A stretch of 64,000 nt of DNA, taken from assembly GCA_010015585.1 (NCBI GenBank), contig ML975165.1; one strand, 5' to 3'. The translations under genes and the position numbers were made by a program. This stretch comes from Eremomyces bilateralis CBS 781.70. Lineage: Eukaryota. The notes beneath the pieces were generated by a model. The model had not been told where the DNA came from and did no database searches. It was given only the letters and a program-made list of their open reading frames with translations. Positions within the stretch are counted from its first letter, which is position 1. Every line of letters begins with the position of its first letter. Positions 1 through 64,000 of this stretch are shown in pieces.

Positions 1-535
1 CTATATCAACAGCCAGTGAACCTTGGATCGTTGTTTGGTGGACGCGAATACACAATGGGAGGGTGATGTCCGCTGGACGGGCCATTGGAATGGCGTACTA
101 TTGAATAAGTCGGTTTAAATAGACCAGGAGCAACATACATCAAGACAGCAAGGAAGAGAAGATCAAGAGCGACGATCAAAAGGAGTTCAATTTAAATGGA
201 AAGCGGCAACAGCTTCAGTGGACGAACGTCACCAGGGTATCTAACAGGTACAACAACAGGAGAGAGCCCCAGATGACTGATGGAGCAATCACAAGGAACG
301 AAAAACAAAATATAGAGGTCATAGATCGCTTTTTCTCAAAGGACCGTGGTATCATGAAAAGCCCAATCCGTCCCCGAACACAAGAAATCGCACTGCTGCC
401 GCTACTGTACAGTCTAGAACTGTTCGTGTCATATCGTCCCATCTAACCACCCCCTAGGCTCTTTTACTATAGGCTAAAACATCGTCCAAAGCGGTGTTCC
501 TTCAAAAACGCAGTAAATCAACATGCTATGCTTCC

Positions 536-1750
536 TTAATCAATCTGGAACCGGCTCCCGCCTGGGTGGTTCGACAACGGCACGTCTGACGGCCTGTACC
601 CCGGCGCCGCCTTCCCCGGCTCACCATACGACGCGTAGCCCTCATACCGATCGTCCTGCCACTCCTGGGCGGGCTCGTTGCTGTCTCCCCGCTTCTTGCG
701 GCCGGAGACGATGTGCGGCTTGAGGCCGGTGTTGAAGTTGCGGGTGCACCAGATGGCGATGGTGATGGTGACGATGAGGAGGATGATGGTGATGACGGCG
801 AATGAGGTGAGGGTGCGGCGGGCAGGGCGGTAGTCTTCCATGCGGCGGGGGTCGGTGGAGTACATGCGGATGAGCTTGAAGAGGAAGTAGGCGAGGAAGA
901 CGTGCCAGAGGGCCTAGGGGGGTTAGTTTCAGGGGTGGGGATGGGTGGAGGGGGGACCTACGATGATGATGATCATGCCGACGATGTTTTCGCGCTTGAC
1001 CCAGTATGCGGCCATGCAGAGGATGATGATGGTGATGGGGATGGCGATGATGGTGAGGATGAACTCCACGTCGGTGGTGTTATTGACGACGACAATGAAC
1101 TGGATGGTAAAGCCGAGGAAGAAGAAGAAATCGAACTTTAGCAGCGCGATGTAGATCTATTGGACAATGGTTAGTGGCTAGATGTTTGGAGGGTGTAGAA
1201 GACCAACCTGGAAAATCAAATAGTTCCTCTTCAACCGTAGATCCGCACTGATTTGCTTATAGATGGTCCAGGCGAACTCCCCATATAACTTCCACGCCAC
1301 GAAGCTCATCAGTGCGGTCCCCAGCGCAATCACGACCGGGACCGCGATCAAGATGTTCTTGACCTGATTCCAGTACGTCATATCGATCTGATCCCTTCCC
1401 GACAACACCTCCACCGCGTCGCGGATCTGGTCCAGCTGAATGGACGTATACACCATAATCCCCAGGTTATAGAGGCAGATCCCGATGATTTGAATCGTGT
1501 TCTTCAACCGCAACGCATCGTACACCAACCACAGCTGGTACACGAGCCCGAATATCAGCAACGAGAGGTACGTGGGGATCGACCGCGTCTCCGTCTGCTT
1601 GTCACTGTTGGCGTTTTCATGCAGATTCCTCAAATCCAATTGGAATCGCGCAAATACATATGATTCTAGCCCGAGCGCGATGATCGCCTGGAAGATGGTC
1701 GTCAGCATGAACGTCCACGTCCATGCCGAGGTCGGGATGTAAAACTTCAT
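536..1750 (-). CDS. UPF0658-like multi-pass Golgi/membrane protein (3 exons: 1750-1208, 1156-962, 913-536)
   Basis: ORFs 1178-1750 and 536-865 join in frame through introns 1207-1157 (GTTGGT..CTAAC..TAG) and 961-914 (GTAGGT..CTAAC..TAG). Motifs YDALRLKNTIQIIGIC, EFAWTIYKQISADLRLK and YIALLKFDFFFFLGFTIQF are typical of this fungal family. Confidence 0.85.
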
Positions 1751-4700
1751 CTTGCGTCGATTTTTGGGGCCGGTGTAGGCCGTCGTTAGGCCTTCGCGGT
1801 CGTGGAAGCCGCCTGGCGGTTGGGGATCCTGGGGGTTGTAGGAGAGCGGTTGCGGAGAGAGAGCGGGAGCGAAGTTCGCGGAGGTCCGAGAATATGGTCC
1901 GCTGGGGGCTGGATGGATGTATGGTTGGTATGAGGTGTCAATGGGTTGCGAGGGCGCTTCCGCGAGAAGGGCCGCCCGGGATTCGGGGCTCGTTTTGGGA
2001 TGAATATTGGCGGTGTTGCGGCTTCCGGTACTGGGAAGCGTGAATTCTGGAAGGTTCAGAGAGGATCGCAGTCAATGATGATACACTGGGAGGCTTGACT
2101 GTGTCGGTGGCCAAGCCTCTATGGGTGAAGTCGTTGATAGGGGTATCGTGGCGTTCTTTGTTAAGGAATACTGTCGTGTGACGTTAAATTCGGCGTCGAA
2201 ATGATGGCACGGTTGAGTGGATGCCCGGTGCAAGTGAATGTAAGCCGGAACCGTTCGAGTCGACTTCCGCGGACGAAAGGATTCGACCTTCTTGATTAAA
2301 TGAAGAAGATGAGAGATGTAACGATAGGAGATTGGGGTGATGTTGGCCGTGTCAGTGTGTAACAGGTCAAGCCAATCCAACAGAAGGCTGAGAATGCGGC
2401 GGTGTAGGAATATCCGCCTGCCGTTAGATCGGATCCGATGGGATAGGTAAGCTGGTGAAGAATCCGATGCTCTGCCCACGGCGGAATTGTCGAGGCAAAG
2501 AAAGCCTTTGGTTGTCCAATATTACAACCACGAGGCCAACTACCGTCCCTTACGAAGTTGAGAATGTCAGCGAAAAGGCAGAGAGTCGGAAACGGCGGAA
2601 GACGGCGCGAAAGTCTCGGCAGATGAGGCTTGACAGCGATGGTGAAACCTGTTGCAGGTGGGTGGCTCGATCCTTTGGTGGTTGTAACAGCAACACCAGA
2701 GCGAGAGTCGGGATGTTTCAGATTTAAGGTTCAACAGAAACGAGAGGAACAGTTCTACCAGAAGGAGGAACGGTAAGATAGCAGAAAAATGGATTCACGG
2801 TTGATGAGGAGGATTGAAGTTGGATGGAATGAATGTTAAGGCCTAACTAATAATCAGGGTCTTTCGCTCTCTGTCTGGTTCTGGATCTTGACGGCTGGTT
2901 CAGTGGAGGAGATCATAGATGTGGAGAGGCTGAGGCGGAACTAATAATAATACTCAGCCACGCCAGTAAATCGGATCGGATTCCCACTGGTTACATCGGA
3001 TTACGGATAACTGAGCGCGAGAGTTCCCTTCGGAGCTAGAGTCGTTAGAGTTGGTTGTTTCAACTCTGCTGAGAACTGAGAAGCATGTGGTTGAGGCGCA
3101 GTCGAACAACGAACAGGGCCTCTCTCCTATTAAACACGCGACCTGGACTGCTCCCATCTCCGACGATGACGGAATGCGAATAATCTGATGAACTGAAGCA
3201 GCTTCCCCGTCACAGCAGTGCATGTCCACCCAGTAATTTCCGAAGTTTCATAAACATCGAGAGTTGGACGAAACAAGGAACCAACCCCCCGTTCCGCCGA
3301 TGTCGACGCGTCGTCCCTCCCTCCGGATGCTCGTTTCTGGGACCGATCTCGAATCCAGGGTTCCCGAGATGAGGCTAAGGAGACGGATCCTTGGTATTGG
3401 GAGATGACTTCTACCGGTTCTTGGCGTCTTGCGGTTGAACAGTTCCGCTGTCTAGAGTCCTGACACGCAAAACCAACCAGGTCAGCACAAACTGATAGGG
3501 TTGTATCTATCCAGAAGCGCTGTACGATGGACTGCATATCTCACATAATACCATTGCGATTGGCAATTGTGTTGACAAGATGATGTTCGGCTCTTCCTGG
3601 CCGTCTTCTCGGCTCTGACCAAGGCGCTGAATCTAGACTCTAGGATCACCCGAACAGTCTCACTACGGTTCCATACATAGCAGAGGCGCGGAGCGGAGCG
3701 GAATACTACGTATGGAGATTACTATACTCCACTGACAGTCGACAACAACATTGAGGACCGCAACAAGTCCGATCCGTCCATTACCCTCCACCGTCTCGTC
3801 CATGGACAATATCCTGCTTTTGATTCCCCGAAATCATTCACAAAGCACCTCATACCATCTATCGCTTCCTTTCCTTTCTGTCTCCTTATGTCCTTCCTTC
3901 TCACTCCATCCAACCTTTCTAATCGAGGCCTCATGTCTACACCATGTCGATCAACCACCGAGTTAGGCTGTTTAGGTGCATGTCTCTCGTTTCCTTTATT
4001 CTTATAAATCCTTCCACCCCACTGCTTGGAACCGGACTCCACACACGGTGACAGGGGCATACAGCGAATGCCACACAACAAGCAGAGTGTTAACGCGGGA
4101 GAGCAGAGTTGTCGTACTACGGCCACCGATATAGATCGTCATTGCTCGATATAACACGGTAAGATGGAGGGATGGCGGCCAGAACATGGCAGAACCGCCG
4201 CAATTGGCTTTCTATTCGTGTTCATGTCGGGGTACATGGCTTCGGTTATGAGGATAGGCTATGGTGTGAGGTATTCTCGTCAAGATATCTCTACGTCTTC
4301 ATGAATTAAGCAGCTTGACAGAGCATATAATGGTTCTATCGCCTGCTTAGTGCTTGTACGTCGCCATATATCCACCTCATCAGAAAAGTATCCCGTATCC
4401 CACCTGCACCACACGTCACTCACTCAACCCCCCGTTCGTTCTTCAGAAGTTAATCAAATTCTCCCCGTAGCCCTCGACTCTTTATGCCCTATGTCCGCAT
4501 CCGGAACCCCATCGGGCACCAACCCGCCCGAATTGTTGGTCTCCGCCCCACCCTACCAATCATGACCGCACCCGCAACCGGGATATAGAAATCGACACGA
4601 AAACACCACAGCCGCGCCGCACGCCGTTCGCAAGGCGGTGATATCTCCAGGAATCAGACGGCGGGAAGCCAGAGAATTCTGTTGGGAATGGCGGTGATTG

Positions 4701-5548
4701 GGCATATCATATATGTGGTTCGGATGGGAAAGGTTGGAAGGTGACGTGAGATTGGATTTAAGTGCAGAGGGTTTCTCATAGGTTCATAAATACATGATTT
4801 TCCTGCCCTTTTTTGGCTTTCGATCGAACATGTTCCATGTCTCACCTCGCCCAGTCCAGTCCTTTTCTTTCGCATCTGGTCCTGTCCTGACAAGCCCTGT
4901 CCCGACACGGCCGCAAAGACATCGAATCGTGCAAAATCATCGTTCCGTAATGATCGTTAAGAATGTCGTGTGAATGAATGTCGTGGGGAAGAACCTATCT
5001 TCTCGTAAATTCATACTCGTTGAGTTCGTTTTTTCCGTTTCTCGCCAAAAAGCCCAAAAGCGCCCACCAAACGAAGGAAGAATTCCGCTCGTGTATAAAT
5101 GCCGTGCCGTGCCTTGCCGTTCCTCACCCATCCGATTCGACTCGACTCGACCGTCATGGAGTTAGCTGACAGGAGGAGATATGCGGTGGACGAGACACGA
5201 AGCAAGAAGCAAGCAAATCGAAGCAGAGGAGAGAAACAATGTGGGGGTATCTGATGCATAAAAGAGTGGTGCGTGATATCCCGTCCATTCCCGAACCCGG
5301 TGGGATGAACGACATATTTCCGAAGCAAATGACCGATCCGAACACGGAGTGAGCCGTCCTAATTCCGTCGATCCCGATCCCGATCCCGACACCGGGTCGC
5401 CGTCCCGTTGCCGCCGACCCGTCCCTGAGGACCATCAATGTTCAAGGGTGCATACCCACCCGTCTAGCATGCCGCCATGGAACTCCGAAGAAAAAACAAC
5501 AAGTCAAACAAGAGCTCGGAATCAATCCGTAACTCAGGGGAAGGAGCC

Positions 5549-7262
5549 TCATGAGTCCCACACCGGCCCGAACGCAGGAACCCCCCGGCTCTCCATCGAA
5601 TACACAATCTTCCGCGTCAGCCGCGGATTCGAGATCACGAACACCGCCTCCGCCCCGCTTTCCACGTACATCCGATACGTGATCTCCACCATGTTCGGTC
5701 GCCCGCTCGCCCGCGTGTCGATGATCACCGCCTCGGAATCGGCGCTGCGCACTGCATCCACGATACCTTGCCCGAACGTCCGTAGCGGGCTGGGGGTCGA
5801 CCAGAGCACGCGGGCCGGCTGGCGTCGGGAGGCGTCGGTGAGGAAGGAGAGGCATGGGCCGATGCCCGAGCCGGTAGTGACGACGACGACGTTGCGGAAG
5901 ATGCAGGCCATGCTGAGGACGCCGGTTTTCGGGAGCCCCTTCACCCAGTATTTGGTCTGGGGGTTCATGATGGCCGATTTGGTCCAGTCGCCGGCGTCGG
6001 AGATGATCATGCTGCCGCCGGGGGCACCGTCGACGGCGGGGAAGGTGGCGAAGGGATGCCATTCGAAGAGAGGGTTGTCGCTGATGGCGAGGCCGGAGAA
6101 GGGTTTTAGGGTCTTGTCGTAGTGAAGGCGTAAAGCGTGGTTGGAGAGGACTTCAGGACGGAATGTCCATTTGCGGAGACGTAGCCAGGGGAGGAGGATG
6201 TTGAAGGTGATTGCGGAGAGGAACCAGAACGTGGGCTGGTGGATGAGCTCGATGCCCATGTTTCGATGGCTGCGGGTCGAGAGTTCGTGTGCGATCAAGA
6301 GAAGCTCCACCCAGAAGAGCGCGACACCGGTCCATCCAGCAAACCGATGCGTCATCTCGAACGAATTGTGTGACATGAATCGGAATCGGGGGTACGCAAA
6401 AACGATGATCGTCAGGAGAAGGAGCAACAGGACATAGCTGAAAGTCAGAACTGGGATCGATCGCATGGAATGATCTACAAAGTTGATGGTAATCAATACG
6501 GTCAGGAGGATCAGCCAGACAGTTCCCGCCACGCCTGCACCGGAATGGACCCTGTTCACAACTGTCAGTCAACCCTCCCATGAACCTCTACGGGTAAATT
6601 AAAACATACCCGCCATGCTCGTAGATCTTCGCTAACATACGTCGAAGGCGTAGCGGTGCAGAGAGAGGCACGAGCCAGCACGTCCGAAACATGAAGTTCA
6701 CCACATAGTCCTGGCGGATGGTGATGGCCACGAGGATATTTGCCGACGCCGCGGTAGCCACGTGGGCTATGTCGATCTTCGCCGATGTCTTATTCAGGGC
6801 TAGAAGCACGATCAAACCGACGACGTTCAGGAGGAAGACGATCGAGAAGAGCCGGCGATACACGTTGAGGGAGGTGTGGCGTATATTGCGAACGAACCGG
6901 CTCTGCCGCTTCTCGGGAACGGTGGATGCGGTGCTACATGCACTGGTACTGACAGTGACGTCGGTTCGAAATGACGCTTGACTGTCTGTTCGTACATGTG
7001 CATGAGATGGAGGTGCAAGGCCATTCTCCAGGCTTCCCGCTTGCTTGAAGCTTTTCTCGATCTCATCCTCATTGAACGACACGCGGTTGGCGACGGACGA
7101 CGGAGCGTCTGGTGATGCCACCTTCAATCGTTTCTCGTAATCGGCGAACTGTGCGGCGGAGAATCCGCCATTGATCGGTTCGTTAGGGGCGGGAGTGACG
7201 ATGATGGTGGTGGTGTCGGATGGAGAGGGCGCATGCCTGGACGTGGTATCGCTTGGCTCCAT
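5549..7262 (-). CDS. tmpA: TmpA-like integral membrane flavoprotein/oxidoreductase (ferric-reductase-like TM region plus FAD/NAD(P)-binding domain); exons 7262-6610 and 6551-5549
   Basis: Intron 6609-6552 (GTATGT..CTGAC..CAG) joins KIYEHGG|VHSGAG. Motifs HNSFEMTHRFAGW, EWHPFATF, GDWT, VVVVTTGSGIGPCL and the C-terminal ESRGVPAFGPVWDS match the TmpA/TmpL family. No N-terminal adenylation domain, so TmpA-type rather than TmpB/TmpL. Confidence 0.85.
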
Positions 7263-7287
7263 GTGTTTGATGAGGGCCCCAGAGGAG

Positions 7288-7336
7288 GGGGGAGAGAGGA
7301 AAGGAAGAGGGGGAGAGAGGAAAGGAAGAGGGGGGA
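7288..7336. repeat. Two tandem copies of a ~21-bp purine-rich unit (GGGGGAGAGAGGAAAGGAAGA) just upstream of the tmpA start
   Basis: Read directly. On the tmpA coding strand it is a CT-rich tract typical of fungal 5' leaders. Confidence 0.7.
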
Positions 7337-10300
7337 GTATACGTAGGTGGTGGGATGCAAGTGAATTGACGTGTCGAGAAAATGGACAGAGGGTCAAGAG
7401 TCGCCATTTAAGAGCCGCAGACGGTTAGGGTATAGCGAAATGAAAATACAGGTCCCTAGCAACGGCAACGAGGACGGCGAAGACAAAGACACGGACTCAA
7501 TTGAATCGAACTTTCGCATGTGGGAACTTGCGTACCGACGGATTGGGAAACTCGGGAAGCCATCAATGGCACTCGCCACTCACTCAACTCAGGGCAGTCT
7601 CGAGAATGCTGAATGGCCAGTGACCACCGACCGGGACATGGGATTCTTCGCCCGACTGGGAATGACTCGATACGGTGACAAAGAACGGGGACTTTGCTGC
7701 TACCGTAGTGACCATATACCTGACGCCTGACCGAAAGTGAATCTAACGGGCCCAATTAGACCGTGGTATCGGGGTAACGTCGTACATGAGGCGCAGATCA
7801 GGTTCGAAGATGGTTTTCAGGTGGACAGAGGAACAAGTCAAAAATTCACGCATGCATGGATCCATCCTCCCATGGCAGTGGTCGTATGGTATCGGTACCG
7901 CACCACTACCGATGGTTTCGTCGTAATCCGTGCTGGGTAAATGGGACTACTGGTACCCTGTGGGCCGTGAAGGCGCGAACACCATGAAGTGCATGAACCG
8001 CTCAGGGAGTGGCCCGTGACGAAATGGGTCGCTGATCGCTGTGGCTAAGGTGGCCGCCCCAGAGAGAACCAGAAGATACGGCTCGGACCAATCTTCGCCA
8101 GCCACGGGCAAATCAAAGGCATTGAACAATTGAGGAGACTAATCGCTAATCACAGTAATCAGGGCTTGTGGGGGACCACACACGGGGTAATATGAACGAC
8201 GGACAAAAAGCGAGCTACTACAATATTCTTTCTGCAACCTGCATGCACAATTTGGATTCTGCTGCAGCGGGAAACTGGTAAGGATTAACGACGAGACTCA
8301 AAAAGTCAAAGAGTAGCCGGGGAAGGTGGAGTGAGTGCTGCATGTGGATAGCGGCTTGCAGGATCAGTTAGCAGGGGCTCAACAAATTCGAATCAGGAAG
8401 TGTGGCCGACGATTAGATGAACGACCAAATTGGAGAGGAATAGCGCCGAGAAAGTCCCAGTTGAATTGGGTTAGGCTTCTGGGGTGGGAATAAAACGTGG
8501 ATAATGTGATGATGGGGTTTCGAATGTGATTGGGGTCGGGTTGAAGGGGCGATATCGAGGGGATTCGATACGGACATGTGGTTGGATGAGAGGAATAAGA
8601 TGAGATGCAAGTATTCCGTACTCCGTATGCAACGGAGATGCGGTGATATGGTGACTTAGTGACTTTGTGTTCGACCGTTGTTCGCCCTTTGGGGCGGGAG
8701 AACAAGTCGAGAATACTGGGAGACAGAAACTGAAGAGCGACGATACATCCATCAATCCATGTTGAGTGTTCCTAGCGAGCTCTCACGGACCCTTCCGACA
8801 AGCCGGCCCGCTAATATCACCCTAAAGGCCCTAACGGCTAACAGATTATTCAGACCCCATCATGGCTCCTCTCCAACCACTCGGAGTGTCGGATGTCCTC
8901 GAGCGATTGAGTCTGCTATATCCGACTGGCTTTGCATCGCTTGCGTCTACGAACCATTCCTCTGCGCTTCAGCAACACTCAAACATTACGGAATACGACT
9001 CATTTCGTGCCCTCTGCGTCGACGAGTCAACTGGTCATATATCAGGCCATCAATACCATTGCCAGCCTTCATGAAGGCCAATTGACTCTATAACAGCAGC
9101 CGGATGCTACAGTGTCGCCAGTGGCCACGCTCACGTCACCTTGTCCCTCACCATACCAGGGTAGGTAAATAATAAATATAACGCAGGAAGAGGTTATTAG
9201 TTTTCCGTTAGGTACCAGTTACCAGGTTTCGCAGTATTATTCACAGGCGGACCTGCCCGGTTCCCTTGTATCAAATTAAATCTCCAATCCCAGTCCAACG
9301 ACCACAGTGTTACAAATTTCTTCTTCGACGGTTTTGTGGCCGAGCAAGATTTGGATTACACCGAACACAATCGCACGGAACCGCTCATACACAGCAACGG
9401 TCCAGGGCGACGTTGCCGTGTTCGTCCTCCAAACCATTTCATTGATTCATTCGTGTCAGTATCAACGACTTTGGTGCGACGTCCTCGATCATTGGTAATC
9501 TCCCCGCATCGATCGTCCGGCTGTGCAACCACACCTCTTCATTCTTCGTACCAAATCCCAGATGTGCGCCCAGGTTACTCGGGCCGGATGCGCCTCGATC
9601 TCATTTTCTCTACGATTGGCAATGCTGCGGGATCGATGTTCCTTGGGCGTCCGCTAGATCTCGTATTGATTTGACACGATCACTCGAGACGGCTGCTATC
9701 TCAGACATCACTTGGTCATGGGGTGACCCTCACTGAAAGGTATTTCGGACTTTCCTCATGATACGTTGCTGGACGGTGCGTAGTGGAAGCATGCAAGTGA
9801 GCGCGCCCCGGACCGGCAAAGCGGGAGGAAATAGTAGCGATAGGAGACCCTAGCTCGGCGCCTAGCCATGAAATATTCTCGAAGACTCCGGACCGTTTGG
9901 GGCGTGTTAAGATGATAACTAATGCGCTAGGTCGGGGGGATTTCTGATTTCTCAATTTCTCAAGTCGATTGAAGTTGCATTAGAGTGACCAAGACCCCGG
10001 GATTTCGAACCACGCTAATTCTATCTGACCAATAAAATTCGTCAATAATGAACCACCCCAGCCGAGGTTGAACTACCCCTGTCCCTGCCACCTGCTGTTC
10101 AGCCACTGACTTTCCTTATTGGTTGACTGTTGCAGTTTCCCCCTCGCTGGCTGGCAGTTCAGTTCGCCCGCTCGATTCAAAGGGGAGGGTTTTGCAATTC
10201 GATGAGATCACACAAGGTTTCATTCTGGAAGCTCTTAATCATCCTTCCATCAAAGCGGACTTGGCACATTTCTCTTTGTGCGACGCTGCCATCGCGATCT

Positions 10301-13300
10301 TGCGTCGTTGGTGTAACCTCCATGTCAGGGCGATGCCTCCCTCGGTATTTGATATCTTCGGCCACCGCAATCCTTCGTGCTTTTGCGCTCGAATATGGTG
10401 GGTATCAGGTGTGCATGTATGTGATCTAATCGGTACATCTCGGAATTGGACTGCACAATATTGCCATAATGCACTGACAATCAAGAGACGGAGACGCAGC
10501 ATCCGCTCGGTGTCGTCGCCGGGGGTTGAACTAAACTCGATACTCGGCGACTTTTGGCGATTCAGCTCTTCTATCCAGAAGGGAGAATAGCATTATTGCT
10601 CAAGCGGGGAACCTACCTTTCCCTACAGTCGGTATCAATAGTAGAGTGCCGGGTATTCTTAACAGGAATAGCTTCCTGCCGCTACTTGCACTCTGCAGGA
10701 TGGAGAATTACCTATTGCAAAGAGGTCTCCGCTGAAGGAAGCGATTATCCATAGATCCGGGTCACTTTGCTATGCCCTAGTTCCATTGCTGCAGCTCGAG
10801 CAAGTTTGAGTTCTGGATGCCTTTTAGGAATGCGGTCTTGGTCCACACTGGCACCAAAAACGTACCACATCTTCAGTCTCGCCAGGACCGAGAAATAGGC
10901 GCGCAAAGCACATCATACATGTCAAGCGCGTGGAAATTCCTGGTTTCATGTTCATATCGACACTGGTAGTACAAACATCCGGTGCCTGCGTCAAACATAC
11001 AATCAGCACCGGTAGCCGGGAGAGCTACGACTGATACGAGATTCGCTTCATCGATCCTCGAAATAGGGCAAACATGGACATCTTGATCCGACCAGGACCG
11101 AGACTCTGGTTACTCTTTTCTGCCACGATCCGCCCACCGACTTCCGGAAAGAGCGTGCAGTCTGGGCTGATCACACCCTCGTTCTCCCGTCTCAGATCAT
11201 CGGTGCCGCCAGTTTCGGTCTACCGTCGTGTCGCTTTCGCAGAAACGCAGACGGGGAAACCCATCAAGTCGAAACTAAAGCGTCGATCGACGATGTCGTC
11301 GAGCTCAAGCGGTACGTAGCCGTCGTGCCAGATAGAAGAATGGGGTTCTGGCCCATGTAGCTGCAAGTATCGCTGAACTAATCCAGATATCAAGCAACGA
11401 ATTGATGCGGAGTATATAGTAGAGTACTTCAAGGTTGTCCACAAGTACATATCCAGATTCCAGCCCACTAGCCGACTTCGGTCGAGGAGGGGTTCAGGAA
11501 AGTGGGGGGCCTTGGGGGACCATCAGACCGGGGATTGTATGTCTCAATGACGAGACAATCTTCATGAGCGGAACGACTCTCCACCAATTACGCAACCACC
11601 GACTGAGAATCATACGTACCTTTCAATGTGTGGTGCATGAAAAGGTCCTCTCTATCTGTAATGCGTTGTCGACAGCCCATAGAAGAAGTCCCCGATTGGA
11701 TTGGTGGAGCTGCGATACTCTACCGGTGACAACGAAATGGTGAGGTTAGAGGTATTTTCCCCGCTGCCCATTGCAGACCGCAACTGATCAACTCAATCGC
11801 CGAATCTCGGATTCTCTGCGTCTTCATGGCGTGATTAGATGGCCTGCGAGCGTCGTACCACAGCGCCACCGTCAGGTGGAGATGGAGGCGAAAATGCATC
11901 GAGCGAGCCGCAATGTCAGCAAGCGATGCTCTTGTCTCTCAACACTACCCGACTCGCTTTCACTATCATGGCAGAGACATCTCATCCTGTTCCGACGATG
12001 TGGATGAGCCTAGCTTTGCTTGAATGGTAATCTAATGCAGATTGCCGGAATGGGCGACCGCTGTACCGATCGTGATGCTGGGCGCTGGCCCAATCCAAAC
12101 CTGGGTTTGGCGGCATCCATTTGCCGGATGGAGAGCGGCAGACAGCAGTCGAGATTGATGCATAGTGCTAGATTTGGCCGCGGCAATGCAAGCAGAGAGC
12201 TTGGGAGCGCGGAGTCCCAGCGATGCGGTACTTGCTTGGTAGAGGTACTTCCCTGCGGCAGATTTCAAAACGTCGACGCAGTCGCAGCTTAACGGTTCGA
12301 GGAGGTCGCAAGTAGTGCTTTCAGCTTTACCGGTTGAATGCGAAGGATCCAGGAGCAGGACGAGCGACTGGCGACTGGCGACTGGCGTGTCGGGGACCAC
12401 GGCGCAACTTGCGAAAGCATGGGAAAAGTGAGGGAATATCTGAGTCCTGGTGCATTTGGTGGTGTTAGGTGGGGTCTGGTTACCAGCCTGTTGGGTAAAT
12501 ATACAAAGGCCGCCCAGCCGCGATTCCGGGGTCTTCGAATCCATGTCATCCATCCATTGCTCGGCTGGTTTCGTAGCGCGTGAAGTGGTCAATCATGAGC
12601 GGTGTCGAAGCGCGAAAATGACCACTTGATAGTTGACAAGGTGATTGTTGAAGATCGCGGATGCAGAATGTACAACAGGACAACGACGGGAGAGAAAATG
12701 GCTGGAAAGTTGACGATCTATCATCGTCGGCGACTGGAGAAACGCGATATGCCTTTCTCGCGCGCTGAGTGGACATAATAAGTGTCATCATCTCCCTTCG
12801 CGTCAATCTCACCCACCAAGAGGAGCAAGATCTCCGGTTCGTCACGGTCCTTCACTGTTGATGATATTGCTGATTATTTGTATTTTTTTACAAGTCTTCT
12901 CCACTACTCTCAGGCCAGTCGATGATCCGCAGACCACAGGACCCCATCCCCACCGTTGTTCGGCACTTGTTCCTAATTGCTTTAGTTATGTCTGGCTGTA
13001 GGCATTATTGCCTATTGGCCGCTTGATTCTTTTATCCTTCATCGTCGATTGAGCCTCCTGTAAGTTCGCACAGCAACAGCCATTCGAATTTCAACCGTAG
13101 AACATCCACCAATTGTCCTCTTGTCCTCTCTATCAATCGGTTGGCTCATCTGGTGCTCCCAGCAACCCCAACGGAGACATCATATCCCGGCCGTTTCCAC
13201 CGCCACAGATGCACTTGCAGGCACCATCGAATGCCATCTGAACACTAACCCCGACACTTAATGCTTCCGACTTAACTTTAATAACACTTTGCTACCGGGC

Positions 13301-13872
13301 GGAGGGTCCCATTCCCTCTACCGTAGCGGTAGTGGAAGAGTGGATCTTGCGCCGCCTTTCGATCGCCTCCTGTCGTTTCTTCTTGCCTCTTGGGAATGGC
13401 TGGTTTTAACCTTTCCATGGAGGCGTCGTGCTGTGTCCTCTCTGGCGGCGCCTTTGCTTCCTGTTCGGCCATTGCTGCCATTGCTGCCATCTCAAGTGTA
13501 TCTCTTTCCCTTCCGAACGTCTTCGGCCCTTTTGTCTTTCCGTCTTGTACATATCGTCGCCTATCGTCGCCTATCAAATTCTGTATGCCAATTGGCGGAT
13601 CCTATACATATGCTGCGACCCATTTATGCCTAACTCTCCAGTCTATGCTCTGCATTGCCTTCTCTCCCCTTCTCTTCGATTTTACTGATCATATCTTCCA
13701 CTCCCCGGGTTATCCTAGGAGCGATTGACCGTCTTTGCCCGCCTGAATCGCAATTGTACCACTTCGTTGTCGCATATACCAAGATTGTGATATTTATGTG
13801 CCCCGGGCCAGTCCCGCTCCGAAGCCTTCCATCATCCACCCCATCTCACGATTTTGTATTCAAATATTTACA

Positions 13873-16295
13873 ATGTCTATAACCACGGATATTGTATCAT
13901 GGACCTTCGGAGGAGAAGGAGGGTTGTCAGACCCTGATAAACCTGTACGGTCCCTTTTCTTTTCTCCATCTGATTGCCCCAGACAAGCACCCCATGCACC
14001 ATCTCCACTTTCGAGGCATTCATATATGAAATGCAGAATCGCTGACTTCCGCAACTGTATAGATCCTGATTGACACTGCGGACACTACTCGTGCTCTCTC
14101 ACATGCTCAGATCAAGAGCTACGTGCGGAGGCTCGTCGCGGGTTTGCGTGCCATCGGCGTTGCACCGGGCGATTGTGTCTGCGTGAATTCCTTCAACGAC
14201 GTTGGTGTTCCCCTGATTCCTTCACTTTGATTTCGTGTCACTTTTCGTATAGGGGGGCCACTTGGGTCTTTCCCTTTCTGGTTGTTTATAATCCAGATTC
14301 TATCCGTCATCTTTCTCAAATCAGTTACATAGGCGGAAAGTCTCCTATAGTTTGACGTTTTTTTTGGGCATGGCATCATTCCCGTTTACTTGAAGTCATT
14401 TGCGTCGAAGTTGCGCCTACCGTCGGCACTGAAGGATTTACGGTTTTGACAATCCCTTTTAGATCCTTTACTATGCGATTTACCTAGGTGCCATCGGCAC
14501 TGGAGCCCGTTGGACAGGTGTCAACCCGTCCTACACCGCACATGAGCTCACCCACCACATGTCCATGACGGAAGCTAAGGTGCTAATCGTCGAGCCGGCC
14601 TTGCTCACCACCACCCTAGAAGCCGCGAAGGAATGTGGGATCTCGGAGTCGAAGATCTTTGTATTTGACGTGCATGATGAAAACACACACCCACATCTCC
14701 AGTCGTGGGATGTGCTGCTCCAACATGGCGAGGAAGATTGGGTGATGGTGGACGATCCCTACACGACGACTGCGACGTACGCGTCGACGAGCGGAACTTC
14801 GGGATTGCCAAAGGCAGCGTTTCTGCCGCATTCATATCTCGTGTCGCAGGCAGAGCGACGGTTGTATCCGAAGGTGCCCTACGAAGTAAGTCGATATCCC
14901 AGCCCCTGGGTGACAGGCATGTCCGAAAGGAAATCATGTAACGCTCGGAAATCACCCGATTCTCCGACTGAACTGCCGTACGACGTTCATGACCATACGC
15001 TAACACACTCCAAGGTCCAACGGCTTACCCCTCTCCCGCCCTTCCACGTCTTCGCGACACCCCTTGTTCCGTCCAGCATCCACGCCGGCTGGCCGATCTA
15101 TATCATGCGGCGTTTCGACATGGCAGCCTTCATTACCTCGATTTCGAAATTCGCCATCTCCGAAACATACGCGCCGCCACCGGTGCTGCTCGGGGTTCCG
15201 CAGTCGCCGCTATGCACAAAGGAGAGCTTATCGACCCTGCGGCAGATCTGGACGGGCGGCGCGGGCGTGAAGTACGAGAATCAGTTGCCGTTCTACGAGA
15301 AGTTGCATCCGGATGCGCAAATTAACCAGGTGTGGGGGATGACGGAAGCGGGGTGGGTGACGTGCGTGCAGTGGGGAGAGAAGTCGGAGGACGATAGTGT
15401 TGGTCGGCCAGTAGAAGGATTCGAGATCCAGTATGTTACTTTATCCCCCTCCCCTAGCCTAGCCTCCCTTCTACCCGAGATACTAACGACGCTTACCTGT
15501 AGAATCATGCCCGAGTCCGGCGACCTAGTCACCACCGACGACACCCCCGGCGACATCCTCGTCCGCTCCCGCTCGCTCATGCTCGGCTACATCCAGAACC
15601 CCACCGCGACCGCCGACGCCTTCTACTCCCCCCAGGACGACTCCTCCCACCCCTGGCTCAAAACCGGCGACTGGGGCTTCCTCCGCCACGGCCGCGTCTT
15701 CATCGTCGACCGCCGCAAAGACCTCATCAAGGTCCGCGGCTGGCAGGTCTCCCCCGCCGAAGTGGAAGGCACCCTGCTCACCCACCCCGCGGTGCTCGAT
15801 GCCGCCGTCGTGGGCGTGCAGTTGCCGGACGCGGTGGCGGAGCACGCGCGCGCGTACGTTGTCGTGCGGCCGGGTCAGGAGGTCTCCGGGGATGAGGTGC
15901 GGAAGTGGGTGGGGAAGATGCTGGCGCGGTATAAGGTGCCGGAGGAGGTGGTGTTCATCGACAAGATCCCGAAGAACAGCACCGGGAAGATTCTGCGGAG
16001 GTTGTTGAGGACGCAGGACGTCCCTGTGGGGAGCGTGGCGGCGGAGTCCGGGGATCACACGGTGCACAAGAGGGATAGGGGGGCGGTGGTGGTGGATGAA
16101 AGGGCGGGAGATGAGAGTAGTAGTAGTAGTGGTAGTGGTAGTGGGGATGAGGATTTGGAGAGGGGGGAGGGAAAGGGCGGGGAGGAAAAAATTCGGGCGG
16201 GGACCCTGGCAAGGGTTAAGGGGTCGGTGGTTGGGGTGCTCAGGGCAGTGCTGGCGCGGTTGAAAGGGCTGTGGGCTCGACTTTTCAAGTCCTAG
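13873..16295 (+). CDS. afeA: 4-coumarate-CoA-ligase-like adenylate-forming enzyme (AfeA-like); exons 13873-13944, 14063-14200, 14463-14885, 15015-15430, 15503-16295
   Basis: ANL-family motifs STSGTSGLPKA, WGMTEAG, LKTGD, DRRKDLIKVRGWQVSPAEVE and IPKNSTGKILRR (catalytic Lys present). The N-terminus MSITTDIVSWTFG..ILID..RRLVAGLRAIGVAPGDCVCVNSFND was recovered by splicing four GT-AG introns. Confidence 0.88.
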
Positions 16296-17035
16296 GCAGG
16301 TGTACGGAAGGCCTGCACTTTTGAATTTTCACCATGGAGATGGTATGGTTACTTCGTTCCGGTTCGACGGTTGGTCGACCTTCGGCGGAGTTCAATTGCT
16401 TAGATTCGGACACTCACTTGTAGTTTGCCTGGCGCCTTGGAGGACGGAATGGATGTCGGCTCTTACTGAGTTGGACGGATGGCCGGATGGGGAAGGCATA
16501 ATTATTCATGATATCCTTTGTGCGAACAGCTCATGGCGATGGGATATAGATACGATTACTGCATATACTGTTTAGCTTATGATATGACGACGGCGGAATG
16601 GTCATACATACTTAGCAACATTAGATAGATTCATGATTTAAGCCTGTTCTCTTCTGCTATTGCTTATTATATCGTGGTAGCTTGTGTCCTCTTGTCCAAC
16701 ACTGCGGCTCCAACATTGCCCATTGCCATCGTCCTGTCGTAACACAACAGATGCGGCCATGTACAAAAGTCAAGAACACTATCTGTGTCTCCTGCATCAA
16801 AATGAAGCGTGAAATAAAGAGGACTGAGAGCAATTGGTGCATGGCGATGCTGTGATCTGTCGCGTCACACCATAACGGTAATCGTGGATAGTTACAAGTG
16901 CACGATCTTGAACCCTTCCATTTCTCGTCCACCCTGTCCCACCAAGGACTATCGTTGGAGACACAGCTACCACAATACACTGTACTAATGACCATCGTGT
17001 TCATGCTCCCCAACCACGCCCATCTCGTCCACCGC

Positions 17036-18967
17036 CTACACTGTTCCTGCTACCTCCGTCGGCAACGCCACCTCCAAGATATCCACCCCTTTCTGAATCT
17101 CGCTCTTCCCCGGCATCTTATTCCTCCGCATCAACTCCGACGCCTGGCTCATATACGGATCCTTCCCCATACTCACCACCGCCACCACCGTCTCCCCCTT
17201 TGTATAGTACCCCACGAACGCCGGCTTTTGCGTATCTCCTACGATCACCACGTCGTCCCACCCGTGGTTCACATTCCCGCAGTACCGCATCTGCGACCCC
17301 AACGCGCTCCAGAAGATCGGGATGAACTCTGCCCGCGTCTTCCCTTGGATCGCTGTCGCCACCACGCGTCCCGCGTTCTGCGCGACGTTCCAGTGCTCGA
17401 TGCGGACGGGCTTGCCGTCTCCACCCGGTCCGTGGTACGGGTATGTGGCGATGTCGCCGATGGCGTAGACGTTGGAGAGGCCTTGCACGGCGAAGGACTC
17501 GTCGGTGAGGATGGAGCCGTCAGCTTCGAGTTTGACTTCGGGGGAGTCCTTAAGGAACTCAGTTGCGGGGGCGACGCCGACGCCCTCGATGACTAGGTCG
17601 GCGGGGAGCTGAGTACCGTCTTTGAGATGGACGACGCCGATCTTCGAGGGGTCTGTCTCGCTGGGTGTGCCCTTCTCGACGGATGCCTCCATCTTGAACT
17701 TGATGCCGTTCTTCTCGAGGATGGCGCGGAAAATGTTGCCGACCTTCTCGCCCATGACGCGCTCCATGGGGGCTTTCTCCATACCGATGACGGTGACATC
17801 GTTGCCTTTGGAAACGAGGCAGTTGGCGACTTCCAGCCCGATGAACGAGCTGCCGATGACGACTATCTTCTTCCCGTTGTCGCCGACCGCTTCCACGATG
17901 GATTTGGCGTGTGGAATGGCTCGGAGGACGAACACGTTGCCGAGGTCACCTTTCAGCCCTGGCAATGGCAGCCAGCGAGGCGAGCCGCCCGTGGCGAGAA
18001 CCAGTTTGGTGTAGTCGTGGGTCTTCCCAGATTTGGTAGAGACAGATTTGGAATTGAAGTCGATCTTCGACACTTCGTCGTCGATTATGTCGATGCTTGC
18101 GTCCTTGTAAAAATCCACCGGCCTCCATGCGATCTTAGAGACATCGGCAAGGAGGGCCTTAGAGAGCTTCGTACGATCAATCGGCCGGTATCCTTCTCTT
18201 GAGATAACCGTAATATGCCCCGTGTACCCGCCTCCTCGTAGGCCTTCAATGGCTCCAGTTGCTCCACTGCCTCTGTTGTTTGGCAAATTCCATGGTTAGT
18301 ATATGATTCCATAGGAGGGAGGACCGGACTTACCCTCCAACTACAAGCACCTTCTCATTCCCTTGCGCCTGGCATTTGATATTCAACTGCCCTCGACTGG
18401 CCTTGATAACCTCCTCTTCCCCGCGAATGTAGACACCCCCGTCCTTCTCAAAGACCTCATACTTCGCCAGCGGGTCCAAAGCCGGCGCATTCTCAATATC
18501 TCCCGTCTCCACATGGAAACATGCTACGGAGCAATCAGCCAAAGTTCCCAGTCCATCGCCCAAAGCCAATTGACTAGGCCTCGAGGATCCGAGTTTCTTG
18601 GTATGCACTCGTACTCACCTCCATGCCACGGGCAAGTCAATCGCCCTTCCCCCGTCAACACCCCCTTCACCAACGGCGCGCCATAATGCGTGCAATTCGA
18701 CGACAGCGCATGGACGCGATCCCTGACCTTCGCGAGCAGCACCTTCGCATCTGGAATTCCTTCGACTTCCAACTGCAGTTTTTCTCCATTCTTCAAACTC
18801 AGGGCATCGATTCCTTTCAGTTTATATTCCGGCATCCTCGCAGTGAAACCGACGCTGAATGGGCGACAGAGACGTATATGGCGCGGGATGGCGTGATTGG
18901 GGAGGAATGTGGACTTTGCTGGGCGCGGAAAATGGATGAGGTAAGGTCGGAGTGATGAGAGAGGCAT
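17036..18967 (-). CDS. aif1: Apoptosis-inducing-factor-like Rieske [2Fe-2S] plus FAD/NAD(P) oxidoreductase; exons 18967-18619, 18523-18334, 18272-17036
   Basis: Rieske motif CTHYGAPL..CPWHG|ACF across intron 18618-18524; VVGG|GSGA across intron 18333-18273; VVIGSSFIGLE, YAIGDIA, RIEHWNVAQNAG. Second in-frame ATG at 18835. Confidence 0.9.
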
Positions 18968-19552
18968 GAAATGGAAGGAAGATGGAAGGGAGAAGAGTTG
19001 AGTTCTAGGAACTCCGTTTTGTCTGGAAGGTCGATCACTGCTAGAGTGTTTACCTGCGATGATGGAGGGGAAGGCTGCTTACAATTGATCATCATGAATT
19101 CGATGATTCGCTGGTGACGTCGGTGACGTCGGCATTTCTTATCGATAACTCCGAGATCTACGCAACTGCGAGATTCGCAGGGGAGTCGGGGAGGGGAGTC
19201 CGGAGTATCTACTTTCGTACCTGGGACGATTTGCCCATCACTATATTAAGAGTTGGATAATTATTTCTCTTGTTTTTTAATTTGGCTCTATATCTTCATA
19301 TTCGATATTAGAGCTCGAGTAACACTCCCATCAATGTGATGGCGGTGTACAGTGAGTGTAAACGAGGCCCAGCCTCTGAAAGATCCTGAAATCCACTCGA
19401 CCACACTAAAATATCTCGCAATAAGGTATCATATATGCCATTTTCTCCCCGTGACATGCCATCGCCCTTCCGGGCCATCCATTCCCAACCTTCCCACAAC
19501 CAAACCCCTACAATGTCATTTCCCTCAAGCCTCCGCCCTCCTCCATCCATCC

Positions 19553-21646
19553 CTAACCCCTCAACTTCCCCGCCCAAATCTCCGTCTTCATCGCCTCCAA
19601 ATGCTTATGCATCTTCTCCAACTGCTGCCGCTCCTCTGCCTTCGGCGCTGTCGCCCGCCCCGCCAACTCGTGGTACAGCTTCGCGTACTTCGCGTGGTAC
19701 GCCTTGAATTTCTGCGCGAGTTCGAGCGTTTGTCGGGAAGAGAGGGGGACGGCGTCCTCACCCGAGCTGGACGAGTTGCTGGAGACGCCGGGTGTGGATT
19801 TGAGGGAGGTGGCGGTGGCTGCGGGGCGGATTTGGCGGAGGGGCGCGTCGGAGGAGCTTGTGGATGAGGAGTGCGGGCGGGAGGGGGCGTGGACGCCGTT
19901 GAGTTTGCGGGATTTGAGGAAGGGGGCGTCAGGGGTGGGATCGGCTTTGCGTTTGAGGGAGACGGGGGTAGTGGATGAGGAGGCGGGGATCTTCTTGGTG
20001 GGGGAGGTGGTGGAGGCGACATCTAGTTTGGATTTCTTGGTGGATGGTTGGAGGCGCTCGGAGGTGCTTTCTGCTTTGCGCTTGGTGGAAGACTTTGCGG
20101 AGTTAGAGCCTGCTTCTATATCTGAGTTGTTCATGGGTGGGGAGGAGAGCGGTGAGGAGGTCTTGGGTTTAGACACGGTTCCAAGCACCGCTCGGTGGGA
20201 GTTGGATGAGGTGGAGGCCTTGGCTGCATTTTTACTCGCCTTCACCGAAGGTGTGCTGCTCCCCGTCACAGCCTTGGGTTCTTTCTTCTTCTTGGGGACG
20301 TCTGTCGACGAATCGTCCCCTTTCTCGCGCGGGGTCCTGCTCTTCTCATCCTTCTCCGCTTTCTTTGGAGCCGCCTTCTTTGGAAGCCCGGTCTTCTTGT
20401 CTAGGGCTACGGTCCCCTTGGCAGCGGGAGGCTGTTTCAGGACCGGAGCTCCGGAGAAGTCCAGCTTGGATAGAGTCTTGCCCTTACCGCGTTCCTCCTT
20501 CGGCAGGAGTTTCTGCCATAAGGCGTCGGTCTTGGTGATCCGCATTCGGTCGAAAGCGTTAACGGCGTTGTTGATCACGGTCTGACGGTCAACGTCGTCG
20601 TAGCCGAATGACCACGGCTTGAGCTCCTTGTGGTATTTGTCTTTCAGGCGATAAGTTTTGTTTTGCTCATTGTACTGGGCAAGTGGCTCCAGTACTTTTT
20701 GAACCAGCTTTTGTTGCCCCGGTTCCGTGTTGATTGCCAGCTTTCTCATCAGGTCCTTCAGCGTCAATGCCTTGATTGCCAGGCAGTGCATCATCGGTTC
20801 TCGATAGGAGTTCATGATTGCTTGCTGCTTTGTGTCTTGTTTCGGTGCGGAGGTGGGTGCGGTAAGGTGGGAGGGAGATTGTCCGAGGAGGGAAGGACTC
20901 GGTGGAATCGAACGATTTGAAGGAGCTTTCAGCAGACCGTTGCGTGAACGAGAATAAGCTTTGCTTTTGAGTGGAAGTTCTGCAAGAGTTGTTCTGTGAA
21001 TTGTCAGTCTCAGCATATTGTCTCCGCATATTGGGACAATAGCAGCCTCTATAGGAAGTGAACTCAATAGGGCGATTCACAATGCCTGGATTGACAATAT
21101 CGAATCGCCCAATAGAGCACCCTGAAGCTCTACTGTGATTCACGTACGCTTTCGCAGCTCTATCCCTTTCATAGTCCGCCATATTCTGCTTCAGAGCCTC
21201 CAATGCCGTATCTACCCCAGAGTGTGAATCGTCTGACTCGTGCACAGCCAGTCCATGGCTAAGCACACCGCGATACTCCCACTTGCCCGCATGTTCTTCA
21301 GTGGTCTCGTAGACTTCATGTCGGAATCGTTCTTTGGTGGCGTCGAGCGTATACTTCTTCCCATCGAGTTTCAGGGTCTGCGTTTGAGCTTATTAGCAAT
21401 CTATTCCTTTGTATCTCCCACCCCTCCTATCCAATGCTACGATTATAGAACGTAAACACATACCGGAGTTCTTCCAAACAAAACCTGTGGTGCCTTTCCA
21501 CTCCGTATACAATCCAACAGCTCGTCGACCACGCTCTTGCTCATGTCCAACTGCATGATCTGCGCCGATTTCCCTTTCCTCTCCGGCAACGAGTCGGGGG
21601 CGGCATGGAGAGCCACCGGGCCCTCGAGATCGAGTAAAGATATCAT
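19553..21646 (-). CDS. RNA polymerase II elongation factor ELL-like protein; exons 21646-21464, 21377-21148, 20993-19553
   Basis: Introns 21463-21378 and 21147-20994 have canonical ends and join in frame. Central winged-helix-like block (KYHKELKPWSFGY..DRQTVINNAVNAFDRMRI..WQKLLPKEERGKGKTLSKL) and an occludin/ELL-like C-terminal helix (LAQKFKAYHAKYAKLYHEL..LEKMHKHLEAMKTEI). Confidence 0.72.
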
Positions 21647-24600
21647 GGTTCAAGCACCGGGAGAGCTATCGGATCGGTGCAGGAACGGGACGGAAGAGGA
21701 GCGGAGATGCAAGCCGGAAACCTTCTGCAAAATAGCAAAGGGAAATTCCTTTATGCAAACCAGCAGAATGGCTATGTACAGGTCGGCATTGGTTCAGGCG
21801 TGTGGTTAACAACCGTGCAGTTGAGAGTTAGAGGCGATGCAAGGCGTGGAAATGGTACGATTGGAGGGGATTGGCTCTTGGTGACGGCACAGTGCACGCT
21901 GCCTGGGAGGTCGGACCAATGCCGCTCAACCGGTGTCTGCAAGCAGCTAAGTACGTGGGTACCTTGATGACGAAGGCAGAGGAGGCGAGGGATTATGGAA
22001 AGTTGCCTGATAAAGTGAGGAAAGACAAAGAGGTAACTATCGTATGGATAGTGAGAACGGAGGAGGAGGTCAGATGGAGGACGGAGGTGGTTGCTGCTGG
22101 AGTTTGGGCTTTGGCAGAGCAATCAAGCAGGGAACCCAACGATGATTGGCAAGCAAATCGGAACAAAGAACGAATAGTCGGGAAGCTGGAACTAAGCCTA
22201 ATAGTCACGCTTAGAGCTATGTGCTGTAATATTGGTGGATGTCTCCGAACAAGTCAAAAGGAAGAACGAAGCACAAGAAATGGAGTTAAAGCCCAGTAGA
22301 AAGACGCCTGCATCGGAGTCAGGCGAGACAATCCCAGTTTCACGGCTGCTTTTTCTTTGAGGATTGATGACTTGATTTCCCTTCACCAGCCAGGTCAGCG
22401 AGTCGTCCAGTCCCTCAGCCGTGTTGCTTTTTGGCACATGGGGGCTAGGCCGAAGACGAGAATCGGAAATTCGGAATATCAGATGGAGCCATGGAGGGCC
22501 GAACCAACGCCACAAGCTTTGCTTCCAAAACCCAACTTGCCCGCCTCCTCCACCACTCCATTAGAAATTCAGAAAGTCGGAATGATTCGACACACCCCAC
22601 CGGGCATGGCAAGCCAAAACGGGGGGCATTCTTGGGAAAGCAAGCAACAGCTTGAGCCTGGTGAATACTGAACAGGCGCAGAGTTTCCAGTTAGTCCGAG
22701 GCAGGGATCTAATCTGGGCGACGGGCAGGATGCTTCCAGGCCCAACATCCTTGATGCAGCTTCCATTACTCATCTCGTTGACTCGTCTACCTTCTCGTAA
22801 TCTGCTGACGACGCTTCAATTGGTACGGTAGCCTTGTGAATGACTGGATTGAGAGAGACACTGGGCCTGTATAAAGACGCTGAGACGCGCATCATGTCCC
22901 TGAGACGTTTCCACCGTGATCTCGATCTTATGTCCTCCTGAATCTCATCCATGATCCAAAGACCTAATTCCAACCATGGGCGGGGTTCCCATGTGGTGCA
23001 ATCGTATACGGTACACTATCGTCGGCAGCATCCAAATAGTCTGGCTCTCGGGCGGGTCTGACTCGGCGATGCGACCACGAGACAATCAGACGACCGCGAA
23101 CATCCAGATCCTCATGAAATCAATCTCGACGATATTAACTCTCTAGCTTCCCCAATTTCCCGAGAGGCAAACCCCCATCTCCCCTTCATTTCCCCCACGA
23201 TCGGAACGAGGCAGAAGAACAACTTAAAAAACATTGGAAAGTGGACGGACCGAAGAAGCCCTTCCAAGTTCCAACCCCCCCAATCTGTAATCTGGGGTAA
23301 AATTGAGGGACCTTGAATTACTCCACACCAGAGACTTTGGGGTTAATATGGACAGAACAAAGAGCCCCCCCATGTGTTACAGTGCCGACCAGGGCCGCTC
23401 GTACTGGGTAAAGAATCCGAGGCGAGGGGCAACCCTCCTCTCGTTTGTTGAAATTTTTAATGACGGTCAGGCTGAACACCAATTCCGAATTGTCACGATG
23501 GCACCCGCCATGCCAATCACGCTTGCCACGCTTCGGTCGTACCGTAGTACAATGGCATGTATGACCCCCAATCGCTTGACAGATGAACCCACGGAATCAA
23601 AGCAGGAACGGCGTTGAACCGTCTCCTCCGTTAGCGTTATGGCCTGCGTTCTTTGTGCTTTGCTTTGGCGGATTATAGATTCCCTCGTTGAGGGATTACC
23701 GACGACGGAAGGAACAAATGACTGGATATCGGGTTGTTACATGGACAGCTTGGTCCCATTGACTCCGGGCACTGCGACACGATGGTGAAGTATGGCGTTT
23801 CCTGTACTTACAGGTGTGTTGCGAATCCGGGATTCCGAATTCCGTATCTGTACCTGTGTAGCAGGGGGTGATCGCGGGATTTAGCCTATGATACGAAAGA
23901 GCAGCAATTTTTGATACGCCGATGCAAGGGATCTTCATAGCAAGGAAACCGGAAACTGTCGTCTGTAAGCCACCTGCAGCAATAGAATTGACGGACATGA
24001 GGAAAAATGTGGGAATTTGATTGCTGGACTTGTACCTACCATTACTATATTAGCGAAACTTGGAAGTTGGAATGTATGTTCGGAGCTCTCACCTTGATGA
24101 CATTCCTGAGCCAATTGGACATGTACCGATCATCCGGGAGATCGTCCCATAGGCTTCCGGTGGGGGTGGGTGAAACAGACATCCACATTCTACAACGATC
24201 CTCTCAACCAGTTGTTCACGACGACCTCTCCTCGACCTTTCAAAAAGGCACACCTGTCGCCTTCCCGCATAAAACCACCCGCTTACCACATCGCGTGCCT
24301 GACGATTCCGTCTAATTAGCGAACGGCCTCTCCCCAAGTCCGAACCCGATCACCAGGACCCCACAGACATATCGCATACCGACATTACATAGTAGTACAG
24401 CACATGCAACAGGCACCCCAGTCCCACACGGAACCACGCACGTAGCTGTAGCGGCCGCACCCATTGGTGGCACTGTACGACCTTCGGCTGTGAAGCACAA
24501 CAGGGTCAGCACCTCAGCCTGCCTGATGACTGCGTGCCAGCGAATCCCGCCCCCGCTGCTCCGGTTCGCCTTACAGGAACCGCCAATTCGCCACCCTGAG

Positions 24601-26585
24601 GAGGGCAGCGTTTGACGAGGACATTGCTATCGTGGTGCGTCCCTGTCCGAGAAAAACATCCCATTCTGGGCAGTGGATCATCTGAGAGGGTTCGGATGCT
24701 ACCTCTTGGGGCGACGTCGGTTACTTATTTAAAGAGGAATTAGAATGGCGGAATAGTGGTGCCTTGGCGGTTTATGCCGCGGTCCTTCGCGGATGGCGGG
24801 ATTCACCTTTCATAAGTAATATGGAGGATGCTGGATCGATTCGCACCTGACGCTGCCCTGATGGGATGGTGGGATTCATCCATGTCGAAGTTGTATTGTC
24901 GTGCCTTTTCTGGCTCGCGTGGATGGATCCAATACATGCGTCGGTGGCTTGCTCTGTCTGCAGCCAGTTTGTTTGACTTGGTGTGAGCCCAGATCGATCA
25001 CGGGCACACCGAGCTGCAAGATAGTGCTGATATTGATGAATTGATGACTGCTTTAGTGTCTTGTTCAGCAGCGTCCCAGACTCATCGTCTGCAATACCCC
25101 ATTATCGTCAGAAGATGGGAAGGTAAAATGTCTGGTCGGAGTCATGGAGAAAGTGGCTGAGATCGTGGATCTTGAAAGATGGAGATCATCGCTCATCATG
25201 GAATCTGATCCCTGCGATGGGTGTCGATCCTTAGGAAATGGGAAACGGAATTCGAAGCCCAGCCAAATCGGTCGAATCTCCCTTTCAACGATCAACCCGA
25301 TTGAAAAGCATCTATTAAAATGTTCAGTACTGTACTACTGTTCCACCATGGTTCAATTCGCCTTACAGATCGTCCACCGTTTCGAGACTTTGCTTGGCGT
25401 TGCGTTCATCCTTTGCTCAAGTAGACAACGTTCCTTCAATTTCATAGTCATCTGTTTTTCCGTCATATCTCCTTGTAGTCAGGGATTCGCATCGCAACTT
25501 CGAGCGTTTGAGTTTGGAGCTTGAACCACAAATCCCATGTTTACAAAGGTTAAAACGGATCCTGAGTCCTGACATGCCGAATTCCCCGGTCCTGCCAGGT
25601 ACAGCTGGCTTGCGTTTGAACTTTGATAAATGATAGCCCGCAAGACTCGGAGTGACGTCGTGAATGGTGAAACACAGTGCCTGGTTTCTCTTCGGAGTTC
25701 CGACAGGGACTCTTCCTGGTGGCGGGAGGATCTGCTCGTATTCTGAGTCGTTCACTCCCTCGTTCTGGCTCCTCCGACGGACTTGACAAATGACCCCGTC
25801 TCAGCTTTCCGGATCTCAAACCAAGGGATTGTCCAATCATATTGTGGGAACGGGCTGTCCATCAAAACATTGGAGGATGAAGGATTGCCTTGCGTAGAGT
25901 GTTATTATGCTGTCGAAGGAATCGAAGGACTACCTACCAGCTACCTGCATTCCGTACTTGTCGGGGATTCAATGATATTCCCCAAGAAAGCGTCTTGAGT
26001 AGCCGTCAAATACGTCAAATCAAAGAGCAACCCCATTGAACTGGAGGTGTGCAACTAACACGACGAGGCATTTCGAATGACCCATCAAGCAGTCTTGGAC
26101 GCGATGCAGCGGAACTGTCACCCAGTGTCGTTTCGATGCTACACGTCCTATCACGAAATTCAGAAAGAATAGGAACGCTTCTATTTCCAGTTCCTGACCA
26201 ATGTCGCTCGCTAGCAGAAAGCAACCGCAGCAGTTCCATTTTTTAAGGGCACTCCGTCCGTTCCCTACGCTCAACCGCAGAACATACTGCTACCCGCGAC
26301 TCCTAAGAACCGAAAGGTGCAGGAGGAACCCAGCAATCCGTAACCTACAACCCGCAATCCCAGCGACACCGACACCGACACCGTGACAAACGCAGTACAA
26401 CCCCCGCCACGATTTCCAAGATTCAAAATCCTCTGTCTATGCAGCATCTTCGTCCGTTTTATACCAGCTCATGATCGTGCAACGTCATGAATGCGCGGGA
26501 CATCCCTCGCTCGTCGAATCGATACCGGAAAGGTAGGGAGACAGTTGGCAACCCGCTCCTCGAAGCGTCGGACGCATGCCATGCC

Positions 26586-27269
26586 TCACGACAAGCCCTC
26601 CAGGATCTCCTCGTCGCTGAGGTCGCGATGCCGGCCGATGACCAGACGCTTGAACTCCGCGGGATCCTTGTCCCAGATTTCGGCGGCTTGGGCGTTCAGT
26701 GGGCTCGCACTGTTCCATTTGCATACGCGTTAGTCACGGTTTCTACCTCCCCATCCACGGCCACGGTTCGCTGTACGTACTTATTCGGCTCCCCGAGCAA
26801 ACTCTGCAGGCTCAGCAGCACGCTCTGCACGTTGTAGATGGCGCTCCATTTATCCTTCAGGATGTCGAGGCAGATGCGGCCCGAGAAGTCGATGTTCGGA
26901 TGGTAGATGGGCGTCTGGAAGAGCACGGTGGGTGGGGCGTACGGGTAGGTGGTGGGGAATTGGAAGGTCAGTTTGAAGGTGAGGCCCGCGTATGGGGTGC
27001 CTTCTGGTCCCGTCATGGTGGCGGTCCAGAGGAGGAGGTTGTCGGCGGAGGGGAAGGCGGAGATGCCGGGGGTGGAGGACATCATGAGGGACATGAGTTC
27101 GGATTGGAGGCTGGTAAGGATGTTAGAAGGTTGTGGGAGGCGAGGGCATGGAGGGTCGAACGAACCGTTTCGTGACGTTGCCCTGGTTGCTGGTTCCCAT
27201 CATCGGGGTGGACGTCTTTCCCGAGTCGCTTCCCACAAAGCCGGCCGAGGGATCCATCATAGAGCTCAT
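26586..27269 (-). CDS. ubc11: Ubiquitin-conjugating enzyme E2-C (UBE2C/Ubc11 type); exons 27269-27166, 27110-26781, 26709-26586
   Basis: [42 protein letters not shown] (active-site Cys), LGEPN|NASPLN. Canonical introns. Confidence 0.93.
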
Positions 27270-28188
27270 TTGAATGTCTGGATAATACTACGGCCTTCGT
27301 TTGTCACCAGGAATCTGCAAGAGGCCTCGGAATATCAGGAGAATCCTCAATGATACTCTTCTCGTCTGTTGATACTCTCGACCAGTCCCCTGGACCAAGA
27401 AACTGGAGTAGAATCGCTACGGAATTAGGAAGATGGAAAACTTAAAAAAGATGACTCTGAATCTAGAGACGTAGGATCGAGGATGCCGGGAGTTTAAAAG
27501 GTGTTGCGACGGAATTGCTAGTCTTATGGCAGAGGCAAGTGAAGCTCGTGTGTTGGTGGGTGCAGTGTTGTCAGTTGTGTGTGACAGGGGACGACCGATG
27601 TAGCTGCAGCAACCACCAACCAAATCGCCGTTTCCAACCCACCCATCCAATCCAATCAGCGCCGATTCTGGCGTGTCGACCTCGCGTGTCTTGAGACTGA
27701 CACAGACGCGCTGGATCAATACAATTCAATTGACTTGATCGGAGGAAAAGATTCATTCGATGATGCTACCTACCTTCGTGTGATTACCAAGCGAGGGGCG
27801 AGTGGGTTGGTTGGCTGTTATTGTGTGAACAAAGAGCCCCTTTCGAGAGACCCATAAGGCCGTAACATCGCATCGCATTGACGCATTCCTCGCCAGCCTC
27901 GTGCCGCCGCATCCGGATTCCGCTCGAGAGGATGAGGACGACGGGAGATTGAACACGAAAGTGGACTTTAGTATGAGTCGGTTCATCCGGTTGAATGAGA
28001 CCCAATGGGTCCGTGGTTGAACTCGTTATCAATAAATATACTGATATGTCCCGAAGTATCTGGAACATGAAATGAGACCGAAGACGCAACCCGATCTTTC
28101 GCCTGGACCATATTGGCTGGAGATTGGTGTTGTATATACATAAATAGATCAATCCCGAGGCCATATCGAATCACGTCCCGGATTCCCC

Positions 28189-29262
28189 TCACGCTGCAAG
28201 CCGGTTGCCCGGTCCAATACAACGCCCCGGATGCCAGATATTGAACAGATACACCGCAACAATGACCGGCATGAACTCGAGACACCCAAAATACACTTCA
28301 TTCGAGGTCAGCTCTCCAAAGATCCCCTGCGCCGTCTCCGCCAGCCGGAAACATGTCCGCAGATACACAAGCACGCTGGCAACAACCATCGCCACGATGA
28401 ACCAGATACTGACCCGCTCCTGCTGAACGGATTGTTCGTGGGACGAGACCGGGAGGCCTTCCTTTCGGTCAGGGCGGCCGCGGATCGTGTTGCGGGCGCG
28501 GAAGAGGAAGATCGCTAACAGCACCTCGAAGAGGAAGAAGGCGGCGACTTGGAACGCTAGGCCTCCGAGCAGGATATTGTTGGCCATGGTGGGGTCTTTG
28601 TTGTTCGTCTGCGAGACGCCGATGCCGGCGGCGCCGCCGACCTGGATGCAGGTGGCGATGACATCGCAAGTCACGAAGATCCAGATGATCAGCTTGGGAC
28701 GGAGGGGCGCGTAGGCGCGGCCATTGGGGATGCGAAGGATGAGGGCGGAGAGGAGAGTGTAGATGGAGGCGGAGAAGAGGACGGGGGCGGTGACGATGAA
28801 GAAATATTGGATCACGAAGTATTTAACGTTGTATGGAGATCGCCCTGGAGGGACATCAGTATGTGGTGGGGTGAGGGAGAGGGATAGGCATACGGCTGCT
28901 GAGCATCCGTGCGGCGTAACCGACGATCTCCATGATGGTTCCCACGCACATGGGGGTGAAGTACCATGTCTTGTACCGACGTAGCTGGAATCCATGGGCG
29001 ATGGCAGATATGGCGAAGAGTACAATGGCTAGGATCGCCAGCACGAAGGATGGCGTGTAGCTGGTTGATTTAGTCGAGGATGCAATGATCGTACCACGGG
29101 TGCAACCTACCCATAGATGATGATACCTGAAGCAAAATTCACACGTCAGTTCCGGCCCATACCACCACCATATGTACAGGTACACTCACGAGCATCATCA
29201 GGCGTATTCGGATTGGGGAAGTTCGGATCGATATAACCAATCGGAGGACGTCCTTCGGCCAT
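28189..29262 (-). CDS. RTA1-like (lipid-translocating exporter family) 7-TM protein; exons 29262-29190, 29126-29111, 29060-28894, 28844-28189
   Basis: IIIYG|YTPSF, EIVGYAAR, QYFFIVTAPVLFSASIY, IFVTCDVIATCIQVGG, LRTCFRLAETAQG, WHPGRC are RTA1 hallmarks. Three canonical introns. Confidence 0.9.
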
Positions 29263-30232
29263 GATACGACGCAGATACAACAACTGCTGCGGATGATTGA
29301 ATTAAAGAGCGCAATCAAAGAGCGACATCGACTCGCTACTGTCGAGGAGACTGTACGACTTAAGAGGAAAGAAGGGATACAGCCATACAGCCTACGGAAG
29401 GTTCACGCGCTTGGAACTTGGAAGAGATCACACACCACGACAGTGCGGCATCCAAGAGACCAAGAGTCCAAGACCCATCGCACGGCATCATCTTTGCTAG
29501 TGGGCTTGGCGATGGTCGGCACCCATTTCGGCGGGCGGATGAATCGTCGTCCATCGATAGATGCCAGCGATCGCTGGGGTGGGAAAACCGGCCATGGGAA
29601 TTTGCCTTTTAGAAAACAATAGCGTTGTCCACGTGGAGCAAGAGATCCCGCTGATTTCTTCGATCTCATAATGATCACCATGGTGTTAGTAATACTCTTC
29701 TATGTAATCAACCAAATATGGAGCCGGAGGTTTTACAGCCTTGACGCCTTAACGCCTTGTGACGTTGTGGCCTTGTGGCCTGCGCATCGTCTCGCGCACG
29801 GGTCAACATCACAGCAGTTGAGCCTCACTTCCACTAGAGAGCACCATCCATCTGGACAACTTTATATAGAACCACTCCACCCTCCATCGCATGCCAAACG
29901 TCCAATATCATTGCGTTACTAAGCCAGTCAATTCCCTTGAGGGCCGTGAATACCTGAACCGTCTATCCTTTGACTCCGCTCATTTTCCGTACCCTTGGGA
30001 CCCGGACCTTAACAAGATCGAAGGTGTTACAGAACCAACAATGGTCAGAGCCATCGCGGAAAGGACTCGAATAACTTCATAAGCCTATCCTATCTCTGGG
30101 ATAGTCACTCTTCTGACGCTCAACCTCCTCGACCTCATTCCTCCTTCCTCTGCGCAACCCGGGTAAGGGAGACACCTCCGCTCGCCTCATCTCCATCTGT
30201 TATCCTCACCACCGCTCCACCGCACATTTACA

Positions 30233-31048
30233 ATGGCCTCACCCGCTCCCACCACCTCCCAAGCGCCCAATGGCATCTCCACTCCTCCTACCCAACCCGC
30301 CAACCCTACCACCGCAACACCCGCCCACATCACCCCCCCAACATCACAACCCAATACCGCCCTCCCCACCCAAGATCCCTCAACCTCCGACACCCCCCCC
30401 CTTCCCGCCGGTGGCATAGGCCCCCCCACCTCCCTCACCGACCCCGGCCTCTCCAAACGGCCCCGCGACGCCCGCACTCTCCACGTCCTCATGTCCAGCC
30501 TCGGCGTGCACGCCTACCAGGAGCGCGTCCCCCTCCAACTCATGGACTTCGCCTACCGCTACACTGCCGGCGTCCTCGGCGACGCCGTGCAGCTGAGCGC
30601 GAACGGCTACGGGGCACCGGCGGGGCGCGGCGCGGGCGCGGGCGCAACGGCGGGCGAGCCGACGGTGACGATGGCGGCGCTGCGGCTGGCGATTGCGAGC
30701 CGGCAGAATTATCAGTTTCAGCATGCGTTGCCAAAGGAGTGGTTGTTGGATTTGGCAGCGGAGAGGAATCGGGTACAGTTGCCGGGGGTGGGCAGGGGGT
30801 TTGGGTTGCGGTTACCGCCGGAGAAGTATTGCTTGACCGGGGTGGGGTGGAATTTGAAGGATGAGTGGGAGAGTGAGGAGGAGGTGGATTTGGAGATGGG
30901 GGCGGAGGGGGCGGAGGAGGTGGTGAATGGAGTAGGGGATGATGAGAAGATGGAGGATGCGGAGGGATTGAAGGAGGAGGAGCAAGATGAGTTTGAGGAG
31001 GTTATGGGCGGCGGTGAGACGCAGGATACGGCCATGGAAGATGCTTAG
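30233..31048 (+). CDS. TAF9: TFIID/SAGA subunit TAF9 (histone fold), single exon
   Basis: PRDARTLHVLMSSLGVHAYQERVPLQLMDFAYRYT and LAAERNRVQLP..RLPPEKYCLTG, followed by an acidic tail. Confidence 0.95.
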   Translation: MASPAPTTSQAPNGISTPPTQPANPTTATPAHITPPTSQPNTALPTQDPSTSDTPPLPAGGIGPPTSLTDPGLSKRPRDARTLHVLMSSLGVHAYQERVPLQLMDFAYRYTAGVLGDAVQLSANGYGAPAGRGAGAGATAGEPTVTMAALRLAIASRQNYQFQHALPKEWLLDLAAERNRVQLPGVGRGFGLRLPPEKYCLTGVGWNLKDEWESEEEVDLEMGAEGAEEVVNGVGDDEKMEDAEGLKEEEQDEFEEVMGGGETQDTAMEDA

Positions 31049-31321
31049 AGACTGCAGCATTTGCGTTGGAGTTGGTTGGTGGGATCACAAATACTACAAA
31101 ACTGGCGGCATGACACGGTGCCTAAACGGGCGGAAAACGGATTCGGGGAATCGGCGCAAAGAGGGGAAAGTCTTTGTTATTCCACCACCTACTTAAGCAG
31201 CATTATCTGTACAGCAGAATGGAACACCTGCAAAGTTCCCAACCCATCCATAACAGTGCCTTGACACCCCCCAAAAACGCCTCCCAATGCATCAACCCAA
31301 CCCTCGCTCCACCCCCTCTTC

Positions 31322-31905
31322 TTATGATTTCCCCGGCTCCTCCCCCTTCTTCAACGGCCTCCCCTGTTTATCCACCCCGTAGAATTCCCTCCGGAACGCC
31401 AGCGCCTCCTGCTTCACTACCTCCTGTTCCTCCCGCTCCCGCCGCCGATCCTCCATCGTCGCGAACCACTCTTCGCGCGCCAGGTCGCGCTGCTCCTGCG
31501 TCGAGTGGTCGACGAGGCACGCGTTCATCGCGATGCGTTGGTCACGGCAGGCCCAGGTGGCGGAAATGGTGCGGTTCAGGGCGCATGCGGCGAAGTCTAG
31601 ACGGGATATCAGCTACTGGTGTGTGTCTGGGATGGGATCTGCAACATGGCGAAGTCTTCGCTCGCGTGGTTGAGAACGGCATAACGGGACTCGCTCCTGG
31701 GCGGGGAAAGGAAGCAGAACATACCGTGGATCTCCGTCCGACAGATCGCCCGCACCCGCTTGTAATATAACTGCTGCACCTGTGTTTCCTGCGACGCGGA
31801 CAGCGGGATCGGGCTGCGTGAAGGGAGGGCCGTCGTAGTTCGCAGGGTCACGGGTTGCGGAGATTTGGTGGCATCGGTGGACGCTGGGTCGGCGGTCATG
31901 GCCAT
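31322..31905 (-). CDS. Twin CX9C mitochondrial COX assembly protein (CMC1-like); exons 31905-31725 and 31596-31322
   Basis: Intron 31724-31597 gives C-RTEIHDFAA-C and C-RDQRIAMNA-C (two CX9C motifs), with SPIPLSASQETQV and EQRDLAREEWF. Confidence 0.88.
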
Positions 31906-32561
31906 TTCCTGGCGGCGATCTGATCGTGCCGAAGGGGGTTTCAATCCTGGAGACGACGATGGTCCATTGGCAGGTTGGGGGTCGTGGGTTCTTTGATGTC
32001 GATACCTTGATAGTTGCGATGTTGAAGCTTGCGGTCAATTTCGGTTAAAGTTGCCTTGCGAAACTTCCGCAGACGTGTCTGGGCTGATCCTTGTGTGATA
32101 GACTGACAACTGACAACTGACAAACAATATCACTGGCTGTATGAGATGAATAAGTATTGCGAGATGTAGCTGACTGTCATTCTACGTCGATTTCAAGTAC
32201 TAAGCTTAGGATCTATTTTCTCGTTTATTCTACGCGTTTCATTCCTTTCCTAGAAGCTGTATATCGTCACCGCTACCCTTTCTAAAAGGCAAACATCTCC
32301 TTTAACGCAGATCAGGCTGAGGTCCTTCTTAGTATGCGTTACAAGAAACAAATTGGCAGATTAAGAGCTTGGAAAGGTTGAATTAGCAGAACGACGCCAA
32401 CGTGGTCAGTCTGTTAAACCATACTCCGGCTAGTATCAGCGATGCAAGTCCCCTCGGCGGCGACGACTGCGCTGTACAAGGAGGCATAGGATGATGGCTC
32501 ACTGCCGGGCTCATTTACATTATCTGCCAGCCATTGGCCTGAAGTACATTTCCCACCGATG

Positions 32562-33279
32562 GTGTGCCATAACGGCGCGATCGGCGCGAGGGCCATGCGT
32601 AGCCTCCAAACATACGGTCAGGATGAACCAAAACAAGTCTACGACAACCGTGCCTACACCATGTCGACGCTCACCATGGCGGCGCATTGAAGATATATGG
32701 CCATGCCATGGCCAACCGAACGGTCTGGGTACGCAGTCTGAATATTATATGCATCAACTGGGTGCCTATGCCATGACCAGCAACAACTGTTCATTCGTGC
32801 AAGGGGCCACTACATGTAAGAATGCGCTCGAGTTAGCGGCCGAGTATTGGGATACTCTAATTGCACCCCCCAACCTTATTGCGGCTCAAAGAATCGAGAA
32901 TACAGCCGAGGATGAGGATGCAGAAGTCGAAGAGGGTGAAGAGGATGAAGATGATGAAGAAAACGTAGCACCGAGCGCAATCCCTATTTTTGCCAATCCA
33001 AATCCCAGCATGCAGGCCAAGAATGAGGATGACGACGACGATGAGTGTGAGAGCGCGGCTGAGTCTCAGACCGGGGCAAATGACAGCGACGATGAGAGTG
33101 AAGGCGAAACGTCCGTGGAAGATAATTATCCTCGGTGTCTCCCTACGAAGCGCTCGTCTTCCAAATCTCATTCCCGTCACTACCATCGCAGCCGCAAAAC
33201 CTGCAAATCTAGCATTCACCAAAGCAGCGCAGCTACAGAGAGTGAACAGAAAAGGCGGGGATCGTGGTTTCTGTGGTGA
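32562..33279 (+). pseudogene. 5'-truncated, frameshifted relic of a widespread fungal hypothetical family (resembles DUF7924-type proteins)
   Basis: VCHNGAIGARAMRSLQTYG..VYDNRAYTMST, then HHGGALKIYGH, then EYYMHQLGAYAMT..FVQGATTCKNALELA lie in successive different frames (shifts near 32678 and 32712). No upstream coding portion found. Confidence 0.6.
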
Positions 33280-34518
33280 GATTGATCGGTATGCATCTCG
33301 CAGGTCGTTACCGAGATGGTAGTCACAGTGTCGATGCGCTACAATCTCTTGAGGGCTGTGAATCAGCATCCGTGATTTTTTTATAAACCTAGATCCAGGA
33401 GTTCATTTGCAGTGTGTACACTTTCCTTGACCAGTTTTTGCTAAGCGCGGCGACATTCATCAGACTAAATGGAGGGGTTTAGAACTCGGAGTAGAGCAGA
33501 GAGGGAAGGTCTGGGCTCCATATTCTCTATTCCTAAGGCTTTGAACCGGCCCTCTGTATTCTGTAACTGTTTGGTATTCCATTGTTCTCTGGACCTTGGA
33601 TATTGACATAGTAATACCCCGGTACAGCCAAGCTTAAAGCTTCGGTTAGGAGCAATGCTGCAGAGGTCCTTGTGGCGTCCATTGGGGCCAGGATCGGGGG
33701 GATAAAGCAAGGTGATGTGCTTGGCCAACCTACCGGGTGCCAAGTTGGTCGTGGGCATCTATCGACGGCCGCGTCGACTTTCCATTGACACCTTACGGGG
33801 AAAGCATGTCTTCAAAATACGGGTGCTACGGGCTCAAGTCGAGCTGAAGTCTCCGGTTCTGTGATATGGACATGTCACCGCTGGTGAATTGATCGTCGAA
33901 GGGCGTCTTAAAATCGCGACTTGGGCGCCAGGAAAGCAATCACTGGAAGACCATACCATCCCCGAATTCGAACGTCAGCGCTTGACTTCTGCGTGGCCGG
34001 ATGCACTGGAGGATGGGGACTTGGATATTCCGCGTTCGCCAGTTTGGTGTCTTGAAGTAGGTACTCGAGATGCCTCCCTCACAACAAATACCCCGGAAAT
34101 ACCGGTGTCGGTCGCCCACAGCCTGATTTAACGTCCTTGTCATCAGGAAAGGGGTTTGGAGTCCAGGAGTTTTCCCCAAGGGAAGCTTGAGACGTTTCGC
34201 CGCGTTGGGTGCTTCGATTTCAGGTATAGCCCCTTGGTACCCATTGGATCGACCGCCCAGAAGATCGCTAAAGGAAACTGGTTTAAAGGTTGCCAAAAAC
34301 GGACGATTCGACTGCTTTGAACGATAGCGAGATTGTAGTTTTTATAACGTGGAATAGCACAAGACGCTATCACGCCGCTCATCCCTATCATATGGCCCGG
34401 CTTTGATTCTGAAGGAGGAAATGGTCCTTTATAAATTGCATAAGGTAATTTACCTGAGGTGTATATTTAACTATTATCTATCCCTGGCCTCAAAAATGCT
34501 CAGCGTCATGCCAATTCC

Positions 34519-35965
34519 TTATATCTTCTCTGTCCCGAGGTCTCGTATGAGCTCTCTCGAGATCTCAACGACCTTCCTAACAACCTCCTCATCCACAACC
34601 CCCTCCTGCCACGTAACCCCAACCGACAAACACCCATCCCCTCCCGTCATGATGCCAACCTCCACCGCCGGCCCCGTCACAGTTGCACTCTGACTGAACA
34701 CCGCCCTCCCCATCCCCTCCCCCCTAACGACCCCCAAGCTCGACACCTCAAAACTATCCCCCCTCTCCTTCCCCACCTTCCCCGCAAAGAACTCATGCAC
34801 ATCCGAAACGTACCGCAACAGCCCCGAATTCGTATCCCGCCCATCCTTCTTTACCAACTTCGTGACCTCGTCCCGGCTTCGTCGCGCCTCAGCCCAGAAC
34901 GCCGCCCGATCCTCGGACTTCGTGCCAGACCGGGTGTACGCCGTGTTTACCGACGCGACCACAACCCCCATCGTTTCCTCTGCGCGTGCTTTCTCCTCCC
35001 CCCGCACGAACCGCCGCAACGATACCGGCACCGTGCACCCCAACGTCTCCCACTCGCCCGGCAGAGCCTCGAAGAGCGCAGCGGCGATCACCACCTGGAA
35101 CCCAGCAGTCAGCGACGTCTGCTGTGTTTTGCACGCGGCGGCGAACGACTTCGTCTCATGGGGCGTGAAGCTGAAACTCCGGAAGCGGACGGCTAGGGGC
35201 GTCGTGGCGGGCATCCCAGTCCAGATGCCTTTGGGGCGGGATGGGAACCAATCGCTCCAGAGGGCGCGGAGGAGGAAGGGGAGGGAGAGGGGGAGGGGGA
35301 GGAGGGATTCCATGGGGGGAGAGAGGGCGTGGGTGGGTGGCGAGGGGGCTAGCGGCTGGGGCGTAGAGATGGCAAGAGTTGCTGGGTCAGTGAGGCTGGA
35401 TGCGAGAGAGCGCTGGATGACGAGGCCAGAAAGACCGTCGCCGATGGAGTGGTGGTAGATGAAGCTGATGGTGACGTGCGTTGGCGACGACGGATGGGAG
35501 GAGACCACGGCTCTCCATAATGCTGGTGGGTGCTCTTCGCCTTCAGATGGGAGGAATCGGGTGTTATGCTCGCTCTGCAAGATTTCATCCAGCTCCTGAT
35601 CTTCTGAGGCGCATGACTCCGGTGCCCGTCGACGCTCGACAAATCTGATAACCTTGGATAGGTCGATGGACGGTGCCTGGACGAAATACGCATCCGTCAG
35701 CTCGTCAACGGTGATTGCGGAAAGCGCCGGATGTGCATCGATCGCTCCCTTGAACGCGGCATAAATCGATGCTTCGAGCGACGTCGGACGTGTCTTTAAA
35801 ACGTAAGTCGCTGTCACCCCGACATTGTTGTAATATCCCAAGGCATGGCGAACACTGGAGAAGCGCTCCAATTTGCCTGGTTGTCGGTTAGAAGGTGTTC
35901 CATCAAATTCGGGGCTTAATTTAGAACCTACCAAGTTTTCTAAGAGTTCTAGGTTTCCCTTCCAT
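34519..35965 (-). CDS. Alcohol acetyltransferase-family (ATF/CoA-dependent acyltransferase) protein; exons 35965-35932 and 35876-34519
   Basis: RKLG|KLERFSSVRHALGYYNNV, catalytic HXXXD (YHHSIGDGLSG) and SFEVSSLG..FSQSA. 55-nt intron 35931-35877. Confidence 0.88.
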
Positions 35966-36532
35966 CAAGATAACTTACTGATGGTTCATCTGATATAATG
36001 TTCATTGGTTTAGACGTGTCAATCAATCACGGAAGTCATAGGGTGCCCGACAGAGGGAGTGAGATGCTTATTTGTGTAAGAAGTAGTACATGTAGGGCAA
36101 TCCAAATGAGCTCATTTGAAATTAAATGATGGTTTTAATGATGAGGCTCAAAGAACGTACCAGACTACCAGTAGTAGGCTCGTGTACTGCTGAGTCATCA
36201 TGCTGAGCCATCATGCTGTCCTCCTTCATGAAGATTGAAGCTATCTACATACACGTCCATCCCTGTTATGGTTTGGTCATTTGACGATGAAGATGTCGAT
36301 TACAAGACTTATACAGCTAGAAAGAGCTATATAAGAACGGGTAGGATCTCCAAATGTCTATTTTGGTGCCTCAGGCACAAACATTTAGGTAATGCTATAC
36401 CTAATTAGGCTAGTATTTATGAGGCCTTTTATGAGCGCTAGGGCCAAATCAGGTTAGATTTCATGAAGACTTTATATGGCGAGCCCTAGGTACATGGCAA
36501 TCTACCCAGGATTATGTAAGATAAAGAACATA

Positions 36533-38452
36533 CTCAAGCATTAGCTTCCCGTAGCAATTCCTGATATTGTACGTGTCACGTGCAGAGAGGGGCTCGACGA
36601 ACCCCATCAAAACTCAAGATTGCTTCATCACCATTGATATTCCCCACATGTGCCACGCAGAGAGGCCTGACGGGCGTAGGAATAAACAATCAATCATTCA
36701 ATCATTATTGATATTACTAGTATCTAGTGATTTATCCTACACCATATTTACTTAAATTTTCTGATGCCTCCTATCCGTCAGACACGTCGAGTCGCGCAGA
36801 GACATAATTTATCGATTACTCAGCTAACCACCATCGCTGTATGCCGCCATTTTGGCCAGACATTCCCCCAGATATCGACCGAGCTCCGCATCCCAACTAC
36901 GAGCGTATCTAGCGCTTATCAACGTGTGTATGGAAGAGCCAAAGACTTTGCGTGCTTGCGCGTTGGCGGAGGGGAAAATTTACCTCTAAATTGGCAGCCA
37001 TCGCTTCTCGATTTCCAGCGAAGTCTCGATGCCTGCGCACAAGAAGAGGAGCATCGTGGGCGCCCGGCCACGGCAGGCATTGTCAAAGACGCGTTACGCG
37101 ATACAGCGACACGGGACGAACAAGCACAAGATAAGCCTTGGACTCAAGTCGCGCGCGAAGTAAGCGAGAACCTTGGTATACCAGTGCCAAAAACTACAGC
37201 ATATAGAATCCTTAAAGATGAGTTTATTCTCCGTCGACGCCGGCCTCCACGGAAGCTTGAACTTACCCCCTGGCACAAAAACGACAGGAAAAGGCTTGCA
37301 AGTTGGGCGCTACCAAAGCTCGAAAATGGGGATATTTTTATCTTCACAGACGAGATGCTGGTAAATACAAACAATAGTCGGAAACCCCTCGCGGTTACAC
37401 GCCCACGAGGCGCTAATCCATTCGATTTCTCACGATCCCCTCCAGACGTATTTCAAGCTATTATGTTTTGGGGAGCAATATGCTGGGGATATGACTTAGA
37501 GGGCACGGGACCATGCCATGCGTGGGAAGCGGAGACACAGGAGGAACGAGAGACCATCGATCGCACGATCTCGGATGAGAACCAGGTCATGATCCACGAG
37601 ATGGAGCATGACAGAGCCGAGGCACGGCGTCCTGGGACCCGCCAGTACCGTCATCTGCAGGAATTAAATGTAAATATACAGAGGTAAGGTCCAAGTCGCA
37701 GTCGTCATGTACTCGTTAAGGTCTTTCCTATTCTTCCCCAAGCTGTCTCCTTCAATCCGAGCTTATCTTCGTTACTTACCCTATTATCTGCTCATCTACT
37801 TACTTTATATATATAGGGAAAATCAGGAACACGGTACACGCCGTGCACGGCGTCGTCCGGAATGGGAATTCAAACAGGAGCTTGCTAAACGCGATAAAGG
37901 TAAAGGGGGGGTCGATTGGGCTCGATATCGAGAGATGATACTCCGTCCGCTATTATTTCCGTACGCAAGAACGATCCAGCGCGTTACAGGCAGGACTGTC
38001 TGGATTATTGAGGACAATGCTTCACCCCATACAAAGGCACGAAAGTGGACAATCCAGGAACGACAAGAGCAGGGTATCAACGTCGTTAAATGGCCCCCTA
38101 AATCCCCAGATCTTAACCGTGTCAAGCGTATATGGGACTGGATGAAGCTGAAGCTTCCGTTTGAGGATCTACGGAATGCATCAGGCAATTTAGAGCGGAA
38201 GAATGCGGTAGATGCGTTGTATAAACTCTGGAGAGAATGTCCCAGGGAGAAGGTTGATAAGGAGGCTAACTTATTCCAGAAAGTCCTACTAAAGGTGCTT
38301 GAAAATGATGGAAATAATAACTTCTTTGCTTAATTAGCCTCTTACATATTCTAAACTTAAATTAATGCCTTTGCACTGCCTCTGTGTGGAGATGAAGGAG
38401 GGGGACCTAATTAGGAAATTCACGTGATACACACAATTTTGGGAAGCTTGAG
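36533..38452 (+). mobile_element. Tc1/mariner-IS630 superfamily DNA transposon, 1920 bp, TA target duplication, imperfect TIRs
   Basis: TA at 36531-32 and 38453-54. The right end (38421-38452) reverse-complements to CTCAAGCTTCCCAAAATTGTGTGTATCACGTG. The left end (36533-36582) reads CTCAAGC[ATTAGC]TTCCC[GTAGCAATTCCTGAT]ATTGTACGTGTCACGTG, the same blocks with insertions. It encloses a DDE transposase. Confidence 0.8.
36764..38333 (+). CDS. Tc1-like (DDE_3) transposase, 478 aa after removing intron 37684-37816; catalytic Glu replaced by Lys
   Basis: N-terminal HTH-like segments, IFIFTDEM, MFWGAI, IIEDNASPH, KWPPKSPDLNRVKRIW (consensus SPDLNPIE). The 133-nt GTAAGG..TAG intron joins the two ORFs in frame. 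Confidence 0.82.
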
Positions 38453-40533
38453 TAGGAAAGAAACCATATGTGATGACTAAATAATGAACCTCTAGTTTCA
38501 ACTTTCAACATAACGACTCCGAATCTAATATCCAGGGGCCCCTTTTACCATACGGTCACATGACTCCAAGTCGTTGTGACAGCCATCATTCGAACGAATC
38601 CTGGAAGTATCAAGCCGAGGGATCTCATTTCATCTTCGGAGTTCGGGCTTTGGGACACGCTACTGACTGGTCATCGGAATCTATGCCCGAGCGACTTGGC
38701 TGAAAGCTCGAAGCTTTGTTCAATGGTTCCAAGACGAACAGGCATCAGCCTCTTATGATGTAATTACTAGTATTAGATACAGCATTAAGGATACCTGCAA
38801 CGTCTTGCCACCCCCATATACCGTCGATTGGAATGAGAAAATGATGTTACATGGTAAGAACTTAAGAGCGAGCCGGATCAACAAGTTACGTACTGTGTAC
38901 GAACCACATTTAAACTTTCCGACAATATCTTGAAATCCAGGGTCCAATGTTCCACACATCCTGCAGCAGTGCAGCTACAGCAGAGGACTGAGAACCCTGT
39001 GGTGCCCAAGAAATTCCTTCCAACCCCCCAATGCAGTCAAGCAGCCTCGCACCGCATCAGATCTGCCTCCCTGCCCACCCACATGGATAGCTCCATCCCG
39101 ACCCTTCCCATCGATCCTAGTAGCCAAGGATCTTCCTCATCCCTCTTCCCCAGGTCGAGCTCCCATTGCTACCAAGAGATGCCACTTCACCCGCGCCGGC
39201 CACGACGACCTGACCGACCAGTTGCCTAATCTCCTCGGCGAAATTCGATAACCAACCGGTGAATATCTGGACGCCTTCAACGGCTGCAACGGCGCCTAGG
39301 CAGACCGCCGTCCTCGTGATGCGCTGGCGTGTCGATCGTGCCGATCCGTGCGCTGTGTTGCCGACACAAGGCCTGTGACAAATTCGGCGAGGGTCGGTGG
39401 TTGGAAGGGAGTTAGCATCAGTAAGCAGGCGAGTTATCGCGTGGATGGATGAGTGGACGAGGAAAAATGGTGGGAAGAGATCAGATGGTGCGGAGCGTGG
39501 GGAGGAATGGAGCGACATGTTGGTGGTCGTCAGAGGCACTGTACTCGAAACGAAATCGATGTTTGCATTAATTGGATGATCACCGTCTCAGTGTGATCGA
39601 TATCTCAATGATCGATGAGCCTGATTCGCACAAGCATGTGTGCGGTGATCTGTCGTTTCACGTCGACTCGAGACGGAGATACCTAGCGTACAAATGCACA
39701 TGAGATAATAAGGATTGGCATCCTGGAAAACGCAGATCGCAGAAACGGACGACCAAGAAGCACCCGGCTGTCCCGAAGACATGCGGAACCCCCTAATCTG
39801 ATGGTACAGGTTGTTGTTGAAGGCCATGGAATGTCATTACCATGGAAGGGGGCGATTGGTTTCCACGCTCGTCCACCAGCAATCACACGTCCCGTTCCAC
39901 AGATGCTGCTCGACATCCGAGATGCCAGCAAAACCCAATCGGTAGCCAGAAGAATACTGAGAAGTTCGTGCAAACCCAATGATGCCATCCGTCCAGTCCG
40001 TCCCGTTACCTTTTTGGTGTGCCGCGTGAACCAGAAAAGCCCGAAAGATGAGGATACCATATCCTTCCCACACCTGTCTCATAAACGCCCTGATGTGGAT
40101 GATGCATTAGAGGAAATAAACTGATGGAAGCTATGATAACGCCGGATATGAATGGTTCGGGAACCATGTTGGAATAGTGGCAAAGGGCCCTCGGAACCGA
40201 GAGGATGCAGCGCTAGAAGTTCGAGGAAGAAATAGCAAGGCAGGTTGGTTGGTCGGATGGTCGAGAATCGAGGGGAATTGTGTCATATTCCCCGGAAAAG
40301 TTGTGATTGGATGGATGGAGAGGCAGCGCCATGCTGCGGGAGATTGGTTGTCGTTTGCGAACAATGATTTGTTGCAGGGTTGTTCAGTGAACGATAGAAG
40401 GTTCATCAGATATTCACGCGTTTTGGGACGCTCGAGAATGTGCCCCTCTGCCCATGATTTTGCGTGGATCGTACATGGAGGCCGTGGGTATCGTGGAGGT
40501 GGTTGTTTGAAATGGGTGGTTCGGGTGGTCGCT

Positions 40534-41180
40534 TCATTTTACCCCTCTTGATTTGCCTTTGCCAGGTTTTGAGGAGCTTGATGTTGATGTAATTTTGCTT
40601 GCGGCCATGAGGTCGCCGATGTATCTTCAATCGCGTTAGTATTGACCTTCGAGATTTGATAAGAAGTAATGACGTACGATTGTAGGAAGTTGTTCCCGCT
40701 CTCCAGCTTGTCGTGTTCTGTTCGTATCGACTCGACTTGCTCGACGATATCCGATAACGTTTGTTGGAGAACCTTTGATTGTCTATAACGGTTAGCAAAC
40801 CAGCGCGCAAATTGTGGTGGTTTCGAGCCGACATACTCAATAAGTGCCTGGCGCGCATCCTCTCCCATCCTATCAATCTCTTCACTACTTCTCCGCGGGC
40901 TCATTGTCCGTGCGTCTCCCTCGTCATACTCCTCCTCGTTAATCTCGATCTCGATATTAGGGGTGTCTCTCGACACGATGATGGAGCTGCTATGTTTTCG
41001 AGCGAGGTCCGGTCGCGATAGTGTCCGGTGCTGTGGTCTTCGCACCCCAGAATCGGTTGACGATGGTGAGGCGTCGCGGTCGACTTCGGAGTCGACGCTC
41101 CATTTGCGGTCGGATGAGGAGGCGTGGGCGGATGTAGGGATTGAGGATCGCGCAGTCCCGGAGGACGTCGGTGATGGCAT
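40534..41180 (-). CDS. Short coiled-coil protein (SCOC/Slo1, DUF2205-like; often auto-annotated as bZIP); exons 41180-40837, 40782-40678, 40624-40534
   Basis: DARTMSPRRSSEEI..ARQALIE|QSKVLQQTL..VESIRTEHDKLESGNNFLQS|YIGDLM. Canonical introns. Confidence 0.82.
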
Positions 41181-44100
41181 GGTGCCAGGAAAATGTGAGG
41201 CCCAGAAGAACCGGCGGCAGGTGTGGCGATGTCGGGAGTCCAAGGTAGATTAGGGTATGAGACCTTGGCGACTCTTTAGAATTAAGTATGTGAGGATATA
41301 ATTATAGAGGAAGAAGTAGGAATCTGAGAATTCCAGATGCACAAACCCCTCCTAGAGGGAAGACCCTTCGTAGTATGTAGGAGGTGAGGATGGTTTTTCG
41401 GTGTGGGAGGAAGAACTGAAGAAGGGTTCTCCAGTTTGTCGTCGAAGACCCTGAAGCGGGTGGGCTGTGATGGAACCTGACGCGACTTTCAACCCAACAG
41501 AGACGAGCCGACAAGGAAATGCCGACGCTCGGAGGGATAAATATCGGAAACTCTTGGGAAAAGATGTCCAGTTATTTCATCCTTTCACCCAAAAAGGGTA
41601 TGCGATTGACGAGGGAAGATGGTTCGAAAGCTCCGCGGACTGAAAGCTGGTCACGCTGGGCGACGCTGCACTCAAAGATCCGTTCAGCCCGGTCCCAGGG
41701 TTAGCACTTAGCAGTGGGCGGCGTCGAAACTATCTCGTGCGGGGTGGAGTCGTGCGTGAGTTTATCTAGCTTTCCTGCAGCACAGCCAGATTGATAATCG
41801 GGGTCTACCCGGTTCCTTAGTCGGATCCGGTTCTGCGATGGGCGAATGCGTGCTGGATGGACAACTTCCAAAAGGTACGGACCATAGATATATGGATGGG
41901 ACTATGGAGAAGCGAGGGAAGCTCGACGCCAAATTCTTAGGGGGATGACGGCAGTTTTCTTGGGTTGCGCTCCGCCAGCCCGTCTGACTCAAGACGTGGA
42001 GAGATCAGCACCCGAGCAACGAAAAAGAGGCGGGCGTGGGGTCCTGTCGTTGGTCGGTTGCATCAGACGCTCATCACGGAAAGGGATGGCAAGTCTCTAC
42101 GGCAATGATGTGCTTAGTAGACGAAGCGTCCGTTGGATGGACGGCCAGCGATTGATGCGCTTTCGCCTGCCGGTCAGATGAGGAACAACCTAAGTCTACG
42201 GAATAGGGAGGAATTGGGGAGGAAATAGGCAGCGTGGATTCGGTAGTACGGTAGAGAAGGCGAGATGGCACGCTACGCAATAGCAACGGTAACTACGGGA
42301 CCTGCGGTTGGACTCGGTGCAGGCTGTGTCGTGACTTATGAACGAAGGCCACTGGAGTTGGGATTTTTTTTCAGTTCTTCTTTGGCCGACCCAGTGATCT
42401 GACGATAGCTTCCTGAATGGAGAAAAGAAGGGCGGAGCAGCCAGGACCGTTGGAGCAGATCTTCTAGCAAATCTCCCACTACAAATTATGCGACTGGACC
42501 CCGAAATGGGGGACGAATTGGGTGCCGAGAGGTGAAACCTTTCCACCTACAGTCTACAACCAAGCGGTAGAGCCCTGTAGGCCGTAGAGGACCCGAGGCA
42601 AGGGAGAGCAATAGAAGGGTAAATCTGATTCGTATAGGGGATGCTTTGTGCGAGGTTAGGCCTGTAAGTTGTCACTGTATGAGATGTCATCTGCGGTCTA
42701 GGGGGCAGAACAGCTAAAGTCTGCTTGATGGAGAGGATGATCAGCGGGCGCAAGGACGGCAATGACATCGCCGGAGGGTAAAAAAGAGAAAGGGGTCCAA
42801 CCGAGTCGTAGATTGATGGGCTTATGCGCCGGTAGATCCTGTTTTCGGGGTGGCCAATCCAAGTCGACGGGGGGTTTGTCCATGTGTCGATAAAGAACTT
42901 CATATCCGTTGGGACTTGGGGTGGGTGCTTGGGGCAGTGCATGTGCAAAGGCGGCGAAAGTCACGATGAATCCCACGATACACACATATACAGATTTCCG
43001 ATGATGTCGATTTGGCCACTCTGCTGGGCCCAGGACTCTGGAGAAGTGTAAACCGAAAACAGTTGGCTCGTCCAGAGTTTCGACGGTTCAACGCGGCGAT
43101 GCAGGAATGGGCTGAGGGGTGCAGAATGAAGGGCGCTTAAAAAGCGCCACCGTCGGATATTGGGCCTCTTCCCTCTCTTGTTTCTCACCAGTGACCAGTC
43201 TCAGTCTTATAACGCTTGGTTAGTGATTAATCTACTACCGTTTCCGGAGTACAGTAGGTACTCTACGCGGTACACAAGCCTCTTCCCCGGGACGCCAGTA
43301 CGCCACTGCATGACCTTTGTCCAGTGAGCAGGGAGGGTGTAATATGGAACATACCCTCTGAAACACATCAAGGTATTGATGATATATTCGAAATAGGACT
43401 ATTCCAACATACAGTGTAACATATTGTGCATCTCTACAACATGGTGACTGGTCTCTTCATCTGACGACAGGATCGCCATCTTTAGCCCTGTCTCGAAATG
43501 AAGGTTCTCCCCGGCTCTCCTCTTCGTTGCCCAGCCTGAAGCATCAAGCAACTGAGCGACCCGCAATACGAGGCGAAGTACGGTGATCGACGAGCGTGCT
43601 GTCCAGTCGGCGAGACAGCGACCAACCCGATGGTGCACTGTTGTTAGCGCCGGGGAGGGAAAGGCAGTGACGGCACTCTACTCACTCTAGGGCCTTTTAG
43701 CGCCACCTTCTCTGGGCTCTACAGAGTACAGGGTCTACAGGGTCTACTGGGTTACGAGTTTACAACATCCGGGTTACGACGTCTAATATTTAGGCGTTGC
43801 AGGCGAATCACCGCCGTCACTGATCATTTCTCACTTTCTCATGGCCGGAGAAGTGGAGAGAGCAAGTACCCCTGTCCAGCAGGAAACACCCCTGTCTTTC
43901 CCAGTTCCGGAATCCCGGTGGCTCCTTTCCCCATGAAAGCCGCAATGACGTCGTTGATGCTTGGCAGTTCCCTGGAGAACGAATCGCTCGCCGGTCCCAC
44001 GTTTTCGTCTTTCTGCTTGGCTGCTTCCACGCCTCCCCGTTGCTCTTCCTTGTCTATTCTCTCCCTCATTTTTCCCCCATCTCCATACCCTACAATGATA

Positions 44101-45876
44101 CAATCTAATCGCCCATCACTCATGCAGTCAGGAAATTTGTCCGTAAGCCGTAATGGTCGATCATCACTGTCTTGATCTCTGGAATTCAGATCCCATGTCG
44201 GTTCTCACACGCATAAATCGTAAATGTCCTCCTTAATGACTATCTTTGGATCCCGTACCACCTTACCTCGCAAGTCAATTATCATTTATCCGACTTCCGA
44301 GTTCAATCGCAAGCCTGTCGCTTGAGGCTCATCATTTTCGCCTCAGGGTCCTATCTTCCTCGGCGCACTTGTCTTCTAGCGTTTGCACCATTCCACCATC
44401 GTACTGTACGATGAATGGTCGTCTGCCGTGGCTCCCACGTTGATGTATCTGGCCCCTTTCCCAGATTCACCATCGATTCCTAACTCGATCCGACCAAGCT
44501 CGTGTGGACCGCCGCCGCTTTTGCACGACACTTGAGTGCTTGACCCTTCACCGTCCAGTTAGATCGTGCGCGGCGTCTGTCCCGTTTCTTGACTCAGCAA
44601 AAACACGCGAAATATCGTCAATATCGTGCAGTACAGCAGCAGAGGCTAGAGAATGTGCACTTCTTCGAGCGCATGAGCGATGTGCCGCACGCCTGTACGA
44701 CAATGCAATGCAGAATGCGGGCTGCGGCTCCGTTTGATTCCGGGCTTCCTGACCGCCTGGTTCAGGCGAGGGTAGCCCAACTCCCAAGGTCAGCTGCATG
44801 CTTGGTGGTGCCCACGTGTTTGGTGGATCTGATCATGGACGCGCTTCCATGTCTCAGTGTCTGCCGTCTGGTGGCTGCCATAGTGCCATTCGGCGGGAAA
44901 ATCTGTGTTGATGGAGGAGCGTTTGACTGCCAGGAAATGCTGGGTAATAATGAACATGTCTAGTAGACAGACTAACTTGAACAAGCAGCACAATAAGTTA
45001 CCATTGACGGGCCGGCCGGGAATCGTGATTTCCTGATAGCAGTAGAGGCGCACTGCCAGGGCTTCGGGACTTGGGTTCATTAACTTCATTTAGACTTATT
45101 ATTAGAGGTTCCGAGACGCCGCAAATAACCTTCTAGAAACGTATCATCATGAGCCTCCAACCTCTGAAGAGTCTGAACATATAACGATCGCCGTCTTGGT
45201 GTTGCTGCCCCTGCATAACCAACTTCATAAACAAACGTAAGTGAGACTCCCTCCTTCTCCGGCCGATTTCCCACCCTTCATTTCCGTCGAACAGCGATCG
45301 TCAAATGATGAGCAACGCTGGGGCCATATGAGGAGCGAGGGATGTCCGTTGCGTGTCATTCCTTGACCTGCACGGGACTTCTCGGTTCTCCGATGCTTTC
45401 GCAACCAGCTTTAATCTAAAAAAAAATCTTCTCAATTTTGCCTGAGATGATCGTCATGTGGATGGGGTGGAACCGTTGAAGGGTGGTGGCATTTCGGATG
45501 CGCCTGAAGCTATGAACGTGATACTGACGATCGAAGCTGCAGGACGCGCCCCTGATTGACGGTGGAGGGTGGAGAGGGAGAACGTCGTGATACTCCGAGA
45601 GGACTGCGAACACCGCAGAATTGAGGATAGGATACATCATTCTAGCCTGATAGGGCAGCTACGTACGGATTCTGCACGATTTCTAGGAAAGTCACTTTTT
45701 TGGTCTTTTTATCGACTCGTGGGGAGTCCGTCCGCCGTCCGGTGTTCAAAGGATCCCCACCCTGCGTCTTCCACTCAACCGGTAAAAGGAAGCATTAAAC
45801 CCCTTCCAATCCATCCCTTCCATCACAGGAGTGACGAGACGTGGCTGACACTCGATCCCTCCCGGAGGAATCATTC

Positions 45877-48800
45877 TCAATATCCACCGCCCCTCCTTCC
45901 TCCGTACCCGCCCTCATTTTCCCGCCGCCCATACTCCTCATCATCTCCCCTCCCATAGCTTCCCCCTTGGCTGTACCCCCCGCCTCCACCCCCAGAATAC
46001 TCACTCCCCCCACCATACCCTCCCGCCTGCCTCTCCTGCGCATACTCCCCTCCCTGCTTCCCATACGTGCCCCCCCCTCCATACGTCGCCCCACTCCCCT
46101 CATTATACCCGCCCCGCCCCTCATACGCCCCACTCCCCTCATTACACCCGCCCCGCCCACCATACCCCCCGCCACTCCGCCCCGTCTCATACTCCCCCGT
46201 CGAGTAACTCCCCTGCCCATACGTCCCCGACCCCGCGCCCAGCTCGCTCTCCTCGCGCCGCGATTCGTTGTAGCCGCCGCGCCCGCCGTAGCCGCCCTCG
46301 TCGTCGCGGCGGTAGGTGGAGGAGCTATATTCGGGCTCCGCGCCGCGGGAGTACTGCGCGGATGAGCTGTGCTCGCGGCTTTCTTCGTTGTACCCGCCAC
46401 GGCCTTGGTAGCCGCTAGAGGAGTGGGAGGCGGACTCGTTGTAGCCACCGCGACCTTCGTAGCCGCCAGAGCCGTAGCGATGGGTTTCGTGTTTGTCGTG
46501 TTTGTCGTGTTTGTCATGCTTGCCGTACTTGCCGTGCTTGTCGTCGCTTGAGTCGTTGGAGTCATCGTCCGAGTCCTTGCTATAGTCGCCGTGCTTCTTC
46601 TCTTCTTTCTCGCGGCGCTTGCGCTCTTTCTTGGCATAGTCGTCTTCGTCATCGGACTTGTTCTTGTAAGAGGAGCCGCCGTGGGTGCTGCGAGAAGATC
46701 AGTAAGTGGTCAGAGAAATGGGGTCAGGATTATGGTTGGTTAGCTGCGGGGGAAGACGTACCGAGATTCGGTCTGGTATGAACGAGTAGATCCACTGTAG
46801 CTGGTCTGAGTATGGCTGCTGTACTCCTCACGGTGACCGCCGCTTGGATATTCCGTGTGGCGATACTCCGCCTGTTCATGGCGGCTTTTGTCGTCGTACC
46901 GTCCACCCTGATGATGCCCCGACTCGCTGTACTTGGTCGTGTAGCTGCCATCGTCATGATGCTCCTTCTTCTTCGACTTCTTATGCTCGTCCTTCGGCTT
47001 GTCGAAGGCACCAGAGAGTAGGCTCCCGCCAACATCGCCGACAAGACCTCCGAGCATGCTGCCGAGGACCCCTCCGCCAACCGCCTCACCCGCAGCCTTG
47101 CCAACATGGTCCATCGGAGACTTTCCAGGGCGTCCACTTCCACTACCGCCACCTCCCAACAGGTTCTGAATACCGCCAATGGCGCCCGAGCTCGTCGCCG
47201 TCCCAGCGGTCGGCAGACCCAGCGGTTTCCCACAGCCGTGCCCCTTGTCGTGCACGCCCTCCTTATGATTGCGGCCGGCCTGGACCCCCTCGCGGCTCAA
47301 CTTCCCGCGCAGATCCTGGCGCGACCGCTCGGACTCGCCGCGCCACCACTCCTCCACGGTGCAGAACATGATCTGGCGGCCCTCGTGCGCGCCGTCCTCC
47401 CCGTGGTCGCGCAGGGCGGGGTGGTGGAAGACGCCGCCGATGATGCGATTGATGGTGCGGCCGACGTCGGCGCGCTCGTCGTCCCAGCAGTCCATGAGCT
47501 GGGGGACGACCCATTTGACGATGGCGGTGGCGGTCTTGCCGGCGGGCTCGTTGAGGACATTGGAGAAGTGGTCCTTGGACAGCATGGAGTGGGTAGGGTC
47601 GGTGCAAGAGTCGTTGTTGAAGACGATGTGCTGTGCCTCACGGGACGAGGTGATGACTTCACTGCTACCGGTGGCGAGCTCGTTCTTGATTTGGCTCATG
47701 ATGGGGAGGACAAACGGAGCGAGTAGGGAGAAGACGAAGAGGTTGAGTTGCTCGGTGAATTGCTCGAGAAGGTCGGGAAGAATAGGGATCTTCTCGATCG
47801 TCTCGGTGATGCTGTGCATGATCTCATCGTGGTACGCCATGATCGGATAGACCTGCGTCTTCATGATCTCGCTGATTTGGCGCGTAAACTCCTCCGGCTG
47901 CTTCGGCGAGATGTTCATGTTCTGCATCTGAGCAGCAGCCGCATTCGCCTGGAGATCGTCGGCCTTCTTCTTCTCGTCGTCGCCGCCAAACAGACCGCTG
48001 GGAAGCTTGTCGAGGAAATCCTTGAGCATGCTCCCATTCTGTTGCTGTTGAGTCGAGTTCATGGTGCCTTCGAGCTCATCCATTTCGGATTGGGTCACTT
48101 TGTCCGACACTTCGCCCATCACGGAGTGGAGGAAGTCAACACCTCCGAACGTTCCAGTCACAATCGGGTAGACGGCGTCACGAGCTCCCTGGATTTGGAC
48201 CTGAGTACGCCGGCCAACGTGGGGGAAGACGTCACGCTCGCCCAGCTCAATGAGAGCCAGCTCCGTGTAGTTGGAATGCGCAGAGTAGTCTTGATTGTTG
48301 TTAGCGTTTACCAATTATTTATCATGGGTTACATACCTTCCAAGCAGTGCAGACCAGTGCCCATCAGTCGCAGCGCTTCCCAAAGCTCGTCCTTGTTTTT
48401 GCTTCGGGCATACCTGCGACCAAGATCGATGGAGCGTCCAAAGAGATCTCGAATAAGGCCGGAAGAAGTCGCAATGCCAAGGTCTTCGGAGGCAATGTAG
48501 TTCTTGAGGCCTGTACGTTGATCAATGTCCAGCTCACGGCGCTCGTCGACTGGGCCACGAAGCCTGGGATCGTAGCGACGAGCATCTAAGTTGTCCGCAT
48601 AATCCTTTGGGTTATCAATGTGCTCTTCCGGACGGTAGCAGCCCAGCCTCTCCTCGGTGACTTCGAACTCGCGGGTGCCAAATCCAAAGCTAAGGAACCC
48701 GAGAATCCAGAGAAGGAGGCGGATAGCCTATGAACGAAAGCTTAGTACGGACGATTTATCAAGGACATACCAATGACATACCTCGCCGCTAACGTGCTTC

Positions 48801-49081
48801 ACGGTGCCAACATCGATTGCCTGAGAGTAGTCACGTAGCCAGTTCCCAAAATACACGCGCTTGACGTCCATCTTGGAGAACTTCTTGCCGCCGGCCGAGC
48901 GGGCCATCAGCAAACCAAGCAGGGTGTCTTCGATGTCGCCATGACGCCAGTTCTGACCTTCGATCTTGGAGATGGAGGCAATGTTTCCGGCACCAAAGGC
49001 ATTGGCAGGGCGAGCTTGCAGGATGAGGATCACGATGATGCTGCTCAGCAGGAAAAAAGAGGGGGAGATACGGATCGCCAT
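45877..49081 (-). CDS. het-c: Heterokaryon incompatibility protein HET-C family, with signal peptide and long Gly/Tyr/Arg-rich tail; exons 49081-48782, 48727-48337, 48289-46762, 46687-45877
   Basis: AFGAGNIASISKIEGQNWRHGDIED, VYFGNWLRDYSQAIDVG, RPEEHIDNPKDYAD, GTGLHCLE|DYSAHSNYTELAL, TGTFGGVDFLHS, DPTHSMLSKDHFSN. The last exon is open to TGA at 45877-79. Confidence 0.93.
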
Positions 49082-49717
49082 GGTGGGGGTGATGACAGAG
49101 GTCAATGTGTGATTATAGCGCGGGGTGCCTTTTAGGCTGAGGGATGTTGTTGTGTTTGTAACTGATATGGAAGGGAGATGGGAGATAAACAAGGGAGGAT
49201 GGATTTGGATGGTAGAAGGGTCCTGAGAGAACCAAAAATCAGAGTGCGGGAGAGGAGGTAGAAAGTGAAAGTTGTGTGTGGGTGAATGCGGGGAGATTGG
49301 GATGTGAGGTCACAGTATGAGCCCTTCGGTTTCACGTTGCTGCAAAGGTGGGGTGTTGCTCAGGGGTTACGTGTCTCATTTCTCTCATAGCATCGCATAG
49401 CAACTCAACATCTATCAACATTGTAAAGTAGCAACAAAACGCCCATATCAGATACAGTTCCCAGCTTGATGATTCGTCGTTGAAGTCATCCTTCATCAGA
49501 AATGTGCGTATAAGGGATATATCCATCCAGTCCTCCCCAATTCCTTCCAGCAGGTCCTGTCATGGCTCTATCCCTCTCTCCACCACCAACATAGGCTTGA
49601 TGTGATGAATCCATCATTGACTACTTACTCAACCGATCGGGAAGTACTCCCACTCAGGCGTAAACCTCTCGTCCTAAAGCCACCATTAATCGTTAATCCC
49701 GGGGCACTGGGAAGAGG

Positions 49718-50760
49718 CTACCACGCGTCCAGCTGCCCGTCCTGGGTGGTGATGGTTCCTTCGAGTTTTTTGACATGCTCTTTCTGGTATCGCATGTGCT
49801 GTGTGGCCTTTGTGAAGACGTCGTGCTGGAGGTCCTTATGCGAGCACATTACATTCCAACACGCCGGTTAGGCTTTCTCTTAGAAGGTCAGGGCGACAAA
49901 TTGTGAGAGGATGTCCCGGGATTGCTCCGGCTGCTCTTCCCATGTACTGGAATTCTTGTACAGGACCAATGCCGCTGCAGCAATGTGCTCGTGTTCCTCA
50001 TCCGGCGTGCGACCATAGGCGAACATGATCACTCCAAACGCGTCCTGGAATCTTGTCAGCGCGAAGTCTTCAAGTGACGCCATGTTCAGGTACTGGGGTA
50101 GAAGGGAAACCTCGCAATGCGCCCTCACTACTCGGCCGATGCCATAGAGGGTGATCCCCGAACCCTCCTGCTTGCAGTTCTCGATGAGGAGTTGGGTTAT
50201 TGGTCAGATCGTAGGCGGTTTCGGCTCGTCGTTTAGGTACCTCGAAACTAGCAATTGGCGTGAGAGGTCCATCGGTCGGCGAAGGAGGAGCTAGCTCTTC
50301 TGCGCTATCATCGATATCGCTATCGGATTCATCTGATGAAGGTGTCAGCTGATATAACTTATATCAATAGATTCTAGCTGGTAAGGTCGATGATGCGGTC
50401 CCGAGGTTCTTTCCATGACTCGTTCAGAACTGCCTCGATGTACCGGGCTCCGCTACCTTTCAGGACGGACTCATGTACGTAGTACACTTTCCTCTCGCTG
50501 TCGACAAGGATCTGGATCATATCCCCGGTGTCAGTTTTGCTGGGTTATCAAGTCAGTTCTCTTCAATGTCCGCTCAGTTATGTCAGGTTACTTTGCCTCC
50601 CAAGCTACCCAACACATGGGCATTTGCATGTTGGTGCGGTGAAAAGGATTCAGGTCACCCTTATTCGCGCTCACCTGAGCTGGTATAAAATCGGAAGCCA
50701 TAAAGTCGATAAACAGAGGAACCTGGTGGATGAACGGAAGGCCGACCACTGGTTCTGCAT
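49718..50760 (-). pseudogene. Disrupted BTB/POZ-domain gene (copy B)
   Basis: MIQILVDSERKVYYVHESVLKGSGARYIEAVLNESWKEPRDRIIDL, then TAG at 50374-76. Downstream GPLTPI and LYGIGRVVRAHCEVSLLPQYLNMASLEDFAL lie in shifted frames, with further stops. Confidence 0.65.
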
Positions 50761-51159
50761 GGAAGTTGATGGGGAAATATTGTTTGGAGATGGCGGATTT
50801 GGGGATCTAAGCGAACGATGGAATTATCTAACTAGGTGCCAGCGATAACACATATCTTCACCATTATCTCCTGTTGATAATGGTAGGGAAAGGCGGTTTG
50901 GAAATCATCACTCCTCACGCCTGGACCATCCTCACAAGCAGTCACCGGGATACGTTCTGGGCAATACAGGATAGCAGAGCATATCAAGGGGGATTATTGT
51001 TCTACAGGATATTGCACTATGAGTTTTATGCCGCCCATGAGGACTGATTCTGTAAGAAGGCTCAGATGTGCCTTCAGTGAGAATAGACTTCAGGAATAGC
51101 GTCTCTGGTGTCTTTGCACTCAATTTTTCTGGATTAGAACTTCTGTGAGGGGAATGACC

Positions 51160-52352
51160 CTAACTTTGAAGGTCCTGATTAGACCACCATTCAGGGGGAT
51201 CAGTCGGGTAGATGGTATACTCCAGTCGTAATGCTACCTTCCCTATTACGTCTGTGAACAGATCTGTCATCTCCCGGATTATCACCTCGTAAGCTTCGTC
51301 GAAGATATATTCGAACTCCGTTGCCAAAAAAAGAACACATCACTGCTCTTGCTAACACCTCCGAACTTTTTCGTAGCTGGAGTGTTGCCATAGATATACC
51401 GGATTGCATCAACAATAATCTTATAGTCATCGTTAAGCACACGGTAGAGAGACCTAACAATGGTATGTAAGTTGCCAATGAGCCTCTTGAGGACAAACTG
51501 CTCGAGTGTTGGCATCTGGAGAACGTTTGCAAGGACATATAGCTTCGCATGCGCTAGAATATCTTGCCCAATGCTGTAAAGCATGACACGCGAATAAGCA
51601 GCATTATCGTAAAAAATTGCATCTCGGTGGTTGGGTTCTTCAGGGGGTAAAGCGGGTTCTCAGGGTTGAATGGCCACAGTGAAGCTAGCTCATAAAATGA
51701 TGTGGTTTGAGCAACTGAGTCTTGTCCATCTAATTCAGTGTTAGCTTCGGAACCAGAAAGTCAACTGAGTCAGTGTACTCGAAATTTAACACAACAGATA
51801 TAGATATAGCAACTGGATCCAGTATAATAGAAGGGCCTGGTATGAGAATGCGAGGACGACATTCTACCGTGGTATTCGGAACATGGGGCCCAAAATAACT
51901 CACCCGCAACGTCCTGGTCTTGAAGCGTCTCTGTCATAGCACGAAGCTTTGGCTTGCAATGAAGGCAGTTGCAAGCCCGAAGCAAAGGTTCTTCAGTCGT
52001 CAGACAGGCCTCTTCATCGGTCCAATGGCGGTAGTCCCTCACTTGCTCATAAGCACGATAGTCTTGGCGGTAAGTGAAAATGACTAGTCGCTGAACGGTA
52101 GGTCTATCGAGTGTTTTCATGTCGATAACCTTCTCGTCAGACTCCTTCCAGGACCAATCCATAATTTTCTCGAGGAAGGCAGATCCACAGGTGGAAAGGA
52201 CTGTGCCATGAACGTAGAGAGGCTTTTGGTCGCCGGGAATCAACTTGAAGATAGTGTCATCGTCGAAGGCGTCAAAAGCACTATTAGCTGGTTTAGATAT
52301 CCTTCTAGGCCGGCATAACTGACCCTCCCAAATGCTTGATGCTCACACTCAT
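51160..52352 (-). pseudogene. BTB/POZ-domain gene (copy A) with three homopolymer frameshifts (pseudogene or assembly error)
   Basis: IFKLIPGDQKPLYVHGTVLSTCGSAFLEKIMDWSWKESDEKVIDM..VQRLVIFTYRQDY and LAHAKLYVLANVLQMPTLEQFVLKRL..DAIRYIYGNT are typical fungal BTB segments. Frame breaks near 51613, 51369 and 51329. Confidence 0.7.
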
Positions 52353-53262
52353 CGGCTCATCAACAGCTAAATGAGGCATCCTTATTAGAGACCGCAGTGC
52401 CAGTTAGCTCTAATGATCTCGGTTTGAACAGATAAATTGCTAGATTAGGAATGGATGGAAATAAGGGCATAGGAAAATGTACTCTTACTAGTAAAGCGGT
52501 GTTGGATCCATCTAACACCGATAATGGAACAATCAATGTTTCTTCCGTGTTACTGTGAGAAAGGGAAGAAAAGGCCTTTGCGACAAGTATATCCAGTTCA
52601 TTTACCATGTCTGGTAGACGGAAAGAGTGCACGCTGAGAGTACCAAGACCGCGTGGGTGTTTCTCAGGAGGTGTAAGGCGAGCCAACGATGTCAGGGTAC
52701 CTAAATAGTCAAACTGAGACCTCTGGTAACTGGAGGAGTTGGGATAGAAAACCAGAAATATATCAAAAGGTGACCATCCAAGGTGGCTTGGGACTGAATT
52801 GATAGAATGATGCAGATGCACTTGACAGGGCACGCACGGGTCCCTCAGCATCCACCATGGAGTGGAATAAAGAATATCTTTATCTCTAGGTACTGTAAGT
52901 TCTAATAAAGGAGGCCATTAAGGATTTACGAAGCCTTAGAGGCAAGTACTGGTAAGAGTACATACAGGTACTTTTGCAAACATCTTGTGAGTGGTGCTAT
53001 GCTTCAGCAATCGGTTACATTGACCCTAGAATCTGTGTTAGGTAGACAAGTGATGGGCTTCCACTCATGGATGCTTGTATACACGATAGATCCAGATGCC
53101 GAAAATAATGGCAAATGAAGGATGCCAATTGCCAAACTCATCCTCATGAATAAAATGTGCTGATGTAATATTTTGCTGAACTGAATTCACTCACTTCACA
53201 TGCTGCAATTTACCATCTGCCAGAGGCCCAGATGTGAGCAGTGAGACTGGAGACATCACCAC

Positions 53263-53541
53263 CAGGGTGGCTATTTAGGCAAATACAAGCCATTCCGGCT
53301 TTGTCCCCACTTTTGAGTGATTTGGCCTGGCTCGTTTCCACTTTTGAGTGATTCGGGCTGGCTCGTTTCCACCTTGTATCTCTTCATACAAATCGAATAT
53401 CAGAAACCAAGAAGTTATGGTAGGCTAGAGGTGAAGAAAGTTAGGCTTGTACCGGCTTGCAGGCCGAGTCAATTATAAGCCGTTAATTCAGGGTCCAAAT
53501 ACAGTTTTACACAGGCCGATCCGGCTTAAATAGCCACCCTG
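53263..53541. mobile_element. Non-autonomous hAT-type MITE, 279 bp
   Basis: TIRs CAGGGTGGCTATTTAGGC (53263-80) and GCTTAAATAGCCACCCTG (53524-41), 17/18 match. Perfect 8-bp TSD ATCACCAC at 53255-62 and 53542-49. No coding capacity. Confidence 0.88.
53307..53372. repeat. Two 31-bp tandem repeats inside the MITE
   Basis: CCACTTTTGAGTGATTTGGCCTGGCTCGTTT followed by CCACTTTTGAGTGATTCGGGCTGGCTCGTTT plus CCAC. Confidence 0.85.
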
Positions 53542-53590
53542 ATCACCACTAGTTATGATTAGTAATCAGAAGTTGTAGTCGAGTTAAATC

Positions 53591-53609
53591 CACGTGATCT
53601 CACGTGATT
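53591..53609. promoter_or_regulatory. Tandem CACGTG(AT) E-boxes 10 bp apart, about 90 bp upstream of the Clr5-domain gene
   Basis: CACGTGATCTCACGTGATT; bHLH (Cbf1/Pho4/SREBP-class) consensus. Function inferred only. Confidence 0.35.
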
Positions 53610-53692
53610 TTCAACTTCATCCGACAACAATACGAAGACGCGACAGAGCGACGATTACAGACAGCGAGGAGGCTCGAGAAACCAGTGACAAA

Positions 53693-55660
53693 ATGGTCTA
53701 TGACTGGGATGGCAAGCTTGATACTTGCTATCGGCAGTATGTCATCGAAAAGAAATCCATTGATGAGGTGATGCAATACTGGAAGGCTCAAGGCTTCAAT
53801 CCTTCGTGAGTAGAACCCCCCATCATTCCCCCAACGCGTTTTGATCGATGGGTGATTGGGCGCGTGGATTTGCATTTCTCCTCGTGGAAATGGTTAAAAG
53901 AAAAGAAGAGCAGATGACGCAGAATGTTGAATGATGCACGACTTTTCGGGAGCTCGCGCGGGCCTCTTCGGCGTTGAGAGACCGACTCTTGTGGACTATA
54001 GCGACACCATTCACATTTCCATCCATGGACGTTGGCTGACGCCTGAGGTCTTCTAGCAAACGAGCATTCCAGTCTCAATTCAAGGTATGTATTTCGATGA
54101 GGGCATGTGATCGATTGTTGACAAGCAAATAGCGATGGCACTTCCCAAGCAAGCACAATCCGGCTCACAAAAGCCCAGCGCTCGTGGCGCGCATTCGCCA
54201 GCTCTGGGAGCAGAACGAAACTCAGGCGTCGATGCTGGAGATCCTCCGTCGAGAAGGGTTCAACATCTCCTCCAGATCTCTCTCCAGGCTTCGAGGATCC
54301 CAGCGGTTCCTTCTTAGGACTCCGAACAAGACCAAGTCTGAGGAACCGACGGCTGCTACCGAAGCAATTACTGAGGATGTCCAAGATGTTCAAGATGTTC
54401 AAGATGTCCAAGACGTCCGAGATGTTCAAGATGACACCATGTCGGGCATGAATGAGAATGCTACAGATGCAGATCTCGCACAGAGCAATGTTTCCTCTGA
54501 GAACGTCAGTCTTTAGAAGTCCCATTCTTCGCGAGTCCTGTCAAGATCATTGTTAACATATCATATAGCCTGTATCCTATATTCCTGAGATCAGCCAAGC
54601 CCTTGCATCACAAGCGAACGGATACGCCCCTCAGTTGCAGAACGATCCTGCCGAACCCAACCCTACCCCGAAGCGCAAGAGACCCACCGGTGTCAGATAT
54701 GATTGCGAGATGCCACTCTACGAATGCAAATCCCGTCTTGAGCTGGACAACGAGGAATATGCTGAGGTCAAGTCGACGTTCGAGAAAATCTGCCGGGAAC
54801 GAGGCATCACCCGCAAGAAGGACAGCGGATGGCAAGACGCCAAGGCTACTCTCATTGAGATCCATCCGAAGCTTCGAGGGTTGCTCCGAACGGAGAATTA
54901 CCCTCATGTTCCCGAACAGATCATTGACAAGCGGAACCGTGCTTTGGACAATCTGTGCCAGGATATCGCAAAGCGACTCCGCACCAACCCTCGCCAACCG
55001 CTCGCCGTTTCCAAGAATATCCTAGGCCTTGATCCGGAGCATCATCGACAAGTTCGAGATACCTTCATCGACATCCTCCACGCGCAGAATGCCCGGACCA
55101 AATCCGAGATGGGTCTTGCACGTTGGGACGCAATCAAGCAGGAGTGGATCGCCAAAACACCCCTTCTGCACGATATGGTCGCCACGGCCCCCCCCGAGAA
55201 CCAGAAGGAAATAGGTAAGGCCCTCGAACTGGTTGCGAGAGAGGCACAGAAGCGCTACCGAGACAACCTCGCCAAGGAAGACCCGACGACGCGTCGCCGT
55301 CTATCCCAAGCCCTTCCTGGTCCCGGGCCCGCACCTCCGCGAATGCCGAAGAGGCACGTCCCTCTTGCTCATGACGCCCCCGCCGGACCTTCGGTGCATC
55401 CCCCAACATCCCCCCCGGCGCCCTCCACCGTCGCGATGAACGCGCTTGAGTCGCAGCTTCGCCAGGCGAATGCCGAGCACGAGGAGCGGATCGATCCCGA
55501 ATTGCTTCGTGCGGCGAATCATCCCGCGCTGGCGATGCCTGAGGGCTTGCCTTCGGATGGAACGTCTCAGGGAGGCAATTTCGGATTCCACAATGCGTAT
55601 CCTATGCAGCCGATGGACGAGAATGGACAGCTCTACCACTTCTCTCGAGGAGGCATGTGA
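53693..55660 (+). CDS. Clr5-domain protein; exons 53693-53805, 54057-54084, 54133-54504, 54569-55660
   Basis: MVYDWDGKLDTCYRQYVIEKKSIDEVMQYWKAQGFNPS|KRAFQSQFK|RWHFPSKHNPAHK..LVARIRQLWEQN is the conserved start of Pezizomycotina Clr5-domain proteins. Three canonical introns join in frame. Confidence 0.85.
54376..54429 (+). repeat. Six 9-bp coding repeats (GATGTYCAA; Asp-Val-Gln)
   Basis: DVQDVQDVQDVQDVRDVQ within the Clr5-domain CDS. Confidence 0.85.
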
Positions 55661-55904
55661 GGATGGATTAAGGGACCGGTAGCATGATCGGAGACTACCG
55701 ATGCTGAGGCGGAGGAGCATGATGATATCTCCTGGTCGGTGACAGGCGTCGTTACGAGGTATGAGGAGTTACAAAGGCTATGAGATATCCACAGGCGGCG
55801 TTTCGCATCGTCATGGCAAAAGTCGGCGTCAACAGACGCCTTTAATTCTTCCGTGTCCATATTCTCAGCGCTCAGCGCTCAGCGCATTAGCTCTAGCTAG
55901 TGAT

Positions 55905-57871
55905 TCAATTCGAAACCATTAAACTTTCCAGTTCCTCCGGGCTCAATGTGCTTTTCCTCCTCCTTGGTCGCCCTCCAATTCGAGTGGGGATGACGCTCTT
56001 TCGTCGGTTCTGCAGCTTCGTCTCCCCCGTCGATAGCGTGCCCACCGATTCCGTCTTCGTTTGCGTGGCAGCTGCCGCTTCCGCCTCCGCTTGAGCAACG
56101 CTGAGCTTCTCCTCGATGGTTAGCTTGGGATATCGCTCTTTCTGGGGTCGTGTGGGAGAAAAGCCGCGAGTATGCGTCTATGTTATGTTAGTGATCTAGC
56201 TGAGATATGCGATCGTGTAGTTAACTGCGTACCTTGCGTGGTATCCTCGATTCCGAGGTTTTCGAGACCGGTTTTTCAGATGAGGAAACATCCTGCTTGG
56301 AGCCTCTCCCTTCAACCTGCCCAAGCAGCTCCAGCTCCAGTTCCAACTCCGATTCATTCTCGTCGGTGGCGCGTGTCACGTTCGACGAGCTGCTGTTCGA
56401 GGCGAAGCCGACACTCTTTCGCGGAGACTTGATGTTTCCGGCTGAATCTCTCAACGGCATCAGCGTCTCGATCCGGTCAAAGTCTAAATGTGCAGTTCGT
56501 GACTCCGATCGGTTTTTTGATGTCTCCAGTTGTTCGATCTCCGCTTCAAGGATGGCGTGCGCATGATCATCAACCAGTTCCTCGTCCTCGGATTGCTCAT
56601 CCTCTTCATCGCTGTCCATCTCCCCAACGATCTCTGCCTTGCTGACCGCAGCGCTGACCGCATTTGTAAGACCCATGCCCAGCCCAAGTCCCATCTTAAT
56701 TTCCTCCAAATTGATGGTATCTCCGCCTTCCGTTATCCGCTTCCTCCACCCTTCCATAAGCGCGATGGCGTCCTTCCACCTCGACTCCATCTTCTCCCAT
56801 CCCTCCCTCAGCTTTAGTATCTGGTCTTCCCGTACGGCAACTTCTTCGACCGGCACGAAGTTGGGGTTCGTGAGTAGATCTCGCAAGTTCTCGAGAACGA
56901 TGTCGGCGTCAGCAGCGAGCGATTCGTACGATGTTGGGAGGGTCTGAAGCATGCCGTCGATACCTCCTGGCTCTTGTCCCTCTTCAGCACCATGTCCAGT
57001 TTCAGCATTCAGCGGGGTCGATTCAGGAAGGCCTTGTAGCTCGCGCAAAGTCGCAACTGTGCTCCGGACCAGCGAAATGAGATTGTCGTTCTCATCCGCC
57101 AGGCTCTGCGAGAGCGATGTCAAGAACTCGGTAGTTTCTTGCTTCAAGCTGTACATATCATCGGTTTCTGCTCCGGCGACGTCTCCATCCTCGTATCGTC
57201 CATTCATATTCGCAGATCCAGTAGTAGGAACTCCTGGGACGACGGCTCCAGGAGTAATCGTAATGCTCCCAGCAGCCAAACCCCCACGGTTTGCTCCACG
57301 CTGATGTGTAGTGAGATGACCCTTTAACCGATTGATTTGAACATCTCTCTTCCTGACATCGTTGGCACATGCAGTCCGTACTTGAACCACCGTCGTCTTC
57401 AATCGCACCATCTCCTCCTTCATACTCCTCATCGCATTTTCGGCTGTACGGAGCGCAGCACGGGCGGAGCGTTCTTGTGCATTTGCCAGGGAAAGCTGTC
57501 GCGAGAGATCGTCCACGCGTGTTTCAAGTCGGGATATCGTGTGTGTCTGGTCGGAGGTTTCGGTGCGGAGATTCTGGAGGGTGGAGGCAATACGTTCGCG
57601 TTGGGTTTGTTCGCGCTATCCGTGGGAACAATTATCAGCTCTAATCTTGCTTCTTTGGTTCATGATAGTGCAATGCACTCACATCTCGTCTTAGAATCAA
57701 ATCATGCACAAGGTTAATAATCTGCGCCATCGTCGCATCGGCTCCGCCCTCTCCTTTGGATGGACGAGCAAACTCGATGGGTTTGCCATTGCGGAGTAGT
57801 CCTCGCGCAAGGAGGAGGTTATTGACATATTGGGCTGCCGTCTTGAGGTTGTATGCATCCGTTGTCGTCAT
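55905..57871 (-). CDS. tinA: Afadin/alpha-actinin-binding (ADIP) domain protein, TinA/Msd1/SSX2IP-like; exons 57871-57683, 57615-56233, 56177-55905
   Basis: YVNNLLLARGLLRNG..IINLVHDLILRRD, CANDVRKRDVQINRLK, ETTEFLTSLSQSLADEND, LLTNPNFVPVEEV and the C-terminal RRRKSTLSPEELESLM. Confidence 0.85.
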
Positions 57872-58226
57872 TTTGGCTTAATATGATGGATATGCAAGCT
57901 TCATCATGGTGAGAACAAGACTCTTTAGGTTCCGTTGTCGTTGTTTACGTTTGTACAAATGCGGTTTAGTGTTTCTGATGGGATATGGACCCCTGTCGCT
58001 CCACAAGAATTGTTGCCCTCACTGCCCTGGTTTGAAAACTCCCGAAACCCCGCCGCCGAGGTAACTGGTGGGTGGTGCTTGAGTGAACGGGATTGTCAGC
58101 AAGATCGAGACATAGCCTTCGCTTCTTAAGTTCATATTTAGCTTCTTTATACATTGGCATTTCTTGTTTAGAGCCGATTAGAGACTAATATCTTCACAAT
58201 CCTAAGTCCTAAGTTTCAATCCGACA

Positions 58227-59385
58227 ATGCGAGCCGTCCAGGTGAAAGAATACGTCCAGGTAAGATACTTTCAACCAAAACTGAGAGCATATTGCTACTT
58301 GACAGGCTTGAGGATGCTGTCTGACTGTGGTTGTACTATAGGGACCTGAAGGTCTTACTGTGTCTGAACTTCCAGACCCAGTTCCCGCCGCTGATCAGTA
58401 TCTGATCTCCGTTCGCGCCTCTGCCACCAATTTCTTCGACCTCCTCCAGATCCGCGGGAAGTACCAACATCAGCCTCCACTGCCATGGATATCGGGATCG
58501 GAGTTCTCTGGAGTCATCCTTAAAACCCCAACTTCTCCGCCGGGGGGACAGAAGCCAGCCTTCCAGGTTGGGGATAAAGTTTTCGGTTCTGGCCAAGGAG
58601 GTTACGCCACCAAAGTTACCTGCGATGAGTCAAGGTTAAAGCCGGTGCCTAAGGGCTGGTCTTTCGAGGATGCCGCAGGAGTATTCGTGACTGGCCCGAC
58701 AAGTTACGGTGGTCTCGTCACTAGAGCAGGTGTCAAAAAGGGTAAGCCATCGTACTAACCCCATTAATATATGATATGCTGACGCAGACATCATTTAGGC
58801 GATTGGGTCCTCGTCCATGCAGCAGCTGGTGGAGTCGGACTCGCTGCTGTCCAAATCGCAAAAGCCTTTGGAGCCACCGTCATCGCTACCGCCGGTACAC
58901 AGCACAAGCTGGACGTCGCGAAGTCATTCGGCGCTGATTACGGAGTCGACTACCGTTCAGAAACCTGGTATGATGAAGTCAAGAAGCTGACCCCGAACGG
59001 TCGCGGGGTCGACATCGTGTACGATCCCGTCGGGATGATCGACAAATCAATGAAGTGCATCGCCTGGAACGGAAGGCTCTTGGTCATCGGGTTCGCTGGC
59101 GGCGACATTGAAAAGGTTGCAACCAACAGGGTCTTGTTGAAGAATGTGAGCATAGTAGGCTTGCATTGGGGAATGTACTCCACTTATGAGCCGGGAAGTG
59201 TCAAGGACGTCTGGGAGGGATTGTACGAATTGATGGAATCCGGGAAATATCGCGGGACAACGTATTCAGACAAGGAGTATGTCGGACTAGAAAGCGTTCC
59301 CGAGGCCTTGAGGGCACTCGGCAATCGGGAGACTTGGGGTAAGGTGGTGGTGAAAGTACCTGAAGAGAACCAGACGAAGCTATGA
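58227..59385 (+). CDS. NADPH:quinone oxidoreductase / zeta-crystallin-like MDR; exons 58227-58259, 58342-58741, 58799-59385
   Basis: NFFDLLQIRGKYQ..PWISGSEFSG, VLVHAAAGGVGLAAVQIAK, GRLLVIGFAGG, GKVVV. Ends in -TKL. Confidence 0.92.
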
Positions 59386-59606
59386 TTGGGAATAAATTTC
59401 TGTTTTAAGTTGCGGAGAGATCGCTGATATTGATGGATGTAGACAATGACATGTATATAAGATAAGTGACGCGCTCACTTTCCATCCAGAACGAGCGCTG
59501 ACGTTGTTGTCCCGTATTCATCGGATAAGACCTTGAATTTGATCGCCATGCACTTCGTTAGTAGTATCCTTGAACTCCATATTCATCAATTGACACTAAC
59601 CTGGGG

Positions 59607-59612
59607 AAAAAA
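59607..59612 (-). terminator. T6 run just 3' of the RNase P RNA (candidate Pol III terminator)
   Basis: Plus-strand AAAAAA lying 6 nt beyond the 3' strand of helix P1. Confidence 0.5.
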
Positions 59613-59618
59613 GGGTTG

Positions 59619-59976
59619 AAGCGTCGTCCTCACCCGAGTAATCGGAATCGAATGGCACCTCACTCCAACCATTCTGCTTTCGCAGGGTAGGCAGGAGATC
59701 GATACGCCGCGTATTGCACTCAAGTGTCATGCGCACACACACAATCTTCGCACCGACTCCCATGGAGCGACCTCTCTTTCGAAAAGCGCCCCGAGATTTC
59801 TGATGCCGAATGCAGGCACAAGTCGCGCCAGGCCCTCACGGGCAGCAGCCAGAGCTCTCGCCATGAAGACAAGAGGGTAGCGAAAGGTTGAAGATTACTC
59901 CGAATTTCTCATTTGTCCAGTGATCAGAAATTCTGTTCATGGACAAATAAACGCAGCGTTGGTGAGGACGACGCTT
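59619..59976 (-). ncRNA. RPR1: Nuclear RNase P RNA (about 350 nt)
   Basis: Perfect 16-bp P1 (59961-76 with 59619-34); P2 ACGCUGCG/CGCGGCGU; P3 AUUUGUCCA/UGGACAAAU; CR-I GAGAAAUUCGGAG (59910-59898) pairing with CR-V CGAUUCCGAUUACUC (P4); CR-II UGGCGAGA, CR-III CAGAAA and CR-IV AGUGCAAUA in canonical order. Confidence 0.9.
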
Positions 59977-60463
59977 GAAGAAAAAGATAAGTTTGGAGTC
60001 ACTACTGAGATATTTATTGAGTGGGAGATTCCGACCGAGTCATGTCTAACGCGTCGGATCAACAACATGCGTCATGTCCTCACGTGATCTAAGACATCAG
60101 GCTCCAAGTTTGCGAATGTTCTCGGACTTAGATGCCTTCGATCGGATCTTTCACTATTTCATGTCCTTCTCTTATTCATGTTCTTATCCTTTAATATCTA
60201 AACCTAGCGATATCGGCGGTCTTGACAGTTTCACAGGGTTTTGGTTTTCAAGCGGCTGATTTTGTCGTTGAACGGGTCTACGCTCTTTCAGTTCCTCCAC
60301 TTCGAACATCTGATGTCCAACCAGCGGTCCAGATTGCTTAATAAACGCCCAATATCTTTGTGTCGGGCCCTGTTTCTTTGAATTCAATCCGAATCCGGGC
60401 TCTCTCTGATGTCATACCAATTGTAATAATCCCGAAGTGGACCACATCCTTGCCACGGACCTG

Positions 60464-62443
60464 ATGTTCAATCAAAATGACCGGACCTTCGGAGGAGGGC
60501 AAGGCCACCACCGGTATGGCATGCAGCATACGCATCTGCAAAATCTAGGCGGCGTACATCAACATCAAAACTTTCCCCACGGAAGCCATGCACGAGGACA
60601 GAACAGTGCCCATCGGTACACCTCGTCCGGGACACCGCTGAGTTTGGCTCACCAATATGATCGACACGCCCATGAGGAGCCGTCCGGTAGTCATATTGAA
60701 GAGCTGGACGAATCGGGCAATGAACAGTGGAAAGAGCATATAAAGGCCTACAGGGAGTACATGCAATCCGGAACCCCACATTACCACGCCAAAACCTTTG
60801 CGAGGAGACCGCCTCCAGATATCGTGAAGGTCAATGCTGCGGATGAGGATAATGAGGACCCTGATGACCGAAGTCGGGCAGCCATTGCAAAACCGAAAGA
60901 GCGGTCAGCCTGGGCTGGTCTGGATTTATCAGGCCAAGGACTTCGACTTCTCTCATCCGCGTTGTTCCGGTTCGAATTCCTGGAAGAGCTTCACCTGGAC
61001 CACAACAAGCTTGTTCGGATCCCCCCTGAGATTGGTCGCTTGAAGAACCTGATCCATCTGGACATCTCGAATAACCTTCTTGTTGAGCTTCCCGGGGAGA
61101 TCGGCCTGCTTAGCAATCTTCAAGAGCTGCTCTTGTTCGACAACAGCCTCGAACATCTTCCGGTCGAGATTGGTTACCTCTTCCGGTTGCGGATCCTAGG
61201 GATCCGTGGCAACCCCATCGACCATGACGTTGGTCCTGAGATCAAAGAGGCCGGCACGGAGAATTTGATTAAGTACTATCGGAACAGGATCACGCCGCCC
61301 CCACACCCCGACCGGGACTGGATCGGTTTCTTTGAAACGTCCGACCAATCTCAAGAAACCTTCACCGCACTCTCCTACAACATCCTCTGTCAACGAGCCG
61401 GCACTTCCGCACATCACGGCTGTGTCCCGGATAAAGCCCTTAGCTGGGACTACCGCCGCGACTTAATCCTTCGCGAACTCGAAAACTTCGAATCCGACTT
61501 CATCTGCCTCCAAGAGTTCGACGCTATCACACACGAAGACTTCCGCCAAAGGCTAAGGGAGCTCGGCTACGCATCATACTACTCACAGCGAACCCGCTCA
61601 CGCTACCTCAACGGGGAGCAAGCGCGTCTCGTCGACGGGTGCGGCACGTTCTGGAAGACCGACAAATACATCAGCTTGGCGTCCGAGACGCTGCGATTCG
61701 GCGAGCTGGGCCTTAATGACCAAAGCGTTAAGAAATCTGCCGACTATATCAACCGGGTATGGCAAAAGGACCACATCGCACTGGTCAACCTGCTCGAAAA
61801 CCGCGTTACCGGTACGCGGCTCATCCTCGTCAACGCGTACATCTTCTGGAACCCGAAGTTCAAGGACGTCAAGCTCATCCAGGTCGCCGTGCTCCTCCGC
61901 GAAATCACCCAACTCGCCGAACAATGGGCGGACCTCCCTCCCGTCCGCGACAAGCGGTCCCGTCCCTCCGACGTCCCCGATGCACCCGATGCCCCCGACC
62001 AGGAGTTCGCTCCGTCCAGCAAATATACCAACAGCACCGACATCCCCCTCGTCATCTGCGGCGACTTCAACTCCGAGCCCACATCCGCCGTCTATGATCT
62101 CGTGGCGCGCGGCTCCCTCCCCGCGCACCACGACGACCTCGACGGACGCGACTACGGGCCCTTCTCGACGGCCGGCATGTCGCATCCACTCACCCTAAAA
62201 TCCGCATACGGCGCCGTCGGCGAGTTGCCGTTCACGAACTACACGCCGGACTACCAAGGGGTGCTCGACTATATCTGGTACAGCAGCAACACGGTGCGGG
62301 TGAAGGGGCTGCTGGGCGAGGTGGATCGGGAGTATCTGAGGAAGGTGCCCGGGTTTCCAGACTGGAACTTTCCTAGCGATCATTTGCCGTTGGTGGCGGA
62401 GTTTGCGGTGACGCCGCGGCGGAAGGGCGCGGGGAAGATGTAG
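60464..62443 (+). CDS. CCR4: CCR4 deadenylase (LRR plus EEP nuclease domain), single open frame
   Basis: LDLSGQGLR and LRRs, then SYNILC, ICLQE, DGCGTFWK, CGDFNS, FTNYTPDYQGVLDYIWYS, FPSDHLPL. First in-frame ATG at 60464; an additional upstream exon cannot be excluded. Confidence 0.92.
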   Translation: MFNQNDRTFGGGQGHHRYGMQHTHLQNLGGVHQHQNFPHGSHARGQNSAHRYTSSGTPLSLAHQYDRHAHEEPSGSHIEELDESGNEQWKEHIKAYREYMQSGTPHYHAKTFARRPPPDIVKVNAADEDNEDPDDRSRAAIAKPKERSAWAGLDLSGQGLRLLSSALFRFEFLEELHLDHNKLVRIPPEIGRLKNLIHLDISNNLLVELPGEIGLLSNLQELLLFDNSLEHLPVEIGYLFRLRILGIRGNPIDHDVGPEIKEAGTENLIKYYRNRITPPPHPDRDWIGFFETSDQSQETFTALSYNILCQRAGTSAHHGCVPDKALSWDYRRDLILRELENFESDFICLQEFDAITHEDFRQRLRELGYASYYSQRTRSRYLNGEQARLVDGCGTFWKTDKYISLASETLRFGELGLNDQSVKKSADYINRVWQKDHIALVNLLENRVTGTRLILVNAYIFWNPKFKDVKLIQVAVLLREITQLAEQWADLPPVRDKRSRPSDVPDAPDAPDQEFAPSSKYTNSTDIPLVICGDFNSEPTSAVYDLVARGSLPAHHDDLDGRDYGPFSTAGMSHPLTLKSAYGAVGELPFTNYTPDYQGVLDYIWYSSNTVRVKGLLGEVDREYLRKVPGFPDWNFPSDHLPLVAEFAVTPRRKGAGKM

Positions 62444-62850
62444 TGAGCGGGCGTAGGGTGCTTTCTTGCCCTCCTTTGGGATTGTTTTGTCATTTAGCTG
62501 TGCCTGAGTGCGGTCGTTTGGGGTTTGGGGTTTGAACTTGATGAAGGGACTTATGTATGGATTAGCGTTTCTTTCCTATGACTCAGATATTGTATCACAA
62601 CCGCGTTTCTTGATAGAATGCAATGTATATGCTCTACAAGCTCGTTAATTCTTTGTATTTGGTAGGAGAACGAAGTTTGGTAATATCTGCATACGCCCTG
62701 TCGCTTCAAGCCTGGAGTTCACGCGCGAATGCACAATATTTAGCATATACCATTCGCCTTTTCAAACTATAACCCCTATCACGCAACTACAATCCGGCCC
62801 ACATTATCTCCCCCATCTCCTTTCAGCATCTTCAAAACAATCCAAAATCC

Positions 62851-64000
62851 CTATGCCCCAGCCTCCGCCCCAGTCTCCTTCCCCTTCCCCCTGCTAGCCA
62901 CACCCTGCGCGTTCGCGGACGAATAGTGCCTCGCCATCGCCTTCTCCCTCCTCGCCTTCTCCGCAACATGTCGTTCCCTCGCGCGATCCATCGCACTCTT
63001 CGGCTTCCCCTGCCCTGCCTGCGCACCGGCGGGCCCCTTCGCAAACTTCGCGTCACGCTGCCCATGCCCCGACGCACCAGGTGCACGCTGCGGCCACTGT
63101 TGCTCCTCCTTCCCTACCTCCGCACCACTCTTCCGCTCACCGCCATCCGGCCACCCAACAAACCCAACCGCCTCGACCTCTTCCTTCATCCGCCTAGTCC
63201 ACTCTCTTCTGTCCCGCTTATACAGCTCCATCTTCCAGTTCTTCCACACCCACCGCCCGATCCGATGGCCGCGGAACTGTTCCTCGGCCTCCACGAGCTC
63301 CTCGGCGACGCGGTCACGCATGAACGCGAGGCCGGCAGTCCCGGTCCAGATGGCGTCGACGACGCGGCTGGCGGAGGGGTCGAGGGCCATGGGGGCGAGG
63401 TGGCCGTAAAAGGTGGCGATGAGCTTGCGGCGGGTGACGACGGACGCGTGGGGAACGGTGAGGGCGGAGACGAGGAGGGGGGAGAAGTAGGGGGAGTAGG
63501 CGAGAGAGAGGGTGGAAGGAGGGGGGAGGGTGGAGAGAGAGGTGAGGAGGAGGGTGCTGAGGGGGGAGGGGTGGGAGGTGATGGTTTGGGAGAGTTTCGA
63601 GACGTGGGGGTGCGGCTTTGGGGTGTCGGGTGGTGGACCGAAGTTGGTTGGGTTGGCGGCATCGGTGGAGGTTGGGTCGGAGGGTAGGTCAGAGAGGTGG
63701 AGGAATTGGGCGATGTCGAAGCTATCGTTTTCGGCATGGTAGATTGATTGGAGTTCCGAGGCGATGGGGCCCGTGTCTACTTCTCGAGCATAGCATCGTT
63801 CGATGAGGGTTCCCACGACTTGGTAACGATTCCGTCGAAACAAGTCGCCCATGGCTGGAACGATTTCGTTTCGGGCCTCCTCGAGGTCGTTCTTCCCGAA
63901 CCGTTCTAGGACGCGAGACACGACATACATCGCGACTTCGTTCCGTGCTAGTGTCGCTAGCTTTCCCTGGAACAAATCCCTGGAGATGGCTTTGAATGCT
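62851..64000 (-). CDS. NOP9: Nucleolar protein 9 (Pumilio-repeat), 3' part; gene continues beyond the window
   Basis: YVVSRVLER, ASRVVDAIW..GLAFMRDRVAEEL..GRWVWKNWKMELYKRDRREW and KSAMDRARERH are Nop9 C-terminal hallmarks. Confidence 0.88.
   Translation of the reverse strand, partial: AFKAISRDLFQGKLATLARNEVAMYVVSRVLERFGKNDLEEARNEIVPAMGDLFRRNRYQVVGTLIERCYAREVDTGPIASELQSIYHAENDSFDIAQFLHLSDLPSDPTSTDAANPTNFGPPPDTPKPHPHVSKLSQTITSHPSPLSTLLLTSLSTLPPPSTLSLAYSPYFSPLLVSALTVPHASVVTRRKLIATFYGHLAPMALDPSASRVVDAIWTGTAGLAFMRDRVAEELVEAEEQFRGHRIGRWVWKNWKMELYKRDRREWTRRMKEEVEAVGFVGWPDGGERKSGAEVGKEEQQWPQRAPGASGHGQRDAKFAKGPAGAQAGQGKPKSAMDRARERHVAEKARREKAMARHYSSANAQGVASRGKGKETGAEAGA

Follow-up and report, generated by a model that had tools for sequence, protein, structure and literature searches.

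In Aspergillus nidulans, afeA (AN0054) and tmpA (AN0055) are adjacent and inversely oriented, tmpA encodes a standalone protein, and both genes act in one pathway to an extracellular conidiation signal that was without an identified structure in 2016 (PMC4804170, available parts). In the same source the afeA mutant was rescued by wild-type medium and by neighbours across a filter, conidiation was induced by afeA overexpression, and afeA tmpA double mutants resembled the single mutants. Synteny of afeA and tmpA was reported there for Aspergilli only. A TmpA module is also combined with an adenylating enzyme, without a carrier domain, in TmpB, TmpL, ChNPS12 and 03009-type proteins, where the two are fused (available parts of PMC4804170, PMC2766074 and PMC2823734).

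The locus described here lies in a stretch of 64,000 nucleotides (the window) of Eremomyces bilateralis CBS 781.70, contig ML975165.1. E. bilateralis is a dung fungus of the Dothideomycetes. The locus is a real, expressed and ordinary orthologue of the published afeA-tmpA pair, far outside Aspergillus, and adds to the known pair its range, a one-haem prediction and a bacterial operon. We give an even chance to the reading in which this pair corresponds in Eremomyces to afeA and tmpA and would activate an acid, oxidise its CoA ester and start a developmental metabolite.

Gene models, transcripts and intergenic region

The tmpA-like gene (7262-5549, minus strand) was modelled from an ATG at 7262 as two exons encoding 551 aa. 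Exon 1 (6610..7262) encodes a disordered N-terminus, TM1-TM2 and loop B, and exon 2 (5549..6551) encodes TM3-TM6, the FAD-binding and NAD(P)-binding domains and the stop. The 58 nt GT..AG intron between them (6552..6609) was predicted and then seen spliced in the RNA contigs of run X1. The AfeA-clade ligase gene (13873-16295, plus strand) encodes 613 aa in five exons: exon 1 (13873..13944), exon 2 (14063..14200), exon 3 (14463..14885) with the P-loop (box I), exon 4 (15015..15430) with pocket residues H222, F224, G293, G324 and W325, and exon 5 (15503..16295), which contains the catalytic residue K512 and encodes the C-terminal tail. The corresponding joints in run X1 were 13944/14063, 14200/14463, 14885/15015 and 15430/15503. 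Clean joints were found for 5/5 predicted introns of the two genes, which shows transcription and splicing of each. Run X1 consists of contigs from a single RNA library and records co-presence of the transcripts, not levels or co-regulation. The divergent TmpA-type (minus) and 4CL-like (plus) pair noticed in a sequence-only reading is intact in both members; the co-expression to be expected of it is supported as far as co-presence and not as co-regulation.

The ligase model is identical to P0121, letter for letter. The public TmpA model has 496 aa, 55 N-terminal residues having been lost to an intron absent from run X1, in which an RNA contig ran without a break across 6609-9886 and covered tmpA exon 1. 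The closest database matches, both from E. bilateralis CBS 781.70, were 'integral membrane protein TmpA' for the TmpA-like protein and 'acetyl-CoA synthetase-like protein' for the ligase, in which a Pfam search located AMP-binding and AMP-binding_C domains. PKS/NRPS domains were not found among the window frames scanned, in agreement with the earlier description of a module lacking a PKS/NRPS core, which cluster finders might miss.

The genes are separated by 6,610 bases (7263..13872) that occur once in the genome, a spacing of 6.6 kb compared with ~1-5 kb in metagenome pairs. The earlier reading had placed no intact gene in this region and none was recognised: 0/68 stop-to-stop frames of at least 55 aa matched Pfam at E<=0.01, an Rfam search returned no match, and blastn and tblastx against 80 fungal TmpA loci were both empty. 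The region is presumed to be a bidirectional promoter.

Phylogenetic placement of the ligase

A. nidulans AfeA was returned by no search and is absent from the trees; the ligase of metagenome locus L078, which lies head-to-head with a TmpA gene, was used as a proxy. Its frames, matched by eye, are near-identical to AfeA in Fig. S3 of PMC4804170 (available parts). In a 38-row IQ-TREE phylogeny every TmpA-linked ligase, the proxy and the window enzyme included, fell into one 25-row clade with a support of 100/100, to which the PTS1-bearing clade of fungal peroxisomal 4CL-like ligases was sister (96/89). A 76-row FastTree agreed with the placement of the window ligase, and a constrained tree with this ligase in the peroxisomal clade was rejected (p-AU 1.8e-91). 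The affinity to AfeA on which the sequence-only reading depended was thereby supported by proxy. When 12 other Eremomyces adenylating enzymes were placed, 0/12 fell in the TmpA-linked clade; one of the 12 (L013), encoded by a separate gene on C25, belongs to the PTS1 clade. Top solved-structure matches of the window ligase were plant 4-coumarate:CoA ligases (E 8e-67).

K512, equivalent to catalytic K544 of AfeA, was kept in 59/59 members of the clade. The Phe of the H-x-F pocket motif was present in 57/59, as in the proxy, versus 0/20 in the PTS1 group. A PTS1 was found in 1/59; the window ligase ends F-K-S and has none. It differs from peroxisomal 4CL-like ligases in this respect, in other pocket residues and in its tmpA linkage, and resembles AfeA of A. 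nidulans (PMC4804170, available parts) as a 4CL-like ligase with the catalytic Lys, no PTS1 and, by proxy, the same clade.

Identity of the window ligase to the proxy was ~34-37% (~37% in the comparison of the pair, with ~44% for TmpA) and pocket position 325 is W in the window ligase versus V in the proxy, so the substrates of the window ligase and AfeA may differ. Box II and box L motifs also differ from the proxy, the window ligase having GDILVRS and DRRKDL versus GELYVRG and GR(T/S)KEL in the narrow Aspergillus-type AfeA subclade. Membership of that subclade was rejected on these motifs and on the position of the ligase in a Dothideomycete branch. With a P-loop and catalytic Lys, the clade grouping, no PTS1 and inverse orientation beside tmpA, the window ligase is assigned on sequence to the broad AfeA clade of TmpA-linked ligases; its distance from the proxy and the differences in box II, box L and residue 325 place it outside the narrow one.

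Linkage of the pair across fungi

Linkage in named species was scored as a shared contig (contigs of equal size) or consecutive locus tags. In 21 species a single strain had entries for both genes, and the pair was linked in 19/21. Locus tags were consecutive in seven (Verruconis, Paraphaeosphaeria sporulosa, Pycnora, Villophora, Calogaya and two cf. Caloplaca), both genes lay on contigs of 6-20 kb in Amniculicola and Glonium, and five cases involved contigs of 0.9-2.8 Mb, for which linkage means no more than a common contig. In 2/21, Microthyrium and Lecanora helva, the two genes were on different contigs. The metagenome set comprised the best 80 of 350 fungal TmpA loci, corresponding to 48 distinct genes, 18 of which were flanked by 8 kb or more in each direction (2 TmpB-type fusions and 16 standalone). 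An apparently intact linked ligase was found at 10 of the 16 well-flanked standalone genes, arranged head-to-head in 7, in tandem in 2 and in both ways in 1. At 3/16 the ligase beside a long tmpA frame was decayed, its stops falling at the same place, and at 3/16 a ligase was not found within 8-10 kb. Linkage of ligase and tmpA is far above chance, and the conservation in relatives expected by the earlier reading was borne out. No hydratase was found beside AfeA-type pairs.

By their tree neighbours, linked pairs belong to Dothideomycetes, Leotiomycete-like, lichen and Aspergillus-like lineages, so the pair was probably already present in the ancestor of these fungal classes. A literature search, with most subscription journals outside its scope, returned no paper on linkage of the pair beyond Aspergilli.

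Adjacency could also be inherited gene order without functional meaning. The ligase and TmpA trees match (rho 0.78 over 25 pairs), as expected from plain vertical descent. Such an origin is disfavoured and scarcely credible, because the ligase recurs in ~33 of the best 80 fungal TmpA loci versus 3/80 (L037, L039, L042) for other window neighbours, because linkage was kept through a local inversion (L089 vs L098), and because of the A. nidulans genetics of the pair.

Fold and haem content of TmpA

Window TmpA carries PF26733 ('03009_C') according to a precomputed domain and to atlas matches at 0.98-0.99; another Pfam search of the protein gave no match. The protein has six membrane helices and, after them, the motifs RLH(F/Y)D and GSGIGP, named as in PMC2766074 (available parts), which reports flavin binding for a TmpL fragment. 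Fold matching of a structure model gave a NOX/ferric-reductase fold over residues 69-496, made up of a membrane domain and an FNR-type dehydrogenase. The six-helix membrane domain with FNR-type FAD/NAD(P) domains is shared with NOX/ferric reductases (SpNOX, NOX2, NOX5; also STEAP), as is the R..F..H spacing before TM5. Unlike these enzymes TmpA has no conserved outer TM3/TM5 His, has Ser-Asn for Cys-Gly and ends W-D-S, with an identity of 13-17%.

One conserved His is present on each of TM3 and TM5, on the cytosolic side, and no His is conserved in the outer halves of these helices. A canonical NOX or ferric reductase, which needs four haem His (two each on TM3 and TM5, 13-14 apart), was rejected; NOX2 haem residues were taken from PMC9568551 (available parts). 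From the His positions and topology TmpA is likely to hold one haem and would not export electrons. In P0001 numbering, a profile alignment matched His165 to the outer (second) of the two TM3 histidines in ferric reductases, and another alignment run shifted His231 to TM3; the haem is therefore assigned from topology and spacing. Haem ligands may already be discussed in the 2006 TmpA paper.

In NOX/FRE enzymes electrons flow from NAD(P)H to FAD and then to haem. TmpA might likewise draw on NAD(P)H, either for reduction of the acyl-AMP or acyl-CoA, with an aldehyde or alcohol as product, or for reduction of an enoyl-CoA. The label 'adenylate-forming reductase', the GSGIGP nucleotide motif kept in TmpA and the name 03009_C of its Pfam family would fit, and 03009 is listed as a proposed amino-acid reductase specific for Ala/Val/Ser (PMC9605436, available parts). 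Reduction is nevertheless considered unlikely: hydride transfer should need no one-electron haem, the Cys-Gly and HPF(S/T) of the genome's own ferric reductases are Ser-Asn and HxFA in TmpA, and no report of reductase activity was found in the literature covered (the 03009 primary paper lies outside it).

Bacterial loci and fused homologues

A scan of species genomes gave 187 TmpA relatives, the best 80 of which were examined as bacterial loci. An adenylation domain was directly upstream of or fused to TmpA in 29 (6 fused), with an enoyl-CoA hydratase directly downstream in 25/29, and the adenylation domain-TmpA-hydratase operon occurred in four phyla (Pseudomonadota, Chloroflexota, Bacteroidota and Actinomycetota). 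A two-component system sometimes lies beside the three-gene operon; among the 80 loci, 5 have an added two-component pair and 5 have DUF6733. Neither partner was found at 50 of the 80, where some TmpA proteins are fused to a cyclic-nucleotide-binding domain. A second Eremomyces TmpA copy lies on C6, and no ligase or hydratase was found near it. The partner-less bacterial loci and this copy count against obligate coupling.

Fungal TmpB-type loci (L104, L108-110) also carry a hydratase, in line with a comment about tmpB made in PMC4804170 (available parts); a hydratase was not found at the window pair. Fused fungal and bacterial adenylation domains are both NRPS-type and share 37-47% identity, versus ~20-27% to the window ligase where they match it at all. 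The window pair was rejected as TmpB/TmpL/NPS12, its TmpA having no fused N-terminal NRPS-type adenylation domain. A split two-gene activate-then-oxidoreduce system had been proposed; the activate-then-redox logic fits and is conserved far from Aspergillus, but the fused adenylation domains are of an unrelated type and the pair is not a split TmpB/TmpL. Judged by sequence, TmpA has two kinds of activating partner that are unrelated to each other, and a carrier domain was seen with neither; this would favour action of TmpA on the adenylate or CoA ester. The bacterial operon points to CoA-ester chemistry. TmpL and its orthologues are called fungus-specific in PMC2766074, and bacterial stand-alone NPS12-type adenylation domains are noted in PMC2823734 (available parts of both); a literature search on the bacterial operon found no paper.

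Alternatively, TmpA might act on its own as a membrane enzyme of redox or ROS balance, a role proposed for TmpL, with the ligase a co-regulated neighbour and not a supplier. Intracellular ROS is affected by TmpL (PMC2766074, available parts), and the partner-less bacterial loci, some with the cyclic-nucleotide-binding fusion, and the ligases decayed beside long tmpA frames are consistent with this. It is held to be very doubtful in view of the association of the TmpA family with two unrelated adenylating enzymes, the likeness of afeA tmpA doubles to singles (PMC4804170, available parts) and the apparent absence from TmpA of the outer-haem ligands for O2 reduction in NOX2.

Proposed reaction and biological role

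In the preferred reading, activation followed by oxidation, the ligase would convert a hydrophobic carboxylic acid (fatty or aromatic, a class suggested by 4CL/acyl-CoA ligase kinship) through acyl-AMP to the CoA ester. TmpA, a predicted one-haem NOX-fold membrane flavoprotein, would oxidise this ester on the cytosolic face, electrons passing presumably from FAD to haem and on to a membrane acceptor such as quinone or O2. The product would start a small diffusible metabolite, probably serving development generally and not conidiation alone. The CoA-ester intermediate and oxidative direction would follow from the bacterial ligase-TmpA-hydratase order, which mirrors pathways with a ligase, a dehydrogenase and a hydratase, and the signalling role is borrowed from A. 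nidulans genetics; no biochemical activity of either enzyme was found in the literature covered.

The bacterial order also resembles beta-oxidation-type catabolism. The pair could be catabolic or detoxifying: it would start the CoA-dependent breakdown of an acid from the environment or from within the cell, and the sporulation defect in Aspergillus would be a side effect. Retention of the pair in lichen fungi and in a species described without conidia would agree with this. It is decidedly unlikely given the rescue of the afeA mutant by medium and neighbours, conidiation on overexpression (PMC4804170, available parts) and the ligase's lack of a peroxisomal signal.

Partner-less bacterial loci, decayed or missing ligases at metagenome loci, the two named species with the genes apart, the lone C6 copy, the lack of a hydratase beside AfeA-type pairs, the two alignments that place His165 and His231 differently and the divergence from the AfeA proxy, including pocket position 325, stand against activation followed by oxidation of a CoA ester. 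A bolder version, thought distinctly improbable, would make TmpA a new single-haem NOX-fold class whose nucleotide site takes the partner's acyl-CoA or acyl-AMP, not NADP(H), and dehydrogenates it, two unrelated adenylating partners having been recruited and a diffusible signal made in fungi and bacteria. If true, the small bacterial operon would offer quick access to the chemistry that underlies the Aspergillus sporulation signal. The His pattern and the operon give the testable predictions of one haem and a CoA-ester intermediate, and the operon offers a small system for finding the reaction.

The pair occurs across Dothideomycetes, in fungi of lichens and on Leotiomycete-like contigs, and a fungus described as forming no conidia transcribes it; with this range a species-specific sporulation story becomes a likely general fungal pathway without a PKS/NRPS core. 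The role of the pair is probably wider than conidiation, or is not signalling at all outside Aspergillus. PMC4150071 (available parts) describes E. bilateralis, unlike A. nidulans, as a fungus with no asexual morph, so that 'conidiation signal' does not simply transfer. Podospora is stated to make no clonal propagules, and there a gene that bears the label TmpA goes up after meiosis (10.1101/2024.12.09.627484, available parts).

Transcripts and gene model of the pair

Assembled RNA contigs extended past both start codons, by 2.6 kb upstream of the tmpA-like gene (7263-9886) and by 3.0 kb upstream of the AfeA-clade ligase gene (10866-13872), with a low-depth RNA piece lying between the two at 9999-10813. 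The public model of the TmpA-like protein is 55 N-terminal residues short, owing to an intron placed within exon 1 (6610-7262); this intron is absent from the RNA contig covering 6610-7262.

Linkage in other fungi and further Eremomyces genes

On lichen-type metagenome contigs (L053/L086, L062/L067/L069 and L064), ligase remnants carrying stop codons (about 12100-15000) adjoin long tmpA frames, and represent ongoing loss of one partner. Loci L089 and L098 carry near-identical ligases at a similar distance from tmpA genes of opposite orientation, a difference that is a local inversion with linkage kept.

The Eremomyces genome holds a second, divergent standalone TmpA copy (L004:2819-4555, contig C6), with no ligase or hydratase nearby; a TmpB-type fusion was not found in this genome. 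A further AMP-binding gene (L016, G000:C17:216707-218389), ∼16 kb ahead of the window start, was placed outside the AfeA clade.

Bacterial TmpA loci

An operon of an NRPS-type adenylation domain, TmpA and an enoyl-CoA hydratase was present at 25 of the 80 bacterial loci surveyed (L117-L196; best 80 of 187 relatives), across four phyla (for example L118:5307-9051, L161:5374-9835 and L125:5195-8974), and is sometimes accompanied by DUF6733 or a two-component system. Actinobacterial proteins carry an N-terminal cyclic-nucleotide-binding domain fused to TmpA (L190:6242-8161, L191:6494-8413, L193:6215-8146, L195:6269-8152) and are possibly cNMP-regulated redox enzymes; no adenylating partner was found at these four loci. 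Lone TmpA genes were observed within a housekeeping stretch in Mixta, Erwinia and one related genome (L129, L131, L134, L137, L142, L143), flanked at L129 by a Na+/H+ antiporter with a LysR regulator and by riboflavin kinase/FAD synthetase.

Other features of the window

The pair's neighbours, all on the minus strand, encode a Rieske plus pyridine-nucleotide oxidoreductase (17036-19078), an ELL-domain protein (19553-21389), RTA1 (28189-29028), an alcohol acetyltransferase (34519-35964) and Het-C (46740-49309), and show no apparent sign of conserved membership in the pair. A DDE_3 endonuclease domain in two overlapping plus-strand frames within a low-GC stretch (36731-38333) is probably a DNA transposon remnant. 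A nuclear RNase P RNA match (RF00009, 33.4 bits; 59626-59969, minus strand) is flanked by a zinc dehydrogenase gene and an LRR-endonuclease/exonuclease/phosphatase gene.
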